A stretch of 64,000 nt of DNA, from assembly GCA_000091205.1 (NCBI GenBank), contig AP006499.2. One strand, written 5' to 3'. Positions 1-64,000 of the stretch are shown piece after piece. The position numbers were made by a program, and so were the translations under genes. The DNA comes from Cyanidioschyzon merolae. Taxonomy: Eukaryota. Numbering within the stretch: the first letter of the stretch is position 1; the number at the start of each line of letters is the position of its first letter. The notes beneath the pieces are model-generated. The model was not told where the DNA came from, did not search any database, and saw only the letters and a list, made by a program, of their open reading frames with translations.

Positions 1-1274
1 GTTCATACCTATGGCAAGCTCAAATCACGCCTACTTCAAGTTTTCGATCTTTCGATGTCAACACAGCTCGTGGACGCTGCAATGCATATCGCTGGATTGA
101 TGGGGAAAGAAACTTGACGTTGCTCCTTGACGATTTGTTCACAAGCGCAAGCCGAGAATTCACTGAACTTTTCACGTCATATCATTGATTCCGTTCCAAC
201 GCAAAAGCTTCCGCTCTTTGCGTCGATCGACGAAGCGGTGCTTGACATCAGCATGATACCTCTAAGGGAATATGCGTTTACGGGGGCTCCTGTCCCTTCT
301 GTTTGCAGGAAACAAGGTCGTGGACGCGGACATGCGTCGCAGCCACGATCACTCCCATTCGAGCGTTCACCGGTGCGTTGCGCGAAGTCAGTGTAGACGG
401 ATTGGAATTTCTGAACCTCTGCAGCGTGGAGCTTGCTTTTGTACTCGTTCGATCCTGGATAACATTGCGTTCCACAAATCCTGTCTCGTATGCAACAACG
501 TGCGCTTGTGCATGTACTCTACCGAGTACTCGTAGCAGGAATCGCGTGGGAGAAGCCCCCGTATCGTTAGGATCGGCACCCGGCGCTCATACGGAGGCGA
601 GTATCCAGGGAAACTGTCAGTATCCGTCAAGGATGTGTACCGAGCGATGAATCAGGCGTTCAAGATCTGCAGTGCAGCCTACGGAGAACGAGGTGTTGTA
701 GTCTTCTGAGAACACCTAACCATACGCAAGTGTCACAGCTTCGAAACGGCACATCGAGGCTGTGTGCAAACTCGAAGTTGAACACAGCCAGCGATGCGTC
801 AATCGCAACCTGTGCCTATGCATGAAATTCTCGGACAATAGCCGGAAGCAGAGAAATCGAAACCTTAACGCTTCCACCAATCTGCTTTTACAGCTGGCAA
901 CAGAGCTGGTGGAAAAGAAGACACCGGCGTCATTAAAGCCAGAGACGAGCGAGATGGAGAAGAAGCATTCGCAGAAACAAACCCACAAAGAGCACTATTC
1001 ATAACTGGAACATGAGCCCCAGACGTTACTGCCCCAAGTCCGAGTACTCGAACGAGTCCCGGTTGATACTGGCACAGGTGCGAAATGCGCTCGAACGCCG
1101 AGCTTCACCGGAAGCGCAGCTTTCGCGCAGCTGCGGCTGCAACACTGACAACCTCGTAGCTCCTCCACTGGACTGGTTAGTAGCAGCTTCGGGAACGGGA
1201 GCGAGTGCTTTGCGCTACTTCCTTGTGTGTGTGTATGATCTCCGAGGCCTACCAAGACACCAGGGTCTGAAAAC

Positions 1275-2192
1275 ATGCACTCGAACTTAATCGTTGCGGT
1301 GGCACTCTCGACTGCAGCTGGTCTATCGACTGCGCTTGGAGGCCTTGCGGTCGTTCTGCTACCGGGCGCGAAGAGTGCTTCGGGTGAGCACAGGCTGGGG
1401 CGTTGGCAGGGCACCACTGCGGGGTTTATGGTTGGCCTCAGTTTCTTTGATCTGCTGCCGGAAGTATATCGAGCCCGGAATCAACTGCCACTGCCTTCGT
1501 CGGTGCTATGTTTTGTGCTCGGTGCACTGGTGTTTGCGCTGCTGGAGCGGCTGGTTCCAGAGCCTTTCACGGAAACAGAGGCGAGCTTGGCCGCCCCGGA
1601 CGGCATCGGTATTCGCTCGTATTCATCAGCTGAAACGCCGAGTGCGAGGCGTGGACCGTCCTGTGCGCCAAGTTTGAAAGCAGGCTTCAACGCCGAGCGC
1701 CACCGCCAAGGCACCAGAGCTGTGGCACTTCGCTCGGCGCTGCTGACGACGCTGAGCCTCGCGCTGCACAATCTCCCGGAAGGCATGGCTGTTGCGGCCT
1801 CAGCATTGAGCGGAGGACTCCGGTTGGGGTTGCCTCTGGCTATCGGTATTGCCCTGCATAACGCACCGGAGGGATGTGCGATAGCGGCGCCTGTGTACGC
1901 TGCCACGAACTCGCGCATCCAGGCCGTAACCTGGGCGTTGATCGCAGGCCTCGTAGAGCCACTGGGCGTCTTCTTCTTGATATGGTTCCGGCTTAACCGC
2001 AGGGCTTTGACGGGACTGTTGGCAGGAGTCGCTGGCATCATGACCATGCTGTCCTGTACCGAGCTGCTGCCCCAAGCGCTCCGTATGAATGAGCAGCGGC
2101 CTGGCGTCGTATTCAGTGAATTCGCTTTCGGCATGCTCCTGATGCTTGGTCTGCTTTCCGTGGTCCGATGGTCATTTGGTGTCGAACTGTGA
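1275..2192 (+). CDS. ZIP-family (ZupT-like) divalent metal/zinc transporter, 305 aa
   Basis: ATG at 1275. Multi-pass hydrophobic protein with the two signature ZIP motifs LHNLPEGMAVAAS and LHNAPEGCAIAAP (HNxPEG) inside Gly/Ala-rich TM helices. The ORF is uninterrupted. Confidence 0.85.
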   Translation: MHSNLIVAVALSTAAGLSTALGGLAVVLLPGAKSASGEHRLGRWQGTTAGFMVGLSFFDLLPEVYRARNQLPLPSSVLCFVLGALVFALLERLVPEPFTETEASLAAPDGIGIRSYSSAETPSARRGPSCAPSLKAGFNAERHRQGTRAVALRSALLTTLSLALHNLPEGMAVAASALSGGLRLGLPLAIGIALHNAPEGCAIAAPVYAATNSRIQAVTWALIAGLVEPLGVFFLIWFRLNRRALTGLLAGVAGIMTMLSCTELLPQALRMNEQRPGVVFSEFAFGMLLMLGLLSVVRWSFGVEL

Positions 2193-4542
2193 AGACGGTG
2201 TCTGCGAGAGCACTGTAGAAGCTCACACTGGCACGTTTTGGCCGGAGCTCTCCAGACGATAACAGAGAGCATTGCTCCGAGGGAAGCACCTATGTGCGTC
2301 TCGATATGCGGCGTCCATCCAAGGCCGCAGTCTTCAGATTCTCAAGCGCTCCTGAGTTGCCTTACGAGGAAGCGAAATACTGGCACTTCTATCGTTGGTG
2401 TTTGCGAAGACCAGCGGCGGCACGAAACTTCCAAATGATTGTGACGCGATACAGAAGGCGAAGCTCGGTAATCCCTCGATCTATGAAGACGAAGTGTGCT
2501 GCGTTAGCATGGAGCGCATGGTGTTCCCAGAGTCCGATAAGACAACTTCCTGGATTTTTTTCTGATCTGAATGACACTGCGTCTCAGGGTAGTAGCTGGT
2601 GTCGTGCTTTCGATGTCATCCATTGCGTCTTGTACCTAAAGCGCGCTGTGAAAGCGCTAACACACAATTGATGCTTCTGGCGGTAACGTGCCTGGTGGAA
2701 TTGCTGTGAAGGCTTCCCCTGGAAAACATATCCGCGGGGAAAATCTTCCGAGTGGTGAGATGCAGGACTCCATTTGGCATCACGTAGCTTCTTACTCGAA
2801 AAAGCCGCATCGAGTTTCACGGGACTCGACGCAGCTCAATAAGCGACTCTACATTTGAGGAGCGGACGCAAGACTTCCAGCTGTCTACATTTCCATGGGA
2901 CTTTTCGATCAAACCTTTGTGCGTCGATGCAGCCAATGCACGGGACAGAAGACGTCATTCAGCCTGATGAAAAGGTCAGCGTGTTGCACATACGGGTGCC
3001 AGCATACTTCGATGCGTGGCTGCACCACCTCTTCCACAGAAACGTCTAGATCGCTGGCGCCAACGAGCGTTAGACACAGCTCACAAACCAAAACAATATG
3101 CGGGTCAATCTTGGGCGCTTCACGAAGTGCACCTCATGGGCGCCGTATTTTCTATTTACTGCCCCGAACAAGTGGGGATTGATGGAACGCGTTCCTGAAC
3201 CTGGTGATGCAAGGAAATGGCGAGTTGATGGTAGCCGAAGACGACAACATGGTGGCGAGTTCGAAAGCGATACCCCAACGAGATCGGGAGTCGCCTTGGA
3301 TCGTCGATGCTGACCGTGCATCGCTCGGCCTTGGAGCTGAGAAGCTCTCATTCAAAAGATGGTGAGATCGTGATGCTTCGCTTCCGGGAATCTTGCGTCA
3401 ATGCGTTCTGTGAAACAGAAACCGCCGCCCCAGAGCAAAAGCAGACGCGCTCTTCGAATCCGCGCGTCATCACGCTCCTCGAGCATCCATTCGATCCAGT
3501 TCTCATGTGTCAGATCAAGTCCGACGATATCGCCGTAGACACTTCTGTGCTCCACGGGGTAGTGCTGCTCGGCTTCCTCAGTGAGCTTCAGTTGATCTCT
3601 GCGAGCGAGTACGATGCAGTCAACCAACGTGAGGAGTAGTATCGGTTGTTGCCGTTCAGGGTTTCACGTTTACACGCGGGAAATCGAAAGCAGTCCACGG
3701 GTACGATGCGGCCCGCTGGCATATCCATCGAGATGCACTTTGTGAAACCTAGGTCCGAGTCAAGCGGCAAGACTCATTTGCATCTATGCGACATAAAAGA
3801 ATTGGAAGACCTTGTAGCGGGGCGTGGATCTCGGATTCAAATGCGTTATGGCCTTCGCCATTCCGCCAAATCAGGAGAACGGAGCCAAAGACCTGGACTG
3901 AAACTAGACGATGATGCTGCACAGCTTTTTTTCGTCGACAATGATCGAGACTTGGATATGCTGGACACCAGGACGCCCACCTCGATGCGCTGAACGCCGA
4001 ATCGAGTCCAGGGTGATGCCCAAGAAGCTGCATTCGGAGCGTGCATGAGCATCCCAAATGGATCACGCGGACGGCATCTTTATTTTCTTGGAAGGAATAC
4101 ATGGGAGTGCGCTGGCGTCGCCAACGTTTTCAATTGCACGGAGGAAACAAGCGTACGTTCGCCAACTTGTCCCATGAACTGGAAAAGGGACTAGCAAACA
4201 TGCCGCATCGTCTTGGGTTCGCCGCTGACGCTGGACGTATTGTGTTGCGCACGGGCTGCATACCTGCATCTTCGTTAGAGCATCCATCAAGTCCAGAAAT
4301 CGATTCTGTTGGATTTTCGTGAATGCGTTCAGGACGAGGTACACGCATCACAAACGCAGGTACACGCGGACACACTCAGAGAAGTAGAGCATGAAACAGA
4401 GCTGAATGCACGAGATGGTGTCCGGTACGCTGCCCGAACGTCGGCTGGCGAGGCAATCGAGGCTGTGCAGTTCGCCACGACATGAGTCTAACAGCGACAG
4501 CGCGCACAAGAAGTTCGCATGCACCGACCCTTGAACACCTCG

Positions 4543-4738
4543 ATGAAGACCCGTCAATGTGCACTGCCTCGGGAGCGTCCGACCGCTGGATGTCGAGCGA
4601 ACTTGCCAATGAATCGTTTCGTACGCAGCATGGGCGTTAATCAAGTCCCGTCAATGTGCACTGCCTCGGGAGCGCCCGGCCGCTGGATGTCGAGCGAACT
4701 TGCCAATGAATCGTTTCGTACGCAGTATGGGCGTTATG
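4543..4738. repeat. local tandem duplication, 2 x ~98 bp (tgaagacccgtcaatgtgcactgcctcgggagcg...gggcgtta)
   Basis: A near-identical 98-bp block is repeated head-to-tail in the intergenic region between the ZIP gene and RPLP0. The short ORFs 4519..4872 and 4700..4960 reflect this duplication rather than coding sequence. Confidence 0.8.
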
Positions 4739-5105
4739 CTGAAAAACCTGAGACGTCCAACAAAGAAAAATCACCGGCCAGGAACGCGGACATTGGATTC
4801 CCCCGCCTGGAGACCAAGGCACTGGTACGGTACAATCAGCGATCCAGTAAAGCTATGGTGCCGTATACCTAGCGTGGAAACGATTTTACTGCGCAGCTGG
4901 TATACGATAATGGTGTCCCATTATGCGAAGCTGCCGCTTCCGAGTTACGAAAGCCAGTAGCAGCTACGACGCTGGGAAATGGATCCATTCTCTGGAAGCG
5001 TGCTGTCGCCCGCGTTCTCGATTCGGATTTGATGACAGAACATCGTTCGCAGCGGAGCGCGCTTTGCTTGTCAACGCTGGCGCGTGACTTTTACGACGAC
5101 CAAGT

Positions 5106-6077
5106 TTAGTCGAATAGACCAAAGCCGAGATCCTCATCGGACTCCTCTGCCGCCTCCTTCGTTTCGGCCGCTCCGGACGCGGCGGCAGTGTCCTCGGCAG
5201 ATGCCGTGCCAGCTGCCCCAGCTGCACCAATACTAGCGGCGGCGACCAATTCCTCCAGTTTGCTCGGATCTGAAAGGAGCTCTCGCAGCGATCGCGACTG
5301 CGGCATGTCGTAGTCGGCGGCGATACTCGCCGCAACGAGGTCCTTGGCGGCGCGCACCAGCAAGTGGGGAACAGCCGGCGCGGTCAGGTAGCCTGTTGCG
5401 AGTGAAATCGCCGCTATGGTGTCGACAGCTTCTCGGACTTTGTTCCGCAGATCGTCCGGAGTTATGTCGAGAACCGAGGGTTCATACATCGCGCCTTCTT
5501 CATAAATTTGTCGAATCTTCATGCCGTAGGTGAACGGCTCGATGCCCATTCTTTGTAACAGAGCAACTGCTGACGCACTAACCCGCTCATTCTGCTTGAT
5601 CACTTGCACGTCCGACACAATGCAGATCGAGCCGCGCTCTATCTTCGTTGGAATCGAAAGAGCCTGGAAGAATGAGGTCATGTCTGGGGGCATACCTGTC
5701 GGCCCGGCAGGCACGAACACATCGCACTGAGCAATCTGACCCGCCTTCGCAGGCGCTGGCACCTTGTTTCTTAGGATGCAGTCTCGAACTTCACGAAGGT
5801 CACCACGAGTGAAAACAAAGCTGACATTCCCTCGTAACGCATGGAGCACTTTCTCGAGTGCAGGCTTCCGACTGACCCGATCTTTCAGCGTTTTCCGAAT
5901 CACAGTGTTCTTGCCGCATAAGATGACGGAGTCGAGTGCTCGAAGCTCTCGACGGGCGTCTTGAAGTTGCTTCGATCCAACGTTGTCGATCTCAACGACT
6001 AGAATTTTGTCGTAGGTATCGAAGAGTTGCCCGGCTTTTACGATGTAGGCCCCTTTGCGTTCCTGTTTCGAAGGCAT
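5106..6077 (-). CDS. RPLP0: 60S acidic ribosomal stalk protein P0 (uL10), 323 aa
   Basis: ATG on the reverse strand at 6075-6077. The product is collinear with eukaryotic P0 and carries the diagnostic acidic stalk C-terminus EESDEDLGFGLFD. Continuous ORF. Confidence 0.92.
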   Translation of the reverse strand: MPSKQERKGAYIVKAGQLFDTYDKILVVEIDNVGSKQLQDARRELRALDSVILCGKNTVIRKTLKDRVSRKPALEKVLHALRGNVSFVFTRGDLREVRDCILRNKVPAPAKAGQIAQCDVFVPAGPTGMPPDMTSFFQALSIPTKIERGSICIVSDVQVIKQNERVSASAVALLQRMGIEPFTYGMKIRQIYEEGAMYEPSVLDITPDDLRNKVREAVDTIAAISLATGYLTAPAVPHLLVRAAKDLVAASIAADYDMPQSRSLRELLSDPSKLEELVAAASIGAAGAAGTASAEDTAAASGAAETKEAAEESDEDLGFGLFD

Positions 6078-6493
6078 TGCACGCCTCGGAGTAAGGCTAG
6101 GACGCGGTTATCTGAACTTGTCACCGTATTCGATAAACGCTCACGCAGAGTGCCGCCCTCGTGAGTAACGAAGAAAGCCGCCAAGGCAGAAGCGAGCGCC
6201 ACAGGCTACGCGTGGGTCTACAGCGTCCCCGAATGAGCGGGGTGGTGTGTGGGCCGCAGCGACGTGCGACGTCGCGCCGTCCAGCCGAACAAAGTCTACA
6301 ATCATTGTATATAATGGGAAGGAAAGGACATGAGCACCGAAAGCGCAGAGCTGTGCGCGATCGCTGTGACGCGAGCGCGCCGATCTGTCGACAGTCGTTC
6401 AGCTCGGGTCTGTTTCAGCCCTGCTGCGTGATATCGAATGCTTTTTCGCAGTGTATAGCCGGAGATCGAAATCACGTTGCAGTGAACCACATA

Positions 6494-7822
6494 CAATGTA
6501 GGCATCTCGCGTATAGGACATATTCTTTACTGAAGATCGCAACGAGGATTGCATTCCTCGTTCGGGTCAGTTATATCGCTGTACTCAGGTGACTGAGGAA
6601 CAATGAAAGACCGCCATCAAAGCGCTCCGCGCCGAAAACCGGTGTTGTCAAAGACTGCCTGCGGCCAGTTGTAGAGAACGACACGTTTATCTTCTTGCGG
6701 AAAGCAGAAGCGACGACAGTCGTCACCGTGGGCGTCTCTGTTGCTCAACAGCCTATTCGTGTGGTCCAGAATACACTGGGTACAGTCCCAATGTAAGTTC
6801 AGGTTCATTCACAGCCATTTTCCACCGAAATAGCGACGACTACGTTGCTGGAACGTCGCGGCCTGTATGACGCACAGGGATTTCGGTTTGTTTTTTTAGT
6901 CGATGAGACTTTCCTCGGATGAGACTGTCAGAGCGTATGTAGAAATTCACGGAGAGCGAGCCTGTAGTATATAGCATGGAACTCGGAGAGAACGAAGACA
7001 TTATCTGTTCCAGCTGCAGTGGATTTATATGGCGGCCTCAGCTTCGCTGATAGGAAAGACTCATCGAACAGCACCAACCACATCGTCGAATCATTGAAGA
7101 CTTTTTCCAGACGTCTGGCGATGTCCTTCTATAGGATGACATTGTATTTCACCATCCGGCTTGCGTTCGAGCTTTCGCCGATTCTACCTGGATAGAGCTG
7201 CTTTTTGAATCCTCCGTAATCTCTATGGACTGACCCCATCGAAGAAGTGTTTTGAATCGGAAAACGTAAAGATCACTCCACTGGGCGATTCGCTGGAGTG
7301 TTCAGGACACGGCGACACACCGGGCTACATTACGTCTTTGTTGCGCAAGTGCTTGCCCCTCCGGAAAAGTCCTCATCCCGGGGCATACAGAAGTGTGTTT
7401 CTTTTGATGAACTAAGAAATCTGAGGGCTGAGCTGAGGCGTGCGCGTCAGAGGGTCGAGATGGAAAAGTGCCAGCGCAGCTCTGAGGACATAGAAAAATA
7501 CGGAGCGCTGACGAGGGACCAAATTGAAAACAGGGCGCAAGTTTGAGAGCTATTCGCATGAGTGTATACAACCAACGGCGGCAAGAAACGCAAAAAGTTC
7601 GTGATCCGAGACTTTAACGCTGCTATGAATACCAGGAGATGTGCGGTACTAAAAACGAGACCCGCGGAAATGACGCGAGCCAACTCCGTGGGAGAACCTC
7701 GCAAGGTCGAACTCTACGCGGAGAAGTCGAAACCTGTCGCAGGGGGCCAGTCCAAAAACGCCGGGATGCACCTGCGAATCGATATTCATTTACCCTGCAC
7801 ACTCGTGAAAACGTTTTGTCAG
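6494..7822 (+). mobile_element. degenerate Tc1/mariner-superfamily DNA transposon relic, copy A (~1.33 kb, the most decayed copy)
   Basis: It aligns at nucleotide level along its whole length with the copies at 40347..41674 and 59168..60506. The left end is gtaggcatctcgcgtataggacatattct and the right end is a subterminal block ...gtcgaaacctgtcgcagggggccagtccaaaaacgcc...cgatattcattt. It retains frame-broken remnants of the transposase, including the C-terminal peptide VEMEKCQRSSEDIEKYG...RDFNAAMNT. Multiple stops and frameshifts make it non-autonomous. Confidence 0.55.
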
Positions 7823-7983
7823 TTTGCGCGCGCACTCGTTCATGGGTATACGCTGATGCGCGCGGATGCGATCACGCTCGCGATGCGCCTCTGAGGCAGC
7901 CTCTGCACTGAATTGTCGGTTGAATCCGTCGACACGCTCTGAAATACGCCGAAAATGCTCTCCTAACCGCGAATCTGAAGCTT

Positions 7984-9474
7984 ATGAGCAGCCATAGTGC
8001 AAAGAGCTTTGATGTGACTGGGTCCAAGTGGGTCCATGTGCGGGGCGTGAGGTCGGGTCGGCGGCTTGAAGCGTCCGAGTGCAGCGTTCCAACTGATTCT
8101 GCGTCGTCACGGGCTCGTAACGTACGAAAGCAAAGACAGCGTGCTGGTTATGTGGATCTCGAGACGTCTCCGTTGACACCAGCAGCTTCAGGTTCCAGAC
8201 GGCAGACGGTTGCTGCTTGTGGCAGTTCTCGGCGGTATCGCCGTTTTATGAACGAATTGTACTTGCGCTTGAGTGCGGTTCATTATGGGAGTGTCGGAGG
8301 CCTCGGCACTGAGGCCTTGGATTCACCGCTGGATACCTGGGAAGTTGGCGTTGAGCGGCCTCCAACGGAAGCGGCGTGGTTGCACGAATTCTGGACAGAT
8401 ATGCGCGAGCGACACGCCGAGTCTCCCCAGATGGAACGGGTACTTCGAGGAATGGGCGACGCATGGCATTTTTGGGAACCGTTTCGTGAATGCACCGAAG
8501 AAGAGGAGAGAATCTTGCTGGACGCCTTGTCTTCGATTCGGAAGAGCGTATCCGCACGCCATCGCTCGGGTGAAGCGCGCACCCCCGAGCCCCCTATCCC
8601 GGGCAGCAGGCAGCATCGCACCGCCAGATCGAATGCGCTCGAGTCGCAGATGAAGGCGTTGCATCTTGGGAATCAACGCGACAATTCGAATGACATCGTT
8701 TGCGAGGTGGAATCTGAAGAAGAAAACTTTGCTGCGGGCATAGCCGGGCACCATCCACATGCGCGGGTTGAAGCAGCAGAGCATGTATTCCCGTTGGACG
8801 AGGATTGCCAAGTTGATCCCGCACCACCCACGTCGCAGCTCGAGATAGCGGACGCAAATGAGGTATCCAGATTGATCTTGGCATTCTTTCGTCTCAGTTA
8901 CGCCACACGAGAGCTTCTGCGCCGCTATTCCAACGATCTCTGGTTGCTCATAGCCCACCATGAATCCATTTTACACGAGCATGGCCTTGTACCGCACCTG
9001 AACCAAAACCACCTTCAGTGGCTCTTGTCTCCGGGTCGCTGTCCACGGTTGTCGAACTCACAGGGTCCAGCAACGGGCCTGCGGCCGACACGGTACGCAG
9101 CTTCGGTCCATGGGCTAGCTGATCCGGGGCCAGACTCGCGAACGTTGACCCTTGAGGCGTCATCACGTCTCCATCGGCGCATCCTGATGGCACTAGCCGC
9201 GTATCATTGTCTCGACTGCGAGCCTGTCCAGCAGTCGAGTTCCAATCTGGCAGATGTGTCCTCTGGTGCTGTGTCCCAGACAGAGACGCACACCAAAAGC
9301 AGACTCCGTCTCGCTTTGAACCAGCATCGTGCTGCCTCTGTGACCGTTCCCCTGGCGCACATTGTCTACCAGCTCAAGTTCTGTGACGCGAGCGTTGACC
9401 GGGCAGTGCGGCGTTGCGTAGAGGCACGAGTGTCTGACGTTTCGGCGCTTCCGCAGACGGCGGTGGGTCAGTAA
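7984..9474 (+). CDS. hypothetical protein, 496 aa, no recognisable domain
   Basis: ATG at 7984, with a 1.49-kb uninterrupted ORF and GC3-rich codon usage like the neighbouring genes. The N-terminal ~90 aa are Arg/Ser-rich, so a later start is possible (e.g. MNELYLRL...). I recognised no motif. Confidence 0.35.
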   Translation: MSSHSAKSFDVTGSKWVHVRGVRSGRRLEASECSVPTDSASSRARNVRKQRQRAGYVDLETSPLTPAASGSRRQTVAACGSSRRYRRFMNELYLRLSAVHYGSVGGLGTEALDSPLDTWEVGVERPPTEAAWLHEFWTDMRERHAESPQMERVLRGMGDAWHFWEPFRECTEEEERILLDALSSIRKSVSARHRSGEARTPEPPIPGSRQHRTARSNALESQMKALHLGNQRDNSNDIVCEVESEEENFAAGIAGHHPHARVEAAEHVFPLDEDCQVDPAPPTSQLEIADANEVSRLILAFFRLSYATRELLRRYSNDLWLLIAHHESILHEHGLVPHLNQNHLQWLLSPGRCPRLSNSQGPATGLRPTRYAASVHGLADPGPDSRTLTLEASSRLHRRILMALAAYHCLDCEPVQQSSSNLADVSSGAVSQTETHTKSRLRLALNQHRAASVTVPLAHIVYQLKFCDASVDRAVRRCVEARVSDVSALPQTAVGQ

Positions 9475-11098
9475 GAAGATCCGCGACGAATTCGCACCAA
9501 TTCAAAGCGTACAATTCAACTTGCACGCATTCGGGCAGCTAGCTAAAGGACAAGTTGCGTGCTTGAGGGCCCGCCTCGTGGATCAGCGGTTTCCATTCGA
9601 GGCGCACCCCGTACTGCTGTTTATCCGTGGAAGCGCTCTTGTCCACCAAATCGAGTGGCTATCAGGTTTCCCTCCTACCCGGATCCTTGCTGTCTTTCAC
9701 TGACCTGCAACGTCCGTGCTTAGGCAAGGAACAGCAGCCCGCGCGAACCCCCAGCAAATCAACACGAGCGCACCTGAACGTGGACACTGCTCTGTACCAG
9801 TCGCTGTCCACGGTGGAAGCACGAGAGGCCGCCCCCAGCTGCTCATCTGGATACCCAGTGCTACCAAACTGCAGTGCAGGTGCTGGGGCACACACAAAAA
9901 GTCTGTCAGCCTCGACACGCCAACAGAGACGCGAAACCGAAGCCGGAAAGTGTGCAAGGTGCCCGTGTGGCACACCTGGCAAGGCGCAAGGACAACGCCG
10001 CCTAAGCGTTTCGAGAACACCACTTCCTAGTTGTTTTTTCAACAAGCGTACCAGCACGGGGTTTGCTTGCACATCAACAACTCGTCCGGGGTTACCCGCC
10101 CCAGCGAGACCTCCAAACCGCTGTCGCCGTTGCCGTGACCCAACCTCCCAAGGCGCACCGGCTGCTCCACTGCGTTGACAACACCGACTCGTCGCTTTGC
10201 AAGCGAGTCGTCGCGCACGCTGCGGGTCAGGTGCAACACGACGTATTGACCCCGGCTTTTTTCTCATTGTTTTCCTGCTTCAACCAAGTGACCGGGTCAC
10301 TGCAAAGCATGACGAATAGGGGCGGTTGGACGGCGAAGGGCTCACAAACAGAAGCACTACGCAGTACGAGAAACGACCACAACAACGACAACGAGCAGCG
10401 TCGGGCGCGCGAAACCTCTCCTTCCAGCGCTGGGACTGGTCAGACCGTGCCGGTTTTTCAGAGCGCACTCGTTGAGCAGCTCATGCGCCAACGCTGGACA
10501 GAGGTGCTCGCACTCTGGCAACGGCAGAGGCAACAGGCAGAGCGACAGGAAGTGGTCGTTTACAGCGACGCAACACCGGCGTGGAAACAGGCCTCCAAGT
10601 CGTTGACGCGGCCACGCTTCCCGGACCTGGTGCAGCAAGGGCTCCAACGTCAGCAGCAAAGCGTCAAGTCACTGGAAGCGGCAGCGTCGCTGACGCCTTG
10701 ACGCGCTGCGGACTGCGTTCGACGACGGTGCTCGTAAAGCGGCTAGTCGACAACGATGACGACACTGGGCAACCGCTGAGGCGACTCGGATACCTAGCGC
10801 CTTTCGCGCTGTAGCACTGACCATGTGTCTGCTTGGAGCGATACCGCTTTGAAGGGAATCGTCTGCTCGTTGAAGTACGCTTCAAACTGGGCTCGGATCG
10901 TGAATGTTCCTTGTCCCGGAGAATCCTCGCTGTCGATGCTAAGCAGCGGTGCCTCGTCTCTGCTGTAGCGGTTGCTGTGTTTCAGCGACGGTCTGCGTCT
11001 CTCGTGCATGGTATGCGATAGCTCTCGCTGTCCATCCGTTGCAACAGTGCCGCGGGTCTACGACTACTGCTGCTACTGCTGCAGATGATATGCTCATC

Positions 11099-12001
11099 TC
11101 ATGCATCCTTCCTGTTCCGTAGATGCCAATCTATGGCGAAAATGCAGCGAGCGAGCTGCTGCACCGCTAGACTGCCGCAAGCGTAGATCGCTCCAATCCA
11201 CAGTGGAATATGACACCAAACTTCAGGATGAGCGTAGTGGTACAGATGGAGCCCATCAATGAGCCAGAGTTCGACGAATGGACCCAGCATCGCGGTGCTT
11301 ATCATGACGCCAAACTCCGCAGCAGTGGAGCTCTCCAGTACCCAGCACTGAACTGGAAGCAAGCTCGATAGTACGAGGGCGATCATAGCCGTACCCAAGT
11401 GTCCGCTGCCGTCTAAATAAGCGCTCAGCCAGTACTGAAAGGTAAATAGCGCCACGCCAGCTGCTGTTCGCACGACGAGTTCTGGGCGAAACGGAGTCTG
11501 GCGGGACTGGAGTCCCAGACGCGCCAGCATCGACCCAGCCACGCCAAAGAGAATCGGTGTCCACCAGGTAAAGCCGACGGCGGTCTGAAAGCCGACGTGA
11601 ACGTTCCAGTTCACTTTGTGGTACTGGAGTGTACCGTAGGTCGTATGAAACGCATCCAACAGCGGTCCATATACGGTGCTCAAGAGCGCTGTCAGAAGCA
11701 CTGCACGATTGGCTGCACTGCCAGTCTCACAGGGTAGAGAAGGCTCAGTGATCAGGGGTGTTCTGAGTCTGAAACTTTTAAAAAACGTTGCATGTCGATG
11801 CTCATCGCTGCAACAGCGCACCAAAGGTACTGTACATCGAACGCTATGTCTCCGAGGCCAGCGCTTGCCCAGGCCTGACCACAGACAAGCCCCGACGCGT
11901 CTCTTTCGGGGGCGAAGCGCTGGCTCTGGTCGACAGACGCAGTCTACTACGAACAGCAGCGTCTCTGGAACTGAGCCTGCAAGCCGGTGCGCGGTGTACA
12001 T
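11099..12001 (-). CDS. INSIG-like (insulin-induced gene family) polytopic ER membrane protein, 300 aa
   Basis: The C-terminal ~200 aa are collinear with INSIG TM helices. [14 protein letters not shown] matches [27 protein letters not shown] matches SAWWVPPCCGTAS, and the helices [31 protein letters not shown] and [17 protein letters not shown] follow in order. The only in-frame ATG upstream of TM1 is at 11999-12001, which gives a 97-aa Arg/Cys-rich N-terminus. The family call needs HMM confirmation. Confidence 0.45.
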
Positions 12002-12845
12002 GAACTCCCGAGCCGCAGACCAGCTTGAACTAGACGGTTTGCCCGGAACACCCCCAGACTTTTATCGAGAGCGACAGAGGTCGCGCGTTGAGCGGTACCA
12101 GTCGCCGGCCGGTGCCCCGCTGCAGTGTTCGGTGCAGGTGCAGACTACGCAAGAGCACCCGCTTTGGACGTCACACGTGTGGAGCGGGGCTCGCGCTCTT
12201 GCCGACACCTTGTGTTGGCAGCCCGAGCTGATCGCGGGTAAGACCGTATGTGAACTCGGTGCAGGAGCTGGCCTGGTCTCGATTGTAGCGTTTCTAGCGG
12301 GTGCGGATCAGGTTGTCGCGACCGACTACCCGGATCCGGAAATACTCAACAGCCTAGAAAGCAATATCCGAGAGCATACGGCGAATAGCTGCAGTTCTGA
12401 AACAGTCAAAAGAGCCAGCCCAAAGGTCGTACCATATCGCTGGGGCGATTCGCCCGATTCTCTTCAACGATGTACTGGCTTGCAGCGTTTCCAAGTCGTA
12501 TTGCTAGCGGACCTGCTGAGCTTTCATCAGGCGCACGATGCACTCTTACGTAGCGTGAAGATGCTCTTAGCGCTGCCGGCCAATGATCCCACCGCCGTCG
12601 CACTGGTGACATTCACTCACCATCGCCCGCACCTTGCGGAGCGCGATCTTGCTTTTTTTCGCCTTGTGAACGCAGACGGAGCACTCATCGCTGAACCGTG
12701 GCTGTCACCGCTGCAGATGGATCCGATGTTCCCGGACGATCCCGGGGATGTCTGCATCAGGGGTCAGGTGCACCGCTGGCGCCTGCGCTGGCGCTCTGCG
12801 GCGAGCGCATCTGCTAATATCCCTGCTCATGCACGGAATGAGTGA
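12000..12845 (+). CDS. Methyltransf_16-type (FAM86/METTL21/Nnt1-like) SAM-dependent protein-lysine methyltransferase, 281 aa
   Basis: ATG at 12000-12002; the longer track ORF from 11676 has no upstream ATG. It carries the family motifs [12 protein letters not shown] and the SAM-binding motif [11 protein letters not shown] followed by [17 protein letters not shown]. The stop codon at 12843-12845 lies inside the first unit of a 68-bp tandem array. Confidence 0.7.
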
Positions 12846-13110
12846 CCTCGAGAAGCGCTATGCTGTATGCATTCGACACGCAAGCTTCTACGGCTACTCG
12901 TGTTGATGAGTGACCTCGAGAAGCGCTATGCTGTATGCATTCGACGCGCAAGCTACTACGGCTACTCGTGTTGATGAGTGACCTCGAGAAGCGCTATGCT
13001 GTATGCATTCGACACGCAAGCTTCTACGGCTACTCGTGTTGATGAGTGACCTCGAGAAGCGCTATGCTGTATGCATTCGACACGCAAGCTTCTACGGCTA
13101 TTCGTGTTGC
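12838..13110. repeat. minisatellite, 68-bp unit x ~4 (atgagtgacctcgagaagcgctatgctgtatgcattcgacacgcaagcttctacggctactcgtgttg)
   Basis: Four head-to-tail copies at >95% identity. Unit 1 begins 5 nt before the methyltransferase stop codon, so unit 1 holds the last two codons and the stop and the remaining units form the 3' flank/UTR. Confidence 0.9.
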
Positions 13111-13756
13111 TGTTGTTGCTGATCCTATTGTTGTGATAACGGTGGCGACGACGGACGCCTTTGGCTACGGATCATCACGCTGCGGGCGATGCTGGCAACG
13201 AGTCCGCGTGTATCCACAGCCCGCATCGTAGAGGCGTGGATACATCTCGCACGCGACTTTCTGAGAATTCCATGTCGAGTTTACAGTGTGCCTGCCCCGA
13301 TTATGTGTCGCTACCGCTGTGCCAATGCCGCTTCGATCGGAGACGTCGCGTGACTGGTCAGTGACCAAAAAACGAGCAAGAATCGACTGCGGCAGTTGCG
13401 TTACCGAGTGACTACGGGATCGGCGGTGAGGAGCGCCGAATCGCCACCGAGGATGACAGCAACAGCTTGGTTCATAGGCAGAGCGCATCGTCCAACACCT
13501 GACTTCACAATGTTGGCGTGTTTCCGGTAGAATACAGCGCGCATCCACGTTGAAGTCGCGAGGCATTGCACGGTCCCTGTGCACCATTTTAGAAAACGGA
13601 CGCGAATTGCGTGTGTGTGCGTGTTCATGGTCCATGAAAATCGCAGCCTGCAACAGTAGTGCACAGAATTTTCAACGACCTTTACGTCCAGTTTGGGGCC
13701 AAAATGGCTTTCGTATTGATGAGGGCGCGCCTTGGTCACTGTTCCGGCATCATTCT

Positions 13757-13771
13757 CTACTGCTGCTGCTG

Positions 13772-13803
<32 letters not shown>

Positions 13804-13804
13804 A
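13757..13804. repeat. (CTG/CAG)n microsatellite, ~16 units with one CTC interruption
   Basis: Direct read of ctgctgctgctgctcctgctgctgctgctgctgctgctgctgcta. It is intergenic, and the overlapping poly-Leu/poly-Ala ORFs are artefacts of the repeat. Confidence 0.9.
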
Positions 13805-13924
13805 GGAATGACGCCCATGGATACATTGCAGATCCGCCGATACCCGCCAGCGCCTCGACAAGTCTTGCTTCATGTACTCAATCCCAATAAAACCGGTTCT
13901 CATCGGATTGCCTGAATTCAGACC

Positions 13925-15571
13925 CTAGTCCACGGTGGATTTCTCGGGATCCCGCGGTAGCGTCTGTTCGGTAGGCACGGACTCGAAACCGGCGCTCGTT
14001 CGATTCCGGCTCGTCGAACTTGCCTGATGTTCATTCCGGTCGCGATGGATATCGTCGGAGGCTTGCTTCTGTTTGTCTGCACGATCTGGGGCCTCGTTCG
14101 GCTGCTGGGGTTTCGATGGCATTGGCGACCGCCGCGCAGGTACCGTGCGTACATATCGCCAGGCTCTGGGGTCGTCTTCGTCGTCCTCCTCTAGATCGAG
14201 GTCATCGCCTGGAAACGTCCCCAAATCACCACCACTGCCAGCGTCGTTATCGTTATCGTCACTGAACCACGGTTTCTCTTGGGCATCGTCGTTGTCGTCG
14301 TCGTCGCCAATGAAGCGCTCCCGTGGTGCGCGCCCTGACCGTCGGACTTTGCTTGGCTTTCGTTTTGCGGGACGACGACGCTGCCCGTGCCTATACGAGC
14401 GCTCGCCGTCGAAATCGTCGCTGTCTTCATCGTCAGTATCGAACCTGTCGTAGTCATCATCGTCGGCATCATCGCGAAACCGGCGACGCGCAAATGCCTC
14501 GACCGCTGCCTCATCCACGGGTATAGGCGTCCTGCGCATAACCGACGTTCGTTGCTGTTGTTGCTGCTGTTGAGCCTGCGGCTCCAGCGCTGCATCGAAG
14601 AGCTCCAGGAAAAATTCCTTGTTCACAAACGGGTAATCACCAATCCAAACGAAATCATCGTCCTCGATGACGCCATCGTCTACCGAACCCGTTTCATCGT
14701 AGAGGTCACGAAGCTCGTCGCTGACGTCGGCAACCTCCAAGTCCGGTGGTATGAACGAGCGCGCCTCGCTCGACGACGTCAGCCGCTGAACGCGAATACA
14801 AGCATCGGAGACGCCGCCAACTCGCCGAAAGTCTGGCACATCGCTCGCAACGAGCATGCAAACATCCAGACCAGGCGAGAGAACCCGGTGTTCGCGGCTT
14901 CGAAACGGTCCAGAAATCGTGATACGACGACCGCTGGGATCGGCTGCAACCACATTAATTCTCTTCTGGACGACCTCCCGAAAACGGGTCCGACGGGAGC
15001 TCGGTATGCGCTCACGGTGCAGGACGGCCTCTGTAACGTACACTTCCCGAACAGTGCCACAGAATAGGCCAATGTAGGGGAAGCGGCGCAGCGCAAGGTT
15101 GCGTCGAGAGGCCAGGAATGCAGGCTCCAAAACCCAGTAGAAAAAGAATACCGCGTTCAGCAAAGAAGTGAGCAGATGGTTAAACAGAACGTTCGACAGC
15201 ACCGACGTGACCAGGAGACCTCCAGCGGAGATCGCCAAACGGTTCAGCAAACGGTCTGGGGTTCCCCAGTAGTACGAGACCTGTTCCAGTGTCGCCCAGG
15301 CCGGCAGCGCGTCCACGGTGGCCTCCTCTGTCAGCGGCCGTATCGCACAAGTCCACGGTCGACGAGTCGCTCGCTCCACTGGACACACACGAACACGGGA
15401 AAGCGCCTTCACCGAACCTAGTCCCTGGAAGCGACTCCAGCTGACTGATGCGCTTCGCCGACATGAAGCACGAAACGCTGGCTCCCGTCTTCCGCAGTAC
15501 AGGAAGGTTGGCTGAAACGCTACACCACGGTTGAGCGCCCGTCCAGAATGAACTTGATTCAGCAAACTCAT
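13925..15571 (-). CDS. hypothetical protein, ~548 aa: N-terminal region with one or two hydrophobic segments, central conserved-looking block (RRFPYIGLFCGTVREVYVTEAVLHRERIP...), and a long Asp/Glu-rich C-terminal tail with a Q7 run
   Basis: The first in-frame ATG is at 15569-15571 (the track start at 15580 is GTG). The 1.65-kb ORF is uninterrupted. The C-terminal ~200 aa are strongly acidic low-complexity (DDDDYDRFDTDDEDSDDFD..., DDDNDDAQEKPWFSDDNDND, LDLEEDDEDD). I recognised no family. Confidence 0.4.
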   Translation of the reverse strand: MSLLNQVHSGRALNRGVAFQPTFLYCGRREPAFRASCRRSASVSWSRFQGLGSVKALSRVRVCPVERATRRPWTCAIRPLTEEATVDALPAWATLEQVSYYWGTPDRLLNRLAISAGGLLVTSVLSNVLFNHLLTSLLNAVFFFYWVLEPAFLASRRNLALRRFPYIGLFCGTVREVYVTEAVLHRERIPSSRRTRFREVVQKRINVVAADPSGRRITISGPFRSREHRVLSPGLDVCMLVASDVPDFRRVGGVSDACIRVQRLTSSSEARSFIPPDLEVADVSDELRDLYDETGSVDDGVIEDDDFVWIGDYPFVNKEFFLELFDAALEPQAQQQQQQQRTSVMRRTPIPVDEAAVEAFARRRFRDDADDDDYDRFDTDDEDSDDFDGERSYRHGQRRRPAKRKPSKVRRSGRAPRERFIGDDDDNDDAQEKPWFSDDNDNDAGSGGDLGTFPGDDLDLEEDDEDDPRAWRYVRTVPARRSPMPSKPQQPNEAPDRADKQKQASDDIHRDRNEHQASSTSRNRTSAGFESVPTEQTLPRDPEKSTVD

Positions 15572-15824
15572 GCTGCCCACGCACCGATTCGTTAGAGAAA
15601 TCAGCTTAAAAAATAAAGACTCGCTCTGTAGACAAGTCGTTTACCGTCAGTACTGGCGTCGGTTCGCCCTCTGGTGCTCGCGTTCCTGCCAAAAGGCAGT
15701 AGCAGTTGTAGCAGCTGTAGAAGTATCAGTAGCAGCTGCAGTACCAGTGCCTCTTTACGACAGCGGGTGGCGGCGCGAGGGGCGCTGCGCGATCGCCAGA
15801 TACGACGCCACGGCGGTAGATAGG

Positions 15825-15981
15825 TGGTAGATAGGTGGTAGGCAGGTGGTAGATAGGTGGTAGGCAGGTAGTAGATAGGTGATAGGCAGGTTGTAGACAG
15901 TTGGTAGACAGTTGGTAGATAGGTGATAGGCAGTTGGTAGACAGTTGGTAGATAGGTGATAGGCAGTTGGTAGGCAGGCAG
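15825..15981. repeat. degenerate minisatellite (GGTAGATAGGT / GGTAGGCAGGT / GGTAGACAGTT)n, ~11-12-bp unit x ~14
   Basis: Direct read. It is intergenic between the acidic-tail gene and the photolyase gene. The track ORFs 15726..16067 and 15755..16219 translate this repeat (LSTNCLSPIYQ... iterations) and are not credible genes. Confidence 0.85.
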
Positions 15982-17496
15982 CGTACCGTGCTCGGAGGCT
16001 CGTTGACGCTGCGGTGCTGTTGCATGATGCTGAAGGACGCTCGGTGTGGTTTTTTGTATGGTTGCACACGAGGAGCCTTGCCTGGGTATTGACCAGCGTC
16101 CAGTTTCTGATTGCGCTCTGGTTATCGATATCCAGGTGTGTGTGTGCGTGTGCGTTTATGATGCTGCACCAGAGCTTCGATCGCCATGACTTTTCCATCG
16201 CATCAGATTTCGTGGTCATGTCGCTGGTTTGGCGATGCTCTACGTATGCGGTACGCGTTCGAGATCGTGTCTATGGCGTCAGAGCGTGGGTGTAGCTCGG
16301 CGAAAGAAGGACGTTGACTTGACTGGATCGTAGCACGGTGCATAGGCTGGCAGGATTCGCCGCCCGACGCTCGTGTCCGGGGTGCGCACGACCTGACCGC
16401 TCTTGCGTCATGGGAAGCGGGGGTATCTCCGATCAGGACAGAACAACGTCGTGCGGACAAGCTACGAGGCGGGCATCGACGAATGATCCGGTGGGAAAGG
16501 TTTCCGTGCGAATGGCGATTCATTCGCCACGGTACGTTTGAATCGCCACTGCGGCTGATGTCGTCGTCAGACTCGCCTATCGCTTTTTTTACGAATAGCG
16601 GTTTCCACGTCTTGGCATACCAAAATACCTGTGTTCGATTTCTCCCGAATATAATCTGATCGAGTACGACGAACACTCGTCCCGGTGGGCGTGTTCACGT
16701 TTCAGCGTGAGACCGATAGCGCAACGCGCGATGCGCTCTCATTTCTCTGAACGCGGCATTTCTCTTCATCAGCGTTCGTATCCAAGGTAGAGAAACTTGA
16801 CATGCCGTGACTTGTCTGGCAGGTTTGCGTAGCGTCCACACTGATGAGACTGGACCTAAGAGACTGTCTCCTGTTTGGATGGCGTTGTGTAAGTTGCACA
16901 ATAGGGACACGGCGTTCAGCAACGTGCCCAGGCGACGTGGCGTTCATCCAACTGCGTATCTTAGCGTGACTGCTTTGTAGAAGAAACGCCATTGTCGATT
17001 GGACACCAAAGACGACATAAAGCCTCTCCATGGCTTGTCTTGAATCTACAGGATATATTCTTTTTTGCCGGATACCTGCAAGAAACATAACCAAAACATG
17101 CACAGGTATACAAGAACGCGCTGCTCTACGTAAAACAACAGAGCGCGCGTAACGCACCCGATTTTTCTTCCGATGAACTGGAAACAGCATATACACCAAT
17201 GTTCCGCATGCAAACATCCAAGTGGCAAGCCCAAGCTGGCCCTGTCACAGCACGCTCGCGAAAACTGCAGTTGCGTCGCCGATGCGGGTATGCCCCCTGC
17301 AACCGGGTATTCAAGGGACACCAGGTGCACAGCAAGCGCCTCGTCACAAGCGTACACAAAGCGACTCCCACACTTGCTTTTATGTGATGATTCATGCACA
17401 TCGAGATCAGTACAAAGCGAAGCTCGCCGATGAAGCACCTGTCTTTGTCAATGCACGTCTGTCTATCGGTGTGTTTCTATGCTTGTCGTGAAACAA

Positions 17497-20400
17497 TCAT
17501 CTGCGCTTGTCGTCGCTCGCTGGGCAGCGCGTGAGGCCGTAGGCGTACGGACCTCGCACCCCGCCGTGCGCTCGACGATCCCACTGGCCAGTGACCTCTA
17601 GTCCAAGCGTATTCCGCAGAAAGTGCTTCATTTTCGCAACAGTTAAAACGTGACCGAGGCAACGGCTTTTCTGTCGTTCATACGAGCGGCTCCTTTCGGA
17701 GGTCGTCGAATCCTCGCAAGATGTTCCTGCAGCAGCTAACTCTGCTTTGAGCGCGCGCAAGCGAACAAAGTCCGTATGTGGTCCGAAAACCGTATTCGGT
17801 GTGAAACGATAGTGCTGCATCAGGAAGCGCGCGAAGCAGTGAAACGGTTGGTTAGGTTGCAGCGCTATCGCTGCCAATATCTCTTCGCGTTCCGCTACAC
17901 CGAGCATGCTCGCTCGCGTAGGATTGCGCTGGCCTCCACGTCGCCGTTTCTGTGGCTGCGCTGGTTCCAGGGTCACGCTCTGCGCACTCGTCGTGATAGG
18001 CGAGAGCTCCCGACCAATGTCCGCAGTCTGGACACGCTCCAGCGGGTCATTCCATGCTCGCAACTGCTCGTTTGCCGTTGCCGATGCTTGTTCCTGGTTG
18101 GCGGCAGCATCCTCTGGACCAGTTACCCAGCGGAGAAACTCATTGAGTTGCTCGGGACGCACTACACTCAGTTGCGAAGACGACCCCGAAGAGCGTCCGC
18201 CAGGCTGCATCGCACCAACTTCAGACGCTCCTGCGTCCGCACGTTCGATCCAGGAGGGCGCGTAGCCTCGTCGTTGTCGTTGTCGGCTTTCTGGCACCAA
18301 CGCTGCTGCTGTATGTACACTGCCAATGCCGAATGCTCGACGACTGTGGTTACCATAGGAAAGCGACTGAAGAGCGTTGTGCTCGACGGTCGGGGCGAGC
18401 TCCTCAATGATGGTCGTTGAGCCCCTTGAAAAGCGATCATGAAGTGCGTATGGCGTTCCATTCGTGAAAGAGAACGTTTCCATCCCGGAATCGTCCGAAT
18501 CCGATGCAGATTGCTCAAGCCACAACTGCGGCTGTTGCAGATCAATTAAAGACCACAGGGATCGGGTTGGTTGTCGCAGTACAAATACACGCCGCATGAG
18601 GTCCATGGAGTCGAGTGCTCGCGCTCGAGCCGTCCGCGAGTCCACCACCGGATGCGCATAGCAAGAGCCCAGCGCGATACCCGCTTGCGCAAGCACTGAA
18701 GCTGGCGCTCGCCACGGACGATGGACGTAACACGTAGGCAGTGCGGCCAATTCGGGTACCCAGCGCTTCACGTACTCACCATGGGGATCTTCTCTGAGCC
18801 CAAACGTGATCGGATTGACGATACACGCAAACGGGAACGCATCGGTGTGGCAGCCTGCCGTCCACTGCCACCCGAGCGTCTGACAGGCTATGTCCCCGTC
18901 GAGAACATGATCGTAAAGAAAGCGGAGACCATGCTGCCACGGAATGAGAAGGTACTTGGTCAGGAAGCCGGCGATCATGAAACGAATGCGATTATGCAGG
19001 TATCCAGTGGTACGCAACTCCCGAATCGCTGCGTCAATGATGGGATACCCGGTTTGGCCGCTTCGCCAAACCTCGAGCATGCTCTGATCGTTCCAGCGCC
19101 AAGGAAAGGCGCGGAATTCGGGCAGTAGCGGCTCTTCGAAGGCCTGTGGATTGTGAAAGAGCAGGTGATACGCGAATTCTCGGAGGCACATGTTTTTCAG
19201 GAACGCCTTCACCGCGCTGATGGTCTGTTGTGCATCTGCTGCATCGGTGTGGGTACGTGTGTTTGCCGCGAGCGCCTCGCCTGCTGTAGCGTGACGCTCA
19301 CGGTTCAGGAGCGCATGCCGTGTGCTCCTTGGAGCCGCTTGATCGGTACCACCACGACCTCCGTCGTCGTTGTCATCTGCTTCATCACCATTATTATTAT
19401 TATTATCGTCGTCGTCGTCATCCTCATGATCGTAGAGAAAGTAGGTCGTGCCACTGGAGCCTCGTGGTCGGTTCACTTGAACCCGAAGCGGAAACATCGG
19501 CGCTCGCTGCGGCTGATAACCGGGAACTGCAGCAGTAGCAGTAGCAATAGCAGTAGCATCCATGGAGTGAGGTGTTGCACTGATTCGGTGTGGCGACTCC
19601 AGGTAACCGTTCTGCTCCCTCGAATGCGCTGGTATTCCATTCCCTAGGGAAAGCGCGCTAGGCGCGTCCGACACGATGTCAGCCATGATTGCTGCATACA
19701 GCTGCCGCGGGCTAATCTCACCGAAACGAACATGCATGGAGAGGCGGCTCGTGCCGTCGAGCGCACAACGAGACTCTCGACGCCCGAATTTGGGATAACG
19801 CTCTCGGAGAAACCTTGACAACGTAATCCACGCTGCTCGCTCACCGACAAGCGGCCACATGCATTCCATCTGGGCACACCATTCCGGACTGAGATCAGAG
19901 ACCAGCTCCAGCTCATGAATCTCGACATGGGAAACGCGTTGCCGTAAACCAGGCAGCGTCTGCAGCCTCAATGGCGCTGCTACAGGTGGGGGCGGTTTCG
20001 GGAAAGCGAGCCACTTTTCCATGAAGGGGTGAAACTCATTGAATGGCTCACCGTTGTCTTGAGCAAGCTCCCACGGCTCCACAAGAAGTTCCGATTTGAA
20101 GCTAACGAGTTCAACATTCCAAACAGCAAGGCGTTGTTCCAACGTTCGGTCCACTTCTGCGGCACCGATATCGTAGCAGCGGTTGAAGTAGACTGCGCTC
20201 GCATTCGTTTCCCGCGCCAGCTCCACAATGCTTTCCACGAGGCTCCCCTGCAGAACCACCAGCCGCGCATCTTCGCCGTAGCGGTGCGCGAACTCCCGGT
20301 CCAGCGCCAGCAGCGACTCTCGCAGCCGCCAGCGCCCTGCTCTGCCAGGTTTACTCATCCACGGCAGTTGCGGGTTCCAAACGTACACAGGAACCACCGG

Positions 20401-20643
20401 CATACCCGTTTCTGCAGCCGCACAGAAGGCAGCATGATCATCTATTCGGAGGTCGTGCCCCCGGTACCATACCAGTATGGGGCGCTGTGTCGCGCCCTGC
20501 GCTGCAGCCACTGCGAGCGCTGGTGTACGTCCCGGTGGCGGATGCGCGTTCACCTCCCGCCCCGCTTCGAGCAACGGGGAGCTGCTCAAAGCAAGCCACG
20601 GACACTCCTCTCCACTAGTTTCTGAAGGAGGATACGCGGGCAT
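17497..20643 (-). CDS. cryptochrome/photolyase-family flavoprotein, ~1048 aa, with a large internal low-complexity insertion and a ~400-aa C-terminal extension
   Basis: The first ATG is on the reverse strand at 20641-20643 (the track start is GTG). The N-terminal alpha/beta photolyase domain reads ILVWYRGHDLRIDDHAAF...PVVPVYVWNP. The FAD-binding domain reads TGYPIIDAAIRELRTTGYLHNRIRFMIAGFLTKYLLIPWQHGLRFLYDHVLDGDIACQTLGWQWTAG, as in class I CPD photolyases and plant-type cryptochromes. A ~130-aa disordered insert lies between the domains and contains HEDDDDDNNNNNGDEADDNDDGG, encoded by (AAT)5(GAC)n. The long C-terminal tail is cryptochrome-like. Confidence 0.85.
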   Translation of the reverse strand: MPAYPPSETSGEECPWLALSSSPLLEAGREVNAHPPPGRTPALAVAAAQGATQRPILVWYRGHDLRIDDHAAFCAAAETGMPVVPVYVWNPQLPWMSKPGRAGRWRLRESLLALDREFAHRYGEDARLVVLQGSLVESIVELARETNASAVYFNRCYDIGAAEVDRTLEQRLAVWNVELVSFKSELLVEPWELAQDNGEPFNEFHPFMEKWLAFPKPPPPVAAPLRLQTLPGLRQRVSHVEIHELELVSDLSPEWCAQMECMWPLVGERAAWITLSRFLRERYPKFGRRESRCALDGTSRLSMHVRFGEISPRQLYAAIMADIVSDAPSALSLGNGIPAHSREQNGYLESPHRISATPHSMDATAIATATAAVPGYQPQRAPMFPLRVQVNRPRGSSGTTYFLYDHEDDDDDDNNNNNGDEADDNDDGGRGGTDQAAPRSTRHALLNRERHATAGEALAANTRTHTDAADAQQTISAVKAFLKNMCLREFAYHLLFHNPQAFEEPLLPEFRAFPWRWNDQSMLEVWRSGQTGYPIIDAAIRELRTTGYLHNRIRFMIAGFLTKYLLIPWQHGLRFLYDHVLDGDIACQTLGWQWTAGCHTDAFPFACIVNPITFGLREDPHGEYVKRWVPELAALPTCYVHRPWRAPASVLAQAGIALGSCYAHPVVDSRTARARALDSMDLMRRVFVLRQPTRSLWSLIDLQQPQLWLEQSASDSDDSGMETFSFTNGTPYALHDRFSRGSTTIIEELAPTVEHNALQSLSYGNHSRRAFGIGSVHTAAALVPESRQRQRRGYAPSWIERADAGASEVGAMQPGGRSSGSSSQLSVVRPEQLNEFLRWVTGPEDAAANQEQASATANEQLRAWNDPLERVQTADIGRELSPITTSAQSVTLEPAQPQKRRRGGQRNPTRASMLGVAEREEILAAIALQPNQPFHCFARFLMQHYRFTPNTVFGPHTDFVRLRALKAELAAAGTSCEDSTTSERSRSYERQKSRCLGHVLTVAKMKHFLRNTLGLEVTGQWDRRAHGGVRGPYAYGLTRCPASDDKRR

Positions 20644-23600
20644 CACACATGCAGCGTCAAGTTCCACAAAGCACCGCTGACGTCCTCGTGTATCGACGGG
20701 TGCTGTTCGCGCGCACCTTGAACCTGTATAAAGCAGGTACCCGCAAGCACTCGGAACAAACCTACCACTTTGTCGTTACGAAGTCTACAAGCGACCAGTA
20801 GCGTACGACAAGTGTACCAGCACCCAAGTGCCTGCTTGATTGTCCCGGAAACCTGATAGCACAGAAGCCTTCCGTTTCGGACACCGGTTTGGAGGGGTCA
20901 GCTGCGACCAGCACTACGAGCACCACCAGATAATCGATCATATATGGACATTGAGGACGTCGAGGTCGCGATGCAGCGCTGCTGCCGCCGCTGCCGCTGC
21001 GCAAGCGATCATCGACTGCCCGTAACACGATGCGTAGGATACCTATGTGCTGGTGCAGTGGAGGCTGCACGTGTCGGTTGCTATGGTCACGTCTGGTGCA
21101 TGTGGGGCAATGAATTTGGGTGTAGGAATCGTGTATGGAGCCTAGGTTCTCCAAAAATCTTGGACAAGTTGCAATGAGGGGTAACGGATCTAGGTGTCGT
21201 TGGAGGGTGCTTGGAGGTCATTTGTCGGGGTGCTTGTGTGTCGCTCCTTGAGCGCTGGCGTTCGATACATCACCGGAATCAAGATGACTCATGACGCTCT
21301 TGAACAGCGGTTCGTAAAATAGCTGATATCGTGATGCAGAGCATAGGTACAGGCCCCAGGCTTTTCCGTTCTTGATGTGGAGCGTGCTCGAATCGCGCAT
21401 GCTTCGAGTTTTCTGTCTTTCTGGTTCATGACGGCGCATGTGTTGCTGGAAGAACGACGAACAAAACTGGACGTCATGTCTCGGCAATTTGTTCACCAGC
21501 TCATATCGATCGTTCACTGAACGTGTCTCGTCGAATCATCGATGCCTTTTCGAGCCACACCTGCTTGGATCCTCGTACATATCCACGGACGACATTCCGC
21601 AGCAGCGTGGCATTTCTGACGCGGGGCGCTTCTGGAGGCCCCCGTCTGCTCGGTAGACATCTGGAATAGGTCAAGGACGCGCGCTTGAGTCATCGAAGCG
21701 ACTGCTTCTGGTGGAGCGCAAGTCACCACCACCATCCACGAAAAAGGCGTAGACGGATCGAGAAATCTCGATCTCGTGTCTAGCCTGGATTCTCCTTGCG
21801 CGGCTTGTTTCATCATGGGAAACACCACGTTCCAAAAAGATTCTTTATCAAATGGAACATCGTGCTTTTGCGTGTGCCGCTTACAGGTTACGCATCGAAG
21901 GCATCGCCCGGAACAAGCCAGGAATTGCCGTGGAAGGCACCAGAGGCGCCAACGAATGAAGACACCAACCAGAGCCCTCTGTAGCCGTCAAAGGCATGTA
22001 CCGGGATGTGAAGCAAGCGTTCACCTGCCATAGGACGACGCTCGGAGGAGCAGAAGGTGCGGTTTATGTATTAGAACATCTGACCAGCGTCAAGTGTTTT
22101 CGCTGCGAAGCGCGCTCCGAGGCTATCTATATCGAAGATGCATATTGCAAGCGACGCGTAGATTGGAACTACTGCTTCTGCATGAAATGCGTCGACAGCA
22201 TCCATACGCGGCGAATTCGGGACTGGAACGTATCCATCAATACCCTTCGACTGATGATAAGGGGGCCGGAGGCACGCGAGAGACAGGCGTCTGGAAAGCC
22301 GATGAATCGAGAGAGACGAAAACGTAGCATTTGCACAAGAATTCCGCAGCGGCTGGTATCGGAGACAGTGGCAGGAGTCCCAAACCTTACAGTGCGCACC
22401 TGCGTTACGAGGCCCATTCCGTCGGAAGCTCAGGCTGGTCTGGGCGCGTGCACCATGATGATGATGACGACGACGCGCTGGTTGCCACAATGATGTTGCT
22501 CTGGACATTTCAGCTACAGAAAAACGTGCAAAACCTGATAACCAGCCACAGATGCATGGACACGAGTCAAGGCTCTCGAATCTTGCTTGCCATATCAATG
22601 TCTGCGAAAAGCTTGTACGAACACCGCATCTCCCGGGGCGAAGGAGTTCGAGCGCTGCACATGTCCTCGACTGGCCGGGAGGCATGCTGCAGGCTCGCGA
22701 CACCCAGACGATAGCTGCTGCTGCTGCTACTGCATGCGTTCTCGGGAACATCTTGTAGGTATATTTCAGCGCGAAACGCATGCGTCGACGCTCACACCAC
22801 CTCCCTGTACAAGAGCAGAGCACTTTGACGAATAAGTTTCACAGCGTACCGAGGCCTTGTCCGGCGAATCGACTCGAAAAGCGCGCTTGTTTGCTCTTGC
22901 CCCGCATCGGATCGCGAGTTATCCAAGGTTCCGATTCTTCATGTTCGAAAGCGCTGCGCCTCTGCATGAGTTACTCGGGAAAATAGATGACTTTATACGG
23001 CAAACAGCGTCAGCATTTGATTTGTCTAGGACGAGGTCTGCAAACGACACCTGCGTGGATGTCACTGCAAGCGCAGCGTTACAAACCTCAACAGCTTCTG
23101 GTACCGGCAAGTGAGCGCCCCAGGGCCAACACAGCTGGTTCACGGCTCTCGTTATCCAAGCATACAGCAGGACGCTTCCGCCCCACACGAGTGATTGCAT
23201 GCAAAGTACAGCACAGTCACGATGAAGGCACACTCGTTGCGCTACTGCTTGCGAGAGCACACGGCAGCAGGGCCAACCGTCACGTAGAACACCCACGCTT
23301 GATCAAGGAAGAGCACGCCGCATCGCTCGTGAAACCGGCATCCGCTACAGAAACACCCCAGAAAGAAAAGTTATTCTATTCACTGAAACGGATCGGATAA
23401 AGGTACGCCATCCGATCAGTGCACAAGCCAGCGTAGCGCAGCCTGGTATGCAGTTGGCCCGCAACGCGTTACGCATCTGCAAGGCGCATACCTGTCCGTC
23501 AAGGAAAAGAACACGCAGCAGCTTGTATAGCACTAGCGCAGAATCACCAGGATCCAGACCGTAACAGGCAGCGTTAAACGTAGCACAGCACCGCGTGATG

Positions 23601-23860
23601 AAAGCAAAGCATCCACCACAGCTTCCGGTTTGCACAGCACAGGTGGTATTGCCGCTTCTGCGAAGACGCCCAGTGCGTCTGTTCGCTGCCGCAGCTTCAG
23701 TGCGTCGCTATCCAGCACAGCGACGCTCATCTGACTCCTGCAAAAGACAACAGCAAGCCGAGGTGACATCGGGAACACCTCCCGCCGGCGCTCGTATTAC
23801 TGTTAATTCGTTATGCTGTCCTGCAAAACACCAACCAGTTGCAAGAGGCACACGCCAGAC

Positions 23861-24685
23861 GTCCCACTGCCACTAGTCATCAGCGTTCTACTGGGTCCGA
23901 GTGTCACCTGCTCAGGCACGTGTGCTTGCAACCCTGTCATTTTCAGATCTTTAGTACCGTACCACTAGTCATCAGCGTTCTACTGGGTCCGAATGTCACC
24001 TGCTCAGGCACGTGTGCTTGCAACCCTGTCATTTTCAGATCTTTAGTAACGTACCACTAGACATCAGCGTTCTACTGGGTCCGAGTGTCACCTGCTCAGG
24101 CACGTGTGCTTGCAACCCTGTCATTTTCAGATCTTTGGTACCGTACCACTAGTCATCAGCGTTCTACTGGGTCCGAGTGTCACCTGCTCAGGCACGTGTG
24201 CTTGCAACCCTGTCATTTTCAGATCTTTGGTAACGTACCACTAGTCATCAGCGTTCTACTGGGTCCGAATGTCACCTGCTTAGGCACGTGTGCTTGCAAC
24301 CCTGTCATTTTCAGATCTTTGGTACCGTACCACTAGTCATCAGCGTTCTACTGGGTCCGAGTGTCACCTGCTCAGGCACGTGTGCTTGCAACCCTGTCAT
24401 TTTCAGATCTTTGGTAACGTACCACTAGTCATCAGCGTTCTACTGGGTCCGAGTGTCACCTGCTCAGGCACGTGTGCTTGCAACCCTGTCATTTTCAGAT
24501 CTTTAGTAACGTACCACTAGACATCAGCGTTCTACTGGGTCCGAGTGTCACCTGCTCAGGCACGTGTGCTTGCAACCCTGTCATTTTCAGATCTTTAGTA
24601 ACGTACCACTAGACATCAGCGTTCTACTGTGTCCGAGTGTCACCTGCTCAGGCACGTGTGCTTGCAACCCTGTCATTTTCAGATC
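23861..24685. repeat. satellite-like tandem array, 92-bp unit x 9 (ccactagtcatcagcgttctactgggtccgagtgtcacctgctcaggcacgtgtgcttgcaaccctgtcattttcagatctttagtaccgta)
   Basis: Nine head-to-tail units with a few variable positions (tagtaccgta/tggtaacgta, agtcatc/agacatc, ccgagtg/ccgaatg). Each unit carries one perfect CACGTG (E-box/G-box) palindrome. The array ends ~200 bp upstream of the apyrase ATG. The 73-84-aa ORFs inside it (23839.., 24085.., 24290.., 24637..) are repeat artefacts. Confidence 0.92.
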
Positions 24686-24884
24686 GCTGCCCTAGCTTTC
24701 CTCAAGTAACGCGCTACCCCAAGGCATTCTTGGAGCGCCCCACGAGCACGAGCGCGCGACATGTCCTATCGCCGCTTGACGGTTACGCAGCCAACGCGTT
24801 AGGGCAAGTGTGTCTCAGCTGGTGCACTGTCAGAGGGCGAGGCTCAGACGTGAACCGCCAGAGGGCTTGCTTTATGTATAGTTT

Positions 24885-26450
24885 ATGCTAATACCGCAGG
24901 GCAAGTCCTTTCAAAGAGGCTCCCGTTCAGTCTCTGCCGGCTCTCTGGACAGCGACAGCGGCGGTTACGGTCGAGGTGCAGTACGTCCCAGCGAGCGGCG
25001 AGTGTCGCGTTCTCGTTGGTCAGAGATGGTTGGCAGTGCCCATGATCGACACCAAAGCGGTTATAGGGGAAGTTCGAACTCTCTTCCGACGGCCAGTAGC
25101 CGGCAGAGCAGTGTCGACCTTGAAACTGGTCGTTCGCTCCTGGACGATGCCGACGAGAACGACAAGGAGCGTCGGGGCCTCTGGTCCCTGGGTCTCGGTT
25201 TTGCGGCGAGCTCTGCGGCGAGTTCGTTGCCATCTGGTTCGGCTACATCGCTTTCAGGTACGAACGGAACGCCTCCCTCGACGAGCATTGTCGAATGGCT
25301 GCGACAACGCTCGCTGCGTGGCCTCCTGTACTGGCTTCTCGCCCTGTGTTGTATTGGCCTTCTGCTGGACTACTCGGTGAATCACCTGCTGCATCACAGC
25401 AGTTTCTTAGGAAATCATGGGCATGACTATAGAAACCGGGACATGTATCGACCCGACAGACCATGGGGACCGTTTGTTTTCGGGGTTATCACGGACATGG
25501 ATCGATTGTCTGCCGTACCTCACCGCTCGAAAGCATCCAAAAGCGAGTGGATTGCGTATTTCCGTCGAGGTGAACTGGAATACCGTGTACACGACGCTCG
25601 TGGAAACCGATCAGCTGAAGGTGTTTGGACTATCCGCTGGCACGAGCCTGCTCCCGGTGTTCGCTTGACAACGCAACTGAGCGAGGCCGGACGCGGTATG
25701 GAACTCAGCGAACTCGTTTACTGGCGAGGACGTTATCTGACGCCCTGCGATCGCACCGGCATCGTGTACGAAATTCTGAACGCTCGCTTACCGAAACCCT
25801 ATGTAGCATCGCGTTACGTGCTCGCTACCGGTGACGGTGAACACGCGAAAGGTTTCAAAGCGGAGTGGATGACCGTTCAGCATGGTGCACTATTCATTGG
25901 CGGACACGGCCGCGAAACCACGGATGCACACAACGGCACTCATGTGGTGAACGACGATGCGCTCTGGGTGAAACGCATCGCTCCAGATGGTGTAGCGTTC
26001 GTGGAGCACCTCAACTGGACGAACCGTTATGAACGGCTACGTCGAGCAGCGGGCACCGCATTTCCGGGCTACCTGGAACACGAAGCGGTTGTCTGGAGTG
26101 AACGACGCTCCCAGTGGCTCTTTCTTCCACGACGGTTCAGCGTCGAGCCATATGATGAACGAGCAAACGAATTTCGCGGTTGGAATGGTTATCTTTTAGC
26201 AGATGAGAACTTTCAGAGCATTCAGCTCAAACACCTGAATGTTCGTGTCGATGGTGAGCGCGGCTTCTCGTCTGTGAAGTTTCTGCCGTTTACCGGTGAC
26301 CGGCTTGCCATTGCGTTGCGAACGATCGAACACGAGGACGAGGGTGTGTATCGAACGTATCTGACAGTGTTCCAGGTCGACGATGGTCGCGTCCTCTTGG
26401 CCGATACGCCAGTCGGTGAGCACAAGTACGAAGGCATTGAATTTTTATAA
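24885..26450 (+). CDS. CANT1-type (Cimex-family) calcium-activated nucleotidase / apyrase, type-II membrane protein, 521 aa
   Basis: ATG at 24885. A ~150-aa Ser/Arg-rich cytosolic N-terminus is followed by a TM anchor (LLYWLLALCCIGLLLDY). The luminal domain has characteristic apyrase blocks ELSELVYWRGRYLTPCDRTGIVYEI, KGFKAEWMTVQHGALFIGGHG, LWVKRIAPDG and GVYRTYLTVFQV. Confidence 0.75.
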   Translation: MLIPQGKSFQRGSRSVSAGSLDSDSGGYGRGAVRPSERRVSRSRWSEMVGSAHDRHQSGYRGSSNSLPTASSRQSSVDLETGRSLLDDADENDKERRGLWSLGLGFAASSAASSLPSGSATSLSGTNGTPPSTSIVEWLRQRSLRGLLYWLLALCCIGLLLDYSVNHLLHHSSFLGNHGHDYRNRDMYRPDRPWGPFVFGVITDMDRLSAVPHRSKASKSEWIAYFRRGELEYRVHDARGNRSAEGVWTIRWHEPAPGVRLTTQLSEAGRGMELSELVYWRGRYLTPCDRTGIVYEILNARLPKPYVASRYVLATGDGEHAKGFKAEWMTVQHGALFIGGHGRETTDAHNGTHVVNDDALWVKRIAPDGVAFVEHLNWTNRYERLRRAAGTAFPGYLEHEAVVWSERRSQWLFLPRRFSVEPYDERANEFRGWNGYLLADENFQSIQLKHLNVRVDGERGFSSVKFLPFTGDRLAIALRTIEHEDEGVYRTYLTVFQVDDGRVLLADTPVGEHKYEGIEFL

Positions 26451-27661
26451 GTAGCGGAAGCACAGCGTCATCCTGTTCGCCTGTTTGTCTGTCTGTTTCC
26501 ACGTCTATTAGTACGCGTATGCGTTGATATGTACGTGTTGAGGTTGCGGGCGTGGCTCTCCCAGCGAGCGCAAACAGGACCTGGTGCTTCGCAGGTAAGC
26601 GGCAACACCGCTCGCGTATCACTGTGTTGGCGGTGCCGGCTGCGTCCCTGCTGATATCCAGTTTTTAAACAAAAATCAAACCAGATCGTACAGTCTACCT
26701 CAACCGGATCATAAACCGCTTTTGAACGAAAACTTACCAGTCGCTCGAATAGGTGCCCGAGTTCGTTTCGCGTCTCTGACCCAGGAAAGCGTACACGTCC
26801 ATCATCTCGAGCCGGTTAAGGCCGCAACGCTGTCACCGCATCATGCCAAGCAGCAGCACCTCCGATGGATACGCTAGCCCGTGCTTCGATCTGTTCCAGA
26901 CACGTAGGCTATGTGAACGTGCCAGAAGCGTCGGAAACGCGAGTCTCAGACGCGCTGAGACACACAGGCGCTACAGGCACCTTCGTTGGCAGCGTGACGC
27001 TGACTAGTGAGCATGCGCTCGCCGCAGTGCTCTTGTTGCTGTTGTCGTCATCGTCGTAGCTGGCACTGCGCTCATTGCAGGTTGCATCAGCGAGGTGTAT
27101 TCGACTCGAACTAGGTTTCGAGTGTGGTGTGCGGCACCAGTCTACGATCCCGGTACTAGCGCAGAAACGAAATTCGAAACACTGCGGCACAGCTGGCTCC
27201 TGGTAACGTCGCCTCGACAGTGCCTTTCATGAACAAGAGGCAGCCTTGGATACGCGTACGAAACGCTGAGAAGCGGCCTCAGCGGGCACCTGCTGCGAGG
27301 TCGCGTCAGGCGGATGTCCCTGGTGTTGCTTGGCTGCATCGACACCGATGCTCAGCCCGATACGCCAATGCTGCCGGTGACTCAGAACGAAACCTCCGTT
27401 GCTCAGCAAACGCTCTCGGGTGCCTCAATCCTGGAATCGCGTTCATCCTCGAGCGTAGCGTTTCGGTTGGTCCAGTGATACCGCGGCTGCTGAACCTCGC
27501 AGAGGCAGTTCCCGCTATGCTGTGCTATGCTGCTTCGCGGGGGGCATTTCGTGCCCGACCTGGACGGCTTCTCCGTAGCCCCCTAGCCAGCAGATCGCGG
27601 AAGCAACAGCAACAACGACGCCTCTGTTGAGAGGCGCTCTAGATCAGCGCGCCTGACGCAT

Positions 27662-30190
27662 TCAGAGAGCGGGTGGCAGTTTCGACATGTCCAGTGGCGC
27701 CAGGGAGAGCGGTGGCGAGTACCTGCGCACAAGCGCGGTACGCCCTGTTGTCGTTGTCGTCGTCTCCGTTCCGGTGAGCGCACTCGGGTCCGCAGAGCCG
27801 GCATCCGCGATACCCGCTGCGGAACAATGCTCCAGTGCAGTCGTGCCTGTGGTTGGCGATACCGTCGCGTTTCGCCCTGGTGGATACTGAGGCGTACCCG
27901 CCGATTCCAGTCGCAGCCGCAGTTCCCGATCAATACGCACCAGTTCCTGGTACACCTCTGCCATCGAGGGTCGCTTCTGTGGCTGCTCCTGTAGACAACG
28001 ATTCACGAGCTGTACATACGCGCGCTTATCCTCGTGCTGCTTGCCGGCAGGCACCAGCGGCATACTCAGGCAAAGTCCTTGAAAAGCCACCGCCACCAGC
28101 ACCTGCATCGGCTGTAGACCAGCAAACGGAATGCGTCTGGTGATCACCTCCCAGGCGACCACACCAAAAGAATACACGTCGCACTTCTCGTTGTGCGGTT
28201 CGTTACGAATGACTTCGGGAGCGGTCCATTCGGGCGTGCCTCCGGCAATGCGACTCGTGAGAAACGTTCGATGTTTCGCACGGGAGAGCCCAAAGTCCGA
28301 GATTTTCACCCGCCAGTTCTCGCTAACGAGGCAGTTCATGGACTTGAGATCCCGATGGATGATCGGTGGATGGCAAGCGTGAAGATACGTCATGCCACGA
28401 GCAGCGTCCTGCATCATGGCTAGGCGCCGACGCCAGGGTAGCCGCACGCGGCGCGACGGGTCTGCAGGCGTGTGCAGCAGGTCAAAGAGGCTCCCACGCG
28501 GCATCAACTCGATAACGATGCAGAGGTTCGGTGGTGCTACCACAGCACCGAAGAACTGCACGATGCACGGGTGACGCAGGTTTGCCATGATGTCGCATTC
28601 GGCGAGAAACTCGTCGAGTTCCTCCGCGGACAGCGCTCGATCGAGAAGCGAGCGTTTCACTGCGACCTCGGTGCCTCGCCAGAGCGCTCGATGCACCGAG
28701 CCAAAGCCCCCCGCCCCAATATGTTCCAGAATCTGCAGCTCGGACTCGTCAATACACCAGCGACGACGAGCGCTCACGAGCGACTGCTCAGGATCAGGCT
28801 GTGTACATCGATGACCGACTAGAACGGGGGCCCAGGCTGGCGACGATGGACCCCGGAGGCTGCCACTACTGCCACCGGCACCACCGCCATCACCACCACC
28901 GGCACCTCGTCGCTGTTGTGGTGTTCCCAGGGCGCTCGTGACCGTATTCGCCTGTTGTTGCTGTTGCTGTGAATCCGCAATCGTTGGCGTCGTATCACCC
29001 GTTTCGGAATCATTGGCGATATCTTCGTCCATGGGGACAGGCTCGGGTCGGAAGAGCTCCTCACTGGATCGACTCCGACCCGAGGCTCGTTCCACGTCGG
29101 TGTCGCTGGCAGGCTTGGCGTTGGCGGCCTTTTCGCGTTCGCGGCGTCGCTGACGCAGGTACCAGACACCAACGCCGCTGCCCAGCAGACAAGCGCCCAG
29201 CACAGGTAGCACAGTTGCCACCGCGATGACCCAGGGCGGAGCACCTCCGGTGCCCGAACCTGGCCCCTGGAGCGTGCTGGTCGTTGGTGCGACACCCAGC
29301 GTTTCAACAGTCCCGCCAACGAGTGTAATCGGTACACCAGCTGTCCCGCTCATGGCACCGGAATTGACGTAGTTCTGGAGACCCTGCGTCGCGTTCTCCG
29401 CTTCAACCCCGCGAGGAACAATTGCGGTATAGGTAGCGTATACGGAACCTGCGTACAAGTTCGTCAGATAGAACTGCGAGGCATCGAGTATGCCGTTTGT
29501 GCTATTTGCCATCCACCGTTTCAGCTGTTCGCTGTAGAGGCTGGTAAACTCCCCCAAGGTCAGATTACGAATGTAGAGCGTCGCCTCCATGTACAAATAG
29601 TTGCTGGCAGGCGAGGGCATTGCTGGTGTTGGTACCGGACGCGCTTGTTTCTGGCCAGTCAGGAAGGTGTCGGGCGTAGGCGACGCACTTGGTGCCATAT
29701 ACACTGGAATGTTCTCGTCGACGAGCGTAACGTTCACCGCCGCCGCTCGCGACAGCGCACCACTGTCAATCCAGTCCGTCAGCGCTATGCGGACGGAGCT
29801 CGCGATTCGTGTAGGTACCTGAATCATAAATACTGCAATCCGAACCCGAGGCTCATAGTTCGTGAGCGTCACGGGCGGCGCGTGGTGCACCGACGGATAG
29901 TGCCCCAGAATGAACTGCTGCAGGCCGGTTTCCAGCCTTAACATATCGTTCTCGTTCACGCTGCCGGAAGATGCGCTCACATTTAACCGTACCAAAAGCA
30001 GCTCATCGTCTCGTGGCCAGTTTGATGGTGTCGGGCTCGGCTGCGGCAACGAACTCACGAGTAACGTCGGCGTCAAGGAAACGGGCTCCACGAGCGGCAA
30101 CGTCGAGGTGGCACTCGCTGGCCCCGAGCACACCCCCAGGAGCGCTAAGATGACAAGAAAAACGATAAGGACCGCACGACTATTGGTCAT
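27662..30190 (-). CDS. single-pass transmembrane receptor-like Ser/Thr protein kinase (TKL-like), ~842 aa
   Basis: The likely start is the ATG on the reverse strand at 30188-30190, giving a signal peptide MTNSRAVLIVFLVILALLGVCSGPASA (the track ORF extends upstream to 30310). The ~380-aa extracellular domain has many NxS/T sites. The TM segment is PWVIAVATVLPVLGACLLGSGVGVWYL. The cytoplasmic kinase has GAGGFGSV...VAVK, HRDLKSMNCLV, DFGLS and GTPEWTAPE. A Gly/Gln-rich juxtamembrane linker is encoded partly by (caa/cag) repeats. Confidence 0.8.
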   Translation of the reverse strand: MTNSRAVLIVFLVILALLGVCSGPASATSTLPLVEPVSLTPTLLVSSLPQPSPTPSNWPRDDELLLVRLNVSASSGSVNENDMLRLETGLQQFILGHYPSVHHAPPVTLTNYEPRVRIAVFMIQVPTRIASSVRIALTDWIDSGALSRAAAVNVTLVDENIPVYMAPSASPTPDTFLTGQKQARPVPTPAMPSPASNYLYMEATLYIRNLTLGEFTSLYSEQLKRWMANSTNGILDASQFYLTNLYAGSVYATYTAIVPRGVEAENATQGLQNYVNSGAMSGTAGVPITLVGGTVETLGVAPTTSTLQGPGSGTGGAPPWVIAVATVLPVLGACLLGSGVGVWYLRQRRREREKAANAKPASDTDVERASGRSRSSEELFRPEPVPMDEDIANDSETGDTTPTIADSQQQQQQANTVTSALGTPQQRRGAGGGDGGGAGGSSGSLRGPSSPAWAPVLVGHRCTQPDPEQSLVSARRRWCIDESELQILEHIGAGGFGSVHRALWRGTEVAVKRSLLDRALSAEELDEFLAECDIMANLRHPCIVQFFGAVVAPPNLCIVIELMPRGSLFDLLHTPADPSRRVRLPWRRRLAMMQDAARGMTYLHACHPPIIHRDLKSMNCLVSENWRVKISDFGLSRAKHRTFLTSRIAGGTPEWTAPEVIRNEPHNEKCDVYSFGVVAWEVITRRIPFAGLQPMQVLVAVAFQGLCLSMPLVPAGKQHEDKRAYVQLVNRCLQEQPQKRPSMAEVYQELVRIDRELRLRLESAGTPQYPPGRNATVSPTTGTTALEHCSAAGIADAGSADPSALTGTETTTTTTGRTALVRRYSPPLSLAPLDMSKLPPAL

Positions 30191-30350
30191 TGCGACAGCA
30201 TACCGAGAAAACAGAACCCTTGCTTGTTTTTTGCTGCCGCCACTCGAGTACAGCCACAGCCAGCGAACGTTCCCAGTTTGGGTCCGCGCATCGAGTGAGA
30301 AACTGACCACGATTGTGGCGCTGCTGCCTCGATGCGAATGCGCCGCTGCG

Positions 30351-30720
30351 ATCCCAGACGTCTCCGGGCGCCTCGTACTGTTTCCTGATCAGAATTGTAT
30401 AGTAATAAACAATTATAGCAATATATATCTACCTTTGGTGTTGGGCGATTGCGGACAGCACCGTCGAGGAACCATCCCAGACGTCTCCGGGCGCCTCGTA
30501 CTGTTTCCTGATCAGAATTGTATAGTAATAAACAACTATAGCAATATATATCTACCTTTGGTGTTGGGCGATTGCGGACAGCACCGTCGAGGAACCATCC
30601 CAGACGTCTCCGGGCGCCTCGTACTGTTTCCTGATCAGAATTGTATAGTAATAAACAATTATAGTCATATATATCTATCTTTGGTGTTGGGCGAATGCGG
30701 ACAGCACCGTCGAGGAACCC
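30351..30720. repeat. tandem direct repeat, 123-bp unit x 3, in the 5' flank of the receptor-kinase gene
   Basis: The three units (30351, 30474, 30597) are >95% identical: atcccagacgtctccgggcgcctcgtactgtttcctgatcagaattgtatagtaataaacaa(t/c)tatag(c/t)(a/c)atatatatcta(c/t)ctttggtgttgggcgattgcggacagcaccgtcgaggaacc. Each contains an AT-rich TATA-like core. The array lies 160-530 bp upstream of the kinase ATG on the reverse strand. Confidence 0.9.
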
Positions 30721-31742
30721 AGTGACACACGGATGTGTTTTCGAGATGGACAATGGGCATTCGTCGTTCCTAGCATTCGAAAGGGTGTTGATGATGAGGA
30801 TAACGACCGCAGCGATCCCGATACGAAATCGGGGAATTAGTGTACGTCATTCATAGCATTCGACGGGTGTCAATAGGGATGTCCATGGCGGCGATCGCGT
30901 GACGGTTTCCGTACCTGGGGTTGTTGTAGGCGCAAGCGGTGCATATACGGACGTTTCCATCTGCGCTTCATTCTCGATTTGGCTCTTCTTGTTCGTATAC
31001 AGCATCGATGTGCGATTCGGAACTGGCATGCTAGCCTGTGGTTGATTGCGGGAGCGGCGTGCCCTCGTATGTCCGCCGTATCGCCTTCTCTGGAAGCTGC
31101 ACTGCAGTGCTTGAACGCTTGCTCCATCTCTCGGCAGTTGTTCTTCATGAGCACAGAGGGCTTGCCTCGGTGCGTCTCTCCGTGTTGGCGCCATATACCA
31201 TAGTGCGGAATTACCGCGTCGTTCTGGGCGATGCTGTCCGTGAATATGCTTTCTGGTGGAAGCGCGAGCGCATGCTTACTCGTGCGATAGAGGATTTGCA
31301 GAACGCGATGTTTTCCATGATGACACGCAAGAATCGCGAGAAAAATTAAGACTGGTGGAAGCATACGAAACTTTGCAACTGTCGCTGGTCCCATGACGCG
31401 AATCGACGACGCACTCTGTACTGAAAGGGATCGCTGTGATAACGAAGTCCGAATTCTAGACCCTTTTCTACGCACACACACACATACACACAGAGAAGAG
31501 CCGGAAGTCTCCGGAAGTATACCCCACGAGATGGATCATAGGGCTGCTGCGGGCCTGCCGTTTCGTCGATAGCCACAATGAGATGAGGATTTATCGTCGC
31601 AACGGAATCGATCATGTGATTTGAGAAGGTCACGAACTGGTCGGCAGGAGCTTGTGAAGAAATCGTCAAGGGACGCCGTCGAGGTTCTTCGCTCGTCAAA
31701 GTCATGCGACGGAGATCTTTGGACGCACGCTGTTGTTTGCTT

Positions 31743-31978
31743 GAAAAGAAAGATCGAAAACTCGTACCATTTGTGATTTGAACATGCTACGCGTCAGGAA
31801 CGCAGAAATGTCGAGGCTCGTACATGTGAATTGGGCGATAATTGCGGGTGTTTTCATTCTGAAAAGAACGATCGAAAACTCGTACCATTTATGATTTGAA
31901 AATGCTACGCGTCAGGAACGCAGAAGCGTGGATGCTTCTACATGTGAACTGGGCGATGATTGCGGTTATTTTAAAAAT
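31743..31978. repeat. local tandem duplication, 2 x 118 bp
   Basis: The block gaaaagaa(a/c)gatcgaaaactcgtaccattt(g/a)tgatttgaa(c/a)atgctacgcgtcaggaacgcagaa...tgggcgat(a/g)attgcgg is repeated head-to-tail and is intergenic. Confidence 0.85.
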
Positions 31979-33718
31979 GCCTGTTCGAGGGCGTTCCACG
32001 TCATCTTGATGCCCGTCACCGGTGGAATTCAACCCGCCATACATCAGAGAATCCACTCCAAAAAGCCGATCGAGCATCAGAAAAGTCATGTATGAATCCG
32101 GACGCCGATATCATTGCACACGGAGTCTCGAGGTTGCAGATCCAAAGCACGCTCGGAAACAACATTGAAAAATAGGTTCAGAGCGAGTAGTTCAGTGTTC
32201 CGCGTTCAGGCGACACGGGTATATTGTCGTCTGGGTATGCGATGACGCTCCGTAACCGGACAAGCGACCATCTTTTCTCTCTAGACGCCGCCAAGTTCCC
32301 CGAATCCCATACGAAACTTTCCGTCGAGATCGACGGCTTGGTCCTTCCGGGGAACCTCCTGGTCTGGTGACATGCCTCGAATAGACGCTGGATATGTCAC
32401 CGTTTCCGCAGCCTCCATGCGAAGACAGCTGCGCGTTGCGGTGCCGTGGCCGGTGTCAACTCGCGACCCATCCTGCATATGTGCTGCTCGGTCGTTGCAC
32501 AAAGCGATGGCTGGTGGTGATCCACGAACGTTTGCGTCAAGGCCCGTCCGACAGCGCTCTCCGCACAGGCACGCGGTGTCCATCGTTTTCCAGGGCTTCA
32601 GGTTCGATTTTGCGTCAAGGCGCCGTCCTGAAACGGCATCTGATCAGCAACAACAACAACAACAACAACTGCATATGCACGGCGACGACAAGTCCCGAAT
32701 CCGCTGGATACAGAGGGTGCACGACCCGTCTTCGCTCCAGTTGTATCACTTGTTGGTGTCGCAGTATCGCTGCGCTTATGCGAGTCTCAACCTTTCCATA
32801 TCGTGTATGCATCGCCTACTATATCGTAGCGCTTCACACAAGAAAACTTGGCGGCATCGTGCGGTGTCATGCGAGTTTAGCATTGTATGCTTTGTGATGC
32901 ACGAACTTCGGAGCAACCAGGATCTGCTTTCGAATGACCGGATGCTTTTTTGCGTCACGAGAAACCCTCCCTCCATAGACACTGTGAAGGACAAGTGTTG
33001 CGCATAACGCGCTCCATGCCCGGCACTTTATCACCAAATGCGCTTCACACAACAGCGTGCCTATGCCTGCATTCCTGGGTGGCGCACGACGCCTCTGGCG
33101 CTCGCAGGATGCTGAGTTCGGGTATGCACCACAAGCAGGCGCCCGGGGTGTCATGAACACGGCCGCCACTGGGGCCACGGCAGTTGCCAGAGGCGTCAGC
33201 GCAGGGTACCGTGGGCGACGCACAAACGCACTGCTGGAGCGTTTTCTTATGTGGCTTCGTTCATGGTGCAGGATCGGTGCAGTGTAGCTGCCTGCTGATG
33301 ATGATGCTCACCCGAGTGCGCGGTTGTCTTCGGCAACCGGGGCTACGACACCCGCTCTGCTGTAGACCCATGTGTTTCCCTAGGGATCCCCAGAGCGGAT
33401 CGGGGCGTCAAGCACACATCATAGCAGGTATGCAGAACACGTCCGTGCGAGCATTCCGGGAACAACAGCAACTGCTACAACGACGAGTGTACCCGTGGTA
33501 TCGCAACACCGTCGCCACCGGCCAGCGACATTGCCATAAAGCGGCTACGCACAAGCGCTGCAGCTGCCTCTTGAGTCCTCTGCTGCTGCTGCTGCTGCTG
33601 CAGCTGAGCACCTGCCTCCACATTCCGACTCGCTGGCGCCTTGGCGAGGACAAACGTGTGCCCAGCAGCGACCCGGCTATGCTGCAGCATCGCTGGTGCT
33701 CCCGGGCGCCTTTTGTGC

Positions 33719-36700
33719 TCAGCGTAGCTCATCATGACGGGTAGGGTGCATCGATTGCTCCCGCTGTGCAACGAATGCTTCCCAGGCGTGGTCATCGACC
33801 AGCGTCGCTGCTGCGGTAGCCTCTGTATCCAGTTCGTCCCAATGCGGAATGATACGGCGAGCGCTTTCGAGTTTCGACTCGTGTGTACTCGGATTATTAC
33901 AGAGATCAATGGTTTTGGCACGAGCCTTGCTCTGTTCGCTGCACCAGGTCTCGCACCAGAGCCATTCGGACGGTAGGGATTCGAGGGGAACCAGCGGTTC
34001 AGCAGCGTTCATGGTACCGCTTTGCTCAGCCAGCGGCACACTTGCATAGTTCGGCAGATCCTGGTCCAAATTCGAAAGCGACTCTGGATCGGCGCTCAGT
34101 CTCTGGTACAACGCTCGAAGCGTGTCACCGGCACGGTGTGCGCGAAAACGTTTCAGATCAACAACGAACAACGCTGATATGTGGTACGGTTGCCCGCGTA
34201 GGTGTTTCGCCCAGAATCCTCGCTTCCAAAACCGATACGCATCCATTTCGGGACGATCGTCACAAAACGGCACGAAACCGTAGACAGCACGTGATCCGAG
34301 GGCCAGCTCCCAGAGCTCACCGAGGTCACCGCGAACCACTTGATCCGAATCGATGAAGATGATACGTTCCACATCCGACGGGAACAAAACATCTAGGAAT
34401 AAAATCTTATACGCCCAGATCAGGCGCTGTTTCTCGTGCTGCGGCCGTAGCCATCGAGGCCAGGCATACCATACCAGTTCGTAGTCGAAGCCGAGGCGAT
34501 GTGCTAGTCGTGGCAACTGGGCACGAAACCTGGGCGACAGAAAGTTGCCCACCAGCCAGAACTTGCAGCGATACCTCGGTGTCGCTCGGACCGCACTCAG
34601 CATCATGATTCGAAGCAGTCGTTCGTACAAATGCCCAGAGGCAATCGAGAACAGATGTATCAGAGGACGCTTGTCCGCTGATGATGACGACGACGATGAT
34701 GCGCTCGGCGGTAGACAGAGACGCTCGCGACGCTGCACTTGTGACGACGTCCGAAGGGCAGCGACGAGCGCCCAGACGCGCTCATACCAGGTACGTTGCA
34801 GGTGCGCCACACGCAATAGCAGCAGCGGCTGTGACTGTGTCGACTGGCCCCACAAGTCGTCCACAACCAATAACGTGGCGTTGCTGGCATCGATCGGCTG
34901 CAGGTCCACAAGTCTAGCGGCATAAGGCGCGCGTTGCGCCTCGACAAGGGCAATCGAGAGGTCATCGCGTTGCCTCCCGAACGCCGAGGGAATCGGTATC
35001 GGCACAAGACGCCAAATGCCCGGTGTCAATGCCAGCTGAAAGTAGCCGGAACCCTCCATCACGACAGTCTCGACCCGAGACCGACGCTCACGACTGCAGT
35101 GATCCGGGTGTCGAATGCCGCCATGCTGCTCCAGGCGTAACGCGAGGCCAGGTGCTCGTGTAGACGGCTGCCGATCGACGACGAAGCCCTCTACGATGAG
35201 CTTGCTCAGTTCGTATCGAATGGAGCGATGCGAAGGCGTACCTGGGGGTGCCCACTGCACCAGTGCCACATTGTCTGGATCCAGCTCAGCATGCTGCACT
35301 GTTGTGAACCAGGTTGCTGGTGTCCGCAGGTGAACGCTGTGGATCCGGTGCTCGGCAAGTCGATCGAAGATGACGCTGGCGCTGGTACCGTTCGCCAGGG
35401 CATCTGCGAAACGCGTCACCAGCTTGGAGCGTACGTACCGCGGCTGGAGCAGGCGTCCGTCATCGCCTCGCCACTGGAGTCGCGGGTTCAGCGTGACATC
35501 GAGTTCAGCGTCGAGTGCTTCGCCAAGTAACTTGCGTAGCACCAGGGTGAACGAAGCATCAGCGGCTGTGAATGGTGCAATGAGGCCCTCTGCTCGCAGC
35601 GCGCTTCCAGTGTGCTGCCTGGGTACTGCGGGCGCCTTGCGATACCGCAGTGCAGGCACCAGGTGCCGCAAACGACGAAGCGAGTCAAGCGGTAGCTCGC
35701 TGGGCGACTGCTGCACTAGAAGCGATCCGCCACTGGGCCTGCAGCTTCCATCCAAAACGTCTGCGAGGATCGTGGAGATCAAGACCGCATCCGCTTGATG
35801 CGACTGATCCACAGGGCTGCAGCGCCCAGATAGCGGCTTTGTTTGCCGAATGATGTACGAGCCGCAACGAGCCTCCATCAGAGCCGCTTCCCGCTGGAGG
35901 ACAGCCTTGAAGAGCGCAGCGGCGTGATGTGCCCAAACCTCGTCCCGATCGATTCGATACCGTCTACCGTTGACAACGAGCGCTAGTTGACCTGGGTCGA
36001 CGCCCCAGCCGCCAGAGAACAACAATCGGAGCCAATTTGGTGCTGGTGTGCCCGTTAGGGTAGGCGCTGTGGATGCAGGGCTCACCTCCACGCCACCACA
36101 GATGCGCTCCAGGCGCCGTCTCAGGGCGTCATCGAGTTGCATCGAAGAGCGCGACGCATTCGCAGGTGTCGCTGTCCACAGCTGCATAAGCGATCGAGCA
36201 ACTGGGCCCGCCTGGAGACCCGTATGAAAGAGCCCGAGTCGTACCGCAGACGGCCATGCAGCTGCTCCCGGATGGTGTGACGGTTGCGTCCACTGCTGTT
36301 CCGCGAGTACGCGCATCGCATCGTGGAGAAACCTGCAGCCGAAAGTTGTATCCAGGTCGAGAAGAAGCCACACGGTCAATGGCGGCTGGCATCCATCGTC
36401 GTGGGCGTCAGCCGCATCCACAACTGCCAAGCGATACGGGATGTTCAGGAGATGCACTGCATCGCCCTGGGTATGCTGTTGCTGCTGTGCAAAGAGCGCA
36501 TCCCAGAGCAGTGCAATCGACTGCAGGCCCTGCTCGATGTGCTCCTGCTGTAGCGCTGTCGATCCCGAGACCAGCTGGGATGTTGCTGAGAGCAACTGCG
36601 TCTCAAAGGCCGGCACAAGCACCAGTCTCGTTGCCAGAACCGCAGCAGTGGCGCTCTCCTTGCGTCTAGGCGATGGATACGGCCCTGGTGTGACCGTTGT

Positions 36701-39496
36701 CGATGTGCGCCAGCTCGATGTCTGGTAGACAACGTCGTCCACACAGGCTGCGTCGGGAGCGAGTCCCGCGCGTGTCAGCTCAGCGAGTCGCTGCACTTCA
36801 GCGTTCAGGTATCGAAAGACGGTGGACGCATCTACGGGATCCTTTGCAAGGTCGCCGATGCGCTTTCCATTCAGAGCTAGCAACGCTGACGTATCGGCAG
36901 GCAGACCAATGCTCCGTAGCCACTGACGAGTGCGTACTTCCGCGTGCACCAGCATCGCGCACTGGCTCGAGTCGTGAACCTTTGCAGCAGCAGCAGCGCC
37001 GCCGCTGCGGAGACCGAACAACGCACCCAAGACTCGCTTCTTGCCGTGCGGATGTAGAATCAGCGATTCGTAGTCGTGTTCGGCATCGAAGCTGGACGAG
37101 GTCTGATTCGGAGAAGCCGCTTGCATGCCCGCTGCTGTCTGGAGGAAGACGCGTCGGACCTGGTCAGCTCTTGGTGGTAACGGCGGCAGCGCGATGGTGC
37201 TCGAGCGGCCCCCGAGTCCCTGCAGCATCCACAGTGCAGCGAGCGGGTGTTCCCGCTGTACCGTTGCGTGCAACTCGCTCAGAAACGAGGCCGCTGCTCG
37301 TCGGGAACGCCGCACATGCAGCAAGTAGTATACTGCTCGGCAGATGACCGCATCCGTTGACGGTTCCAATGGAGAGCGCCTTGGGGGGAGCTCCCCAGGC
37401 GACTGGAGATCACCGCGTCTCCATCCCAGCGACCTCAGCATGCCCAGAGCGCGCGACCAAGGAGAGCGTGGTGCACCCGCGGTGTCACCGGCTGAAGCGT
37501 TCCACCGGTACGCTGCCTCATGCGGTGGCACCAGCACCAGCGATATCTGAAAGGGAAGGACGGGGTCGCGGTTCTTGACCCATTGGATCAACTGAGCGGA
37601 CGCTTCGAGTCCAGCCGCGGAGCCTGGGTTCACAAAGGCCACCAGCCGGAAAGCGTTTCGACGTAGTTTCGGAAATGCCTTTGCGCTGGGGCTCTGCAGC
37701 AGCTCCTGGAAGCTCGGACTCCAGTTCTGGTATTTGCGATCCCGCTCTATGTCATTCAGGCGGAAAATGAAAAGCTGCTCCACCGATTGTACAGGATCGC
37801 TGTCGGATTCCTCTGTACAATCTAAGAGTGCCGGTAGGTAGAGGCGCGTATCGACGATTGTCGTACTTGCTTCAGCTTCGCTTTGACGATGGGTGATGTT
37901 CGCAAGAAAGCGTTCTCGATCATCAATCGCCGCTGTTTTCAGCGGATCCATCATGTCCCAGATACGGTAAGCAGCCAAATGTGCGGCAGCGATGCTGGCG
38001 GCACAGAGCGCCACCGATGAAGCGTCTGGGCTGACCTGTCGTCCATTGAGAAATAAGACCGAAGGCAGGTTGTCCCAGTGCAGTTCAGGATGCAGGCGAC
38101 TGAGGTTCTCCGCAGACGCTGTGAGCAGAGCTCGGCTTTGCGCCACGGAAGCCGCAAACGAAGGCTCTGCCTTGGCCTCCTTCCAGAGAGCGGCGCCAAT
38201 GCTCGGAAGATCATTGCCCAGCTGCTCGATACCCTGCAGCAGCGATCCCGTCAGGTCCATCAGCAACTCCTCTAGCGTTTCAGATGCACCAGTGTGCTTC
38301 GTCGCTTCCGACCAAAGCGATTGCATGAGCAGCGCATCCAGAGTCGCTTGGATTTCATCCTTATCGAGGTCCTGAATGTCGATCGCAACAGATCCTGCGG
38401 CACCACGCTGTCTGACATGTTGCGTCTTGTTGCGCTGCAACCAGAGCGTCTCGTTCTGCTTCGTGTCTAGCACCACGTAATCGGAGCTTTTCAGCGCCAG
38501 CTCTACTGTGTAGCCGCTTAATGACATCATCTGCGTCGCGTCACTGGAAAAGTCGGCCGTTAGCGCCGCTCGACTCGGTGCCGCTCTCCGCATCCGAATG
38601 ACGTAGACGAGCTCGCAGTTCTGGGCACGTTCACGGACTGCACGATGAAAAGCGGAGAACGCATCGTCACGGAAAACATCTGTGTACAGAATGGCAGCGA
38701 TGAGCGGTTCAGTACCAGACTGATCGGTCCAGCGTTTGTCGCCCGGGACATGCGGCGCTGCTGCACTGCCACCGACACAGCCCAGGACCGTATCCGACGG
38801 CAGCAGGAAGCGTTGGGAGGCAAGATTCCAGCGATGTACCTCGTCTATGTTTCGCGGGAAGCGACTGCGACAAGCATCAACATGATGACCAAGGGAAGCG
38901 AGCGCTGCTTCATCGGCGATCGGGATGCGTTCCGCACCGCATACGAGGAGTACCCACGTGGAGTCTACTGCGTTCAGAGCGGGCTCCAGCTGATCGCGAT
39001 CGTCCGTCTCCAAACGCTCATGGAGCTGTAGGCGTGCGGCGTAAACACGCTGGACAACGAGTACTTCCAAACTTCTCCACGCTTGGCGAACCGCTGCAGT
39101 CAACGCGTCAGCCTCTACTGAGGAAGTCAGATCAGCGGCAGCTGCGGTCCACGCAAGCTCCAGCCGCGTTCGCAGCCAGCGTATGGCACTGAGCTCGCGC
39201 TCCGAGTCCGAGTTAGCGCTGCGAAGTAGATCAGTCCCGTCCGCGATCTGGTCCAATAAACTCCAGAACAAGCGATCTGAATATATTCTGCGTATGCCTT
39301 CTAAAAGCTCTAGCGGCAACGATGATGCGTTCCAGGGTGCTACTACGTCAACGTGGAGTGCCTTCACGCTGCGCCGCACCGCTGCAGGCAAAAAACTCTG
39401 CGAAATACCGATACATAATGATGCACAGATTATCAGCGTATACACCGCGCATACCCACAGTCCTAATGAGAAACGTTGTCGCCCGAAGCTCCGCAT
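33719..39496 (-). CDS. UGGT: UDP-glucose:glycoprotein glucosyltransferase (UGGT; ER folding sensor), ~1925 aa
   Basis: The C-terminal GT24/GT8-like catalytic domain is unmistakable: LIHLFSIASGHLYERLLRIMMLSAV, KFWLVGNFLSPRF, IFIDSDQVVRGDLGELW, PFCDDRPEMDAYRFWKRGFWAKHL, YHISALFVVDLKRFR, and LPNYASVPLAEQS...EWLWCETWCS...IDLCNNP. The best start is the ATG on the reverse strand at 39494-39496, which gives a canonical signal peptide (MRSFGRQRFSLGLWVCAVYTLIICASLCIG). The track ORF runs on upstream to 40144 through a 65-bp repeat array, but that stretch lacks an ATG context. The protein ends ...HDELR, i.e. an HDEL motif followed by one extra Arg. Confidence 0.8.
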   Translation of the reverse strand: MRSFGRQRFSLGLWVCAVYTLIICASLCIGISQSFLPAAVRRSVKALHVDVVAPWNASSLPLELLEGIRRIYSDRLFWSLLDQIADGTDLLRSANSDSERELSAIRWLRTRLELAWTAAAADLTSSVEADALTAAVRQAWRSLEVLVVQRVYAARLQLHERLETDDRDQLEPALNAVDSTWVLLVCGAERIPIADEAALASLGHHVDACRSRFPRNIDEVHRWNLASQRFLLPSDTVLGCVGGSAAAPHVPGDKRWTDQSGTEPLIAAILYTDVFRDDAFSAFHRAVRERAQNCELVYVIRMRRAAPSRAALTADFSSDATQMMSLSGYTVELALKSSDYVVLDTKQNETLWLQRNKTQHVRQRGAAGSVAIDIQDLDKDEIQATLDALLMQSLWSEATKHTGASETLEELLMDLTGSLLQGIEQLGNDLPSIGAALWKEAKAEPSFAASVAQSRALLTASAENLSRLHPELHWDNLPSVLFLNGRQVSPDASSVALCAASIAAAHLAAYRIWDMMDPLKTAAIDDRERFLANITHRQSEAEASTTIVDTRLYLPALLDCTEESDSDPVQSVEQLFIFRLNDIERDRKYQNWSPSFQELLQSPSAKAFPKLRRNAFRLVAFVNPGSAAGLEASAQLIQWVKNRDPVLPFQISLVLVPPHEAAYRWNASAGDTAGAPRSPWSRALGMLRSLGWRRGDLQSPGELPPRRSPLEPSTDAVICRAVYYLLHVRRSRRAAASFLSELHATVQREHPLAALWMLQGLGGRSSTIALPPLPPRADQVRRVFLQTAAGMQAASPNQTSSSFDAEHDYESLILHPHGKKRVLGALFGLRSGGAAAAAKVHDSSQCAMLVHAEVRTRQWLRSIGLPADTSALLALNGKRIGDLAKDPVDASTVFRYLNAEVQRLAELTRAGLAPDAACVDDVVYQTSSWRTSTTVTPGPYPSPRRKESATAAVLATRLVLVPAFETQLLSATSQLVSGSTALQQEHIEQGLQSIALLWDALFAQQQQHTQGDAVHLLNIPYRLAVVDAADAHDDGCQPPLTVWLLLDLDTTFGCRFLHDAMRVLAEQQWTQPSHHPGAAAWPSAVRLGLFHTGLQAGPVARSLMQLWTATPANASRSSMQLDDALRRRLERICGGVEVSPASTAPTLTGTPAPNWLRLLFSGGWGVDPGQLALVVNGRRYRIDRDEVWAHHAAALFKAVLQREAALMEARCGSYIIRQTKPLSGRCSPVDQSHQADAVLISTILADVLDGSCRPSGGSLLVQQSPSELPLDSLRRLRHLVPALRYRKAPAVPRQHTGSALRAEGLIAPFTAADASFTLVLRKLLGEALDAELDVTLNPRLQWRGDDGRLLQPRYVRSKLVTRFADALANGTSASVIFDRLAEHRIHSVHLRTPATWFTTVQHAELDPDNVALVQWAPPGTPSHRSIRYELSKLIVEGFVVDRQPSTRAPGLALRLEQHGGIRHPDHCSRERRSRVETVVMEGSGYFQLALTPGIWRLVPIPIPSAFGRQRDDLSIALVEAQRAPYAARLVDLQPIDASNATLLVVDDLWGQSTQSQPLLLLRVAHLQRTWYERVWALVAALRTSSQVQRRERLCLPPSASSSSSSSADKRPLIHLFSIASGHLYERLLRIMMLSAVRATPRYRCKFWLVGNFLSPRFRAQLPRLAHRLGFDYELVWYAWPRWLRPQHEKQRLIWAYKILFLDVLFPSDVERIIFIDSDQVVRGDLGELWELALGSRAVYGFVPFCDDRPEMDAYRFWKRGFWAKHLRGQPYHISALFVVDLKRFRAHRAGDTLRALYQRLSADPESLSNLDQDLPNYASVPLAEQSGTMNAAEPLVPLESLPSEWLWCETWCSEQSKARAKTIDLCNNPSTHESKLESARRIIPHWDELDTEATAAATLVDDHAWEAFVAQREQSMHPTRHDELR

Positions 39497-39835
39497 CAGC
39501 ACCTCGGCTGCCAGCTCATGCGGAAAGCACCTGGCTGGCAGGGCGTAGCAGGCTTGAGCGGCGACAGCGCGGTAGCATCCGCTGCCGCCTCGGCTGGGAA
39601 TCGCTCCTGCCTGCGTCTGTGTTGGGCCTTCGTTCAACCAGGTACACCAGGGGCCGTGCTTGCGCTCGAGAGCGCTATGCAGGAGGAGGTGCTTTCGTCG
39701 TCCAGTGCGCACCGTTGGACTCGATGCATACTCCCGTGCTGCTTGCTGGTACGTTCGTTGCCAGCGTAAGCTGCTTTGACTGCCTGGTGTTAATGCTGGG
39801 GCAAAGGCCGGGCGTTTGATGGTGTAGTCTGAAGT

Positions 39836-40035
39836 CAATGCATGGGATCTGGTGTTTCCGGAAGCACGCTCGTTGTAGGTAGTCGTGGAATCGACGTCTG
39901 GTACGCATGAGATCTGGTGTTTCCGGAAGCATGCTCGTTGTAGGTAGTCGTGGAATCGACGTCTGGTACGCATGAGATCTGGTGTTTCCGGAAGCATGCT
40001 CGTTGTAGGTAGTCGCGGAATCGACGTCTGGTCCC
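39836..40035. repeat. tandem repeat, 65-bp unit x 3, 340-540 bp upstream of the UGGT start; each unit contains the palindrome TTCCGGAA
   Basis: Three units start at 39846, 39911 and 39976 (gatctggtgtttccggaagc(a/c)(c/t)gctcgttgtaggtagtcgtggaatcgacgtctggtacgcatga). Because 65 is not a multiple of 3 and the unit is stop-free on the reverse strand, it generates the spurious N-terminal extension of the UGGT ORF and ORF 39675..40196. Confidence 0.9.
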
Positions 40036-40346
40036 TCACGAGCGCTGCAGCGTTTCTGGGCGAGCTCGAGATCGATCTTCTCGTTGGGTGTATCTCGTCG
40101 CTCGATCCGACGAGCTTTCGGGTGCTGCGTGTTCTGGTGGACACTTGTCACGTCGCTGCTAGGTGCGCTGCCCCTAGTTTTCCCGAGGGGCACCACGGCT
40201 TTGTCATAGATGCAGGGGTATGAGGTAGTCGTACCGATGAGGACGCATGGTGCTGCGGCGAGTCGCTAGCGCCCAGACTCATACCCGTTTCACCACCGCT
40301 GCGGTGGATAGCAGGCCATCGACGTCAAGATGTAATGTATTGGAGA

Positions 40347-41674
40347 GATCGTAGACGAATTGCCCGTAGGATATATTCTCTACTGAATAGTGCAAGGGGA
40401 CTGCATTCCTCTTCCGAGTCGGTCACATCATAGTACTCTGATGACTGGGGAACACTGAGCGCAACAAGTAGATACGCTCCGCGCCAAAAAGATGGTATTA
40501 TCAAAGCGTGTTTGTGGTCATTCGTGGAAAACGACCCGTTGATTACCTCACAGAAACCAAAATCAACGATGATATACGCCACGGGTGCTTCTGTTTATCA
40601 TCAGCTTGTTCGTGTCGTCCTATAAATACTGGGATAAAATCACAAAGAAGTCCAGTTGCACATACGGGCATCTACCGAAATCGCAACTAAAACATAGTTC
40701 ATGGAATGTCACGACTCGTGTGAAGCGCTGGAACGTCGTTCTATTTCCGCAGTCGATGTCGCTTTCTTCGGATGAAGCGGTCGGAGCGCGTACGGATATT
40801 CGCGGAGAAGGGCCCTGTTGGACGTTCGATCGAACGCGAAGACAACGAGGACATTATCATTTATTCTAGCTTTAGAAGATGTATTTGGTGGCCTCAGTTT
40901 CGCTCGTAAAAAAGACTCATGCACTAGCGCCAACCAGTTTGTCCAAGCACTAAAGACTTTTCCTTGATGTCTGGTGACGTCCTTCCATTGGACAACGCGA
41001 CATTTCACCGTTCTTCTCGTGTCCGAGCTGTTGCCGATTTTATCCGGTCAGGGCTGCTTTTTATTCCTTATTACCCCTCGAATTTTTGAATCCAGCAAAG
41101 GAGTTTTGTCTATCGTGAAAAGTTATTACCGCTGCACTGGGAAAATCGCTGAAGCGCTCAGCACACCGCAACAAACCGAAGCACTTCGTGTTTCTTCCAC
41201 AAGTCCTTGTCCATCCGTGAAGGTCCGTTCCTGTGAGCATAAACAAGAACGTTTATTTTCAAAAATTAAGACATCAGCTGGGGCGTACAATGTAAAAGGT
41301 CGAGATGGAGAAGACCCAGCGGAGCGTCTCGGCGATAGAAAAGCCCTGAGAACTGATACAGCACCAAATTGCACAGAGCGCAAGCGTTCGAGGACTCCTT
41401 GCAATGGTGACTTCCACCCGCGGCAATGCACGCAAGGAGTCTGTGAATCGAGACTTTAACGGTGCAATCAATATCAGGGGATGTGTGGTACTATAGACGA
41501 CACCTGCGGAGCTGACGCCATCTAACTTTAAGTAGCAACCTCTCAGGCTCGAGATGTACAGGAAGAAACTGAAACCGATCGCAGGATGCCGGTCAAAAAA
41601 GCCCAGGTGGCGTCAACGTGTAGACAGATACATTTGTCCTCCATGTTCATGAAACATTCTTCGTATCGCTGATC
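40347..41674 (+). mobile_element. degenerate Tc1/mariner-superfamily DNA transposon relic, copy B (1328 bp)
   Basis: The left end gatcgtagacgaattgcccgtaggatatattc and the right end ...cattcttcgtatcgctgatc form imperfect terminal inverted repeats (~13/17 matches, beginning GATC). The HTH remnant is VENDPLITSQKPKSTMIYATGASVYHQLVRVVL. The catalytic remnant is MSGDVLPLDNATFHRSSRVRAVADFIRSGLLFIPYYPSNF, which keeps the DNAxxH and PPYSP-like blocks. The C-terminal remnant is ...VEMEKTQRS...VRGLLAMVTSTRGNARKESVNRDFNGAINIRG, followed by a conserved non-coding subterminal block. The reading frame is broken in several places. Confidence 0.6.
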
Positions 41675-42613
41675 ATGTCTACACGTAGACCAGCCGCTGA
41701 CGCATGGTCCAGCGGCGGAGACGGCATGCATTCAGTGCATTCCATAAATATACAGATTGGTGTATGTTTTGGGGCAGGGCCTTTTTTGGGTCAACGGCGT
41801 CTCCCGGCAGCGGTTCCTCGTCAGCATCGGTGCGCTGCTCACGTCGCTGACCTTCGACGGATGAAGTCTCCCAGAGAAAGTGTCTCTTTTATCGCGCCGC
41901 TGAGTGTCCGGGTAGCTCAAGCGAGCTCGCCAGCGTCCGGGCGCTGGGAGCGTCCGCGGCTGCTGGGGAAGGGTGCTCCGCTGGTGCCGCTGCGACGTCG
42001 TCCACAGGCCCGGGTACACGCGGCGCTGCGCTTACGTTGCGTCGAAGGCACCGATTCCTTGAAAGGCATTCAGGTCGACTGTGAGCAGAAGATGGAGAAG
42101 ACTATCGTCTCGCTCCGGAATAACCTGGCAGCGATTCGAACGAGTCGTGCCTCGCCTGCCTTACTGAACCGCATCCAGGTCAAGTACTACGGGGTTGACA
42201 CACCGCTGCTCCAACTAGCGAGTATATCGACGCCGTCTAGTACCGCCCTCCAGATTGAACCATACGACAAGTCGTGTCTAGGGGACATTGAGCGTACCAT
42301 TGCGGAAAGTGACCTAGGACTGACTCCATCCAACGACGGCAACGTGATACGACTGAACGTGCCACCGCTTACCGAAGAGCGACGAAAGCAGCTCGTCAAG
42401 GCTGCCAAGGAAATGGCAGAGGAAAGCCGCGTTGCCTTGCGCAATATCCGTCGCACCGGCGTGGATGCGGTGAAAAAGCTCGAGAAAGGGAGCGAAATCA
42501 GCAAGGATTTGAGCGCTGACGCCCAGGATGAGCTCACGAAAATGATCAAGCGATTTGAGGCAAAAGTCGATGAAATCATGCGCGCCAAAGAAAAAGATAT
42601 CATGACCGTGTAG
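41675..42613 (+). CDS. organellar (mitochondrial-type) ribosome recycling factor, 312 aa including an N-terminal presequence
   Basis: The conserved RRF domain starts near IQVDCEQKMEKTIVSLRNNLAAIRTSRASPALLNRIQVKYYG and continues through EPYDKS, GLTPSNDGNVIRLNVPPLTEERRKQLVK and EESRVALRNIRR to the C-terminus. The ~125-aa N-terminal extension is Arg-rich, acid-poor and presequence-like. The first ATG at 41675 immediately abuts the right end of transposon copy B, so a downstream ATG (for example the Met at MKSPRESV) may be the true start. Confidence 0.8.
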   Translation: MSTRRPAADAWSSGGDGMHSVHSINIQIGVCFGAGPFLGQRRLPAAVPRQHRCAAHVADLRRMKSPRESVSFIAPLSVRVAQASSPASGRWERPRLLGKGAPLVPLRRRPQARVHAALRLRCVEGTDSLKGIQVDCEQKMEKTIVSLRNNLAAIRTSRASPALLNRIQVKYYGVDTPLLQLASISTPSSTALQIEPYDKSCLGDIERTIAESDLGLTPSNDGNVIRLNVPPLTEERRKQLVKAAKEMAEESRVALRNIRRTGVDAVKKLEKGSEISKDLSADAQDELTKMIKRFEAKVDEIMRAKEKDIMTV

Positions 42614-44111
42614 AGGCTAGTCCTGGTTTGCTCGTTCGTTGGTCGGTGCAGGCGATCGCCGGCTCGTAGGGACGGACGCTCTGCAGCGCCTGGAGCGAGG
42701 CAGAGCGGGGCAATCCAGTGTGGACTGCTGTGTCTTGGTGTATGTGCATACGTTCTTGTGTCGAATCAAGGACGGGCAGCGACAGTTGCTGCTGCTGCTG
42801 CTGCTGAAGCTGTGCGCGATCACGCTTATCTTGTGTGGTTTCCGGAACGCTTCAGATCGTAGCTGAGAGTAAATATCGGCCGTCTATGGACACTGGAATC
42901 CCTGCTTCGCTAGAAGGAGCACTTTTGATCAAGTTCTACCAGCACTGCCAGGAACAGCACCGGGGGGTCTCCTTGCGCTTGTCTTCGAGCAGGAATCCCC
43001 GGGATCAGTTGATATTGGCCGAAGAATCCAGGTCCGTACAATCTACATCATCAACACACGGGATTTACAGCGTTTATGCTGGAAACGTTGGGAGCGATTC
43101 GCAACTGGCACCGCAAAGATGCAGTTGGCTCTTTGAAAATGACTGAATCCGTGTCTCTGATGTATACGAATCCAGATATATTTGATGCAATCGATTCAGA
43201 GAGGTGTCTGACATGTGCCGTAGTTCAAACGTCTATGTTGCACGTGTAGTGCACCATCTCAGGCGACAGCATAGCGACAGGGCACATGGCTTGCAAGCTG
43301 GCAGCGCTATGTACTCGCAGCCTGGCGGGCCGCGTGCGGTACCCTCTCGATGCACCACTCGTTGTCGACGGTGGCAAAGACAGGCATGTTGATTCACAGC
43401 ACATGGTGTTCTTTGCGACAGCGAGGCGCAGTTGTACGTACCAGGTAGTTCGGGGCGCTCGTTCTCGATGCATCGTCGCGAATGCTAGCCACACCTGCAA
43501 CCAGGTCCAATGCCCGCGTCGTATGGGCCGTTGCAGCGTCCCTGGAGAGACTGATTTGCGTACGCATCGAGACGGAGTCGCGCAGCGTTCTGCGCTCTCG
43601 CCCAATCACTGGAGCAGCATCGGAGAGAGATGAAATCATATCTTGGCGTCCTTGCTCTTACAAGACGAATCCGTCGTGCGACAGACCAGTAGGCAGCACG
43701 ACGGTGCAGTGCTTGAGCATCCACTGTAGCGCCGCAGTGCAGAGGCGCTTTTCGCCGCCCAGAACTAGGCTGCAGCAAGTTCTGAAGGCGTGTCCATCTC
43801 GAAGGGAACCTGAACCCGGCTTCAGAAGCGTAAGAGCGAGCGACACCGGCGATGGTTACTTCGTGTTCCTTGCGCATGAATTGCCACCACCGATCCGATA
43901 GTGTCGCGAACAATTAGTGAAACAGGAGGTAGACCAGCGTGTCCGTGTTACCGCAAATACTCAAGTCTATTGAATGCTAGATACGGATTTGGAATCCGTT
44001 TCCGCATCATTCCGAACGAGGACGATATGACCGCGCGTCTACAAGTTGAGGCTCGAGGGCGCTCGCGAGGATCCTGCACGACCGAGCCCGCTATGTCGGC
44101 TGCAGCGCATC

Positions 44112-44852
44112 TCAGAACACTGTTATCAATGCGAACGAGGTGTACCAGAGACCTACAGGATACGCCACCAGGGGCCAGTTCCCCGCAGGGATTGCGAGAA
44201 CGGCAGTGAATATTCTGCTTGCCGTGCTGGTGCACCAGAGCACAGCAACGCCGGCCATAATCGCCCGGAACGCGAGCGGTGGCACCAATAATACCAAGAA
44301 CGCCAGTACCACAATAGGTAGCAGCCCGTAGCCCAGAACACTTACGATACGATAGAGATCAAGTTCTCTACCTGCCATGAGGTTCAACACCAAGTAGATG
44401 CTAAGACAACCGACAATCGCAATACCATAGATCACACCAAAGTGTACTTTTCCTCGCAAGAGCAGCGCCATGCCCAGTAGAAAAGCGTACAGCAGGGGCC
44501 CAGCCATATCCGGTTCGTCAGCGAATGATTTTTCAAAACGGCGGAGCGGGTTGAGAACCTGAAGGCTCTTGCGCCAAATGGCTTCAGGATGGATCCCCAG
44601 CTCTTCCAGCAGCGGTGGTTCGTCTTCTCCCACAGACGCTCCGGAGAGCGCCCTTCCCAGTTCAAAAGAGGCACTGCGGGCGTGCCAGCTCGTTGTCGCA
44701 CTAGGGTGCCGCTGGGGTTCCCTAACCGTCGACCAGGCCGGGGCAACGCTCACCGCATTGTCCTGATAGAGTGTCGACGGCCCGGTGCTGTACGGCACAC
44801 TCGAGCCGCCGTAAAACTCCAAACCGTTACCTTCGCGAGCCCCGCCACTCAT
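44112..44852 (-). CDS. Yip1-domain (YIPF) Golgi membrane protein, ~246 aa
   Basis: The start is the ATG on the reverse strand at 44850-44852 (the track start at 44867 is TTG). The N-terminal cytosolic region carries the family signature DEPPLLEELGI. Five hydrophobic helices follow (PLLYAFLLGMALLL, FGVIYGIAIVGCLSIYLVLNL, VLGYGLLPIVVLAFLVLLV, IMAGVAVLWCTSTASRIFTAVL, VAYPVGLWYTSFALITVF). Confidence 0.75.
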   Translation of the reverse strand: MSGGAREGNGLEFYGGSSVPYSTGPSTLYQDNAVSVAPAWSTVREPQRHPSATTSWHARSASFELGRALSGASVGEDEPPLLEELGIHPEAIWRKSLQVLNPLRRFEKSFADEPDMAGPLLYAFLLGMALLLRGKVHFGVIYGIAIVGCLSIYLVLNLMAGRELDLYRIVSVLGYGLLPIVVLAFLVLLVPPLAFRAIMAGVAVLWCTSTASRIFTAVLAIPAGNWPLVAYPVGLWYTSFALITVF

Positions 44853-45178
44853 CGTACTTGCCGCCAAAACAGACCCAAGTCGGAACTGTTTGCCCGTCGG
44901 TCTGCTCGTCCGTTCGTTCCGCCAATTAGAGAATATCCAGTGCTGGTTACGGGACTTGTGTTTCGGCGAGCACCAGACTCGGACCCTGAAACTGTTGGCT
45001 GTGGCGGGTCGACGCGCCCCCCCGCGGACAATACCACCTGGGCAGCGGGGCGCACGTGCACTACGGCAGCAGTCCGCGTACCGCTGCGGTTTCGATCGTC
45101 CTCGTGGATCGTCTTGTGATGTTCGTTATTATGGATATGACGCTGGTAACGAAGCATGCTTCCCGGTGTTTATCGTTG

Positions 45179-45383
45179 AGAGAAGTATGTTCGCTTTTGG
45201 TGGCAACGCATATCCACATTCTTTCCGATCGAATGTATTTGGCTCTGCTGCGTTCTTGTCGTATCCATTTTCTTGGCGAAAAGAAGTATGCTCGCTTCTG
45301 TTGCCAAAGGAATGCCACAGTCTCTCTGATAGACGGTAGTGTATTCGGTTCTGTTGTTCGCTTCGCGCATCCATTTTCTTGGT
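45179..45383. repeat. degenerate tandem duplication, 2 x ~100 bp (~70% identity), 330-530 bp upstream of the Yip1 start
   Basis: Two successive units run gagaagtatg(t/c)tcgctt(t/c)tg(g/t)tg(g/c)caa...atccattttcttgg. The small ORFs at 45056..45466, 45061..45489 and 45129..45482 lie in this repeat and are not credible genes. Confidence 0.6.
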
Positions 45384-46067
45384 ATAGGCCAATGTCCAGG
45401 CTTCTGGTGTCAAAGCAGCTCCGCATTCTTTTCCGTGAGCGTTCGCCGACCATGCGATCTGAATAATTACCCTCCAAAACATCCAGCACGATGCTCCTGT
45501 CTATTCTACAGAATCGTTATCTGGGTGCTTGGCATACAACGAGCTTCCTCGGTGCCGACGCAATGCTTCATATTCCGCAGATGCCGGCAAATCCGCGAAC
45601 TGAAACTACGCGGCTGCCTTCTTCTCATATAGGTACGGTATGCTGCTCGAATCGGAAGAGTTGCTTCGAGCCTGGAAGGCCTCCAATCAATGCACCAAGG
45701 TGTCGTTTCTACTGCAGGACACGAAGATGCACATACACGTTGCTCGATGGAAGGCGGTAACCTTTTGTCCAAATGTTGGCTTTCACCTGCACCAGCGAAG
45801 ATCATGATCGAGTCCCGTTCAGCGGGCTCTCGACTACATATTTGGTTGCTGATACCCACCACCGCGAGTCAGTGTTCTCGCCTGAGCAGGATTCTCGCTG
45901 TTGACACGACGGATCCTGACTGCATTCGATGATTGAGCAGGTCCCTTGTGTGGATTACGGCCGCAACGGAACCCCGCAGAGCCTGAAGGAATGCTTGGTC
46001 GATGCACCGATTACAACATTGTGAAGAACAACGTCCAGACAAGTGCGAGAGATTGGTTTGCATGCGC

Positions 46068-46327
46068 ATCAACGAAAGCCTGCTCATAACCTATGCATTT
46101 CGTGGTGGTATCGGAGCGAGTTTCAAAATACCTCTGGGGCGTCTTCCGGCAACAGCGACACGGTATCGGAGGCCGCGCGTCCGTACGCGGCGTATTTATC
46201 AACGAAAGCCTGCTCATAACCTATGCATTTCGTGGTGGTATCGGAGCGAGTTTCAAAATACCTCTGGGGCGTCTTCCGGCAACAGCGACACGGTATCGGA
46301 GGCCGCGCGTCCGTACGCAGCGTATTT
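46068..46327. repeat. local tandem duplication, 2 x 130 bp (>97% identity)
   Basis: The block atcaacgaaagcctgctcataacctatgcatttcgtggtggtatcggagcgagtttcaaaatacctctggggcgtcttccggcaacagcgacacggtatcggaggccgcgcgtccgtacgc.gcgtattt is repeated head-to-tail and is intergenic. The near-identical ORFs 46002..46370 and 46093..46395 are artefacts. Confidence 0.9.
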
Positions 46328-46773
46328 GCCCATGCAGCGTGAGATATCATCGGTACCGGGGTCAAGCTAATGATTTCGCGAGCCTCATTGCATGACGATG
46401 TTGTGCAACGAACGGATGTGCGTCAGATGACTAGGCCTTTGATTCCGGATGCCTGCAAAGTTTTCGGCTGCACTGCAGTCTAGCTTACGCGCTGCCTTAT
46501 GCCGGGGCGTACTCGTCATGCCTCTGTCGCCGGAGCGACACAACGCCGTGGAGGTTCAGCTGCTGCGCGACACCAGAATCACCATCCATTTGGTATATTT
46601 TTGGTGACTTGTGGTTTCATTCCCCAGACAAGCCCACTGGGGAAGCGATCCAGGTAGATCGGGTTCTACGCGACGCCAAAAGAACAGGACGCCGTGTCAT
46701 TGGACGCTGGGAGCTCGCCCGCATGCATGAGCGCTCACATCACTGGACGGTTGCTTTGAGAGTTTCAGAAAGT

Positions 46774-47367
46774 TTACGTGCGAGCGGCTGTTGCTCCGTC
46801 CGCGAGACGCCGGCCCCGAACCGCACTGCGGAGACTGCGACCGTCCGCTCGTAGAACGATACCCGTCTCGGACGCCTTTGGAACAGGTTCCTGCTGTTTT
46901 GGCTGCAGCCACAACTCGACGTGACACGGGTTGCTCTTATACGCTGTGATTCTACCGTGCGCCCTGTATGTTCTTCGCCTTCCCTTCATGGCCTGATTGA
47001 CTTGAATATGCCGAATTACCAAGGTATCCGTGTCGAGTCCCTTGGCTTTGGCGTTTTCCTCGGCGTTGCGTAGCAAATCCAGGAGGATCTCGCAGCTCTT
47101 CTTAGGCCATCGACCCGAGGCGCCAAGAATGCCCCACTGCTTCACCTGAGCCTTCCGCCCAACGCCGTAGCGGTAGCGCACAAACGGCACGATCTCCTTC
47201 TTCGCGATCACGTTCTGCAGGTAAGTTTTCGCTCGTTCCAAACGCATGCCCTTGATCGCAGCTGCAGTCTCTCGCGTGTTCTTAAAGTGCACCCGCAGAG
47301 ATGAACCGCATGCGAGCGCAATATTATCGCGGGACTCTGGTAACCGACTGTACTGGTGTCTGCCCAT
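46774..47367 (-). CDS. RPL17: 60S ribosomal protein L17 (uL22), ~197 aa
   Basis: ATG on the reverse strand at 47365-47367. [79 protein letters not shown]...[65 protein letters not shown] is collinear with eukaryotic L17. The track ORF extends upstream to a non-ATG start at 47547. The last ~45 aa ([13 protein letters not shown]...) are atypical, so the 3' end could involve a short intron or frameshift. Confidence 0.8.
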
Positions 47368-47737
47368 GGTGACCAGCAAACGGGCACCGCAACGTCCAGT
47401 CCTCAGTTGCAGCCTCCGAAGCAGCTTACTCAAACGTACGCTAAGGTTGTGCCAGGCAACGCGCCGCTGCGTCCAAGCCATCGCGCCGGCGTCATCGCCG
47501 AAATATGCATATATTCGTACAAAACGCTCTCGTGCCATGAAGCACAAGCGCCACCATACCCCTTTCGGGCCGCTCCGTTCATCATGAGAAACAAGTACCT
47601 AATATAGGACGTTTCTGTACGCGCAGCTCTACTACGCACCCAGCGTTTGCCCGGCGCTCTTACGGACAGGTACGCCAGCGCCCGGCACCGATGGTGACGA
47701 CTCCTATCTCGTACGCTAGAGGCGCTGGAACGCGCTG

Positions 47738-48385
47738 ATGCGAGACTCCCCGCACTGGTGGATTCAGCTTGAAAAGTCTCTGCAGCGGAATAGAGTCCAT
47801 GCTTTTGCACGCTACTTCCAGGTGGCCACAGTCCGACCAGACGGTCGCCCCGCGAACCGTACTGTAGTTTACCGTGGTACGGTGGAGCGAGGCAAGGACG
47901 CTGCACCCTACGTTACCTTCGTATCAGACCTGCGCTCTGGCAAGCACAAAGACTTGGAGAAGTGTACGTGGTGTGAGATCTGCTGGTACATGCCCGTTAC
48001 ACGTGAACAGTACCGAATCACTGGCTGTGCAGAAGTCGTCGGTGCTTCTGGCGCAGACGCTTTCCTCAGAGAGGCTCGGAAAGAGGTCTGGTGCCGACTG
48101 ACGCCGCCTCTGCAGGCGCCGTTTCTGGCGCCAACCCCAGGTCTTCCGCTACGAGTCGCCAGCGCCTCGAAACCAGAGATCAAGCTCGACGATGCAGGTG
48201 TCCCTGATTCGTTCGGTCTCGTGCTGGTTTTGGCAACTCGTGTGGATTACTTGCAACTCGCGAAATCCAATGGACCACCACCACATCGAACTTGTTACTA
48301 TCGGAATATCGGAGCGCCAGATGTCAAAGATGCGAACGCTGCAACAGAAGTTGAAGTTTGGGAGATGGAGGCACTGCAGCCGTGA
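47738..48385 (+). CDS. pyridoxamine-5'-phosphate-oxidase-like FMN-binding split-barrel protein (PNPOx-related, Alr4036-type), 215 aa
   Basis: ATG at 47738. The N-terminal block RNRVHAFARYFQVATVRPDGRPANRTVVYRG is typical of the PNPOx-like fold. The ORF is uninterrupted. The family call is by pattern only. Confidence 0.5.
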   Translation: MRDSPHWWIQLEKSLQRNRVHAFARYFQVATVRPDGRPANRTVVYRGTVERGKDAAPYVTFVSDLRSGKHKDLEKCTWCEICWYMPVTREQYRITGCAEVVGASGADAFLREARKEVWCRLTPPLQAPFLAPTPGLPLRVASASKPEIKLDDAGVPDSFGLVLVLATRVDYLQLAKSNGPPPHRTCYYRNIGAPDVKDANAATEVEVWEMEALQP

Positions 48386-49802
48386 AAAATTTGCGAGTTT
48401 TCTGCGCAGCGTACCACGCGCGTCTTCGTAGATGCGCTCTCCCACAGAGCCACGCATGGACACGATGGACCTGCTCTTGAGCTGGCTTGATAAACTGCTA
48501 TTGCGCCGTCGGGGCGGATGCACACATGAGCCAGGGGGCCAAACACATCGTTCCGAGGCAGGCTGCGCTGGAGCATCAAGGCTCCGAAATCTCTTACCAT
48601 TCTCGAGGCTATCGTCTCGAGCGTTGCGAAACGACAGCTCTAGCGCATCCAGCGTCGTAGGAAGCACGCAAGAGCGGCTCAGTATGGAACCTGGGTCGCT
48701 GGATCGGACCTGTAGCTCCACGGGGAGGACCATTTCGGAGCTTGTGGGATAGACGGGTATTTGAAGGATGTCAAATTTCTCTTCTTTGGTCGGCGGCAGG
48801 ACTCGCGTGACCGGGTATTCAGGTCAGATCCGTGCCTGTCGTTCCATGCGAAAGACTGGCGGGCACGCGGGTCGCTCCAATGACCGACATCGCCTTGTTC
48901 TTTCAGCGGTGATTACGCGTGCCTGCGAGCCAGGCGCTGGTCTTGGTTCCAAAGAGCAACTTGGCCCACAAGAGCCGGGGATAGGCGGTTGCAGCCATCC
49001 AAGAGCATACAATGTAATGAAAACATTTCACCAAATTACCGTACGAGTAGCCTTTAGGATGATTGGTTTCGACCAACAGGCAGCTTTCAATGCAATGCAA
49101 TGCAATGTCAGGCACGCTCACAGGACCTGACCACCGCAGTCAACAGTGCTCTGTTGCCGGGCGTTTATCTTAGAGCCTTTGCTATCAGAACCTTTGCTGT
49201 TATTCCCTGTTCCGATCCTGTTTTTAGTGTATGCCTCGCTTCGGCTTGCGGCGATGCACTATAACACGGCTGCACTCGAATGGTCCCCCAGTGGATCAGG
49301 CCCATGCGTCGAGCGCGTCGTGAAAGACGGCCACAAACACGAATTCCTGCAACACTTTCCAGACCAATGCTGTATGCGACATGCCTTCGCAGCACGCTCC
49401 TCGTGAGCCAGTCTTATGCCTGGTGACCGTTGCTCCCCGGCGCATACCGACATCTTCTACACCAGATGCGGATCATGCTCCAGGCGCTTTTCGAGCGCTC
49501 ATCCGATCCTCATTCTGCGCAAGTGCGTCAGGCTACCGCAAAATATGCGTATGGAATGAAAAACATCCATACATTCATGACCAAGCTCTCAGCATACTAA
49601 ACTAGCGTTCCTCAATCGTCCTGAGGGTTTACGCGGATTCCCGTTCCTTTCTAACTAGATATGTGTATTTTTCAGCCAGTCATGTCGAGTGATTGAAGTC
49701 GAGAGAGCGCACTCCCAGCTTTCACGATTCTGCATACACGTTACCAAGTTCGGCATACACCGTTCCTCTTGACTGACGACCAGCTCCGACGGTAACAGAG
49801 TA

Positions 49803-50336
49803 TCACTGGCTTTTAGGCCGGTTCACCGGCAGATGCGGCTTCTGTAAGTACTGCTGGATGCCGCCCTCCATATCCGCTATGACTTTGTATCCCTTTTTGG
49901 AGAGCTCCTCAGCTGCCATAGCACTACGTCTCCCAGAAGCGCAGTTCACGATTAGTTTCCGTTCCAGGTTACCGCCGGTGAGCTTCTCAACCTCACTCAA
50001 AAAGTTCGGATTCGGTACCATTTTGTCTCCCTGCTTCAGCATGTACGGAACGAGCACAGAGTCTGGTGCGTGCACTTCTTGGTATTCCTCTGGAGTGCGA
50101 ACGTCCAAGTGCAGGTCGCACTCGCCACACTGTTTCCGCCGGTGCGCCTCCTCCGGTGAGATTCGCTCTACAATCATTGCGAACGAACGAAACCGCTGGA
50201 ATTGGGGTACAATGCCCCTGCGCAGCAAACCAGTGTATCCCCCGTGCGTCGAGCAAGTAAAAGCCTTTATCCGAGTGCTCGACTCGTGCGACAACCTTCC
50301 CCAACGAGAGACGCTGTAAAGTGTCCCCAAGAACAT
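49803..50336 (-). CDS. single-domain rhodanese / sulfurtransferase-like protein (senescence-associated Sen1/STR16-like), 177 aa with probable targeting presequence
   Basis: ATG on the reverse strand at 50334-50336. The rhodanese domain runs from MIVERISPEEAHRR... and includes the active-site loop CASGRRS with the catalytic Cys. The first ~50 aa are Arg/Ser/Thr-rich and presequence-like. Confidence 0.7.
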   Translation of the reverse strand: MFLGTLYSVSRWGRLSHESSTRIKAFTCSTHGGYTGLLRRGIVPQFQRFRSFAMIVERISPEEAHRRKQCGECDLHLDVRTPEEYQEVHAPDSVLVPYMLKQGDKMVPNPNFLSEVEKLTGGNLERKLIVNCASGRRSAMAAEELSKKGYKVIADMEGGIQQYLQKPHLPVNRPKSQ

Positions 50337-51712
50337 TGTCGCCGTGAATAGTCAGTGTCCGGAGTGCCAGTCCCCGCGGCAGCGTTTCTGGACCGTCGGC
50401 AGCGCAGGGCAACGCCCCTGCAGCAGCAGCGCCTGATGGCCGCAGAGCAGCGCGCTGCTGCTGCTGCTGCTGCTTCTCTGGGAGCGCTCAGGTACGGCAT
50501 AGGTTGCAACATCCTCGTGGATCGAAGCCTGCATCTGTATCTATGTCGGGTTTCAGATAAAAGGGGAGCGTTGAATGGATCATTCTGCTCCTTCATTCCA
50601 AAATTCCGAGCGATTTTGGGTGCACAAAGTCGACAATTGATGTTCGTCAATATGTGGTTACGGATTCAGACGTAGGTTTGGGGTTATTGGTCGTGCTTGC
50701 TGGGTGGATCCGTCGCATCGTTGCCGGTGACATGGGGTTACTTCACGGGAATCCAGATGATTCGCGGCGCTGCTGACCAAAATCTCCTCAAATAAACGAT
50801 ATCATTATCGAGTTTATAGGTTGAGGCCTCCGCTCTTCTCCTGTCGTTGAACGTGGCATGCTTGATGCACACACTCTTCGAGTTTTTGAGCTTTCGTCCC
50901 GATGAAGACTATCGACGTCGTCTCTTGGACTGTTGTTCACAAGCTCATGCCGAGACATCAGTGATGTCCTCACGTCAAATGATCATCGAGTCCTTCCGAA
51001 AGCGAAATCCGCGTCTCTTTGTAACCACCGACAAGGCGATATTCCACAGCAGCGTGATACCTTTCACGGAACATGCTCCTAAAGGCTTCCATTTCTTCTG
51101 TTCCCATCGAATAGGATCTCGCAATCGCACTTGATTCATCGTGGCGATCGCATCGCGTGCAGCGTAGACAAGTCAGAATTTCTCTAAGACTTGTCCAGCA
51201 TCGATTTGCCTCCCCGTACTGGTTTCCAGGTAACAACATCGCGTTCCGCAAGCCTTTATTGGGATGGACAGCTTGCGGTTGCGCGTGCAACGCACAGCCT
51301 AGTCGTCGGTGTGATTGCTTCCAAGGAACACGCAGGCTTCGTAGATAGCATCGGGTGCGGAAGCAGACGAGGGCGTCGTGCATAGTCTTCTGTTCTCGCC
51401 AAGGGCATCCACCCAGCGATAAGGTAAGCTCGTTTGCGACAGAGCGCGGCCCTCAGTGGATGGCAAGGTGTGTTAGACATGCGGGAACTCCAGATCACAT
51501 CAGGGTCATCGCTGTGAAGCGTGCACCGACGCTGTACACCCTGAGACGATAAAAGCAAGCGAAGCGCAGATAACGAGTTTCCCCAGTGCGTGCAATGCGT
51601 CGACAACGAAAGGGACCCGAAATCCGCCATCAATATTCTTCGACTGCTGACAGCGATGCCACAGGCGCGATAAAGACCGGCGTATTCGGCACCAGGAATA
51701 AGAGGTGGCTGA

Positions 51713-52418
51713 AGAACGCAGTCACAGAGAAATCCCGCAAAGACTGCTCTTATCGTGGAGCCAATCCTGAGCGAAGGCAGAGACCTGCATGCATCGCCCG
51801 CGTTCTTTCGCGGACTCAGAGAACTGACCCGCCACTATCAGGTTGCGATGGTTTGCGACGAGGTTCAAACTGGCGTCGGCGCTACTGGTCGTTTTTGGGC
51901 ACACGAACACTGGTCCGAGGGACTCGAGAAAACGGGACAAGGCGTTGGCACCGGCGCTGCGGAGCTCGCCCCAGACATGGTGACCTTTGCGAAAAAGATG
52001 CAGGCGAGCGGTTTCTTTTTCAAACCAGAGTTTCTGCCACCGCAAGCGTTTCGCATCTATTCAACTTGGAGTGGCGACCCGTTGCGTGCGCTGCAGGCAA
52101 GCGTCATCATTGACACCATTGTCGCTGATCACTTGGTTGAGCGCGTCCACAGTGTCGGGGACTACCTCATCCATGCGCTTGCGGACTTGAATCACCCACT
52201 TGTGGAGCGCATTCGTGGACGAGGAACATTCATTGCATTCGATTTACCGAGTCCAGCACAAAGAGATCATTTGCGTGGCGAAATGCGAAATCAGGGTGTT
52301 CTTGTAGGCAGCTCGGGGGGGCAAAACCGTACGCTTACGCCCCGCACTCATCTTCGACAAGCATCACGCGGATATACTCCTGGATATTCTGGCACGCGTT
52401 CTCAGGCACATGCCCTGA
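51713..52418 (+). pseudogene. 3' fragment of a eukaryotic-type 4-aminobutyrate (GABA) aminotransferase gene, lacking its first ~280 codons and carrying a 1-nt frameshift in a G7 run
   Basis: The frame opens right after the TGA at 51710-51712. It reads KTALIVEPILSEGRDLHASPAFFRGLRELTRHYQVAMVCDEVQTGVGATGRFWAHEHW...PDMVTFAKKMQASGFFFKPEF...RIYSTWSGDP...RIRGRGTFIAFDLP...NQGVLVGSSGG, collinear with the C-terminal half of class-III GABA-AT (VEPIQSEGG...LVDEVQTGGG...FWAHEHW...MTFSKKM...RGRGTF). At the homopolymer gggggggc (52315-52322) the homologous reading shifts by one base. In the shifted frame KTVRLRPALIFDKHHADILLDILARVL* matches the true GABA-AT C-terminus ([27 protein letters not shown]) and stops at 52416-52418. 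The ~1.35 kb upstream gives no N-terminal half beyond a weak ATHS-containing peptide at 51191..51385. Confidence 0.5.
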
Positions 52419-54802
52419 ACTGGCAAGGCAGCTGTGTTGCCTTCACGTCTGCTTCGTAACCGGGACCCGGGTCAAGGCAACATCGTTCTCTGGGGCGCGT
52501 ACCTGCTGCCGTCGACGAGTCACCGTACACGTGCTACCTGCAATGAAAGCTTCATGCGAGGATACTCTATCTATACACATGTGATCGATATTCTTTGGTG
52601 CAGATGCCGGACGCTTATCAGAGGAGCGGCCCAGGCGTGCCGATTGCGGAGCTTTTGCTCGAAAGCTACCAATTCGAAGTCTCTGGACGCGTCTTCGCAG
52701 TTGACGAACGAGACGACGTGGGTGCTTGCTGGGCAGTGTTTCCCATCGGGTCTGTACCGCTTGGCGCCGCTCCTGCATATCCCGCGGAAGCGGCTGTGCT
52801 CACGCCAAGAGATTACCCGTACGTCTGGGCAGCAGTTCGATACCCGCTGTCGATGATCTGGTTGGAGCGTAGAATCGCCAAGCGCGGTTTCCTTGTGACG
52901 CAGCGATGACGCATCGTACTGGCGCTCCCAGTGACAGAGGCTTGCGGAACGCACACGCTCGGAGCTAGGCAGGTGACAACGCCGTCCCGTTGCGAGCGGC
53001 AATATAGGTGCCAACCTAAAGCAGCGGATGCCAGCGTGCGACAGAGAGAGGCCCGTTTGCCCGTGTTTTCTACTTGAAGATTCTCTGGTTACAGGCATGG
53101 TACGTAGGAACGATGATCCGAACTCGGCACCGTCAGATGCGCCGCTGCCGCTAATAACTCGGGAAGAAACCTTCGTTTCTTGCTGCGTGCTTCAGGGTTC
53201 TTGCAGCGCCTCTCCCGAGTTCCGCACGGGTACTCAGATTTGACGAGCGAACGACCCTCGAGCTGCAGCGTCTACCGCAGACATTGTATAGAGTCATGGC
53301 CCCATTGATGTGTTTCTGGAGAGGCTTGCTCGGGGCCATCCGCAAAAACTGGCGTTGCACCAAACCCATGTCAGAGTAATATGACACCGCTTCAGTCAGC
53401 TGACTCTAGCGAACACATTCAAGTTTAGATCGCGTTTTGCGATCATCGATGCCAGAACTTGGCCGTTTTTCCTTCGACTGCTTCTTTTAGTACGTCGTAT
53501 CCCCGGCTTGAAATGCGCTGGTATCTCGTTGCGGTCCAGTTCCGTTTATCAACAGTGAGAGGATACTGATGCCAGCGCTTTAGTACATATTTCGTCGGTT
53601 CCGACAATTGTTGACCCCTTGCATGCACAGGCGAACGTTGTGATCGTTTCCGAGTTTCATCTGCTTTGTATATAGCCTCGGCGCTTGCATATTAGCGGTG
53701 CCACGTTCGTGGGGGAGGGGTCAGGTATTGGCCTACGTCCGCAAGGGTGCCGCCTCTTTCTCCAAGCACTGGCCCTAGGTGCGTGAAAGCTTGGTTCACC
53801 GAACGGCGCATGCCCGTGAAAAGCACTGACGGGTACCCTGAATATCCATATTTGTTTCCGCTCTCTGTGCCGTATCCTAGGACCATGGACTCCTACTGCT
53901 CGGCGATTTCCTCGACAAGAACGGTGTCCGCTGCATGTGCAAGCACACACTGTTACAGTCGGCGGAGCGTTTATGGAACGCAATGCTTTCCATGATGAAA
54001 TGAATGTCGGAAGAAAAACCGGGACCGTCGATCAACTCGAGAAATTCGATCCTCCTGCGCTAACTTCGTGCAAACCGGCGAATTACTCCCTATTTGAAGT
54101 GATCGCTGCGGTGACTCAGTTCCGAGTCCAGGAACCTTATCTATTCGAATAGAGGAGGTGGGAGCGTCTGCGAGCAAATGCGACAAGTAGTATCATGCCG
54201 CTGTCGAATCCAGTTCCGTCGATAGCCATAAAGCGAGGCGGATGCATTTTTTGAACGGAGTCGATTATTGATCGTGACAAGCAGAGTGATGTTTTAGGCA
54301 CGAGCTTGTACACAAACCACCAAGGGATGATGTCGCGTTGTTTTCCTCGTCGATAGAGCGGTACGCATTGATGCGTCCACGGGTTGGCGTGCATCAGAAA
54401 GGTCGCAAACCCGAAACACGCGTGCATTGAGTATGCCACATGTAAGGAAAGGACGGGAACGAAGCCTGCAGATATGGATTTGATATTGGTATCCGTTATT
54501 TAACAAACCCCTTGGTGGACGGTGTCGCGAACCCTCCTGTTGACGATGATGAAACGAGCGGCTTCTGTCGAGCGTTGCATGCGCTACGCGGAATACGTGT
54601 TCGAGAACCCAAAACTGCTTTTATCCATAAGCCCTTATTGCTGCATATCGATTGTCGAGGCTGTACATGATAAACATTTTTCGGAAAAAACAATGACTAA
54701 AAGAGAGCGAGCAGCACAGCGTTCCATATGTATCGAGGACGGCAGCAGAGTCGCCATTCCGAGATAGGCGCCTCGGTGCTGAGGTCAATATCAAGGACGT
54801 GA

Positions 54803-55972
54803 ATGTCGACATTGTTCATAAATATACACTACGGAACATATATCTACCAGGTTCCACAAACAGGATTATGCGGAAACAGATCGCCTCGTCGCGTTCTGAA
54901 CTGGCGACAAGTTTGTACACCGCGAAAGCCTCAGCGGCTTTCAGGTCGTTATGGATTCGCTTGTGCGCTAAAGAGCCCGCGCTCAAGTTCAGCGTCGCGT
55001 GGTTGTGGTCTCATTTTCTGGCCTGTGCACTGGGAGTCTTGGAATGGCGCCTGCACCCCTTCATCTTCATCGTCCACGACTTGCTTCATGATTGTACGGC
55101 CTACGTCGAAGGCAGTCCCGCAGCGGCAGTTTGTGTCTGCGCTTGTAGAGCAGGTCCAGGCACTGGCTGCGGTTCAGCCTGCACATCGGCGTTTACGAGA
55201 CGATCGTGGTAACCGATTTTATCTCTTTGAAGGACCGGAAGCGCGACCGCTGCCCTCCGTGACATCAGTGCTATCCACGATTGCGAAGCCGGCGCTCACC
55301 ACCTGGAGCCGAAACACGGCGCTCGAGGCTATGCGCGACGCGCTTCTTCGCAAGGCCGGGAAGAGCATCACCAACGAGATTCTGGAACAGGCTCTGCAAG
55401 AAGCGAAGCAGCAGCCACGAGCACTGGCGGGGCGGGCAGCGCAGCTCGGCATTCGCGGACACGAGGCCTTCGGTCGCGTATTGAGCGGTCTAGGAGCGAG
55501 CAAGCCTGTAACTGCAGAGCTTGATCAGACAGTAAGCAACTTTGAGCGCTGGTGGAAACATTCTGGGTATGTGCTAGCGTGCTCAGAACTGGTCGTGCGG
55601 AGTGAACGCTATGGATACGCTGGCCAGTGTGATGCGATTGCAGTGCGGCTGAACGAAGCCGTCCGAACAGCGGACGAGTCATCATCGCGACCGAGCGCAA
55701 GTCTCGCGGTCTTCGATTGGAAAACAACCTCAGCCATTTATTCAGAGTATGCGCTCCAGGCGGCTGCGTATGCAAAGGCGTTGGAGGAAATGAGCCACGG
55801 TACGTTACATGTACACGAAGCGTGGGTCGTTCGCTTCGGGAGAATGGACTCTGAGCCGTGTTTCGAAGCACGCCAAGTTCGTGATATAAGCGCTGCGTTC
55901 CTTTGCTTCCGCGCTGCGCTCATCCTTTTCAACGAGCTTGGCGAGACACTATACAATGATAAAGGTGGCTGA
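54803..55972 (+). CDS. MGME1-like PD-(D/E)XK mitochondrial-type exonuclease, up to 389 aa (an internal ATG at 55088 would give ~294 aa)
   Basis: The C-terminal ~270 aa resemble mitochondrial genome maintenance exonuclease 1: PSVTSVLSTIAKP (cf. PSVTRIL), ERWWKHSGYVL, GYAGQCDAIAV, the PD-(D/E)XK core VFDWKTTS (cf. VIDWKTSEK) and EYALQAAAYAKAL. The first ~95 aa of the maximal ORF are low-complexity and may be 5' UTR or presequence. Confidence 0.5.
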   Translation: MSTLFINIHYGTYIYQVPQTGLCGNRSPRRVLNWRQVCTPRKPQRLSGRYGFACALKSPRSSSASRGCGLIFWPVHWESWNGACTPSSSSSTTCFMIVRPTSKAVPQRQFVSALVEQVQALAAVQPAHRRLRDDRGNRFYLFEGPEARPLPSVTSVLSTIAKPALTTWSRNTALEAMRDALLRKAGKSITNEILEQALQEAKQQPRALAGRAAQLGIRGHEAFGRVLSGLGASKPVTAELDQTVSNFERWWKHSGYVLACSELVVRSERYGYAGQCDAIAVRLNEAVRTADESSSRPSASLAVFDWKTTSAIYSEYALQAAAYAKALEEMSHGTLHVHEAWVVRFGRMDSEPCFEARQVRDISAAFLCFRAALILFNELGETLYNDKGG

Positions 55973-58900
55973 CCTTTGTTGGTGCATCCCTTGGTGCGCT
56001 TTCGTAGGGTGCGAGGCGGCGACGCGGTTCTTTTTGGAGCTTGTTCTGATTGTTCACAACGCGAGCCAAGTTCGAGCGTTTTTGTTTACGTCTCTATCGA
56101 GCTTTGGCAGCGCGATTGCGGTTCAGAGGACCGTAGTATATATAGAGATATTCGTTGGACGCTCGTTGTTCATGCATGAAGTGCGCACACGGCTCTTTCC
56201 AGTCTAAGCAGGTGACGCTGCTTGCAGGGTTCGGGTAGCCTCCCGTCGCGCCGGCGATCGTTCGATGCACCCAATGTGCGTTCCTTCCGATTTGGAAGAA
56301 ATCATGCTGGTTGATGATTTTTTTTGCAGACGATCCAGCTCTACGCGGCGATAGACTCGGCTGATCACGTCACTAAATACAATCCACTGGATATGCTGCA
56401 TTCCTGCTGATTAGGGCTGTCGCTTCCTTGCAATGCTTCTATGATTATTCTAAAGTTGCGCATCGTTGAATTCTCCGTGATGCAACGATCCAGAGACAGA
56501 GCTCAATATCCATACACACGTCTCGAATGGAGCCGCGGGGTCTGAGAAAGCCATCCGCTGGTGCTGCACAGAATCCCGGCCTCGAGGGAGGCCTCTTCAT
56601 GGAGCGCAACCAGGATGGCTTATTAGATTCTCGCGGTAGACAGCTCTTCATCCTGTGAGATATTTCGCTACAGGTTGATAAGCCGTTTTTCGTCAACCCA
56701 ATCTACTGCTCATGCACTTTGCGCACTTCCATGAGCGCCCAGAATGCACGTTGCCCCTGCTACAAGGGCGACCTTCTGAAAGTCAGCCAGCGCACCTGTC
56801 ATCAACACCACACATCTCAATCGATCCATCGGTATACTTTCCAGTAGTATCGCATGGAAGAACCTTAGCGCTAGAGCGTAAGCACTTCGCGGTCCTCACG
56901 TGTCAATGCTGGTTCGTGGGCGCCGCATCGCTCTTTGTATAAAACAGAAGAGCAAAGAAATGTGCCACACTGGTGTGCTTTTTTGGAATCCCTCGTACAA
57001 GACACATGCCTCGCTTTTTAAGGCTGGGCTTGCCCTCTATTCGGAGCAGGCAGGACGTTGCCTCATGGGATGCAGACGGCATCCAGTGCCCATGAGTAAA
57101 AAGAACAGCATCGAAGCACTTACCAGCAGCCATAGAACAATTTCTTTCCCCTCTCCTGGAGGCATTGAAAAGGGTGAAAGGATCCCGTATTTTCAAAAGT
57201 TTACCTCATGGGCGGAGGGGGCCCGCGAGCTGGACGAGTCTGCCGGGCTCGTGCTTCATGCTCGCCCCGGTGGCGGGTGCCTTGACGAGACCCGAGCAAC
57301 TAGCCCGCAACGCAGCTCACTCCGGGACTGGCGGTGGTTAGGCTGTGTCTGAGCGTCAACTTGGTCGCGGTAATCTCCTCGTATATCGCTTTTCGCTGCC
57401 GCAGGCAGTAGGTCTGTGTGCGCAGCGTGCAGGTTCCCAGAATGATGATGAAACCCGATTCTGTGACTAGTGAACCGCACCTCGAGTCCACGCCCTCAAT
57501 GATATGGTAAAGACGTTCTCTCTCCGTGCTAGGACTGTATTGACGCTATATGCTCTATCGAGGAGGATCAGGGCAGGTACTCGGCGCACGATAGGACGTA
57601 CGATAAGACCTGCACATCCGAGTGGAAGTATAAGTAATGGAACTTTAAAGTTCAGTGTAGCAGATTGGAAGCGTTCCCGAATGTCAGTATCCATCCCGCT
57701 GTAGGGAATCCATGGTAAACGTAAACGATTTTTTTGACAAAAATATCTGATGCCCTCACAGGCATTCGATTGCTGTCTGTAGCCGATAATCGCCGGCCTA
57801 GTGCGCAGCACCTGCATCCCAGCGCGATGAGCGGCGCTCGTAGGGCCGGCATCCTCACTGGTTTAGCAAAGCAGTGCGTGTGTTTCCGTGGTGCGTCAGC
57901 AAAAGAGCAGCAGGCGCCTATGCGGGCGTATATGGCATATTTGGCGCCTCGGTGAAGCCTGTGAGCGAACCAGTCTCTCAAAAGCCAATTCTGGGATGTT
58001 CGTGGTGGTGGCGGCCAGTGTACCTTTCAGCTGTGGAGCGGAATGATGGACGCTCTCCGGCACGCCGATAGCTATCGCGCAACCGAGGCTGCCTGGCCTC
58101 TGTAAACGTTCCGCCTATGAAAAACCTTCGCTGCAATACGTTCCTTCAGGCAGGCATTGCTGACGAGCGCTATTCTGAGAGGTCAGCTCGCGCCCTGTAA
58201 AATTCAAGCGAGTACGATATGCGCTACTTGATGGATCCGATATCGGGAATCGCACCACTAGGCTGTGATTTAGCAGTGGCGCATACTCGCTTTTCGAGCA
58301 ATTTGCTGCCGTGTTTCTCATTGCCAGCGCACTTTCAACTCCTATTCGAGTGAATTTCTAGCGAAGCGACGGCTACACGTTGCATGCATGGATACAGATG
58401 ATTGCTTGACACGAATTCTGCCCTCGGCCGTGTGCAAACGCTGTTACCATGGAGAATTTCCTACAAGTGTCCATGAATACCACTGCTTCCGCATACGCTC
58501 TCGGTAGGCTTTGAAGAGATATTTTTTTCACAGAGGCTTCCAAAAGAGCATTCTTCGTAATTCCTCATAAAACAACGACACCATCGGTGCGATAGTTCAC
58601 GCTTCCGCGGAAATCCCATGCCAAATTCCAACTTCTGTGCCGCATGATGAAGGCCGCGCCGGTGGCCATCGCTGCGGCAGTGTGGAGCGGCCCAGTTCCG
58701 GCGAGCACGAGGGAACCACAAAGCCGCTCCGCCGACGAGCGGAGGCCAAGCAACGACTGCAGCGGTTGTGGCGGCATATCCGGCTTTCTAGCCAGCGCCG
58801 ACGTGAAGCCCTGTCATCCAGTGAAACCGGCTCGCCGCATCCTGGTTACGCCTCCGCGCCACTGGAAGACAAGTCCCGGGTGAGTGATGCCTTGAGGTGC

Positions 58901-59167
58901 ACGGAGCGATTTCGGGCTTGTTCAACACGGTTGCTAAAAGGAGTCAGGCATCTGGGGCATCTCGATGGGGTGTACCGTTCGCCGCCCATTCATCATCGCA
59001 AAAAATAGCGGTGACAGCATGCCCTGATCGCCTTGCGCATTGGAGAACTTTTGAAAAGGCGTATGGAATTCTTTCGACTCAAGTGTGTCGCACCCGTGCT
59101 GCGTGTAATCGAATGCTTTTTGGAATGATTAGAATGCGACCGGTACCCAGACGCAATATACCGTATA

Positions 59168-60506
59168 GATCGTAGACGAATTGCCTCTAGGATATATTCT
59201 GTACTGCACAGTGCAAAGGAGGACTTCATTGCTCCCTCAGATCAGTCATATTACAATACTCAGAAGGCCGAGGAGCACCGAAAGAAACAAAAGTATGCGA
59301 TCCTTGCGAAATACGGAAAATCGCAAAGCGCGCTTGCTGTCAGTGGTGGAAAACGACCCGTTGAGCGCGTTACGTAAGGCAAAAGCGACGATCGTAGCTA
59401 CTGCGGGCGTCCCTGTTTCTCACCAGCTTGTGCGCCAGTTCCTGAAAGCATTAGGATACAGTCGCAAGAAAGTGTTCTACTTCAGCCTGCAGTCAACCCC
59501 TACCGATATTGCAGCTACGGTGTTCCTGGAATGTCCCGATTGGTATGAGGCACCGCAACGTCGCTTTATTATTTCAATCGATGTGACTTCCCTCTGACGA
59601 AACGGTCGGAGCGTACATAGGAATTCGTGATGCAGGAAGCCCGTTGTGTGCCCAATCCATTTCGAGGAGATCGAGGACATCATCTTTTTCTAGCTACCGT
59701 GGTCTGATTTAGCGGCCTCAGTTTCAATCGTAGAAAAGAATCGCGCAACAGCGCAAAGCCCTCTTTCGAATCACAGAAGACGTTTCACTCGATGTCTGAC
59801 GATGTCCTTCCACTGGACAGCATGGTAAGCCACCATTCCCATTGCGTTCGAGCCGTTCCCGCTCCTATCGGGGTACAGCTGCTTTTCATTCCTCCGTTCT
59901 GTCCGTGGTTCGACCCCACCAAAGCAGTACTGGCTATCGTGAGACTTGATGCGCGCTCCACTGGGAGCATCGCTGAATCGCTCAGCACAAGGTGACAAAC
60001 CAAGGTACTTCGTGTTTCTTATGCAAGTCCTTTTCTTTTTCCGGAAAAGGACTTGCCTATGGGCACAGAGTAGTGCGTTCATATGAAGAAATGAAAATTC
60101 TATAAGATGAGCCACGGTCTACGCTCCAGAAGGCCGAGATGGAACTAAGCCAGCATAGCGCTTCTGTGATAGAAACGTACGGCGAGCTGACAGAGCAGCA
60201 CTTGACACAGAAGGCACGAGTTCGAGGACTCCTTGCACTGACGAATCCAAGCAGTTGCAAGAAACGCATCGAATTCGTGAACGGGGACTCCAACGTTGCT
60301 ATCGAAATCAGGAGATAGGCGATGGTGAAGACGAGGCCCGAAGAGCGGATGCAATCCATCTTCGTGAAGCACCCTCTAATGCTCGAAGTGTACAGGGATA
60401 AACTGAAACCGATAGCAGGCAACCGGTCAAAAAAGGGTGGGAGGCATCTGCAGGTGGATATTCATCTACACCACACGGGCGTGAGACATTGTTCGTTTCA
60501 CTGATC
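59168..60506 (+). mobile_element. degenerate Tc1/mariner-superfamily (DD~34D, mariner/pogo-like) DNA transposon relic, copy C (1339 bp, best-preserved copy)
   Basis: The left end is gatcgtagacgaattgcctctaggatatattc and the right end is ...cattgttcgtttcactgatc. ORF 59181..59597 encodes a Tc1/IS630-type HTH: LLSVVENDPLSALRKAKATIVATAGVPVSHQLVRQFLKALGYSRKKV (cf. ENPFxSxxxIAxELxxxVSxxTVRRxLxxxGLxxRxxRKKP). ORF 59792..59995 encodes catalytic-domain remnants DDVLPLDSMVSHHSH (the DNAxxH block) and, 32 aa later, LLFIPPFCPWFDPTKAV (the PPYSPDLNPIE-type block). C-terminal remnants are ...EMELSQHSASVIETYGELTEQHLTQKARVRGLLALTN...VNGDSNVAIEIRR. All parts are in different frames, so the copy is non-functional. 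Confidence 0.65.
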
Positions 60507-60617
60507 GCTTTGCAGATGCGACCAGATCGATACCCGCCTGTATTTTGACGTTGTTTTTTGTCTTCATAGCTGCGCAAAGCGGTTTTTTTGTTTCTGGGCG
60601 AGCAACGTGAACGACAT

Positions 60618-61178
60618 ATGCCGGCAGCTACAAGAAACAAGTCTGGAAAGGCGGGGCCCGCTAGCAAAGCCGCTGTCGACCTACACCCTGACTCCAAGCC
60701 TGAGCACAAGACTAGCAAAGCCAACTCAGGTGACTACCGTGACGTGGTGGTGAAAACTGACGAAAACCAGGAAACGAGCCTTCGCAAACTAGCTGCAACT
60801 GGGCCCATAGTGGTTTTTCTCGTCCCCAAAGCGAACACGCCTGGCTGCAACAGGCAGTACGAGTCGTACACACGCAACTACGAGCGGTTTACTGCCCTAG
60901 GCGTTCGCTGCTTTGTCCTTAGCAAAGACAAGCCAGAGGCGCTTGCACGCTGGCGGGCGAAGTATCAGAGTCCAGTCCCTGGACTCTCGGACCCGACACA
61001 GAACCTCATTGGAAAACTCAAGGCTCGCAAACCACCCGCGAACACAATTAGATCACACTTTATTTTCGCAGAGGGGACCGCGGACAAGCTCGCAGAGGCG
61101 ATTCCAGTCTCGCCTGACAAGTCATGCGAGATTGCGCTCAAGTCCTTGGAAGAACTCGGTATAAAGAAGAAAGCCTGA
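60618..61178 (+). CDS. BCP/PrxQ-type thiol peroxidase (atypical 2-Cys peroxiredoxin, nuclear Dot5-like), 186 aa
   Basis: ATG at 60618 (the track start at 60588 is TTG). A Lys/Ser-rich N-terminal extension precedes the AhpC/TSA fold, which carries the peroxidatic motif VVFLVPKANTPGCNRQYESY (cf. YPKDxTPGCTxE) and the downstream block LSDPTQNLIGKL (cf. LSDxxxxVxKxxGV). Confidence 0.7.
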   Translation: MPAATRNKSGKAGPASKAAVDLHPDSKPEHKTSKANSGDYRDVVVKTDENQETSLRKLAATGPIVVFLVPKANTPGCNRQYESYTRNYERFTALGVRCFVLSKDKPEALARWRAKYQSPVPGLSDPTQNLIGKLKARKPPANTIRSHFIFAEGTADKLAEAIPVSPDKSCEIALKSLEELGIKKKA

Positions 61179-62376
61179 GTTCTTAGACTATGTCCGATGT
61201 ATTCTGGGCGACTAGCGTGGGCAGATGGTGAAGGCCGCGTTCCGTGCCGTCCATAATGGGTTCGGCGGTGCTCGTTTCCGTTCGCCATCAGTAATATGCC
61301 TCGCTCATTACCAGAAGATGAGCATTTTGTGCTCTGCATGCTCGAGAGACGCTGGGATCTGGCGAGACCCCATCACATTCAGAGAGAGAGAGAGCACTGA
61401 CCCCGGTCAACCTGCCGATGACTTGGCGGTGAGCGCTTTGGCGCCGGCCTGGAGCGTTCAATAAACGATGTATCTTTCGCACCGAGTGCTTGTCATGGAC
61501 ACGAGCGAGCGGTATCCTGCAGATCTAGGCCAATGCACCCGTTCATGGTACATGGATGCACGCACCATCAACGTTGAAACAAATCCACTTCGATGAACCG
61601 AGTCAAGTTGCGAATGGAACGATACGCCTGCGTACAGAATACGCCCGAGAAACCGATAGCTTCCTACTTTCCCGCTCACTCAACTAGTCAGCCGGATGAT
61701 GCACGCCTTGTTCAGCCGCGTCACGTCCTGCACGTCTGCCGCTTCGACCGGCAAACAGTACGCGCTGCACGCATCGTCAGCGCTAACAGGTCGCTGCGGT
61801 CTGCCAGCTCCAGCCCAGCTCCAGGTGTCACGTGGACGTTCCATGCTGTCAAGATTTTCAGCTCCAGTTGTCCACACGTCCAGATGCGGAGCCTCCGCAC
61901 GCTAGAGCTACCGACGATTTCGTTCTGCTGCTCATCGAGAAGGCCCCCCGCGACCCAGCACACCTCAGAACTACACGTTCCCGTTCATGTGCACAGGATG
62001 TGGCAAAAGCGATCAAGCCTTGGTGTCGGTCTACAGCGGTACGAGCACTGACGATGTCCTAGCACGCTGGCCAAAAGCGTCTGTTGGGTCGTACTCTACC
62101 CTCGCGCATGTCTAGCATAGACATACCTTCATGGAGCGAAGAATGACGGCCCTTGGACTTCAAAATTCAGCGCACGGCACAAGAGCGAGGCGGGTGCGAT
62201 CGGCACTGCGGCGACGGAGGCGCTCAGTGGAGGCTTGGTGCCCTCCTGAGCCGTTTCACGGCGTGGTGCACTGCAGGACGCGATCTCAGCTTTACAGGGG
62301 GACATTAGTGTGTGCTTTCGACGAACGCTGGGGTTCCTTGTGAAAAGCTTACGTGTTTTTCGAAGCAGTTTAGAGC

Positions 62377-64000
62377 ATGAACCCTGCAAGCAGACCAGGC
62401 TCGTTACCGCAGGGCGAGCAGCGCGGTGTCGCTGGTGACGGCACACAGCGGCGAGTGGCGGTCACGGCGCACGAAGCGGCACCTCTGCCGAGGCCTGGTA
62501 CGGGTCCATCACCCGCGGACTATGCTACTGCGTCCGCTAGTCGGTATGGGGCAGCGTACGAGCAGCAGCGTTTGTCGGAAAGGTCCACGTTTCGGCAGCA
62601 ACAACAGGCTTCCGCAGAGTCGCACGGTACCGGTAATATGGGGCAGATATCTGAGGCGCAGCTTGCTCGTAACGTCTCCGATCAAGCTGATCAGGTTACA
62701 CAGCGGCCGGGGCGCTCCTCTGCCTGGTCGAGTGAGGCTTCCTCGCAAGGTAATGGAACGGCATATACAGGTGCAGGGGCGGCTATGGGCGCAGCGCCGC
62801 CTCCACCAGGTCGCCAAAGCGTTCTCCCAACGCCACAGCAACCACAGCGGTCGCCTGCGGGACTGTCATCACGTTCTGGGGCGTATGAGGCAACTGCGCA
62901 CTCTGAGTCGGCGTCGGCTCTGGGACAAGCGTTGCCCCCACAGAGAATCAGCCCAGAACGCACAGCACCACCCGTCAGGGGCAATATGTCGAACACGATG
63001 GCATCCGACGCTCTGCATGCATCTGCCGCAGATATCTATGGATCACCGCGTCGTTTTGATACACCCAGTGACAACCAGGGGGCAATGACCACTGACCCGA
63101 GAGCTGCTGCTTCAGCTCTCGCGTCAAACAGTATACCACGAGCGGGAGTTGCTCAAGGTCTACAGGCCCGCCCGATGCCGCAGGGCACCGATTCGCTGTC
63201 CAGCGATGGCCAGCATTCCGCTGAAGGCGGAAATCCTACGAACAGCGCACATACTGGTAGAGCTGGCGGGTACGTTCCTGCTCCATTAGGGTCGAGCGCC
63301 TATACAGGGCGTGGTGTAACGGCAGCGACACTCGAAGCAGGACAGCACATGGAGCATCAGCGTCCGATGCTGATATCGGATCAGGGGCGCTCGAACCTGA
63401 GCCATCCGAGCGGTGCACCAGGCGATGCGAGATACACCCCACAGGCTGCTACATCCCAGTGGGCGACAACTGGCTACGGAGTCGCCGACTCGATTGCTTT
63501 CGGTTCCAATCATGGCGATAGCGCAACAGCTACGGCTGTGCAGCATCCATCGGGGATTCGTACCGGACCGGATACGGCAAGGGGCATGCCCTCTGCACAA
63601 CCGGTACCTGGTTACCGTGCCGCAGCACCTACTGTACCGCACCTTCATCCATCGATGGATGCGTCGATGATGAATGGCGCATCGCCGGTCGCAACTGCTA
63701 CCAGTGCCGGACATGGAACCGCGGCGGGCAACCAGTATACAGAAGTTAGCCAGCGCAATACGGTACCGTTTTCGTCTCAAGCACCGGCTGTAATGCCTCG
63801 AGCACCGCCAGGTGGACCCTCTGGAGGAATCACCACCACAGTGTCGCCTCCAGGCCAGAATCGTGTCCCGTCATTTTCGAATCCGTTGTCGATGGGTACG
63901 TCGCTTTCTGCTGGCGCCAATGCGCTGGGATCTACCACGAGATCAACCATCTCATCCGGATATAGCCCCGTCGGATATGCTAACCGACCTGTACCTGGCG
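62377..64000 (+). CDS. Ser/Ala/Gly/Pro/Thr/Gln-rich low-complexity (intrinsically disordered) protein, 5' partial of a longer gene; >541 aa within the window, no stop before the window edge
   Basis: ATG at 62377-62379 follows an in-frame TAG. The frame then stays open for 1.6 kb to the end of the window, which is why it is absent from the ORF track. The composition is dominated by S/A/G/P/T/Q with scattered Y, R and M (e.g. GAAPPPPGRQSVLPTPQQPQRSPAGLSS..., ...VSPPGQNRVPSFSNPLSMGTSLSAGANALG). No globular domain is visible. The length of the open frame in GC-rich DNA argues for real coding sequence. Confidence 0.4.
   Translation, partial: MNPASRPGSLPQGEQRGVAGDGTQRRVAVTAHEAAPLPRPGTGPSPADYATASASRYGAAYEQQRLSERSTFRQQQQASAESHGTGNMGQISEAQLARNVSDQADQVTQRPGRSSAWSSEASSQGNGTAYTGAGAAMGAAPPPPGRQSVLPTPQQPQRSPAGLSSRSGAYEATAHSESASALGQALPPQRISPERTAPPVRGNMSNTMASDALHASAADIYGSPRRFDTPSDNQGAMTTDPRAAASALASNSIPRAGVAQGLQARPMPQGTDSLSSDGQHSAEGGNPTNSAHTGRAGGYVPAPLGSSAYTGRGVTAATLEAGQHMEHQRPMLISDQGRSNLSHPSGAPGDARYTPQAATSQWATTGYGVADSIAFGSNHGDSATATAVQHPSGIRTGPDTARGMPSAQPVPGYRAAAPTVPHLHPSMDASMMNGASPVATATSAGHGTAAGNQYTEVSQRNTVPFSSQAPAVMPRAPPGGPSGGITTTVSPPGQNRVPSFSNPLSMGTSLSAGANALGSTTRSTISSGYSPVGYANRPVPG

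Follow-up and report, generated by a model that had tools for sequence, protein, structure and literature searches.

CMQ450C and CMQ451C, two genuine and unrelated protein-coding genes of Cyanidioschyzon merolae, start from a single CATG on opposite strands, and their junction is an extreme, conserved variant of the head-to-head overlapping gene pair. The CATG supplies the only possible ATG for each gene, and the same junction occurs in three lineages and is absent in Cyanidium. We consider it probable that the two genes, with their starts interlocked, are expressed from crossed, TATA-less promoters, each lying inside the coding sequence (CDS) of the partner, and that this layout has been frozen since an inversion. 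The stretch analyzed, called the window here, comprises 64,000 nt of C. merolae 10D chromosome 17 (contig AP006499.2). The features discussed are listed in Table 1.

TABLE 1 Features at the CMQ450C/CMQ451C junction and the loci used for comparison
Feature	Position	Strand	Description
CMQ450C core, residues 96-300	11099..11716	-	Predicted six-helix INSIG-family membrane domain
CMQ450C N-terminal tail, residues 1-95	11717..12001	-	Predicted disordered; fast-evolving, translated
ATG-free stretch before CMQ450C start, within methyltransferase CDS	12002..12374	-	Putative upper bound for leader plus core promoter
Shared CATG	11999..12002	.	Opens CMQ451C (+, 12000-12002) and CMQ450C (-, 12001-11999)
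CMQ451C	12000..12845	+	281 aa; Efm7/NNT1-type Methyltransf_16 protein methyltransferase (by nearest relatives); BAM82278 / XP_005538314
ATG-free stretch before CMQ451C start	11849..11999	+	Putative upper bound (~150 nt) for a leader free of upstream AUGs
Junction loci L001-L006 and L015			C. merolae strains; same CATG
Junction locus L007	CATG at 2118-2121		Cyanidiococcus yangmingshanensis
Junction loci L008-L011	CATG at 9652-9655		Third lineage

Geometry and rarity of the shared CATG

Positions 11990-12010 read cgcggtgtaC ATG aactcc. On the minus strand, the CMQ450C CDS occupies 11099-12001 (300 codons; product beginning MYTAHR), and the 281 codons of CMQ451C (product beginning MNSRAADQ) follow on the plus strand. 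The two start codons have bases 12000-12001 in common, the spacer between the genes measures -2 bp, and zero non-coding DNA separates the starts. A preliminary description of this DNA had claimed two divergent starts within one CATG, overlapping by 2 nt, and the absence of intergenic promoter space; the sequence and both open reading frames (ORFs) agree with the first claim, and the negative spacer bears out the second. The pair is thus divergent, head to head, with overlapping coordinates. The hallmark of a classical bidirectional promoter, an intergenic spacer that holds both outward-pointing transcription start sites (TSSs), is missing at this junction.

Such a site is rare. The window contains 271 CATG sites, and only the one at 11999-12002 is open for at least 150 codons in both directions. 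In 200 second-order Markov simulations of the window, no CATG was flanked by 200 or more open codons on both sides, and the orthologous junction was the sole site of this kind across about 150 kb of related loci. A scan of the window against Rfam gave zero matches.

Identity of the two proteins

The minus-strand gene had been labeled INSIG-like. One expected support for this label failed, as a Pfam scan of the 300-aa CMQ450C product itself gave zero matches at an E value of ≤0.1, PF07281 (INSIG) included; profile and fold evidence upheld it. A profile search with the CMQ450C family returned 450 matches, and PF07281 was matched by all 10 sampled homologues, in 4 cases above the gathering score. 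Profile A4, whose first sequence is CMQ450C, matched human INSIG-2 (6M49; E = 4.1e-21) and MvINS (4XU4; E = 3.8e-5). An initial AF2 model built from 5 sequences was unusable (pLDDT 40.6). With a 48-sequence alignment, the model reached a pLDDT of >90 across about residues 95-300, and its top 5 Foldseek matches were all INSIG or MvINS structures (TM score of 0.80 for MvINS and 0.67-0.71 for Scap-bound INSIG-2), followed by matches with E > 0.1. Judged by family profile and modeled fold, CMQ450C is an INSIG-family membrane protein with a six-transmembrane fold. No mention of CMQ450C was found in the literature, nor any of INSIG in red algae.

For the plus-strand gene, the earlier label Methyltransf_16 was confirmed by a Pfam score above the cutoff (PF10294; E = 1.2e-8; 35.3 bits, cutoff 21). 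The sequence of PDB entry 3BZB, deposited as an uncharacterised protein, is the exact 281-aa CMQ451C product (PMC4082365), and as the 3BZB template is the only form in which CMQ451C was found in the literature. Its best named homologues are fungal Efm7/NNT1 proteins (33-42% identity; E values of 1e-43 to 1e-25), and its N terminus is co-linear with those of fungal Efm7, with an LxxP.DFY-like motif 10-20 residues past Met1. Going by these nearest named relatives, CMQ451C is an Efm7/NNT1-type (eEF1A N-terminal and lysine) methyltransferase. Both partners are constrained protein-coding genes, with purifying selection acting on both proteins.

Conservation of the junction

A check of conservation across species, proposed in the preliminary description, came out positive. 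The shared CATG, as the first ATG in both directions, was found in the C. merolae strains, in Cyanidiococcus yangmingshanensis, and in a third lineage. Among these three, identity is 63-69% for the methyltransferase, 59-73% for the INSIG-like core, and 23-29% for the INSIG-like tail. Synonymous sites are saturated, with identical codons at ~15% of conserved residues. The metagenome and Logan contigs (L001-L006, L015) resemble genomic DNA. When metagenomes were scanned for further lineages, just two C. merolae-like contigs were recovered. On L013, the contig bearing the most distant homologue, a tandem neighbour is present and the methyltransferase is absent.

In Cyanidium caldarium both genes are present but apart, the shared CATG is absent, and the divergent spacers at the two genes have normal lengths (273 bp and 498 bp). 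The gene order at the junction differs from that in Cyanidium by one inversion, in either direction, of a three-gene block consisting of the methyltransferase, a 538-aa gene, and a photolyase.

The C. merolae genome holds 4,775 genes in 16.5 Mb, on average ~3.5 kb per gene (PMC1955436). Near the junction, spacers measure 1.9 kb at P0/CMQ447C and ~370 bp at the RPL17/pyridoxamine-oxidase-like pair, the latter a normal spacing of the bidirectional type, and the spacers flanking CMQ450C/CMQ451C extend over 1.1-1.9 kb. Because these neighboring spacers are normal, the junction does not reflect general genome compaction.

Proposed arrangement of promoters and leaders

Each mRNA would have to start at or upstream of its own AUG, within the CDS of the partner, because neither gene has an alternative start and introns are almost absent (see below). 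Starting there would make the two mRNAs complementary at their 5' ends, and on sequence grounds an overlap of at least 2 nt would be a logical consequence. The preliminary description had reached the same conclusion, with an internal start or a 5' intron in one gene as the exceptions. Head-to-head gene pairs normally retain a promoter spacer. In this case, two separate TATA-less core promoters are most likely, each placed within the opening tens to few hundred base pairs of the other gene's CDS. The methyltransferase promoter and 5' leader would be sited in the weakly constrained tail codons of the INSIG gene, the only place possible for them, and the INSIG promoter in the 5' end of the methyltransferase CDS. 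From this layout we infer the TSS positions and an overlap beyond 2 nt, with mRNAs carrying short to moderate 5' leaders that would be mutually complementary and antisense to the first codons of the partner. Since the promoters would face each other across a short interval, competition through transcriptional interference, or interaction through a 5' RNA duplex, is probable.

The arrangement probably dates from an ancestor that Cyanidioschyzon shared with Cyanidiococcus. Inversion of the three-gene block would have joined the two 5' ends, and the spacer would have been lost completely. The junction would have been frozen since then, because any insertion or deletion in the CATG ruins one of the start codons.

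Promoter signals and leader length

The nearest ATG upstream of the CMQ451C start in C. merolae lies out of frame at a distance of 154 nt. Upstream of the INSIG-like start, the distance is 376 nt in C. merolae, 157 nt in Cyanidiococcus (L007), and 175 nt in the third lineage (L010). This ATG-free zone is suggestive of a leader for the INSIG-like gene, with the reservation that a stretch of at least 150 nt has a null probability of 0.105 and that the lineages, sharing a conserved methyltransferase protein, are not independent. For the methyltransferase, a zone of this kind is contradicted in Cyanidiococcus, where an out-of-frame ATG occurs 13 nt upstream of the methyltransferase ATG; barring leaky scanning, it fits a conventional methyltransferase leader awkwardly.

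The promoter, or any embedded element, is unmarked by a TATA box, a shared motif, or synonymous constraint. No TATA-like element was found within ±250 bp of the junction, and the 300 nt that precede the methyltransferase ATG held no 6- to 8-mers common to the three lineages. The CpG content around the junction was unremarkable, with no peak, and the first 50 methyltransferase codons showed no excess of synonymous conservation (1 of 22, versus about 17% elsewhere).

The lack of an upstream promoter motif or synonymous constraint on either side also suits a different explanation, in which the CATG serves as a symmetric initiator and Pol II starts at the AUGs or within about a dozen nucleotides of them. 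Any CATG carries the pyrimidine-purine dinucleotide CA at -1/+1 on each strand. The mRNAs would then have almost no leader and overlap by only a few nucleotides, and promoter recognition would proceed through elements downstream of the TSS or through a shared factor centered on the junction. A very short leader would avoid the out-of-frame ATG at -13 in Cyanidiococcus, and in two lineages the methyltransferase start reads AAAC ATG G, which is similar to the core of TISU, a short-leader element of mammals.

We nevertheless regard initiation so close to the AUGs as unlikely. The TISU consensus around the AUG is SAASATGGCGGC. The methyltransferase start contexts are gtacATGaac in C. merolae, aaacATGgac in Cyanidiococcus (L007), and aaacATGgaa in the third lineage (L010); the resemblance thus stops at the partial core in two lineages, and C. 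merolae has GTAC ATG A. The INSIG-like start lies in a poor context in all three lineages, with T at -3 and T at +4 (gttcATGtac, tccATGttt). No larger palindrome or conserved motif was found around the CATG. Leaderless Pol II mRNAs are not known to us from red algae, and no evidence of short leaders in this group was found. For another C. merolae gene, the reported TSS lies about 165 nt upstream of the ATG, which gives a conventional leader (PMC12989068).

Less likely still is that the CATG is one single symmetric Pol II initiation site, with transcription starting on the A of each ATG, two leaderless or nearly leaderless mRNAs, and all promoter information downstream, inside the genes. If true, red algae would have to recognize AUGs proximal to the cap, and no earlier example of a conserved, bidirectional nuclear promoter yielding leaderless mRNAs in an alga is known to us.

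A literature search on bidirectional promoters or overlapping genes in Cyanidioschyzon yielded nothing relevant. The C. merolae long-read study (PMC8831791) leaves 5' ends aside, and neither CMQ450C nor CMQ451C occurs in its supplement.

Validity of the two start codons

The annotation of C. merolae is ORF based, and the shared start could in principle be a gene-model artefact. The methyltransferase alone would then start at the CATG, the INSIG-like gene would use a non-AUG start near TM1 or a spliced upstream exon, and the apparent sharing would be a coincidence, arising because the base just before the methyltransferase ATG (-1) is a conserved C. The first 95 residues of the INSIG-like protein are indeed poorly conserved and predicted to be disordered (pLDDT 40-55), their ATG stands in a weak Kozak context, and a prokaryotic gene caller favors shorter models of 240 aa or 194 aa.

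Several observations make this reading improbable. In all three lineages, the reading frame of the tail runs open from the shared ATG in spite of multiple indels; the chance probabilities of 0.078, 0.048, and 0.034 multiply to ~1e-4. Invariant positions M1, G9, G37, and R47, together with an (S/L/R)(V/L)RC motif ("SVRC"), recur in Cyanidium, where the INSIG gene does not adjoin the methyltransferase; the Cyanidium tail begins M-I-D...G at the homologous Met and carries SVRC. The CMQ450C ATG is the first ATG past an in-frame stop 63 nt upstream, and in the three lineages such a stop lies 60-63 nt upstream.

The preliminary description had found no alternative Met before TM1 in the INSIG-like ORF. 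This is correct: the next Met in CMQ450C is residue 158, and every lineage lacks a second ATG before TM1. The Met that opens the 194-aa model would delete most of TM1. On sequence grounds, internal starts are excluded for both genes. For the INSIG-like gene, this is because Met158 comes after TM2, is missing in the other lineages, and is polymorphic (M/V) among near-identical strains of the species. For the methyltransferase, it is because the next Met, at residue ~199, is past the SAM-binding motif.

The CMQ451C ATG is likewise the first ATG past an in-frame stop, 354 nt upstream in C. merolae; in two of the three lineages, the stop is 15 nt upstream. A 117-codon open frame upstream of this ATG, seen only in C. 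merolae, was rejected as a chance occurrence, the other lineages having the stop at -15.

Neither gene is likely to have a 5' intron or an upstream exon, because the INSIG-like tail is open in three lineages and shares residues with Cyanidium, the methyltransferase N terminus aligns with Efm7, and the count of known introns across the C. merolae genome is just 39 (bioRxiv 10.64898/2026.05.17.725761). Introns occur in 0.5% of C. merolae genes (PMC1955436).

The CMQ450C tail would fit equally well as a plastid transit peptide (aromatic residue 2, basic, Ser-rich, VRC motif) or as a disordered cytosolic tail. INSIG-1 has a disordered cytosolic tail.

Least probable of all is a neutral frozen accident without regulatory consequence, in which initiation of both genes is pervasive or distant, for example with long leaders that start past the neighboring CDS, and the CATG owes its persistence solely to being irreversible. 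In its favor, breaking up the interlock would be mechanically difficult, INSIG-like proteins and eEF1A methyltransferases have no known functional link, the genes are unlinked in Cyanidium, and no conserved element was found. Against it, such leaders would exceed 850 nt and contain many upstream ATGs (in C. merolae the first at -154 and -376), purifying selection on both proteins calls for adequate expression, and the frozen component is already part of, and compatible with, the explanation by crossed promoters.

Comparison with known systems

Human head-to-head overlaps, as generally described, involve 5' untranslated regions or alternative first exons and concern particular isoforms. As in those pairs, the genes here lie on opposite strands and, judging from their layout, would have complementary 5' transcript ends. 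Expression of the human pairs is coupled via sense/antisense effects or shared promoter regions, and for INO80E, 5'-extended, overlapping isoforms have been described (PMC11890862). Unlike pairs of that description, CMQ450C and CMQ451C interlock through their coding sequences, introns are essentially absent, and every functional mRNA must overlap the CDS of the partner.

Bidirectional promoters, known from mammals, yeast, and other compact genomes, serve divergent genes separated by less than 1 kb and consist of an intergenic nucleosome-free spacer with two outward-pointing TSSs. CMQ450C/CMQ451C resembles such pairs in being divergent with 5' ends very close together. In contrast, with a negative spacer its TSSs must cross and face each other. 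Microsporidia and nucleomorphs show genome-wide compaction, gene overlaps, and transcripts that enter neighboring genes. The loss of the spacer is shared with them, whereas in C. merolae the exception is local and conserved among lineages.

Bacteria and phages have short divergent overlaps of several nucleotides and facing promoters with transcriptional interference, as at pR/pL of coliphage 186, which resemble the layout proposed here, and prokaryotic gene overlaps have been surveyed (PMC2174442, PMC2478687). These systems differ in having coupled transcription and translation with Shine-Dalgarno or leaderless initiation; the C. merolae locus is nuclear, with Pol II and cap-dependent scanning. 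Short leaders are used with mammalian TISU and in Giardia, whose mRNAs have leaders of 0-14 nt. Leaders of that kind would permit expression with minimal transcript overlap here too, and the AAAC ATG G of two lineages recalls them; unlike in TISU genes, however, the consensus is lacking in C. merolae and at the INSIG-like gene.

Significance

Although C. merolae is free-living and its intergenic regions are roomy, this pair of essentially intron-less genes has stayed without a spacer while neutral sites turned over fully. Therefore, Pol II promoters and 5' leaders would be written wholly within coding sequence on both sides. The locus offers a natural test case for a TATA-less promoter within codons, for interference or cooperation between facing promoters, and for the minimum red-algal 5' leader. 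Gene targeting by homologous recombination is possible in C. merolae, and PacBio Iso-Seq reads of strain 10D (PMC8831791), stranded RNA-seq with Trinity assemblies (bioRxiv 10.64898/2026.05.17.725761), and ribosome-profiling data (PMC12989068) exist. Any 5' knock-out, tag, or promoter swap made in CMQ450C or CMQ451C also affects the other gene.

The shared CATG carries the start codons of two divergent genes

The start codons of the INSIG-like gene CMQ450C and the methyltransferase gene CMQ451C lie in a single CATG at 11999-12002, read from the window within gcgcggtgtaCATGaactcccgag. When the coordinates of the preliminary description were derived again, the same result was obtained: the two start codons have two bases in common, and each is the first ATG downstream of an in-frame stop. 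Among the window's 271 CATG sites, it alone is open for 150 codons or more both ways, and 200 second-order Markov simulations gave no CATG open for 200 or more codons in both directions. The shared start is a correct observation and not a chance ORF pattern.

Coordinates of the genes and of the junctions in related lineages.
Locus	Feature	Position	Strand	Remarks
Window	CMQ450C, INSIG-like	11099-12001	minus	ATG 12001-11999; 300 codons; BAM82277
Window	CMQ451C, methyltransferase	12000-12845	plus	ATG 12000-12002; 281 codons; BAM82278
Window	Ribosomal protein P0	5106-6077	minus	
Window	CMQ447C	7984-9474	plus	
Window	RPL17 (L17e)	47367	minus	ordinary divergent pair with next gene, ~370 bp apart
Window	Pyridoxamine-5'-phosphate-oxidase-like	47738	plus	
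Cyanidiococcus yangmingshanensis (L007)	Methyltransferase ORF	1278-2120	minus	junction gaggtcCATGtttctc
Cyanidiococcus yangmingshanensis (L007)	INSIG-like ORF	2119-3030	plus	
Third lineage (L010, GCA_041825655.1)	Methyltransferase ORF	8794-9654	minus	junction cagttcCATGtttgac
Third lineage (L010, GCA_041825655.1)	INSIG-like ORF	9653-10585	plus	

Exact-sequence matches place the window in C. merolae 10D. The reference annotation already puts both starts in this CATG, and the coordinates are in GenBank. Full-text literature searches found no published discussion of the shared CATG and no paper mentioning CMQ450C; CMQ451C, a name taken from PMC4082365, appears in the literature only as a modelling template. 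What is new here is the conservation in three deeply diverged lineages, the absence in Cyanidium, the link to a single inversion, and the exclusion of alternative starts.

The methyltransferase frame is also open, with no ATG, for 117 codons upstream of its start (11646-11999, plus strand). This stretch was rejected as an open frame arising by chance on the strand antisense to the INSIG tail; it is not conserved, and each of the other two lineages has a stop 15 nt before the ATG.

Identity of the two proteins

CMQ451C matched Pfam Methyltransf_16 (E = 1.2e-8; bit score 35.3, cutoff 21), and its 281-aa sequence is exactly that of PDB entry 3BZB. Its nearest named relatives are fungal proteins annotated as 'Protein N-terminal and lysine N-methyltransferase Efm7 / NNT1' (33-42% identity).

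For CMQ450C, its own Pfam scan was empty, and thus the INSIG label of the preliminary description needed testing. A profile search gave 450 relatives with a conserved domain from about residue 100; Pfam INSIG (PF07281) was matched by all 10 relatives sampled, and four of these matches exceeded the gathering score. With CMQ450C as its first sequence, a profile of 48 sequences matched human INSIG-2 (6M49; E = 4.1e-21) and the mycobacterial homologue MvINS (E about 3e-5). With the same alignment, AlphaFold2 gave pLDDT values above 90 at approximately residues 95-300 and of 40-55 at residues 1-94, and a Foldseek search of the PDB with this model returned significant matches only to MvINS (target TM-score 0.80) and INSIG-2 (0.67-0.71). 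Judged by profile and modelled fold, the INSIG-family label holds, with a putative function.

The most distant INSIG-like homologue with a contig examined and in the word-indexed search (L013:534-1616; 33% identity, contig GC of 50.5%) lies only 52 bp downstream of a gene on the same strand, with no methyltransferase in its vicinity.

Conservation of the junction

The word-indexed search with CMQ450C yielded only three non-self homologue clusters, and on their contigs the divergent neighbour of the INSIG-like gene is the methyltransferase. The junction is a CATG, the first ATG both ways and the only site of its kind, at each locus compared: seven C. merolae-like contigs, Cyanidiococcus, and four third-lineage contigs. 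Identity between lineages is 63-69% for the methyltransferase, 59-73% for the INSIG core (residues 96-300), and 23-29% for the N-terminal tail (residues 1-95). At conserved residues, only about 15% of codons match across the three lineages, so synonymous sites are saturated. Neighbouring spacers vary by hundreds of base pairs from lineage to lineage, and the CATG junction stays fixed at -2. The check in related genomes proposed earlier found the shared CATG in Cyanidiococcus and the third lineage and not in Cyanidium.

On a C. merolae-like metagenome contig (L002:369-4133), acetyltransferase and TLD-domain genes stand in place of the Zip transporter and ribosomal P0 genes of the window and the other contigs. 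The difference, left of CMQ447C, reflects either rearrangement in that strain or chimerism of the assembly.

Both ATGs are, with high probability, real starts

The preliminary description had left two ways around the shared start, an internal start and a 5' intron or upstream exon. The first is closed for both genes. Met158 (window 11530) is the sole CMQ450C methionine after Met1 and before the end of TM2; this position is Ala or Leu in other lineages and M/V polymorphic among near-identical environmental C. merolae-like strains. In CMQ451C, the second Met is at about residue 199, past the SAM-binding G-x-G motif, and therefore an internal start cannot yield a functional enzyme. A conserved L-x-G-L-P-x-x-P-x-(F/Y)-Y motif begins about 13 residues after its Met1, and relative to this motif the N-termini of fungal Efm7 proteins are at the same position. 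A 194-aa prokaryote-style model of the third-lineage INSIG-like gene was rejected, as its Met would delete most of TM1.

An upstream exon and an untranslated tail are both disfavoured. From the CATG, a tail of 95-110 codons is open in all three lineages despite several indels (chance 0.078, 0.048, and 0.034), and an in-frame stop lies 60-63 nt upstream of the INSIG-like ATG in each. The invariant tail positions M1, G9, G37, and R47 and an (S/L/R)(V/L)RC motif (SVRC in two lineages) also occur in Cyanidium caldarium, where the tail begins at the homologous Met and the INSIG-like gene does not adjoin the methyltransferase gene. Introns are rare: the C. merolae genome has only 39 known ones (bioRxiv 10.64898/2026.05.17.725761), and they occur in 0.5% of its genes (PMC1955436). 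Taken with the internal-Met evidence, these results therefore make both ATGs real starts with high probability. The remaining tail differences between strains are mostly non-synonymous (S10P, V18A, and K33N).

Transcription from interlocked starts

Here, two constrained genes with one possible ATG each are interlocked, with zero non-coding DNA between them. Therefore, each mRNA must start at or upstream of its own AUG, inside the coding sequence of its partner, and the complementarity of the two mRNAs must span 2 nt plus both leaders. The earlier claim of antisense 5' overlap and no intergenic promoter space is thus supported as a logical consequence of the single interlocked starts, as is the expectation that the two transcription start sites point toward each other.

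In the favoured model, two TATA-less promoters would each lie within the 5' codons of the partner and give leaders that are modest yet not unusual in length; the INSIG tail, being weakly constrained, would be a natural host for the methyltransferase promoter. No TATA-like element was found within ±250 bp, and no 6-8-mers upstream of the methyltransferase ATG were common to the three lineages. CpG content and GC (0.60-0.64) were unremarkable, with no promoter signature; the first 50 codons of the methyltransferase showed no more synonymous-site conservation than the rest, and Rfam had no match in the window.

ATG-free stretches, as rough upper bounds for uAUG-free leaders, were 376, 157, and 175 nt upstream of the INSIG-like gene and 154, 13, and 235 nt upstream of the methyltransferase in C. 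merolae, Cyanidiococcus, and the third lineage, respectively (null probability of at least 150 nt, 0.105, with the lineages non-independent on the methyltransferase-coding side). The out-of-frame ATG at 13 nt in Cyanidiococcus, together with the CA/CA symmetry of CATG, would suit nearly leaderless mRNAs that both start close to their AUGs. However, a transcription start site about 165 nt ahead of the ATG has been reported for one C. merolae gene (PMC12989068) and the TISU-like start context is incomplete, and near-leaderless transcription is considered unlikely. The facing promoters of the favoured model would be expected either to interfere or to act together by way of a 5' RNA duplex, a mechanism reported for human INO80E/HIRIP3 (PMC11890862). 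The arrangement is testable directly with existing C. merolae data and genetics.

Comparison with known arrangements

A classical bidirectional promoter has a spacer; the CMQ450C/CMQ451C pair has none and is not of that class. Human overlapping pairs generally overlap in UTRs or alternative first exons; in C. merolae, the coding sequences interlock and every mRNA of the pair would overlap partner codons. Short divergent overlaps (PMC2174442, PMC2478687) and face-to-face promoters are well known in bacteria and phages, where they follow another expression logic than the C. merolae pair.

The flanking spacers are 1.1-1.9 kb, so the shared CATG is not a by-product of genome-wide compaction. After it, the next-tightest pair in the window is RPL17 and the pyridoxamine-oxidase-like gene; the true RPL17 Met is the one tabulated, and the listed ORF begins further upstream at a TTG.

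Gene order and origin of the junction

The Cyanidium caldarium locus (L014) runs apyrase(-), 273 bp, methyltransferase(+), 538-aa gene(-), photolyase(-), 498 bp, INSIG-like(+), and both divergent spacers, INSIG-like/photolyase and methyltransferase/apyrase, are ordinary. In the third lineage (L008/L010), it is apyrase(-), ~500 bp, photolyase(+), 524-aa gene(+), methyltransferase(-), CATG, INSIG-like(+). In C. merolae, photolyase, 548-aa gene, methyltransferase, and INSIG-like gene follow one another as they do there, in opposite orientation in the window, with the apyrase ~4.2 kb past the photolyase start as against ~500 bp in the third lineage. From the compared stretches (L014:4135-12915, L008/L010:1-10585, and window 11099-26450), the Cyanidium and Cyanidioschyzon/Cyanidiococcus orders differ by one inversion, in one direction or the other, of methyltransferase, 538-aa gene, and photolyase; the only contig with a more distant homologue (L013) lacks the methyltransferase, and a metagenome scan added no further lineage. 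The spacer between the methyltransferase and the INSIG-like gene is gone in the Cyanidioschyzon/Cyanidiococcus clade. Such an interlock, once in place, preserves itself, since an indel anywhere in the CATG costs one of the two start codons.

A conserved acidic protein of ~540 aa always lies between methyltransferase and photolyase (window 13925-15580, minus; L014:6986-8602; L008:5620-7194); its C-terminal half is very acidic and D/E-rich, and it has no Pfam domain. The spacer between methyltransferase and 548-aa gene contains a GC-rich trinucleotide repeat (window ~13700-13830), which would translate as poly-Ala from one strand and as poly-Leu from its complement. In Cyanidium, a (GAATGAAT/GAATGAAC)n microsatellite rich in ATG triplets (L014:12020-12090) lies 130-190 nt upstream of the INSIG-like start; the leader there, if uAUG-free, is therefore shorter than ~130 nt.

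Follow-up and report, generated by a model that had tools for sequence, protein, structure and literature searches.

A single-locus 92-bp minisatellite with nine CACGTG boxes upstream of an apyrase gene in Cyanidioschyzon merolae

Clusters of E-box/G-box elements that are bound by bHLH or bZIP factors occur naturally, and the same elements have been multimerised in synthetic multi-copy reporters. In Arabidopsis, the direct repeats located immediately upstream of FWA and SDC attract silencing, and they act through siRNA-directed DNA methylation. Tandem repeats in human promoters tune expression. The same is reportedly true of tandem repeats in yeast promoters (a finding said to be that of Vinces et al. 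in Science in 2009), which are mostly short, AT-rich and nucleosome-excluding. Minisatellites, or VNTRs, have units of ~10-100 bp in arrays of 0.1-20 kb that are locus-specific with unique flanks, and their unit variants are interspersed, in an order that changes from allele to allele; their copy number also differs between individuals or strains.

In a 64-kb stretch of chromosome 17 of Cyanidioschyzon merolae 10D (hereafter the window), we analyzed a tandem array that lies upstream of an apyrase gene, at positions 23870-24685. This array is like a minisatellite in its head-to-tail 92-bp units, its length of 0.8 kb, its presence at a single locus, its interspersed variants and its stable flanks. 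It is unlike the described cases in that it resides in a compact, transposon-poor algal genome rather than that of a vertebrate, and in that length variation among strains is not demonstrable from assemblies. With the promoter repeats that tune expression in yeast and humans the array shares only its position, as a potentially unstable tandem repeat within 1 kb upstream of a start codon; its 92-bp unit, with a G+C content of 51% (range 0.50-0.54), differs from the yeast repeats in both length and composition. Its likeness to clustered E-box enhancers is confined to the core motif, a perfect CACGTG repeated near a promoter, as the C. merolae sites come from whole-unit duplication, their 92-bp spacing is out of helical phase, and the test of conservation failed because the motif is absent from orthologous promoters. 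Like the FWA and SDC repeats, the array consists of direct repeats immediately upstream of a gene, but to our knowledge C. merolae lacks RNAi machinery, so silencing of this type is unlikely here. The array belongs to a well-known kind, as a minisatellite not individually described before, and the tandem repeats of its genome have already been catalogued. The initial annotation had called it a satellite, a label that is too strong for a unit and an array of minisatellite size, given that satellite DNA occupies many loci or forms arrays of tens of kb and that we found one 0.8-kb array at one locus.

Tandem Repeats Finder (TRF) described the array, which is the largest tandem array of the window, as a repeat with a period of 92, 8.9 copies, 97% matches and no indels (score 1534), with a total length of 816 bp. 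A repeat search of the window placed nine copies in register at an exact 92-bp step, so that both methods agree with the nine 92-bp units originally proposed. Given the 92-bp register, the 97% identity and the lack of indels, this repeat is far beyond chance. The extent first assigned to it was 23861-24685; the end is correct, whereas the start is not, as the TRF start is located 9 bp further right and these 9 bp (CGTCCCACT) have only a loose likeness to the end of the unit, in a match that is not significant. When laid out unit by unit, the array is built of nine 80-bp cores (CCACTAGTC...TTTTCAGATC) with eight 12-bp linkers (TTTRGTAMCGTA) between them. The first core (23870-23949, plus strand) contains CACCTG at unit positions 36-41 and CACGTG at positions 48-53, and the first linker (TTTAGTACCGTA; 23950-23961, plus strand) includes positions 84 (A/G) and 88 (A/C), which are variable among units.

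To the left of the first core, the junction sequence (CGCCAGACGTCCCACTG; 23853-23869, plus strand) is the same in every environmental contig that reaches it. This junction may represent a degenerate zeroth linker (ACGTC versus ACGTA), although this match is not significant. No origin of the linker was found in the flanks, as neither flank, in local alignment to the unit, scored better than shuffled sequences. Within 10D, six unit positions are variable (8, 25, 32, 44, 84 and 88), and at position 88 the bases C and A alternate through units 1-6, which amounts to a weak higher-order pattern of 184 bp. The difference from unit to unit, ~1-2%, is similar to the intergenic divergence of 0.6-1.0% between strains.

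The array is separated by a unique 199-bp spacer (24686-24884, plus strand) from the start codon of a CANT1-type apyrase gene (24885-26450, plus strand; 521 aa; Pfam PF06079, E = 8.6e-88), which bears out the earlier placement of the array ~200 bp before the ATG of such a gene. The apyrase ORF is 100% identical to the “probable apyrase” of C. merolae 10D (BAM82281.1 / XP_005538317.1), and comparison with the Cyanidiococcus ortholog shows that conservation of the N-terminus starts at the first Met. The spacer, which presumably holds the core promoter and the 5' UTR of the apyrase gene, has no substitutions in five environmental contigs and has indels at two positions in two of them. A photolyase/cryptochrome gene (17497-20667, minus strand) is divergent from the apyrase gene, and a TKL-type kinase gene (27662-30310, minus strand) is convergent with it.

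The photolyase gene and the array are separated by 3.2 kb of anonymous DNA (20668-23869). When this segment was compared with environmental contigs of ~99% identity, we observed 0.6-1.0% substitutions, versus 0.2-0.5% in the flanking coding sequence, and at the level of sequence the segment appears to behave as non-coding DNA. No Pfam domain was found in any ORF at 20668-23869, and none of the seven ATG-initiated ORFs that we looked up in this segment corresponds to an NCBI-annotated protein; on these grounds we rejected a hidden gene or transposon at this site.

As judged from the window and the metagenome contigs, the 92-bp unit is single-locus. A 24-mer of the unit had nine matches in the window even when 3 mismatches were allowed, all of them inside the array, and a blastn search with a word size of 7 detected no weaker relatives of the unit within the window. 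A 24-mer scan of 241 million metagenome records yielded six contigs, and all six align to the array locus with the same flanks. Seven further contigs, which were fetched independently of the motif by means of a small ORF at 23533-23769, also carry the array at the same site. The initial annotation had named a genome-wide satellite as the result that would overturn its reading; in the window and the metagenome contigs, all copies of the unit instead fall at one locus.

The environmental contigs are ~99% identical to the window, and all of them carry the unit. Many contig breaks fall inside the array (11 of 14 contigs end there), which indicates that the assemblers failed to resolve it. In spanning contigs we counted one core (L001), two cores (L005) or four cores (L011), compared with nine in 10D, but these are short-read assemblies in which collapse of the repeat is likely. 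Because one core without a linker, or an A-A-B-B series, is what a k-mer assembler puts out for longer runs of identical units, we infer that the low core counts are minimal paths of the short-read assembler and are not readable as copy numbers.

The variant bases A8, T25, A32, T44, G84 and C88 are common to the 10D and environmental arrays but are found in different units, and a CA variant at unit positions 31-32 is present in some environmental haplotypes and absent from 10D. Variants that are shared but reordered imply that the array, together with its variants, predates the split of the haplotypes and has been reshuffled since. The array thus has the interspersed unit variants, in an order that differs between alleles, that are typical of minisatellites. 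Reshuffling of this kind fits unequal exchange or gene conversion, and the turnover of units by unequal exchange that had been read from the few variable positions is supported by this comparison of 10D with environmental haplotypes.

From these data, we consider it probable that the array is a near-neutral minisatellite that arose and persists through replication slippage and unequal exchange. The E-boxes would be its passengers, and the array would presumably have no selected function. A piece of local non-coding DNA of ~92 bp would have been amplified head-to-tail upstream of the apyrase gene, either by replication slippage or by unequal exchange between sister chromatids or homologues, and exchange or conversion would still be shuffling the units and making them partly uniform. 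The ancestral piece would have happened to hold one CACGTG and one CACCTG, of which there are now nine each, and the CACGTG boxes would owe their number to this amplification and not to selection for binding sites. Any effect of the array on the apyrase promoter would be incidental, such as the displacement of upstream DNA by ~740 bp, an altered placement of nucleosomes, or the provision of repeated E-box/G-box sites for bHLH or bZIP factors.

A different reading is that the array is a multi-site E-box/G-box enhancer, bound by a single bHLH or by a bZIP factor, and that apyrase transcription is proportional to copy number. Such an enhancer might respond to, for example, light, phosphate supply or ER load, with unequal exchange tuning the number of copies. 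In keeping with this reading, the largest array of the window stops 199 bp short of an ATG that is well supported, and all nine of its CACGTG boxes are intact in 10D, as are those in every unit of related haplotypes. C. merolae encodes one bHLH protein (PMC2839125), and the gene for this protein supplies a candidate factor. Nevertheless, we regard the enhancer reading as unlikely, given the properties of the boxes, the orthologous promoters and the neighboring genes that are described below.

A motif search of the window located CACGTG once per core, in nine boxes at 23917 + 92n. The first box is at 23917-23922, the next seven start at 24009, 24101, 24193, 24285, 24377, 24469 and 24561, and the ninth and last is at 24653-24658, so that the boxes lie 227-968 bp upstream of the apyrase ATG. 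Each core also contains a CACCTG, 12 bp upstream of the CACGTG. The earlier observation of one perfect CACGTG per unit was therefore accurate, with exact 92-bp spacing in nine of nine units. The nine boxes are one hexamer amplified with the unit and not nine independent events, and this copying of one site, as opposed to convergent gains, counts against the enhancer reading. Approximately 1.4% of random 92-bp stretches in the window contain CACGTG. In addition, the unit holds four palindromic hexamers (ACTAGT, CACGTG, TTGCAA and AGATCT) where 1.5 are expected (P = 0.07), which means that several “named” sites could have been singled out.

The boxes were also regarded initially as a periodic, phased arrangement of binding sites. 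They are regularly spaced along the DNA, but they are not helically phased, as 92 bp corresponds to 8.76 helical turns and adjacent boxes are rotated by ~274 degrees, an orientation that does not favor an enhancer of clustered sites.

Outside the array, we observed 10 occurrences of CACGTG in the window, compared with the ~26 that dinucleotide content predicts (z about -3). Under this first-order model, CACGTG is the third most depleted of the 64 palindromic hexamers, after CGCGCG and GCGCGC. Given this scarcity elsewhere in the window, nine copies in 0.8 kb make a striking local concentration, and the avoidance of CACGTG could hint at a functional motif. However, the depletion is gone under a fourth-order model (11.8 expected), so that it may be merely compositional, a matter of pentamer frequencies.

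The integrity of the boxes is similarly open to a plain explanation. We found no unit with a mutated CACGTG, including the units of contigs that had been collected without reference to the motif. Around the box, 30 bp (unit positions 46-75) are free of variants, and for 11 variable sites spread over 92 bp the expected longest gap is ~25 bp. A gap of this size is about what chance would leave, so that the unmutated boxes are unremarkable and the stretch around them does not speak for constraint on the motif.

A lone CACGTG in the GCACGTGT context that it has in the array is found at 21068-21073, ~400 bp upstream of the start of the longest photolyase ORF (20667, minus strand); this is a single occurrence.

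Comparison with orthologous loci also bears on whether the E-box is a feature of the apyrase promoter. The apyrase of Cyanidiococcus yangmingshanensis (L002) is 66% identical to that of C. merolae and the apyrase of assembly GCA_041825655.1 (L003) is 65% identical, and the gene order photolyase / apyrase / kinase / UGGT is kept in both. The spacer between the photolyase and apyrase genes measures 4.2 kb in the window, versus ~1.06 kb in L002 and 0.64-0.77 kb in L003, depending on the apyrase start that is used. The excess in the window is the anonymous 3.2 kb, in which substitutions between strains are 2-3 times as frequent as in coding sequence. No relative of the 92-bp unit was found in the photolyase-apyrase spacers of L002 and L003, and neither CACGTG nor CACCTG is present in these spacers (1061 bp in L002 and 636 bp in L003). 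The absence of CACGTG from two orthologous promoters indicates that the E-box is not a conserved feature of the apyrase promoter, which argues against the enhancer reading. L003 has an unrelated repeat of 130 bp x 2.6 (L003 positions 9697-10029), which ends ~107 bp before the conserved apyrase Met. Judging from these sequences, tandem repeats appear to come and go upstream of apyrase.

The deposited apyrase gene model of L003 is 45 aa too long and reaches the 130-bp repeat or its vicinity.

The order photolyase (minus strand) / CANT1-type apyrase (plus) / TKL-type receptor-like kinase (minus) / UGGT (minus), which occupies 17497-40144 of the window, is common to the genera Cyanidioschyzon and Cyanidiococcus. 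In ER glycoprotein quality control, the function of a lumenal UDPase is tied to that of UGGT, and the linkage of the apyrase and UGGT genes may perhaps not be accidental.

A location close to a start codon is likewise shared by other arrays, and a promoter-proximal minisatellite is ordinary in C. merolae. Ensembl records 3335 TRF features in the 16.7-Mb C. merolae genome, or approximately one per 5 kb (PMC11050394). Using TRF, we found eight unrelated minisatellites in the 64-kb window, and we detected no kinship among these eight and the 130-bp repeat of L003. An array of 123 bp x 3 (30351-30719) is located 161 bp before the kinase ATG (30190, minus strand), and an array of 65 bp x 3 (39840-40032) is located ~345 bp before the ATG of a probable UGGT gene (39496, minus strand). 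Both are unrelated to the 92-bp unit and lack CACGTG, a further point against the enhancer reading. As unrelated minisatellites stand upstream of neighboring genes, the position of the 92-bp array near an ATG is not special. Other arrays, at 4546, 12838 and 46068, are located 3' of genes. With CACGTG missing from two orthologous promoters, a variant-free stretch of chance length and arrays of this kind being routine, the tunable enhancer that was first suggested is not supported by our analysis.

Three adjacent genes (apyrase, kinase and UGGT) are each preceded by an unrelated array, at 160-350 bp from the ATG. L006 has two copies of the 123-bp unit compared with three in the window, which may reflect either assembly collapse or a real polymorphism. 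The minisatellite of 68 bp x 4 at 12838-13109 starts in the last codons of a Methyltransf_16-like ORF (11676-12845, plus strand) and extends over the stop codon of that ORF; the alignment of L005 to this 68-bp array falls into several registers, so that its number of copies may well be different.

An extension of the enhancer reading, that the array is a copy-number-tunable battery of nine CACGTG/CACCTG pairs that is read by the single bHLH (or a bZIP) and that promoter minisatellites are a general source of regulatory variation in this ultra-compact, transposon-poor genome, seems to us quite doubtful. In the literature on C. merolae we found nothing specific on the function of CACGTG or the G-box, on apyrase regulation, on minisatellites or on the neighboring gene under its identifier, and no ChIP or reporter data were found in the literature. 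As a near-neutral minisatellite, the array matters little, being one among the several thousand tandem repeats of a genome that was finished and published long ago. If array length does vary among strains and scale apyrase expression, the result would be of modest importance. Homologous recombination makes C. merolae amenable to genetics, and a tractable alga with one bHLH would in that case be a clean system for the tuning of transcription by promoter minisatellites. If the enhancer reading is true, the array would set the expression of an ER/Golgi nucleotidase that is in conserved synteny with UGGT. Another possible use of the array locus is as a marker for typing strains in environmental populations of C. 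merolae.

We also weighed the reading that the array consists of tandem small RNA genes on the minus strand, such as box C/D snoRNAs, and found it very improbable. Box C/D snoRNAs are present in C. merolae, where they have been reported in introns (bioRxiv 10.1101/2025.12.01.691491), and the minus strand of the unit reads CUGAUGA ... CUGA ... CUGA over ~63 nt, with snoRNA-like spacing. When the whole window was searched at gathering thresholds, and 23700-24900 at E up to 10, no Rfam family reached threshold; the match to SNORD113 is very weak and covers the C box only (15.7 bits versus a gathering score of 36, E = 9.4). The folding energy of single units is no better than that of shuffles on either strand and in two phases (z -0.5 to +0.7), the putative C box is preceded by C where a purine is expected (RUGAUGA), and the putative terminal stem is only 2 bp long, compared with the 4 bp or more that are required. 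Natural variants also break the putative boxes: T>A at position 8 converts UGAUGA to UGAUGU in three of the nine units of 10D, and variants at positions 44, 45 and 76 disrupt the D and D' boxes in other units. We rejected the snoRNA reading on the basis of these variants and the 2-bp stem. No tRNA or tmRNA was found in a scan of the window.

Equally hard to sustain, and in our view highly unlikely, is an origin of the array as a dispersed repeat, as a transposon-derived satellite or as an assembly artefact. Mobile elements can give rise to tandem arrays and repeats are error-prone in assemblies, but every contig with the unit maps to one locus and the window has no other copies. The surrounding ORFs lack transposase or reverse transcriptase domains, and there are no inverted termini at the array; the only inverted repeats are two 14-nt pairs of 86% complementarity, in each of which one arm is in the left flank (23761-23774) and the other, 213 or 489 nt away, is in a unit variant. 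Independent environmental assemblies contain two to four distinguishable units with the same flanks, and the array is therefore not an artefact of the 10D assembly.

A coding repeat, as part of an unannotated protein or of an apyrase 5' exon, has its position next to a gene as its sole support, and we rejected this reading as extremely unlikely because a period of 92 bp is not divisible by three and none of the six frames is free of stops (24-25 per minus-strand frame and 4-8 per plus-strand frame, with a longest stop-free run of 91 codons), while the array has no ORF of at least 100 aa and conservation of the apyrase N-terminus sets in at the annotated Met.

Elsewhere in the window, we observed that the region at 47500-64000 has one ORF of at least 250 aa (54803-55972), compared with the dense long ORFs of the first 47 kb, and that its composition is unremarkable.

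Follow-up and report, generated by a model that had tools for sequence, protein, structure and literature searches.

A copy-number-variable 65-bp tandem repeat upstream of the UGGT gene of Cyanidioschyzon merolae, probably a minisatellite, and the very probably mis-set start codon of the reference UGGT model

A head-to-tail array of three 65-bp units, 97% alike (39840-40034), lies upstream of the gene for UDP-glucose:glycoprotein glucosyltransferase (UGGT) in strain 10D of Cyanidioschyzon merolae, an acidothermophilic red alga with almost no introns. The array is probably a neutral or nearly neutral, strain-variable minisatellite (VNTR) produced by unequal exchange or slippage, and by comparison of the available sequences it appears to be young, locus-specific and variable in copy number. 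Its demonstrable effect is on annotation, namely on the position of the UGGT start: the reference UGGT model very probably carries a false N-terminus of 167 residues that represents translated repeat. A first-pass annotation of the same DNA had proposed that the array is a multimerized heat-shock element; judged from the motifs present, that reading is unsupported.

Structure and setting of the array

The array was detected with TRF in the 64-kb window (the whole stretch of DNA that was analyzed) as a 65-bp unit present 3.0 times at 39840-40032, with 97% matches and a score of 365. Minisatellites are built of tandem units of about 10-100 bp, vary in copy number and contain interspersed variant repeats; with a period of 65 bp in head-to-tail order, the array has the unit size and arrangement of this class. 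The features referred to below are as follows.

33719..39496, minus strand: UGGT coding sequence, 1925 aa; begins MRSFGRQRFSLGLWVCAVYTLIICASLCIG (signal-peptide-like) and ends RHDELR
39497..40144, minus strand: 216-codon in-frame ORF extension, read here as spurious; stop-free unit, with the frame kept by 195 bp
39497..41674: divergent intergenic region between UGGT (minus strand) and the ribosome recycling factor gene (plus strand); contains the array
39840..39904: repeat copy 1, type A (G6, C28, T47, A64); UGGT-proximal; identical in 11 of 11 locus sequences
39905..39969: repeat copy 2, type H1 (A6, T28, T47, A64); chimeric, its 5' part being that of B and its 3' part that of A
39970..40034: repeat copy 3, type B (A6, T28, C47, C64); distal; holds the start codon of the reference annotation
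39856..39863 (copy 1), 39921-39928 and 39986-39993: TTCCGGAA palindrome; two-module TTCnnGAA, no three-module heat-shock element
39995..39997, minus strand: ATG of the reference annotation, in the GCATGC palindrome of copy 3; codons 2-4 (CTT CCG GAA) are the TTCCGGAA palindrome
41675-42613, plus strand: ribosome recycling factor (RRF) gene, divergent to UGGT
44112-44867: Yip1 gene
Elsewhere in the window: ribosomal protein P0 gene, whose protein is identical to the C. merolae 10D entry XP_005538311.1

The copies start at 39840, 39905 and 39970, and the differences between them are confined to unit positions 6, 28, 47 and 64. The first-pass description of a three-unit 65-bp repeat with one perfect palindrome per unit was accurate, TTCCGGAA being found at 39856, 39921 and 39986. 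Its placement of the array 340-540 bp upstream of the UGGT start also agreed with the 344-538 bp obtained here from the ATG at 39496; the distance to the RRF ATG is 1641 bp. A scan of the whole window against Rfam gave no family at the gathering threshold. Folding of the array DNA was like that of shuffled sequences (z=-0.63), so that instability driven by hairpins is not indicated.

On the other side of the intergenic region, the RRF domain of the ribosome recycling factor ORF is preceded by about 146 residues, likely an organellar targeting extension. The start codon of this gene is also uncertain. Metagenome gene calls begin 17 codons downstream (295 versus 312 aa), which accounts for the finding that an exact look-up of the RRF protein of the window returned no record.

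Alleles differ by one whole unit

The locus was compared in 11 sequences, comprising 10D and 10 environmental contigs that were collected by a UGGT homology search (hot-spring metagenome clusters), by contig look-ups and by a scan for a 25-mer core of the unit; about six haplotypes were distinguished by flanking SNPs. Nine contigs carry the two-copy arrangement A-B, and three copies are present in 10D (A-H1-B) and in contig L005 (A-H2-B). The alleles differ by exactly one 65-bp unit, the whole-unit difference between strains that is expected of a VNTR. The middle copy has the states A6, T28, T47 and A64 in 10D and A, C, C and A at the same positions in L005; SNPs within the array are limited to 39932 and 39951, which correspond to unit positions 28 and 47 of the middle copy. 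H1 is an exact chimera with B at positions 6 and 28 and A at positions 47 and 64, and H2 is made only of states found in A or B, a pattern of variants consistent with unequal exchange or conversion. Within copies A and B no SNP was seen across the haplotypes versus 2.24 expected, a depletion that is not significant (P=0.11).

Between copies A and B, 4 of 65 positions are different (~6%). This is well above the divergence between haplotypes in the intergenic flanks, roughly 1%, and suggests that the first duplication took place before the sampled strains diverged. In the gene-proximal region 10D and L005 are each other's nearest neighbors (10 differences), so that one gain with conversion afterwards is just as possible, and independent origin of the two three-copy alleles is for the same reason not claimed.

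De Bruijn assemblers can collapse short tandem repeats, and repeats lie at or close to the ends of several contigs (L001 stops 47 bp past the array, and L006-L011 stop near a 118-bp array). It is nevertheless highly improbable that the array is fixed at three copies and that the copy-number differences are artifacts of short-read collapse from three to two. The metagenome assembly of L005 recovered three copies, with a middle copy different from that of 10D, and recovery of a three-copy allele in an independent assembly means that the two-copy state is not just assembly collapse. The two-copy state was moreover found in nine contigs from both JGI and Logan assemblies, representing about four haplotypes, and these contigs span the array and reach unique flanking sequence at either end.

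The UGGT start codon

The minus-strand ORF 33719..40144 (2141 codons, from a GTG) is that of UGGT (Glyco_transf_24, E=2.6e-121), with thioredoxin-like domains (Thioredoxin_12) from ORF residue 274. The true start is very probably Met217 of this ORF (ATG at 39496, MRSFGRQ), which gives a protein of about 1925 aa. The reference protein, XP_005538319.1 / BAM82283.1, has 2092 aa, begins MLPETPDLMRTRRRFHDYLQRACFRKHQISC and is identical to the ORF from Met50.

The extension upstream of Met217 is open because the unit has no stops on the minus strand and because three units (3 x 65 = 195 bp) keep the frame. As the first-pass annotation had stated, the reverse strand of the array is stop-free in all three frames; the forward strand has stops in all three. 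Such openness is not unusual: of 65-mers drawn at random from the window, 17% have no stop on a given strand. Since 65 is not a multiple of 3 (195 bp being 65 codons), each of the three copies is read in a frame of its own, and it is the three-copy allele that puts the copy-3 ATG in frame with UGGT and yields the 2092-aa reference model. In the two-copy alleles the in-frame open stretch upstream of MRSFGRQ is 158 codons long and contains no Met.

That UGGT does start at the copy-3 ATG, with an N-terminal extension derived from the repeat as annotated, is scarcely credible, even though the ORF is open, the in-frame ATG is present in 10D and L005, and the reference annotation uses it. Neither the frame nor the start codon is kept across the alleles, as an indel of 65 bp shifts the frame, and the two-copy alleles already contradict a coding repeat. 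The extension is not shared by orthologues. The orthologue P0002 (1914 aa, 46% identical) has its own signal peptide, begins at the equivalent of Met217, and aligns from its residue 10 to ORF residue 234. The composition of the extension is not coding-like either, with GC by codon position flat at 0.57/0.61/0.61 versus 0.66/0.49/0.62 in the coding sequence. Read from the sequence, the signal-peptide-like MRSFGRQRFSLGLWVCAVYTLIICASLCIG would be buried by such an extension. Based upon the two-copy alleles, the orthologue alignment, the signal peptide and the codon-position GC, the array and the ORF extension are judged to be non-coding.

The first-pass warning of a misleading 216-codon N-terminal ORF extension upstream of Met217 was correct, and the case proved stronger than stated, in that the reference protein itself starts inside copy 3. 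A false N-terminus would mislead signal-peptide prediction, the design of localization constructs and alignments, and the start of the UGGT model should be moved to MRSFGRQ (1925 aa).

Several further features of the gene were observed. A 7-codon uORF (39496-39519) begins with an ATG at 39519 on the minus strand, encodes MSWQPRC* and has a TGA stop overlapping the start codon of UGGT (TGATG); in L001, a SNP at 39497 (position -1) abolishes its stop. Either the UGGT 5' leader is shorter than 23 nt or the uORF is tolerated. The C-terminus reads ...RHDELR in C. merolae (33719-33745, minus strand) and in the 46%-identical orthologue (L002 15720-15745), so that a conserved additional arginine comes after HDEL, the ER-retrieval motif, which therefore does not stand at the extreme C-terminus. 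Protein length across strains was 1924, 1925 or 1928 aa through a variable poly-alanine tract (...SGGAAAAAKVH...), which is a coding trinucleotide-repeat polymorphism.

Heat-shock and other palindromic motifs

A canonical heat-shock element (HSE) consists of at least three contiguous inverted nGAAn modules (PMC4206486, PMC4224343). In the array only the adjoining pentamers TTTCC and GGAAG match the module, and the flanking pentamers, TGGTG on one side and CATGC or CACGC on the other, fail nGAAn, so that a third contiguous module is not present. A three-module HSE was found neither in the 64-kb window nor, at one mismatch or fewer, in the UGGT-RRF intergenic region, and searches of 39497-41674 on both strands gave no gap-type or step-type HSE (modules 5 bp apart). 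What the first-pass annotation had called the core architecture of an HSE therefore comes down to two modules.

TTCCGGAA occurs five times in the window versus 0.84 expected from shuffling, with three occurrences in the array and two unrelated ones at 42840 and 60039. The three array sites are one site copied, and counting a motif once per unit of a tandem repeat does not turn one observation into three; the number of independent sites is therefore three, which is unremarkable. The shorter motif TTCnnGAA was found 25 times in the 64-kb window, or about 23 times if the array is counted once, versus 15.6 +/- 3.8 expected. Many of these sites are in coding sequence, and the window holds no HSP gene for comparison. 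Neither an occurrence beyond chance nor one specific to stress promoters emerged from these counts, and the two-module TTCnnGAA is too common to be called a heat-shock element.

Besides TTCCGGAA, the unit contains the palindromes AGATCT, GCATGC (extended: AGCATGCT) and GACGTC. The 65-bp unit thus has four 6-bp palindromes versus 1.1 expected (P ~0.03) and two 8-bp palindromes (P ~0.03-0.04). In the window GACGTC was at chance frequency (24 versus 24.6 expected), as was CGACGTCT (4 versus 3.8), and a bZIP/UPR-type reading of GACGTC was rejected because the motif is at chance frequency, likewise CGACGTCT. AGCATGCT was commoner than in shuffled sequences (6 versus 1.6); these are five independent sites, four of them outside the array, of which three fall in coding sequence.

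Neighboring arrays and a syntenic relative

Seven further arrays with periods of 33 to 130 bp were found in the window with TRF. Between 1275 and 47547, arrays start at 4546, 12838, 15815, 23870, 30351, 31742, 39840 and 46068 and make up 2496 of 23680 intergenic bp (10.5%). Two of these eight (4546-4736 and 12838-13109) are flanked by convergent gene ends and cannot be promoter elements, which means that such arrays are not promoter-specific; the other arrays are in promoter-containing regions. The seven longer minisatellite units together contain 25 six-bp palindromes versus 10.9 expected from the intergenic background (P ~2e-4, or ~9e-4 without overlapping AT-run counts).

Some neighboring arrays also varied in length between 10D and L005. 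A 92-bp array (23870-24685, x8.9, 200 bp upstream of an apyrase gene) was shorter in L005 by 552 bp, or six units, and a 123-bp array (30351-30719, x3, adjoining a kinase gene) was shorter by 123 bp, or one unit. These lengths make the two arrays additional VNTR loci, subject to the reservation that repeats can be collapsed when short reads are assembled. Between 10D and L005 the arrays with 118-bp and 130-bp units, both of two copies, were stable. The arrays that are polymorphic between environmental C. merolae haplotypes, namely the array upstream of UGGT and the 92-bp and 123-bp arrays, are possible simple strain-typing markers. The 123-bp x3 array is spanned by a 271-codon ORF (29910-30725, plus strand) that has no Pfam match; as 123 bp is 41 codons, this ORF was probably created by a stop-free repeat.

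The first-pass annotation had accepted that wide occurrence of the 65-mer at non-promoter sites as a generic minisatellite would tell against its reading. A dispersed family was not found: in the metagenome scan the 25-mer core occurred only at the UGGT locus, and neither in the rest of the window nor in L002 was the 65-bp unit matched significantly. Arrays of this kind did, on the other hand, prove generic in this DNA.

In the syntenic relative L002, gene order is unchanged from the aminotransferase through to the photolyase gene and the spacers are more compact; its UGGT is 46% identical. None of its spacers contains a tandem repeat, that upstream of UGGT included, and arrays are almost absent from this relative. 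TTCCGGAA was not found in the 25.7 kb of L002, nor TTCnnGAA in its 1137-bp UGGT intergenic region. Footprinting of the UGGT-RRF intergenic region between C. merolae and L002 gave no significant alignment (best E = 0.5); conservation of the motif upstream of the orthologous gene was thus not seen, and because the two regions are unalignable its absence from L002 is weak evidence.

The C. merolae genome has been described as unusually simple. In the literature that could be searched, non-telomeric minisatellites were not reported from Cyanidioschyzon; searches on minisatellites of C. merolae and on the regulation of UGGT or of ER stress yielded only telomere papers and inventories of N-glycosylation genes.

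Origin and possible function of the array

The array probably arose as follows. A 65-bp segment would have been duplicated once, giving copies A and B, before the sampled strains split. In the lineage of 10D a third copy would then have been added by unequal sister-chromatid exchange or replication slippage with B and A misaligned. A breakpoint between unit positions 28 and 47 would produce the B-5'/A-3' structure of H1; this structure is observed, and the exchange or slippage is the proposed route to it. For H2 in L005 one further conversion or mutation would be needed. TTCCGGAA would have been carried along passively with the duplicated segment, and most likely the array is under little or no selection. 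Some observations run counter to neutrality: its position, 344-538 bp from the ATG, would suit an upstream promoter element, palindromes are modestly enriched in the unit, three HSFs exist in C. merolae and may use atypical sites, and copies A and B lack SNPs in every haplotype, although not significantly so.

The proposal that each unit is a putative HSF site (TTCnnGAA), multimerized into a stress-responsive enhancer of UGGT, is very unlikely. Pairs separated by 65 bp do not provide a single HSF trimer with contiguous modules, and each unit offers two modules with flanks that fail the consensus, in an intergenic region that yielded none of the three HSE types searched for. The motif itself is frequent in the window and often coding, it is absent from the orthologous intergenic region of L002, as is the repeat, and the 65-mer core is found at no other gene. 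UGGT is stress-induced in several other eukaryotes, for example Arabidopsis (PMC4465474), and TTCCGGAA is a perfect inverted GAA pair in every copy of every allele. Multimerization into a stress device, as first claimed, is nonetheless unsupported, since the two-module motif is common and the copy number varies as in the neighboring arrays, most natural haplotypes having two copies and not three. In favor of HSF binding, C. merolae encodes three HSFs (PMC4224343), and the 345-bp upstream region of the sHSP gene, the best-studied heat-shock gene of this alga, lacks a typical three-module HSE (PMC4206486), so that non-canonical sites may be used in C. merolae.

An influence of two versus three copies on UGGT or RRF expression, not necessarily as a heat-shock device, also seems unlikely, if less remote a prospect than a true heat-shock enhancer. 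Such an influence could depend on how many palindromic factor sites are present (TTCCGGAA, AGCATGCT, GACGTC, AGATCT), or on spacing and the positioning of nucleosomes. It would fit the position of the array in a divergent intergenic region a few hundred bp from the UGGT ATG, the natural variation in copy number, the palindrome content of this unit and of the seven units together, the excess of AGCATGCT and the lack of SNPs in copies A and B, the last not being significant. GACGTC and CGACGTCT are, however, at chance frequency, the AGCATGCT sites outside the array are mostly coding, similar arrays occupy 3'-3' regions that contain no promoter, and nothing is conserved in L002. In addition, 200 bp of the sHSP upstream region are the optimal heat-inducible promoter in C. 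merolae (PMC4206486), so that this length is enough for a regulated promoter, and the array is farther out.

A more specific version can be imagined, in which the array is a 'dosage dial' whose two or three palindrome-rich modules (TTCCGGAA, AGCATGCT, GACGTC) would bind a dimeric factor, possibly HSF at a non-canonical two-module site, and tune UGGT to local thermal regimes. This is quite improbable. If it were true, hot-spring C. merolae populations would vary the copy number of a module controlling UGGT, an ER folding sensor, and regulatory variation would arise generally from palindrome-enriched minisatellites, which make up about 10% of the intergenic DNA here. As far as the sequence can tell, nothing found here points toward an effect of the array on expression, and a neutral or nearly neutral minisatellite remains the preferred reading.

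Comparison with known systems

The array resembles canonical HSEs in having one inverted pair, TTCnnGAA, per unit. It differs from them in that a third module and the gap- and step-type variants are lacking, the pairs are 65 bp apart, and the motif is frequent by chance and not conserved in the orthologous promoter.

Variable tandem repeats in yeast promoters reportedly modulate expression, as Vinces et al. are said to have found in 2009. Human promoter VNTRs that modulate expression include MNS16A (PMC5438627) and INS-VNTR (PMC3012191). Like these, the array is variable in copy number, lies a few hundred bp upstream of a gene and has short palindromic motifs that scale with copy number; unlike them, it is known from sequence alone, and similar arrays in the window are also found outside promoters. 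Were the array to affect expression, it would be a small natural case of promoter-repeat tuning in an extremophile.

The UGGT model is closely similar to other ORF extensions and mis-set starts generated by repeats, in which an upstream ATG is brought into frame by a stop-free repeat whose summed length is divisible by three and is then selected by automated 'longest ORF' logic. The difference is that at UGGT the natural two-copy alleles are a built-in frameshift test that exposes the error.

In structure the array resembles minisatellite and VNTR loci. The array consists of head-to-tail 65-bp units, its alleles differ by whole units, its variant positions are shuffled among A, B, H1 and H2 as from unequal exchange or gene conversion, and the arrays that neighbor it behave alike.

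Follow-up and report, generated by a model that had tools for sequence, protein, structure and literature searches.

Genomes of the Cyanidioschyzon merolae type are a model of the minimal, nearly transposon-free eukaryotic genome, and the CMe-1A repeat family accounts for about 5% of the C. merolae genome. Fanzor1 proteins are TnpB-like RNA-guided nucleases of eukaryotes. CMe-1 is the C. merolae Fanzor1 described by Bao and Jurka (2013, PMC3627910), who reported CMe-1A as a 3169-bp consensus with about 150 copies, no terminal inverted repeats (TIRs) and unknown class. CMe-1A presumably corresponds to the 3.2-kb WSV486-like repeats that Nozaki et al. (2007, PMC1955436) described. Mariner/Tc1-type transposons that carry Fanzor1 have also been described, namely PUl-1 and PUl-2 of Pythium ultimum and PGv-1 (Bao and Jurka 2013, PMC3627910), and 'Mariner/Tc1' is among the autonomous associations of Fanzor reported by Jiang et al. 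(2023, PMC10530073). In C. merolae 10D, Nozaki et al. (2007, PMC1955436) counted eight class II 'transposase-related elements', with bacterial transposases as their nearest matches at weak E-values of 0.071 to 6e-7.

The DNA analysed here, referred to as the window, is a 64,000-nt stretch of C. merolae sequence that contains three dispersed segments, copies A, B and C, all on the + strand and mutually 66-68% identical over about 1.3-1.4 kb. The initial annotation had described three + strand segments that align end to end, and blastn agrees, pairing positions 59149-60435 of copy C with 40328-41601 of copy B at 67.7% identity and positions 59070-60469 of copy C with 6395-7793 of copy A at 66.0%. 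The family is not confined to the window: 13 additional distinct loci were found among hot-spring metagenome contigs, none of them orthologous to copies B or C, and the locus orthologous to copy A is present in three metagenome contigs (L001-L003) at about 99% identity. An exact-protein look-up of RPLP0 likewise placed the window in hot-spring metagenomes, whereas those of the apyrase and RRF ORFs gave zero matches. The three window copies and the 13 metagenome loci make up the 16-copy set on which the consensus is based. All 16 carry stops or frameshifts and are pseudogenes, and no young or intact copy and no full composite was found among the Cyanidioschyzon-type contigs searched.

In the 16-copy profile of copy C, identity climbs from a flank level of 0.25-0.31 to 0.55-0.72 at the 5' motif TATGG..TTTCGACTC and drops past CACTGATCG. 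The bounds first proposed for this copy, 59168-60506, were thus accurate to within 3 bp at the 3' end (about 60507-60509) and fell about 105 bp short at the 5' end, and the starts proposed for the other two copies, 6494 and 40347, are likewise replaced by the spans in Table 1. The uncertainty in the end of copy A reflects a degenerate 3' terminus. Copy B lacks a 22-bp segment that is present in the 5' leaders of A and C.

Table 1. Features of the three transposon copies in the window.
Feature	Position	Strand	Evidence or remarks
Copy A, whole element	6390-7830	+	End good to about +/-10 bp
Copy A, transposase pseudogene	6482-7405	+	One frame, 7 stops
Copy A, Fanzor1 C-terminal fragment	7394-7816	+	CMe-1 residues 598-728; 59% aa and 78% nt identity
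Copy B, whole element	40267-41677	+	Alignment of copies
Copy B, transposase pseudogene	40335-41259	+	tblastn with consensus
Copy B, Fanzor1 C-terminal fragment	41224-41634	+	blastn/tblastn against CMe-1
Copy C, whole element	59062-60509	+	16-copy alignment and identity profile
Copy C, left TIR	59062-59093	+	Includes leading TA (putative target-site duplication, 59062-59063); matches family 5' consensus TATGGTCTTTCAACTCAGTTCTGTTCCAC
Copy C, transposase pseudogene	59156-60082	+	tblastn with 309-aa consensus
Copy C, first catalytic Asp block	59574-59597	+	SIDVTSL (consensus SVDETSF)
Copy C, second catalytic Asp block	59804-59836	+	LPLDSMVSHH (consensus LLLDNVVFHH)
Copy C, third catalytic block	59903-59928	+	PWFDPTK (consensus PWFNPIEG)
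Copy C, Fanzor1 C-terminal fragment	60109-60489	+	CMe-1 residues about 612-734, in-frame stops
Copy C, RuvC-III motif remnant	60274-60311	+	FVNGDSNVAIEIR (consensus FVNRDFNAAINIR)
Copy C, right TIR	60481-60509	+	GTGAGACATTGTTCGTTTCACTGATCG plus degenerate TA, here CT

The 16-copy consensus encodes a complete 309-aa transposase of the IS630/Tc1 type that scores above the cut-offs of both the Pfam DDE_3 model (E=9.7e-23, 81.1 bits, cut-off 28.6) and the NCBIfam IS630 equivalog model (E=3e-35, 122.2 bits, cut-off 100), and along its entire length it shares 37-44% identity with intact proteins of ~300 aa that carry DDE_3 and HTH_Tnp_Tc3_2. Judged by their sequence, the three segments are relics of a DNA transposon of the IS630-Tc1-mariner superfamily, the assignment that had been made from copy C. 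The helix-turn-helix models scored below their cut-offs, with HTH_Tnp_Tc3_2 at E=7.8e-4 and 20.1 bits (cut-off 31.5) and HTH_33 at 17.9 bits (cut-off 25); an intact relative, P0051, exceeds both cut-offs (33.3 and 28.9 bits), and the N-terminus of the consensus aligns with such relatives full length. In Pfam, unreconstructed translations of individual copies, with stops masked, stayed below threshold for DDE_3 and HTH (for DDE_3, E=0.004 with copy C) and gave zero matches for the Fanzor part described below, so that consensus building was required. The catalytic residues of the consensus are D141, D220 and E255, and 34 residues separate the second from the third. The motif is thus DD34E, and the DD~34D of the initial annotation must be amended, since the third residue is Glu rather than Asp. 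The peptides on which that reading was built are real: VENDPL...LGYSRKK belongs to the second helix-turn-helix, PLDSMVSHHSH to the second catalytic Asp block and IPPFCPWFDPTK to the PPYSPWFNPIE block. Copy C itself has its start codon mutated to ATA, contains several frameshifts and stops, and has lost the catalytic Glu (PTK); some triad residues are also gone from individual window copies.

The 3' quarter of the copies (~390 bp), whose origin had been overlooked, corresponds to the last ~120-125 codons of the Fanzor1 gene CMe-1. The window copies are 51-59% identical in amino acid sequence to CMe-1 residues 598-728 (tblastn, E=2e-26 to 6e-37) and 68-78% identical in nucleotide sequence to CMe-1A nt 2697/2736-3088 (blastn); for copy C, the values are 68% over CMe-1A nt 2737-3088 and E=2e-26. 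This stub is common to all 16 copies and reaches from about the RuvC-II remnant 'DEFRTS' to the RuvC-III motif 'NRDFNAAINI', and the RuvC-III remnant of copy C lines up with the RD..NAA..N block seen in solved Fanzor1 structures. RuvC-I (GADPG, CMe-1 residue ~431) and all N-terminal sequence are missing from A, B and C, so the stub in the window is a gene fragment and not a complete Fanzor gene. A profile of CMe-1 and 15 relatives matches the solved Fanzor1 structures 9cf0 (E=2e-19), 8gkh (2e-12) and 9cer (1e-8). Only this 16-sequence profile succeeded: single-sequence searches of the PDB with P0013 and with the Fanzor of locus L010 yielded zero matches, as did Pfam searches with full-length CMe-1 or the L010 Fanzor. 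Seven sister copies plainly retain, between the transposase and the C-terminal fragment, a segment matching CMe-1A nt ~869-969, which comprises the Fanzor 5'UTR and about the first 21 codons, and an eighth (L027) retains a 26-nt trace only of this start region.

About 40 environmental loci carry an intact transposase followed by an intact Fanzor1 of 586-781 aa. The TIRs of these composite relatives are 30-31 bp long, with 90% complementarity over 30 nt in L026, and values of 81% in L033 and 71% in L010, and the loci with the transposases closest to that of the family (L017 and L019-22, 45-49%) also hold the closest Fanzor proteins (41-43%). The Fanzor start kept in sister copies, together with these intact composites, argues that the family is an internal-deletion derivative of a composite transposon. 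We consider it highly probable that the three segments are neutrally decaying copies of an old composite-derived family whose history comprised an internal deletion in the Fanzor gene, a burst and decay. No intact copy or composite is present in Cyanidioschyzon-type contigs, and the parent is therefore reconstructed from relatives in other organisms. It would have been a composite cut-and-paste transposon of about 3.5-3.8 kb, which opened with a TA target site and a TIR of ~30 bp, continued with a gene for a DD34E IS630/Tc1-type transposase of about 300 aa and, in the same orientation, Fanzor1, and closed with a structured 3' tail followed by the right TIR and TA. A deletion within the Fanzor gene would then have taken out roughly codons 22-597, leaving an element of ~1.4-1.5 kb which, having retained both TIRs and the complete transposase gene, was presumably still self-mobile. 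The window copies would represent a subfamily with a slightly larger deletion, from which the Fanzor start is also gone. The deletion element would subsequently have spread in a single burst of amplification, reaching at least 16 loci, and all copies examined have decayed neutrally to the present pseudogenes.

The same arrangement could in principle have arisen as a chimera, if ectopic recombination or template switching had joined an independent IS630-like transposon to the 3' end of a CMe-1A Fanzor element resident in the genome. Bao and Jurka (PMC3627910) note that chimeric structures are frequent among Fanzor elements, the 3' termini of CMe-1A and the window family differ past ...GGGAGGCGTCTGC, and CMe-1A is more similar to the Fanzor part of copy A (78%) than to its counterparts in B and C (68-70%), a difference that gene conversion could explain. 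The long-spacer copies, however, hold both the start and the end of Fanzor, in the correct order and orientation downstream of the transposase, which is exactly the layout that a single internal deletion predicts. Moreover, transposase followed by Fanzor1 is the rule in about 40 relatives, in which the identity rankings of the two genes agree, and the right TIR of the family is homologous to the right TIR of the composites. We therefore regard a chimeric origin as unlikely.

CMe-1A and the window family occupy the same host lineage and have the last ~120 Fanzor codons in common, as well as, in the sister copies, nt ~869-969 around the Fanzor start. CMe-1A, in contrast, has no transposase, its 5' end is another module (TE-N2_CMe) and its last ~85 bp are unlike the family right TIR, whereas the window family has a transposase and TIRs and lacks Fanzor residues ~22-597. 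The window copies are not collinear with CMe-1A, of which the 5' 2.7 kb and the last ~85 bp are unmatched. The known Mariner/Tc1-Fanzor1 transposons share with the inferred parent and the roughly 40 relatives the order TIR, DDE transposase, same-strand Fanzor1 and TIR, with TA adjoining the termini, and the transposase core is 30% identical to that of PUl-1 (E=4e-13). They differ from the window copies in that the latter are pseudogenes short of roughly 570-600 internal Fanzor codons, and in that the family transposase, at ~300 aa, is short and has its best score as a prokaryote-type IS630; on cursory comparison, the family TIR sequences appear unrelated to the published PUl TIRs. The family consensus resembles bacterial IS630 elements in passing the IS630 model and in its DD34E motif, length of about 300 aa, single ORF, short TIRs and putative TA-type target, but the window family lies in a eukaryotic nuclear genome and is partnered with Fanzor1 rather than with a bacterial passenger.

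The family TIRs follow the pattern TAyGGTC...TGTTyCAC. The 5' consensus TATrGTCTTTCAACTCAGTTCTGTTCCAC and the reverse complement of the 3' end, TACGGTCAGTGAAACAAAAAATGTTTCAC, agree at 16-17 of 29 positions as judged by eye, a weak match within the family, and the family right end agrees with the TIR of L026 at 21 of 29 positions, also counted by eye. TA or a one-step derivative adjoins both termini in most copies (the 3' TA is intact in 5/12), and TA flanks L026 and L033 too. These dinucleotides may represent a TA duplication at the element ends or may be part of the TIR sequence. The termini differ from the GATC-initiated inverted repeats proposed initially, whose 5' arm, GATCGTAGACGAA, consists of transposase codons 4-8 (IDRRR) and lies inside the ORF (MYRIDRRRIA). 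We also considered GATCGTAGACGAA as an inner transposase-binding repeat of the IR/DR type and set it aside, the agreement with the terminal motif being 9 of 16 positions by eye.

The initial annotation had further proposed that the ends (85-90% identity) are far better conserved than the interior (60-70%), and that the copies spread as non-autonomous elements whose subterminal transposase-binding sites were kept by selection while the ORF decayed to internal coding remnants. Membership of the IS630/Tc1 superfamily and the inactivity of every copy agree with this reading, and B and C are 82% identical over the first 60 columns past 59149, but that block is N-terminal coding sequence of the transposase, just as the 5' arm of the proposed TIR falls within the ORF. 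Across the three copies, identity in 60-column windows is 57-73% throughout, and the ends are no higher than the interior: mean identity is 69% over the first 60 bp past 59149 and 58-67% over the final stretch of about 100 bp. In the 16-copy comparison, conservation at the termini is if anything lower than in the interior. Divergence between copies is the same at codon positions 1, 2 and 3, with no period-3 signal, and we accordingly reject the idea of copies diverging while still active. Between strains, copy A varies at 23 sites per kb, the intergenic rate, compared with 4-7 per kb in flanking genes. The flat identity profile, the equal divergence of codon positions and the intergenic level of polymorphism indicate that the copies, about 17% diverged from the consensus, are in neutral decay and not under selection, at subterminal sites or elsewhere. 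The consensus of a MITE is without transposase coding capacity, whereas the consensus here carries a complete 309-codon transposase gene collinear with intact relatives of ~300 aa, and it is the second gene, Fanzor1, that lost its interior. A MITE-like origin is thus very unlikely. The 5' leader is more variable than the remainder (mean identity about 0.56-0.59), and the 22-bp indel splits the copies; the family may derive from more than one source element.

Copies A, B and C each lie 0-150 bp upstream of a + strand ORF (a 496-aa ORF, RRF and peroxiredoxin, respectively), as would be expected if the segments were paralogous promoter or 5'UTR modules of host genes. We consider this explanation to have a vanishingly small probability. 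The genes downstream bear no relation to one another, a transposase and a Fanzor fragment are recognisable in the segments, the sequence evolves neutrally, and the orientation of neighbouring ORFs is mixed at the 13 other loci, for which reason we put the uniform orientation in the window (3/3) down to chance. With unrelated flanking genes, 13 non-orthologous loci and mixed orientation, the segments are insertions, as the initial annotation had held.

The 3' region raises the question of an RNA function. The 3' 250 nt of the family consensus fold better than shuffled sequences (z=-3.0, 0/200 shuffles), as do the 3' 250 nt of CMe-1A (z=-2.98), while a transposase-coding control gives z=-0.28. 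Likewise, the 3' UTR of L026 has z=-2.76, with a hairpin that overlaps the right TIR as in the family, and published Fanzor guide RNA overlaps the right end or TIR (PMC10530073). The stub and terminal hairpin, present in the form of the stub in 16/16 copies, might therefore have been retained for a function, either as an omega-RNA scaffold or right-end module served in trans by the Fanzor protein of CMe-1A, or as a host regulatory or RNA element. A sliding RNA-fold scan, however, shows no more than a mild excess of structure in the 3' region (z -1.7 to -2.3), and we rejected it as proof of a guide RNA. The 3' region of present-day copy C is unstructured (z=+0.15), and an Rfam scan of the whole window at gathering thresholds gave zero matches. 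In addition, the stub is neutral at all codon positions, the polymorphism of copy A equals that of intergenic DNA, the copies show no uniform orientation with respect to genes, and both ends must persist in any internal deletion derivative irrespective of RNA. Functional retention is accordingly distinctly improbable. A more specific proposal, which we regard as unlikely, is that the deletion derivative kept precisely what a Fanzor system requires in cis (the ORF 3' end together with the structured tail and the hairpin of the right TIR, jointly a putative guide-RNA gene) and thereby formed a natural split system with its own transposase and the CMe-1A Fanzor in trans. If true, the element would have borrowed a Fanzor nuclease for guide-RNA-directed cleavage or homing at emptied sites, and the IS630-like transposase would be the long-sought mobilising enzyme behind the most abundant repeat family of C. 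merolae.

As neutrally decaying copies of a deletion derivative, the segments form an ordinary relic family and are another instance of an already known type of composite transposon. Contrary to the initial annotation, the family is probably not wholly unannotated: likened by description, the eight elements of Nozaki et al. (PMC1955436) show the weak E-values that are expected from decayed IS630-like copies, although the family occupies more than eight loci (at least 16, in metagenome-derived relatives). As a by-product, the about 40 apparently intact transposase-Fanzor1 composites of environmental eukaryotes, with their cognate ends, could interest those mining for compact RNA-guided nucleases. 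For the host genome, the copies are inert intergenic filler. The modest value of the relic family lies in linking the unclassified CMe-1A Fanzor family to an IS630/Tc1 carrier and in extending the known Tc1/mariner-Fanzor1 partnership to a hot-spring red alga: this Fanzor gene probably stood, at one time, downstream of an IS630/Tc1-type transposase within TIRs of ~30 bp, which makes such a transposon a plausible original carrier for CMe-1.

The window belongs to a compact eukaryotic genome (55% G+C) whose ORFs are long and intron-free, including UGGT, photolyase, ribosomal protein P0, apyrase, RRF and peroxiredoxin, and repeats published for Cyanidioschyzon merolae have copies in it. JGI metagenome contigs encode its P0 protein, the DNA being ~99% identical over 7 kb. 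The host is accordingly taken to be a red alga of Cyanidioschyzon type (Cyanidiales). The initial annotation had proposed three Tc1/mariner relics here, and this call is partly right. Self-blastn recovered three + strand copies, A, B and C, with C matching B at 67.7% over 1301 columns and A at 66.0% over 1411; gaps are few in their MAFFT alignment, and the peptide blocks that had been cited are present. The proposed conservation of the ends, 5' TIR arm and DD34D triad did not hold.

For the 5' three quarters, a three-copy consensus was searched against 5.8 billion proteins. Nineteen clusters matched, some being short relic ORFs from hot-spring metagenomes and others intact ~300-aa proteins carrying precomputed DDE_3 and HTH_Tnp_Tc3_2 domains (E=1e-33 to 1e-39, 37-44% identity, 94-99% coverage). 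Alignment to these intact relatives places the ORF start, MYRIDRRRIA, 48 residues upstream of the Met chosen initially, and because the aligned ORF starts there, the supposed TIR arm GATCGTAGACGAA is in fact transposase codons 4-8. The start codon of copy C, at 59156, is mutated to ATA. A metagenome scan with the transposase consensus gave 80 loci, 13 of which, all on hot-spring contigs, are further distinct family members, with no orthologue of copy B or C among them. The 309-aa consensus of the resulting 16 copies scored 81.1 bits with Pfam DDE_3 (cut-off 28.6) and 122.2 bits with the NCBIfam IS630 equivalog (cut-off 100), while HTH models scored under their cut-offs; its triad is D141, D220, E255, which is DD34E rather than DD34D.

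The 3' ~390 bp translates as ...VRGLLAL....KKR.EFVNRDFNAAINIRRCAVLKTRP.ELT... Searching with the consensus of this part gave 45 clusters, made up of short ORFs from metagenomes; some of them reach N-terminally into ...VVAYGAGRW...IPIDEFRTSYTHHELGCTLQRVEMEK. By sequence similarity, this 3' quarter is the C-terminus of CMe-1, the C. merolae Fanzor1 protein of Bao & Jurka 2013 (PMC3627910), whose repeat family CMe-1A was described as a 3169-bp consensus with ~150 copies, without TIRs and of unknown class (PMC3627910). The nucleotide match covers nt 2736-3088 of CMe-1A, with 78% identity in A (7429-7775), 70% in B (41272-41614) and 68% in C (60107-60455). Protein alignments to CMe-1 start at residue 598 in A and B, just ahead of the RuvC-II DEFRTS motif, and at 616 in C; they end at 728 in A and C and at 721 in B. 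When a profile of CMe-1 and 15 full-length relatives was compared with solved structures, it matched the Fanzor1 proteins of Parasitella (9cf0, E=2e-19), Spizellomyces (8gkh, 2e-12) and Guillardia (9cer, 1e-8); the C-terminal block kept in the window copies falls within the second aligned stretch. With RuvC-I and all that precedes it missing, the fragment is a stub rather than a nuclease gene.

The ends had been described as better conserved than the interior. Instead, mean pairwise identity of the three copies in 60-column windows is 0.57-0.73 everywhere inside the element, with 0.69 directly after 59149 and 0.58-0.67 across the last 100 bp, and peaks at 0.73 in 60275-60335, where the Fanzor RuvC-III motif lies. 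Across the 16 aligned copies, identity climbs from flank level (0.25-0.31) at ...cTTA|TGGTCTTTCAACTCAGTTCTGTTCCAC and drops past GTGAAACATTTTTTGTTTCACTGACCG|TA. The ends so defined are imperfect inverted repeats (16-17/29 matching by eye, with blocks TAyGGTC and TGTTyCAC), and both adjoin TA, which is consistent with, though not proof of, a TA target duplication. The inner half of the right TIR pairs with sequence immediately upstream in a terminal hairpin, GGTCGTGAAAC-ATTTTTT-GTTTCACTGACC in the family consensus (copy C 60478-60507). A similar hairpin is found in the distant intact relative L026 (3695-3741), whose TIR matches the family right end at 21/29 positions, counted by eye. In the 5' leader, a 22-bp segment (CGTGTAATCGAATGCTTTTTCG) is present in A (6440-6461) and C (59110-59131) and absent from B, and is carried by 6/16 copies and lacking in 10/16; in the short form, the bases flanking the site are a near-perfect palindrome (CCACCGCTGCGGTGG in B). 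This split in sequence suggests two source subfamilies.

All 13 hot-spring loci have the same layout of transposase and Fanzor stub, and all contain stops or frameshifts. In about 40 other loci, on contigs from lakes, brines and soils, transposase and CMe-1-like Fanzor1 are both intact, with the Fanzor1 behind the transposase on the same strand, and the most similar transposases (L017, L019-22) are paired with the most similar Fanzors. TIRs of these composites are 30-31 bp; those with both ends on the contig, L026 (634-663/3712-3741, 90% complementary), L033 (81%) and L010 (71%), share a ~30-bp form TAyACTC...TGTTACAC. Seven sister copies plainly keep CMe-1A nt ~869-969, comprising the 5'UTR and roughly 21 initial codons of Fanzor, between transposase and stub, and an eighth, L027, has just a 26-nt trace. 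A composite element that underwent one deletion inside its Fanzor gene would account for the layout, the TIRs and the kept Fanzor segments; the window copies belong to a subfamily with a short spacer, from which the Fanzor start is missing too.

Guide RNAs of Fanzor systems overlap with the right end or the TIR (PMC10530073). The right-end hairpin could be a palindrome to which the transposase binds, or else the final stem of such an RNA. The 3' 250 nt of the family consensus and of CMe-1A fold more stably than shuffled sequences (z about -3), an excess not seen in a coding control (z=-0.28), and the 233-nt tail of L026 (z=-2.76) likewise forms a hairpin taking in the inner part of its right TIR. 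However, a sliding fold scan was unimpressive at the 3' region, the present-day copy C region gives z=+0.15 and Rfam returned no match, and we consider it improbable that the predicted fold marks the family tail as a guide RNA. The strongest fold signal in CMe-1A, exceeding its 3' end, lies at nt 401-600 (z=-5.2 versus shuffles), in its TE-N2_CMe module; this predicted fold may represent either a structured RNA or a hairpin module in the DNA, and its window counterpart falls within 57100-57731 (-).

The three codon positions are equally diverse, in the stub as in each transposase segment (0.26-0.35), indicating that divergence was neutral and followed insertion, rather than building up in active lineages. 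Between strains, variable sites number 23 per kb in copy A, as against 16-27 in other intergenic DNA and 4-7 in flanking genes. By our Jukes-Cantor arithmetic, the ~67% pairwise identity between copies means about 0.43 substitutions per site; the amplification burst is old. All three window copies lie upstream of a + gene, while orientation is mixed in the other loci, and the window pattern is best read as chance plus survival of intergenic insertions alone in a compact genome.

The remaining repeats of the window are listed in the table. TE-N2_CMe, a separate element with ~70 copies (Bao & Jurka 2013, PMC3627910), has a copy ~1.3 kb upstream of copy C. An older Fanzor1 relic (28-61% aa identity to CMe-1) is flanked by a ZIP-like gene and the gene for ribosomal protein P0, a position conserved in metagenome contigs L001-L004. 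The six tandem arrays are near-perfect (95-99% identity between units), and the short dispersed repeats match neither CMe-1A nor the transposase family. The first ATG of the mechanically called 312-aa RRF ORF, at 41675, falls within the final bases of copy B (..GATCATG); the Pfam RRF domain begins only at residue 147, and the true start codon is probably further downstream.

Repeats and relics of the window, and apparently intact composite elements in metagenomes
Feature	Position or locus	Strand	Remarks
Copy A, corrected span	~6390-7830	+	
Copy B, corrected span	40267-41677	+	
Copy C, corrected span	59062-60509	+	
CMe-1A 5' 635 bp (= TE-N2_CMe)	57100-57731	-	78% identity
TE-N2_CMe fragment	58035-58110	-	
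Older, more decayed Fanzor1 relic	3436-4354	+	CMe-1 residues 292-389, 524-585, 595-612
Tandem array	4543-4736		unit ~97 bp
Tandem array	12838-13112		unit ~68 bp
Tandem array	23870-24685		unit ~92 bp; directly upstream of apyrase ORF
Tandem array	30351-30719		unit ~123 bp
Tandem array	39840-40032		unit ~65 bp; within 5' end of UGGT ORF
Tandem array	46068-46327		unit ~130 bp
Short dispersed repeats	6-412; 31558-31689 (-); 50933-51076 (+); 54040-54444 (-)	both	66-73% identical
Apparently intact composites (metagenome contigs)	L010, L017, L019-L022, L026, L031, L033-L043, L047-L054, L060, L063, L065, L066, L084		~300-aa IS630-like transposase, then 586-781-aa Fanzor1

Fanzor1-carrying Tc1/mariner-type transposons (PUl-1 and others; PMC3627910, PMC10530073) and the Fanzor family of C. 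merolae (PMC3627910) were already known, and the eight weak bacterial-like 'class II' elements counted by Nozaki et al. 2007 (PMC1955436) may be this IS630-like family. The family itself is an ordinary relic transposon family. What is new is its reconstruction, with its ends and the Fanzor segments that it shares with CMe-1A, and these shared segments make it a plausible carrier for the previously unclassified CMe-1A family.
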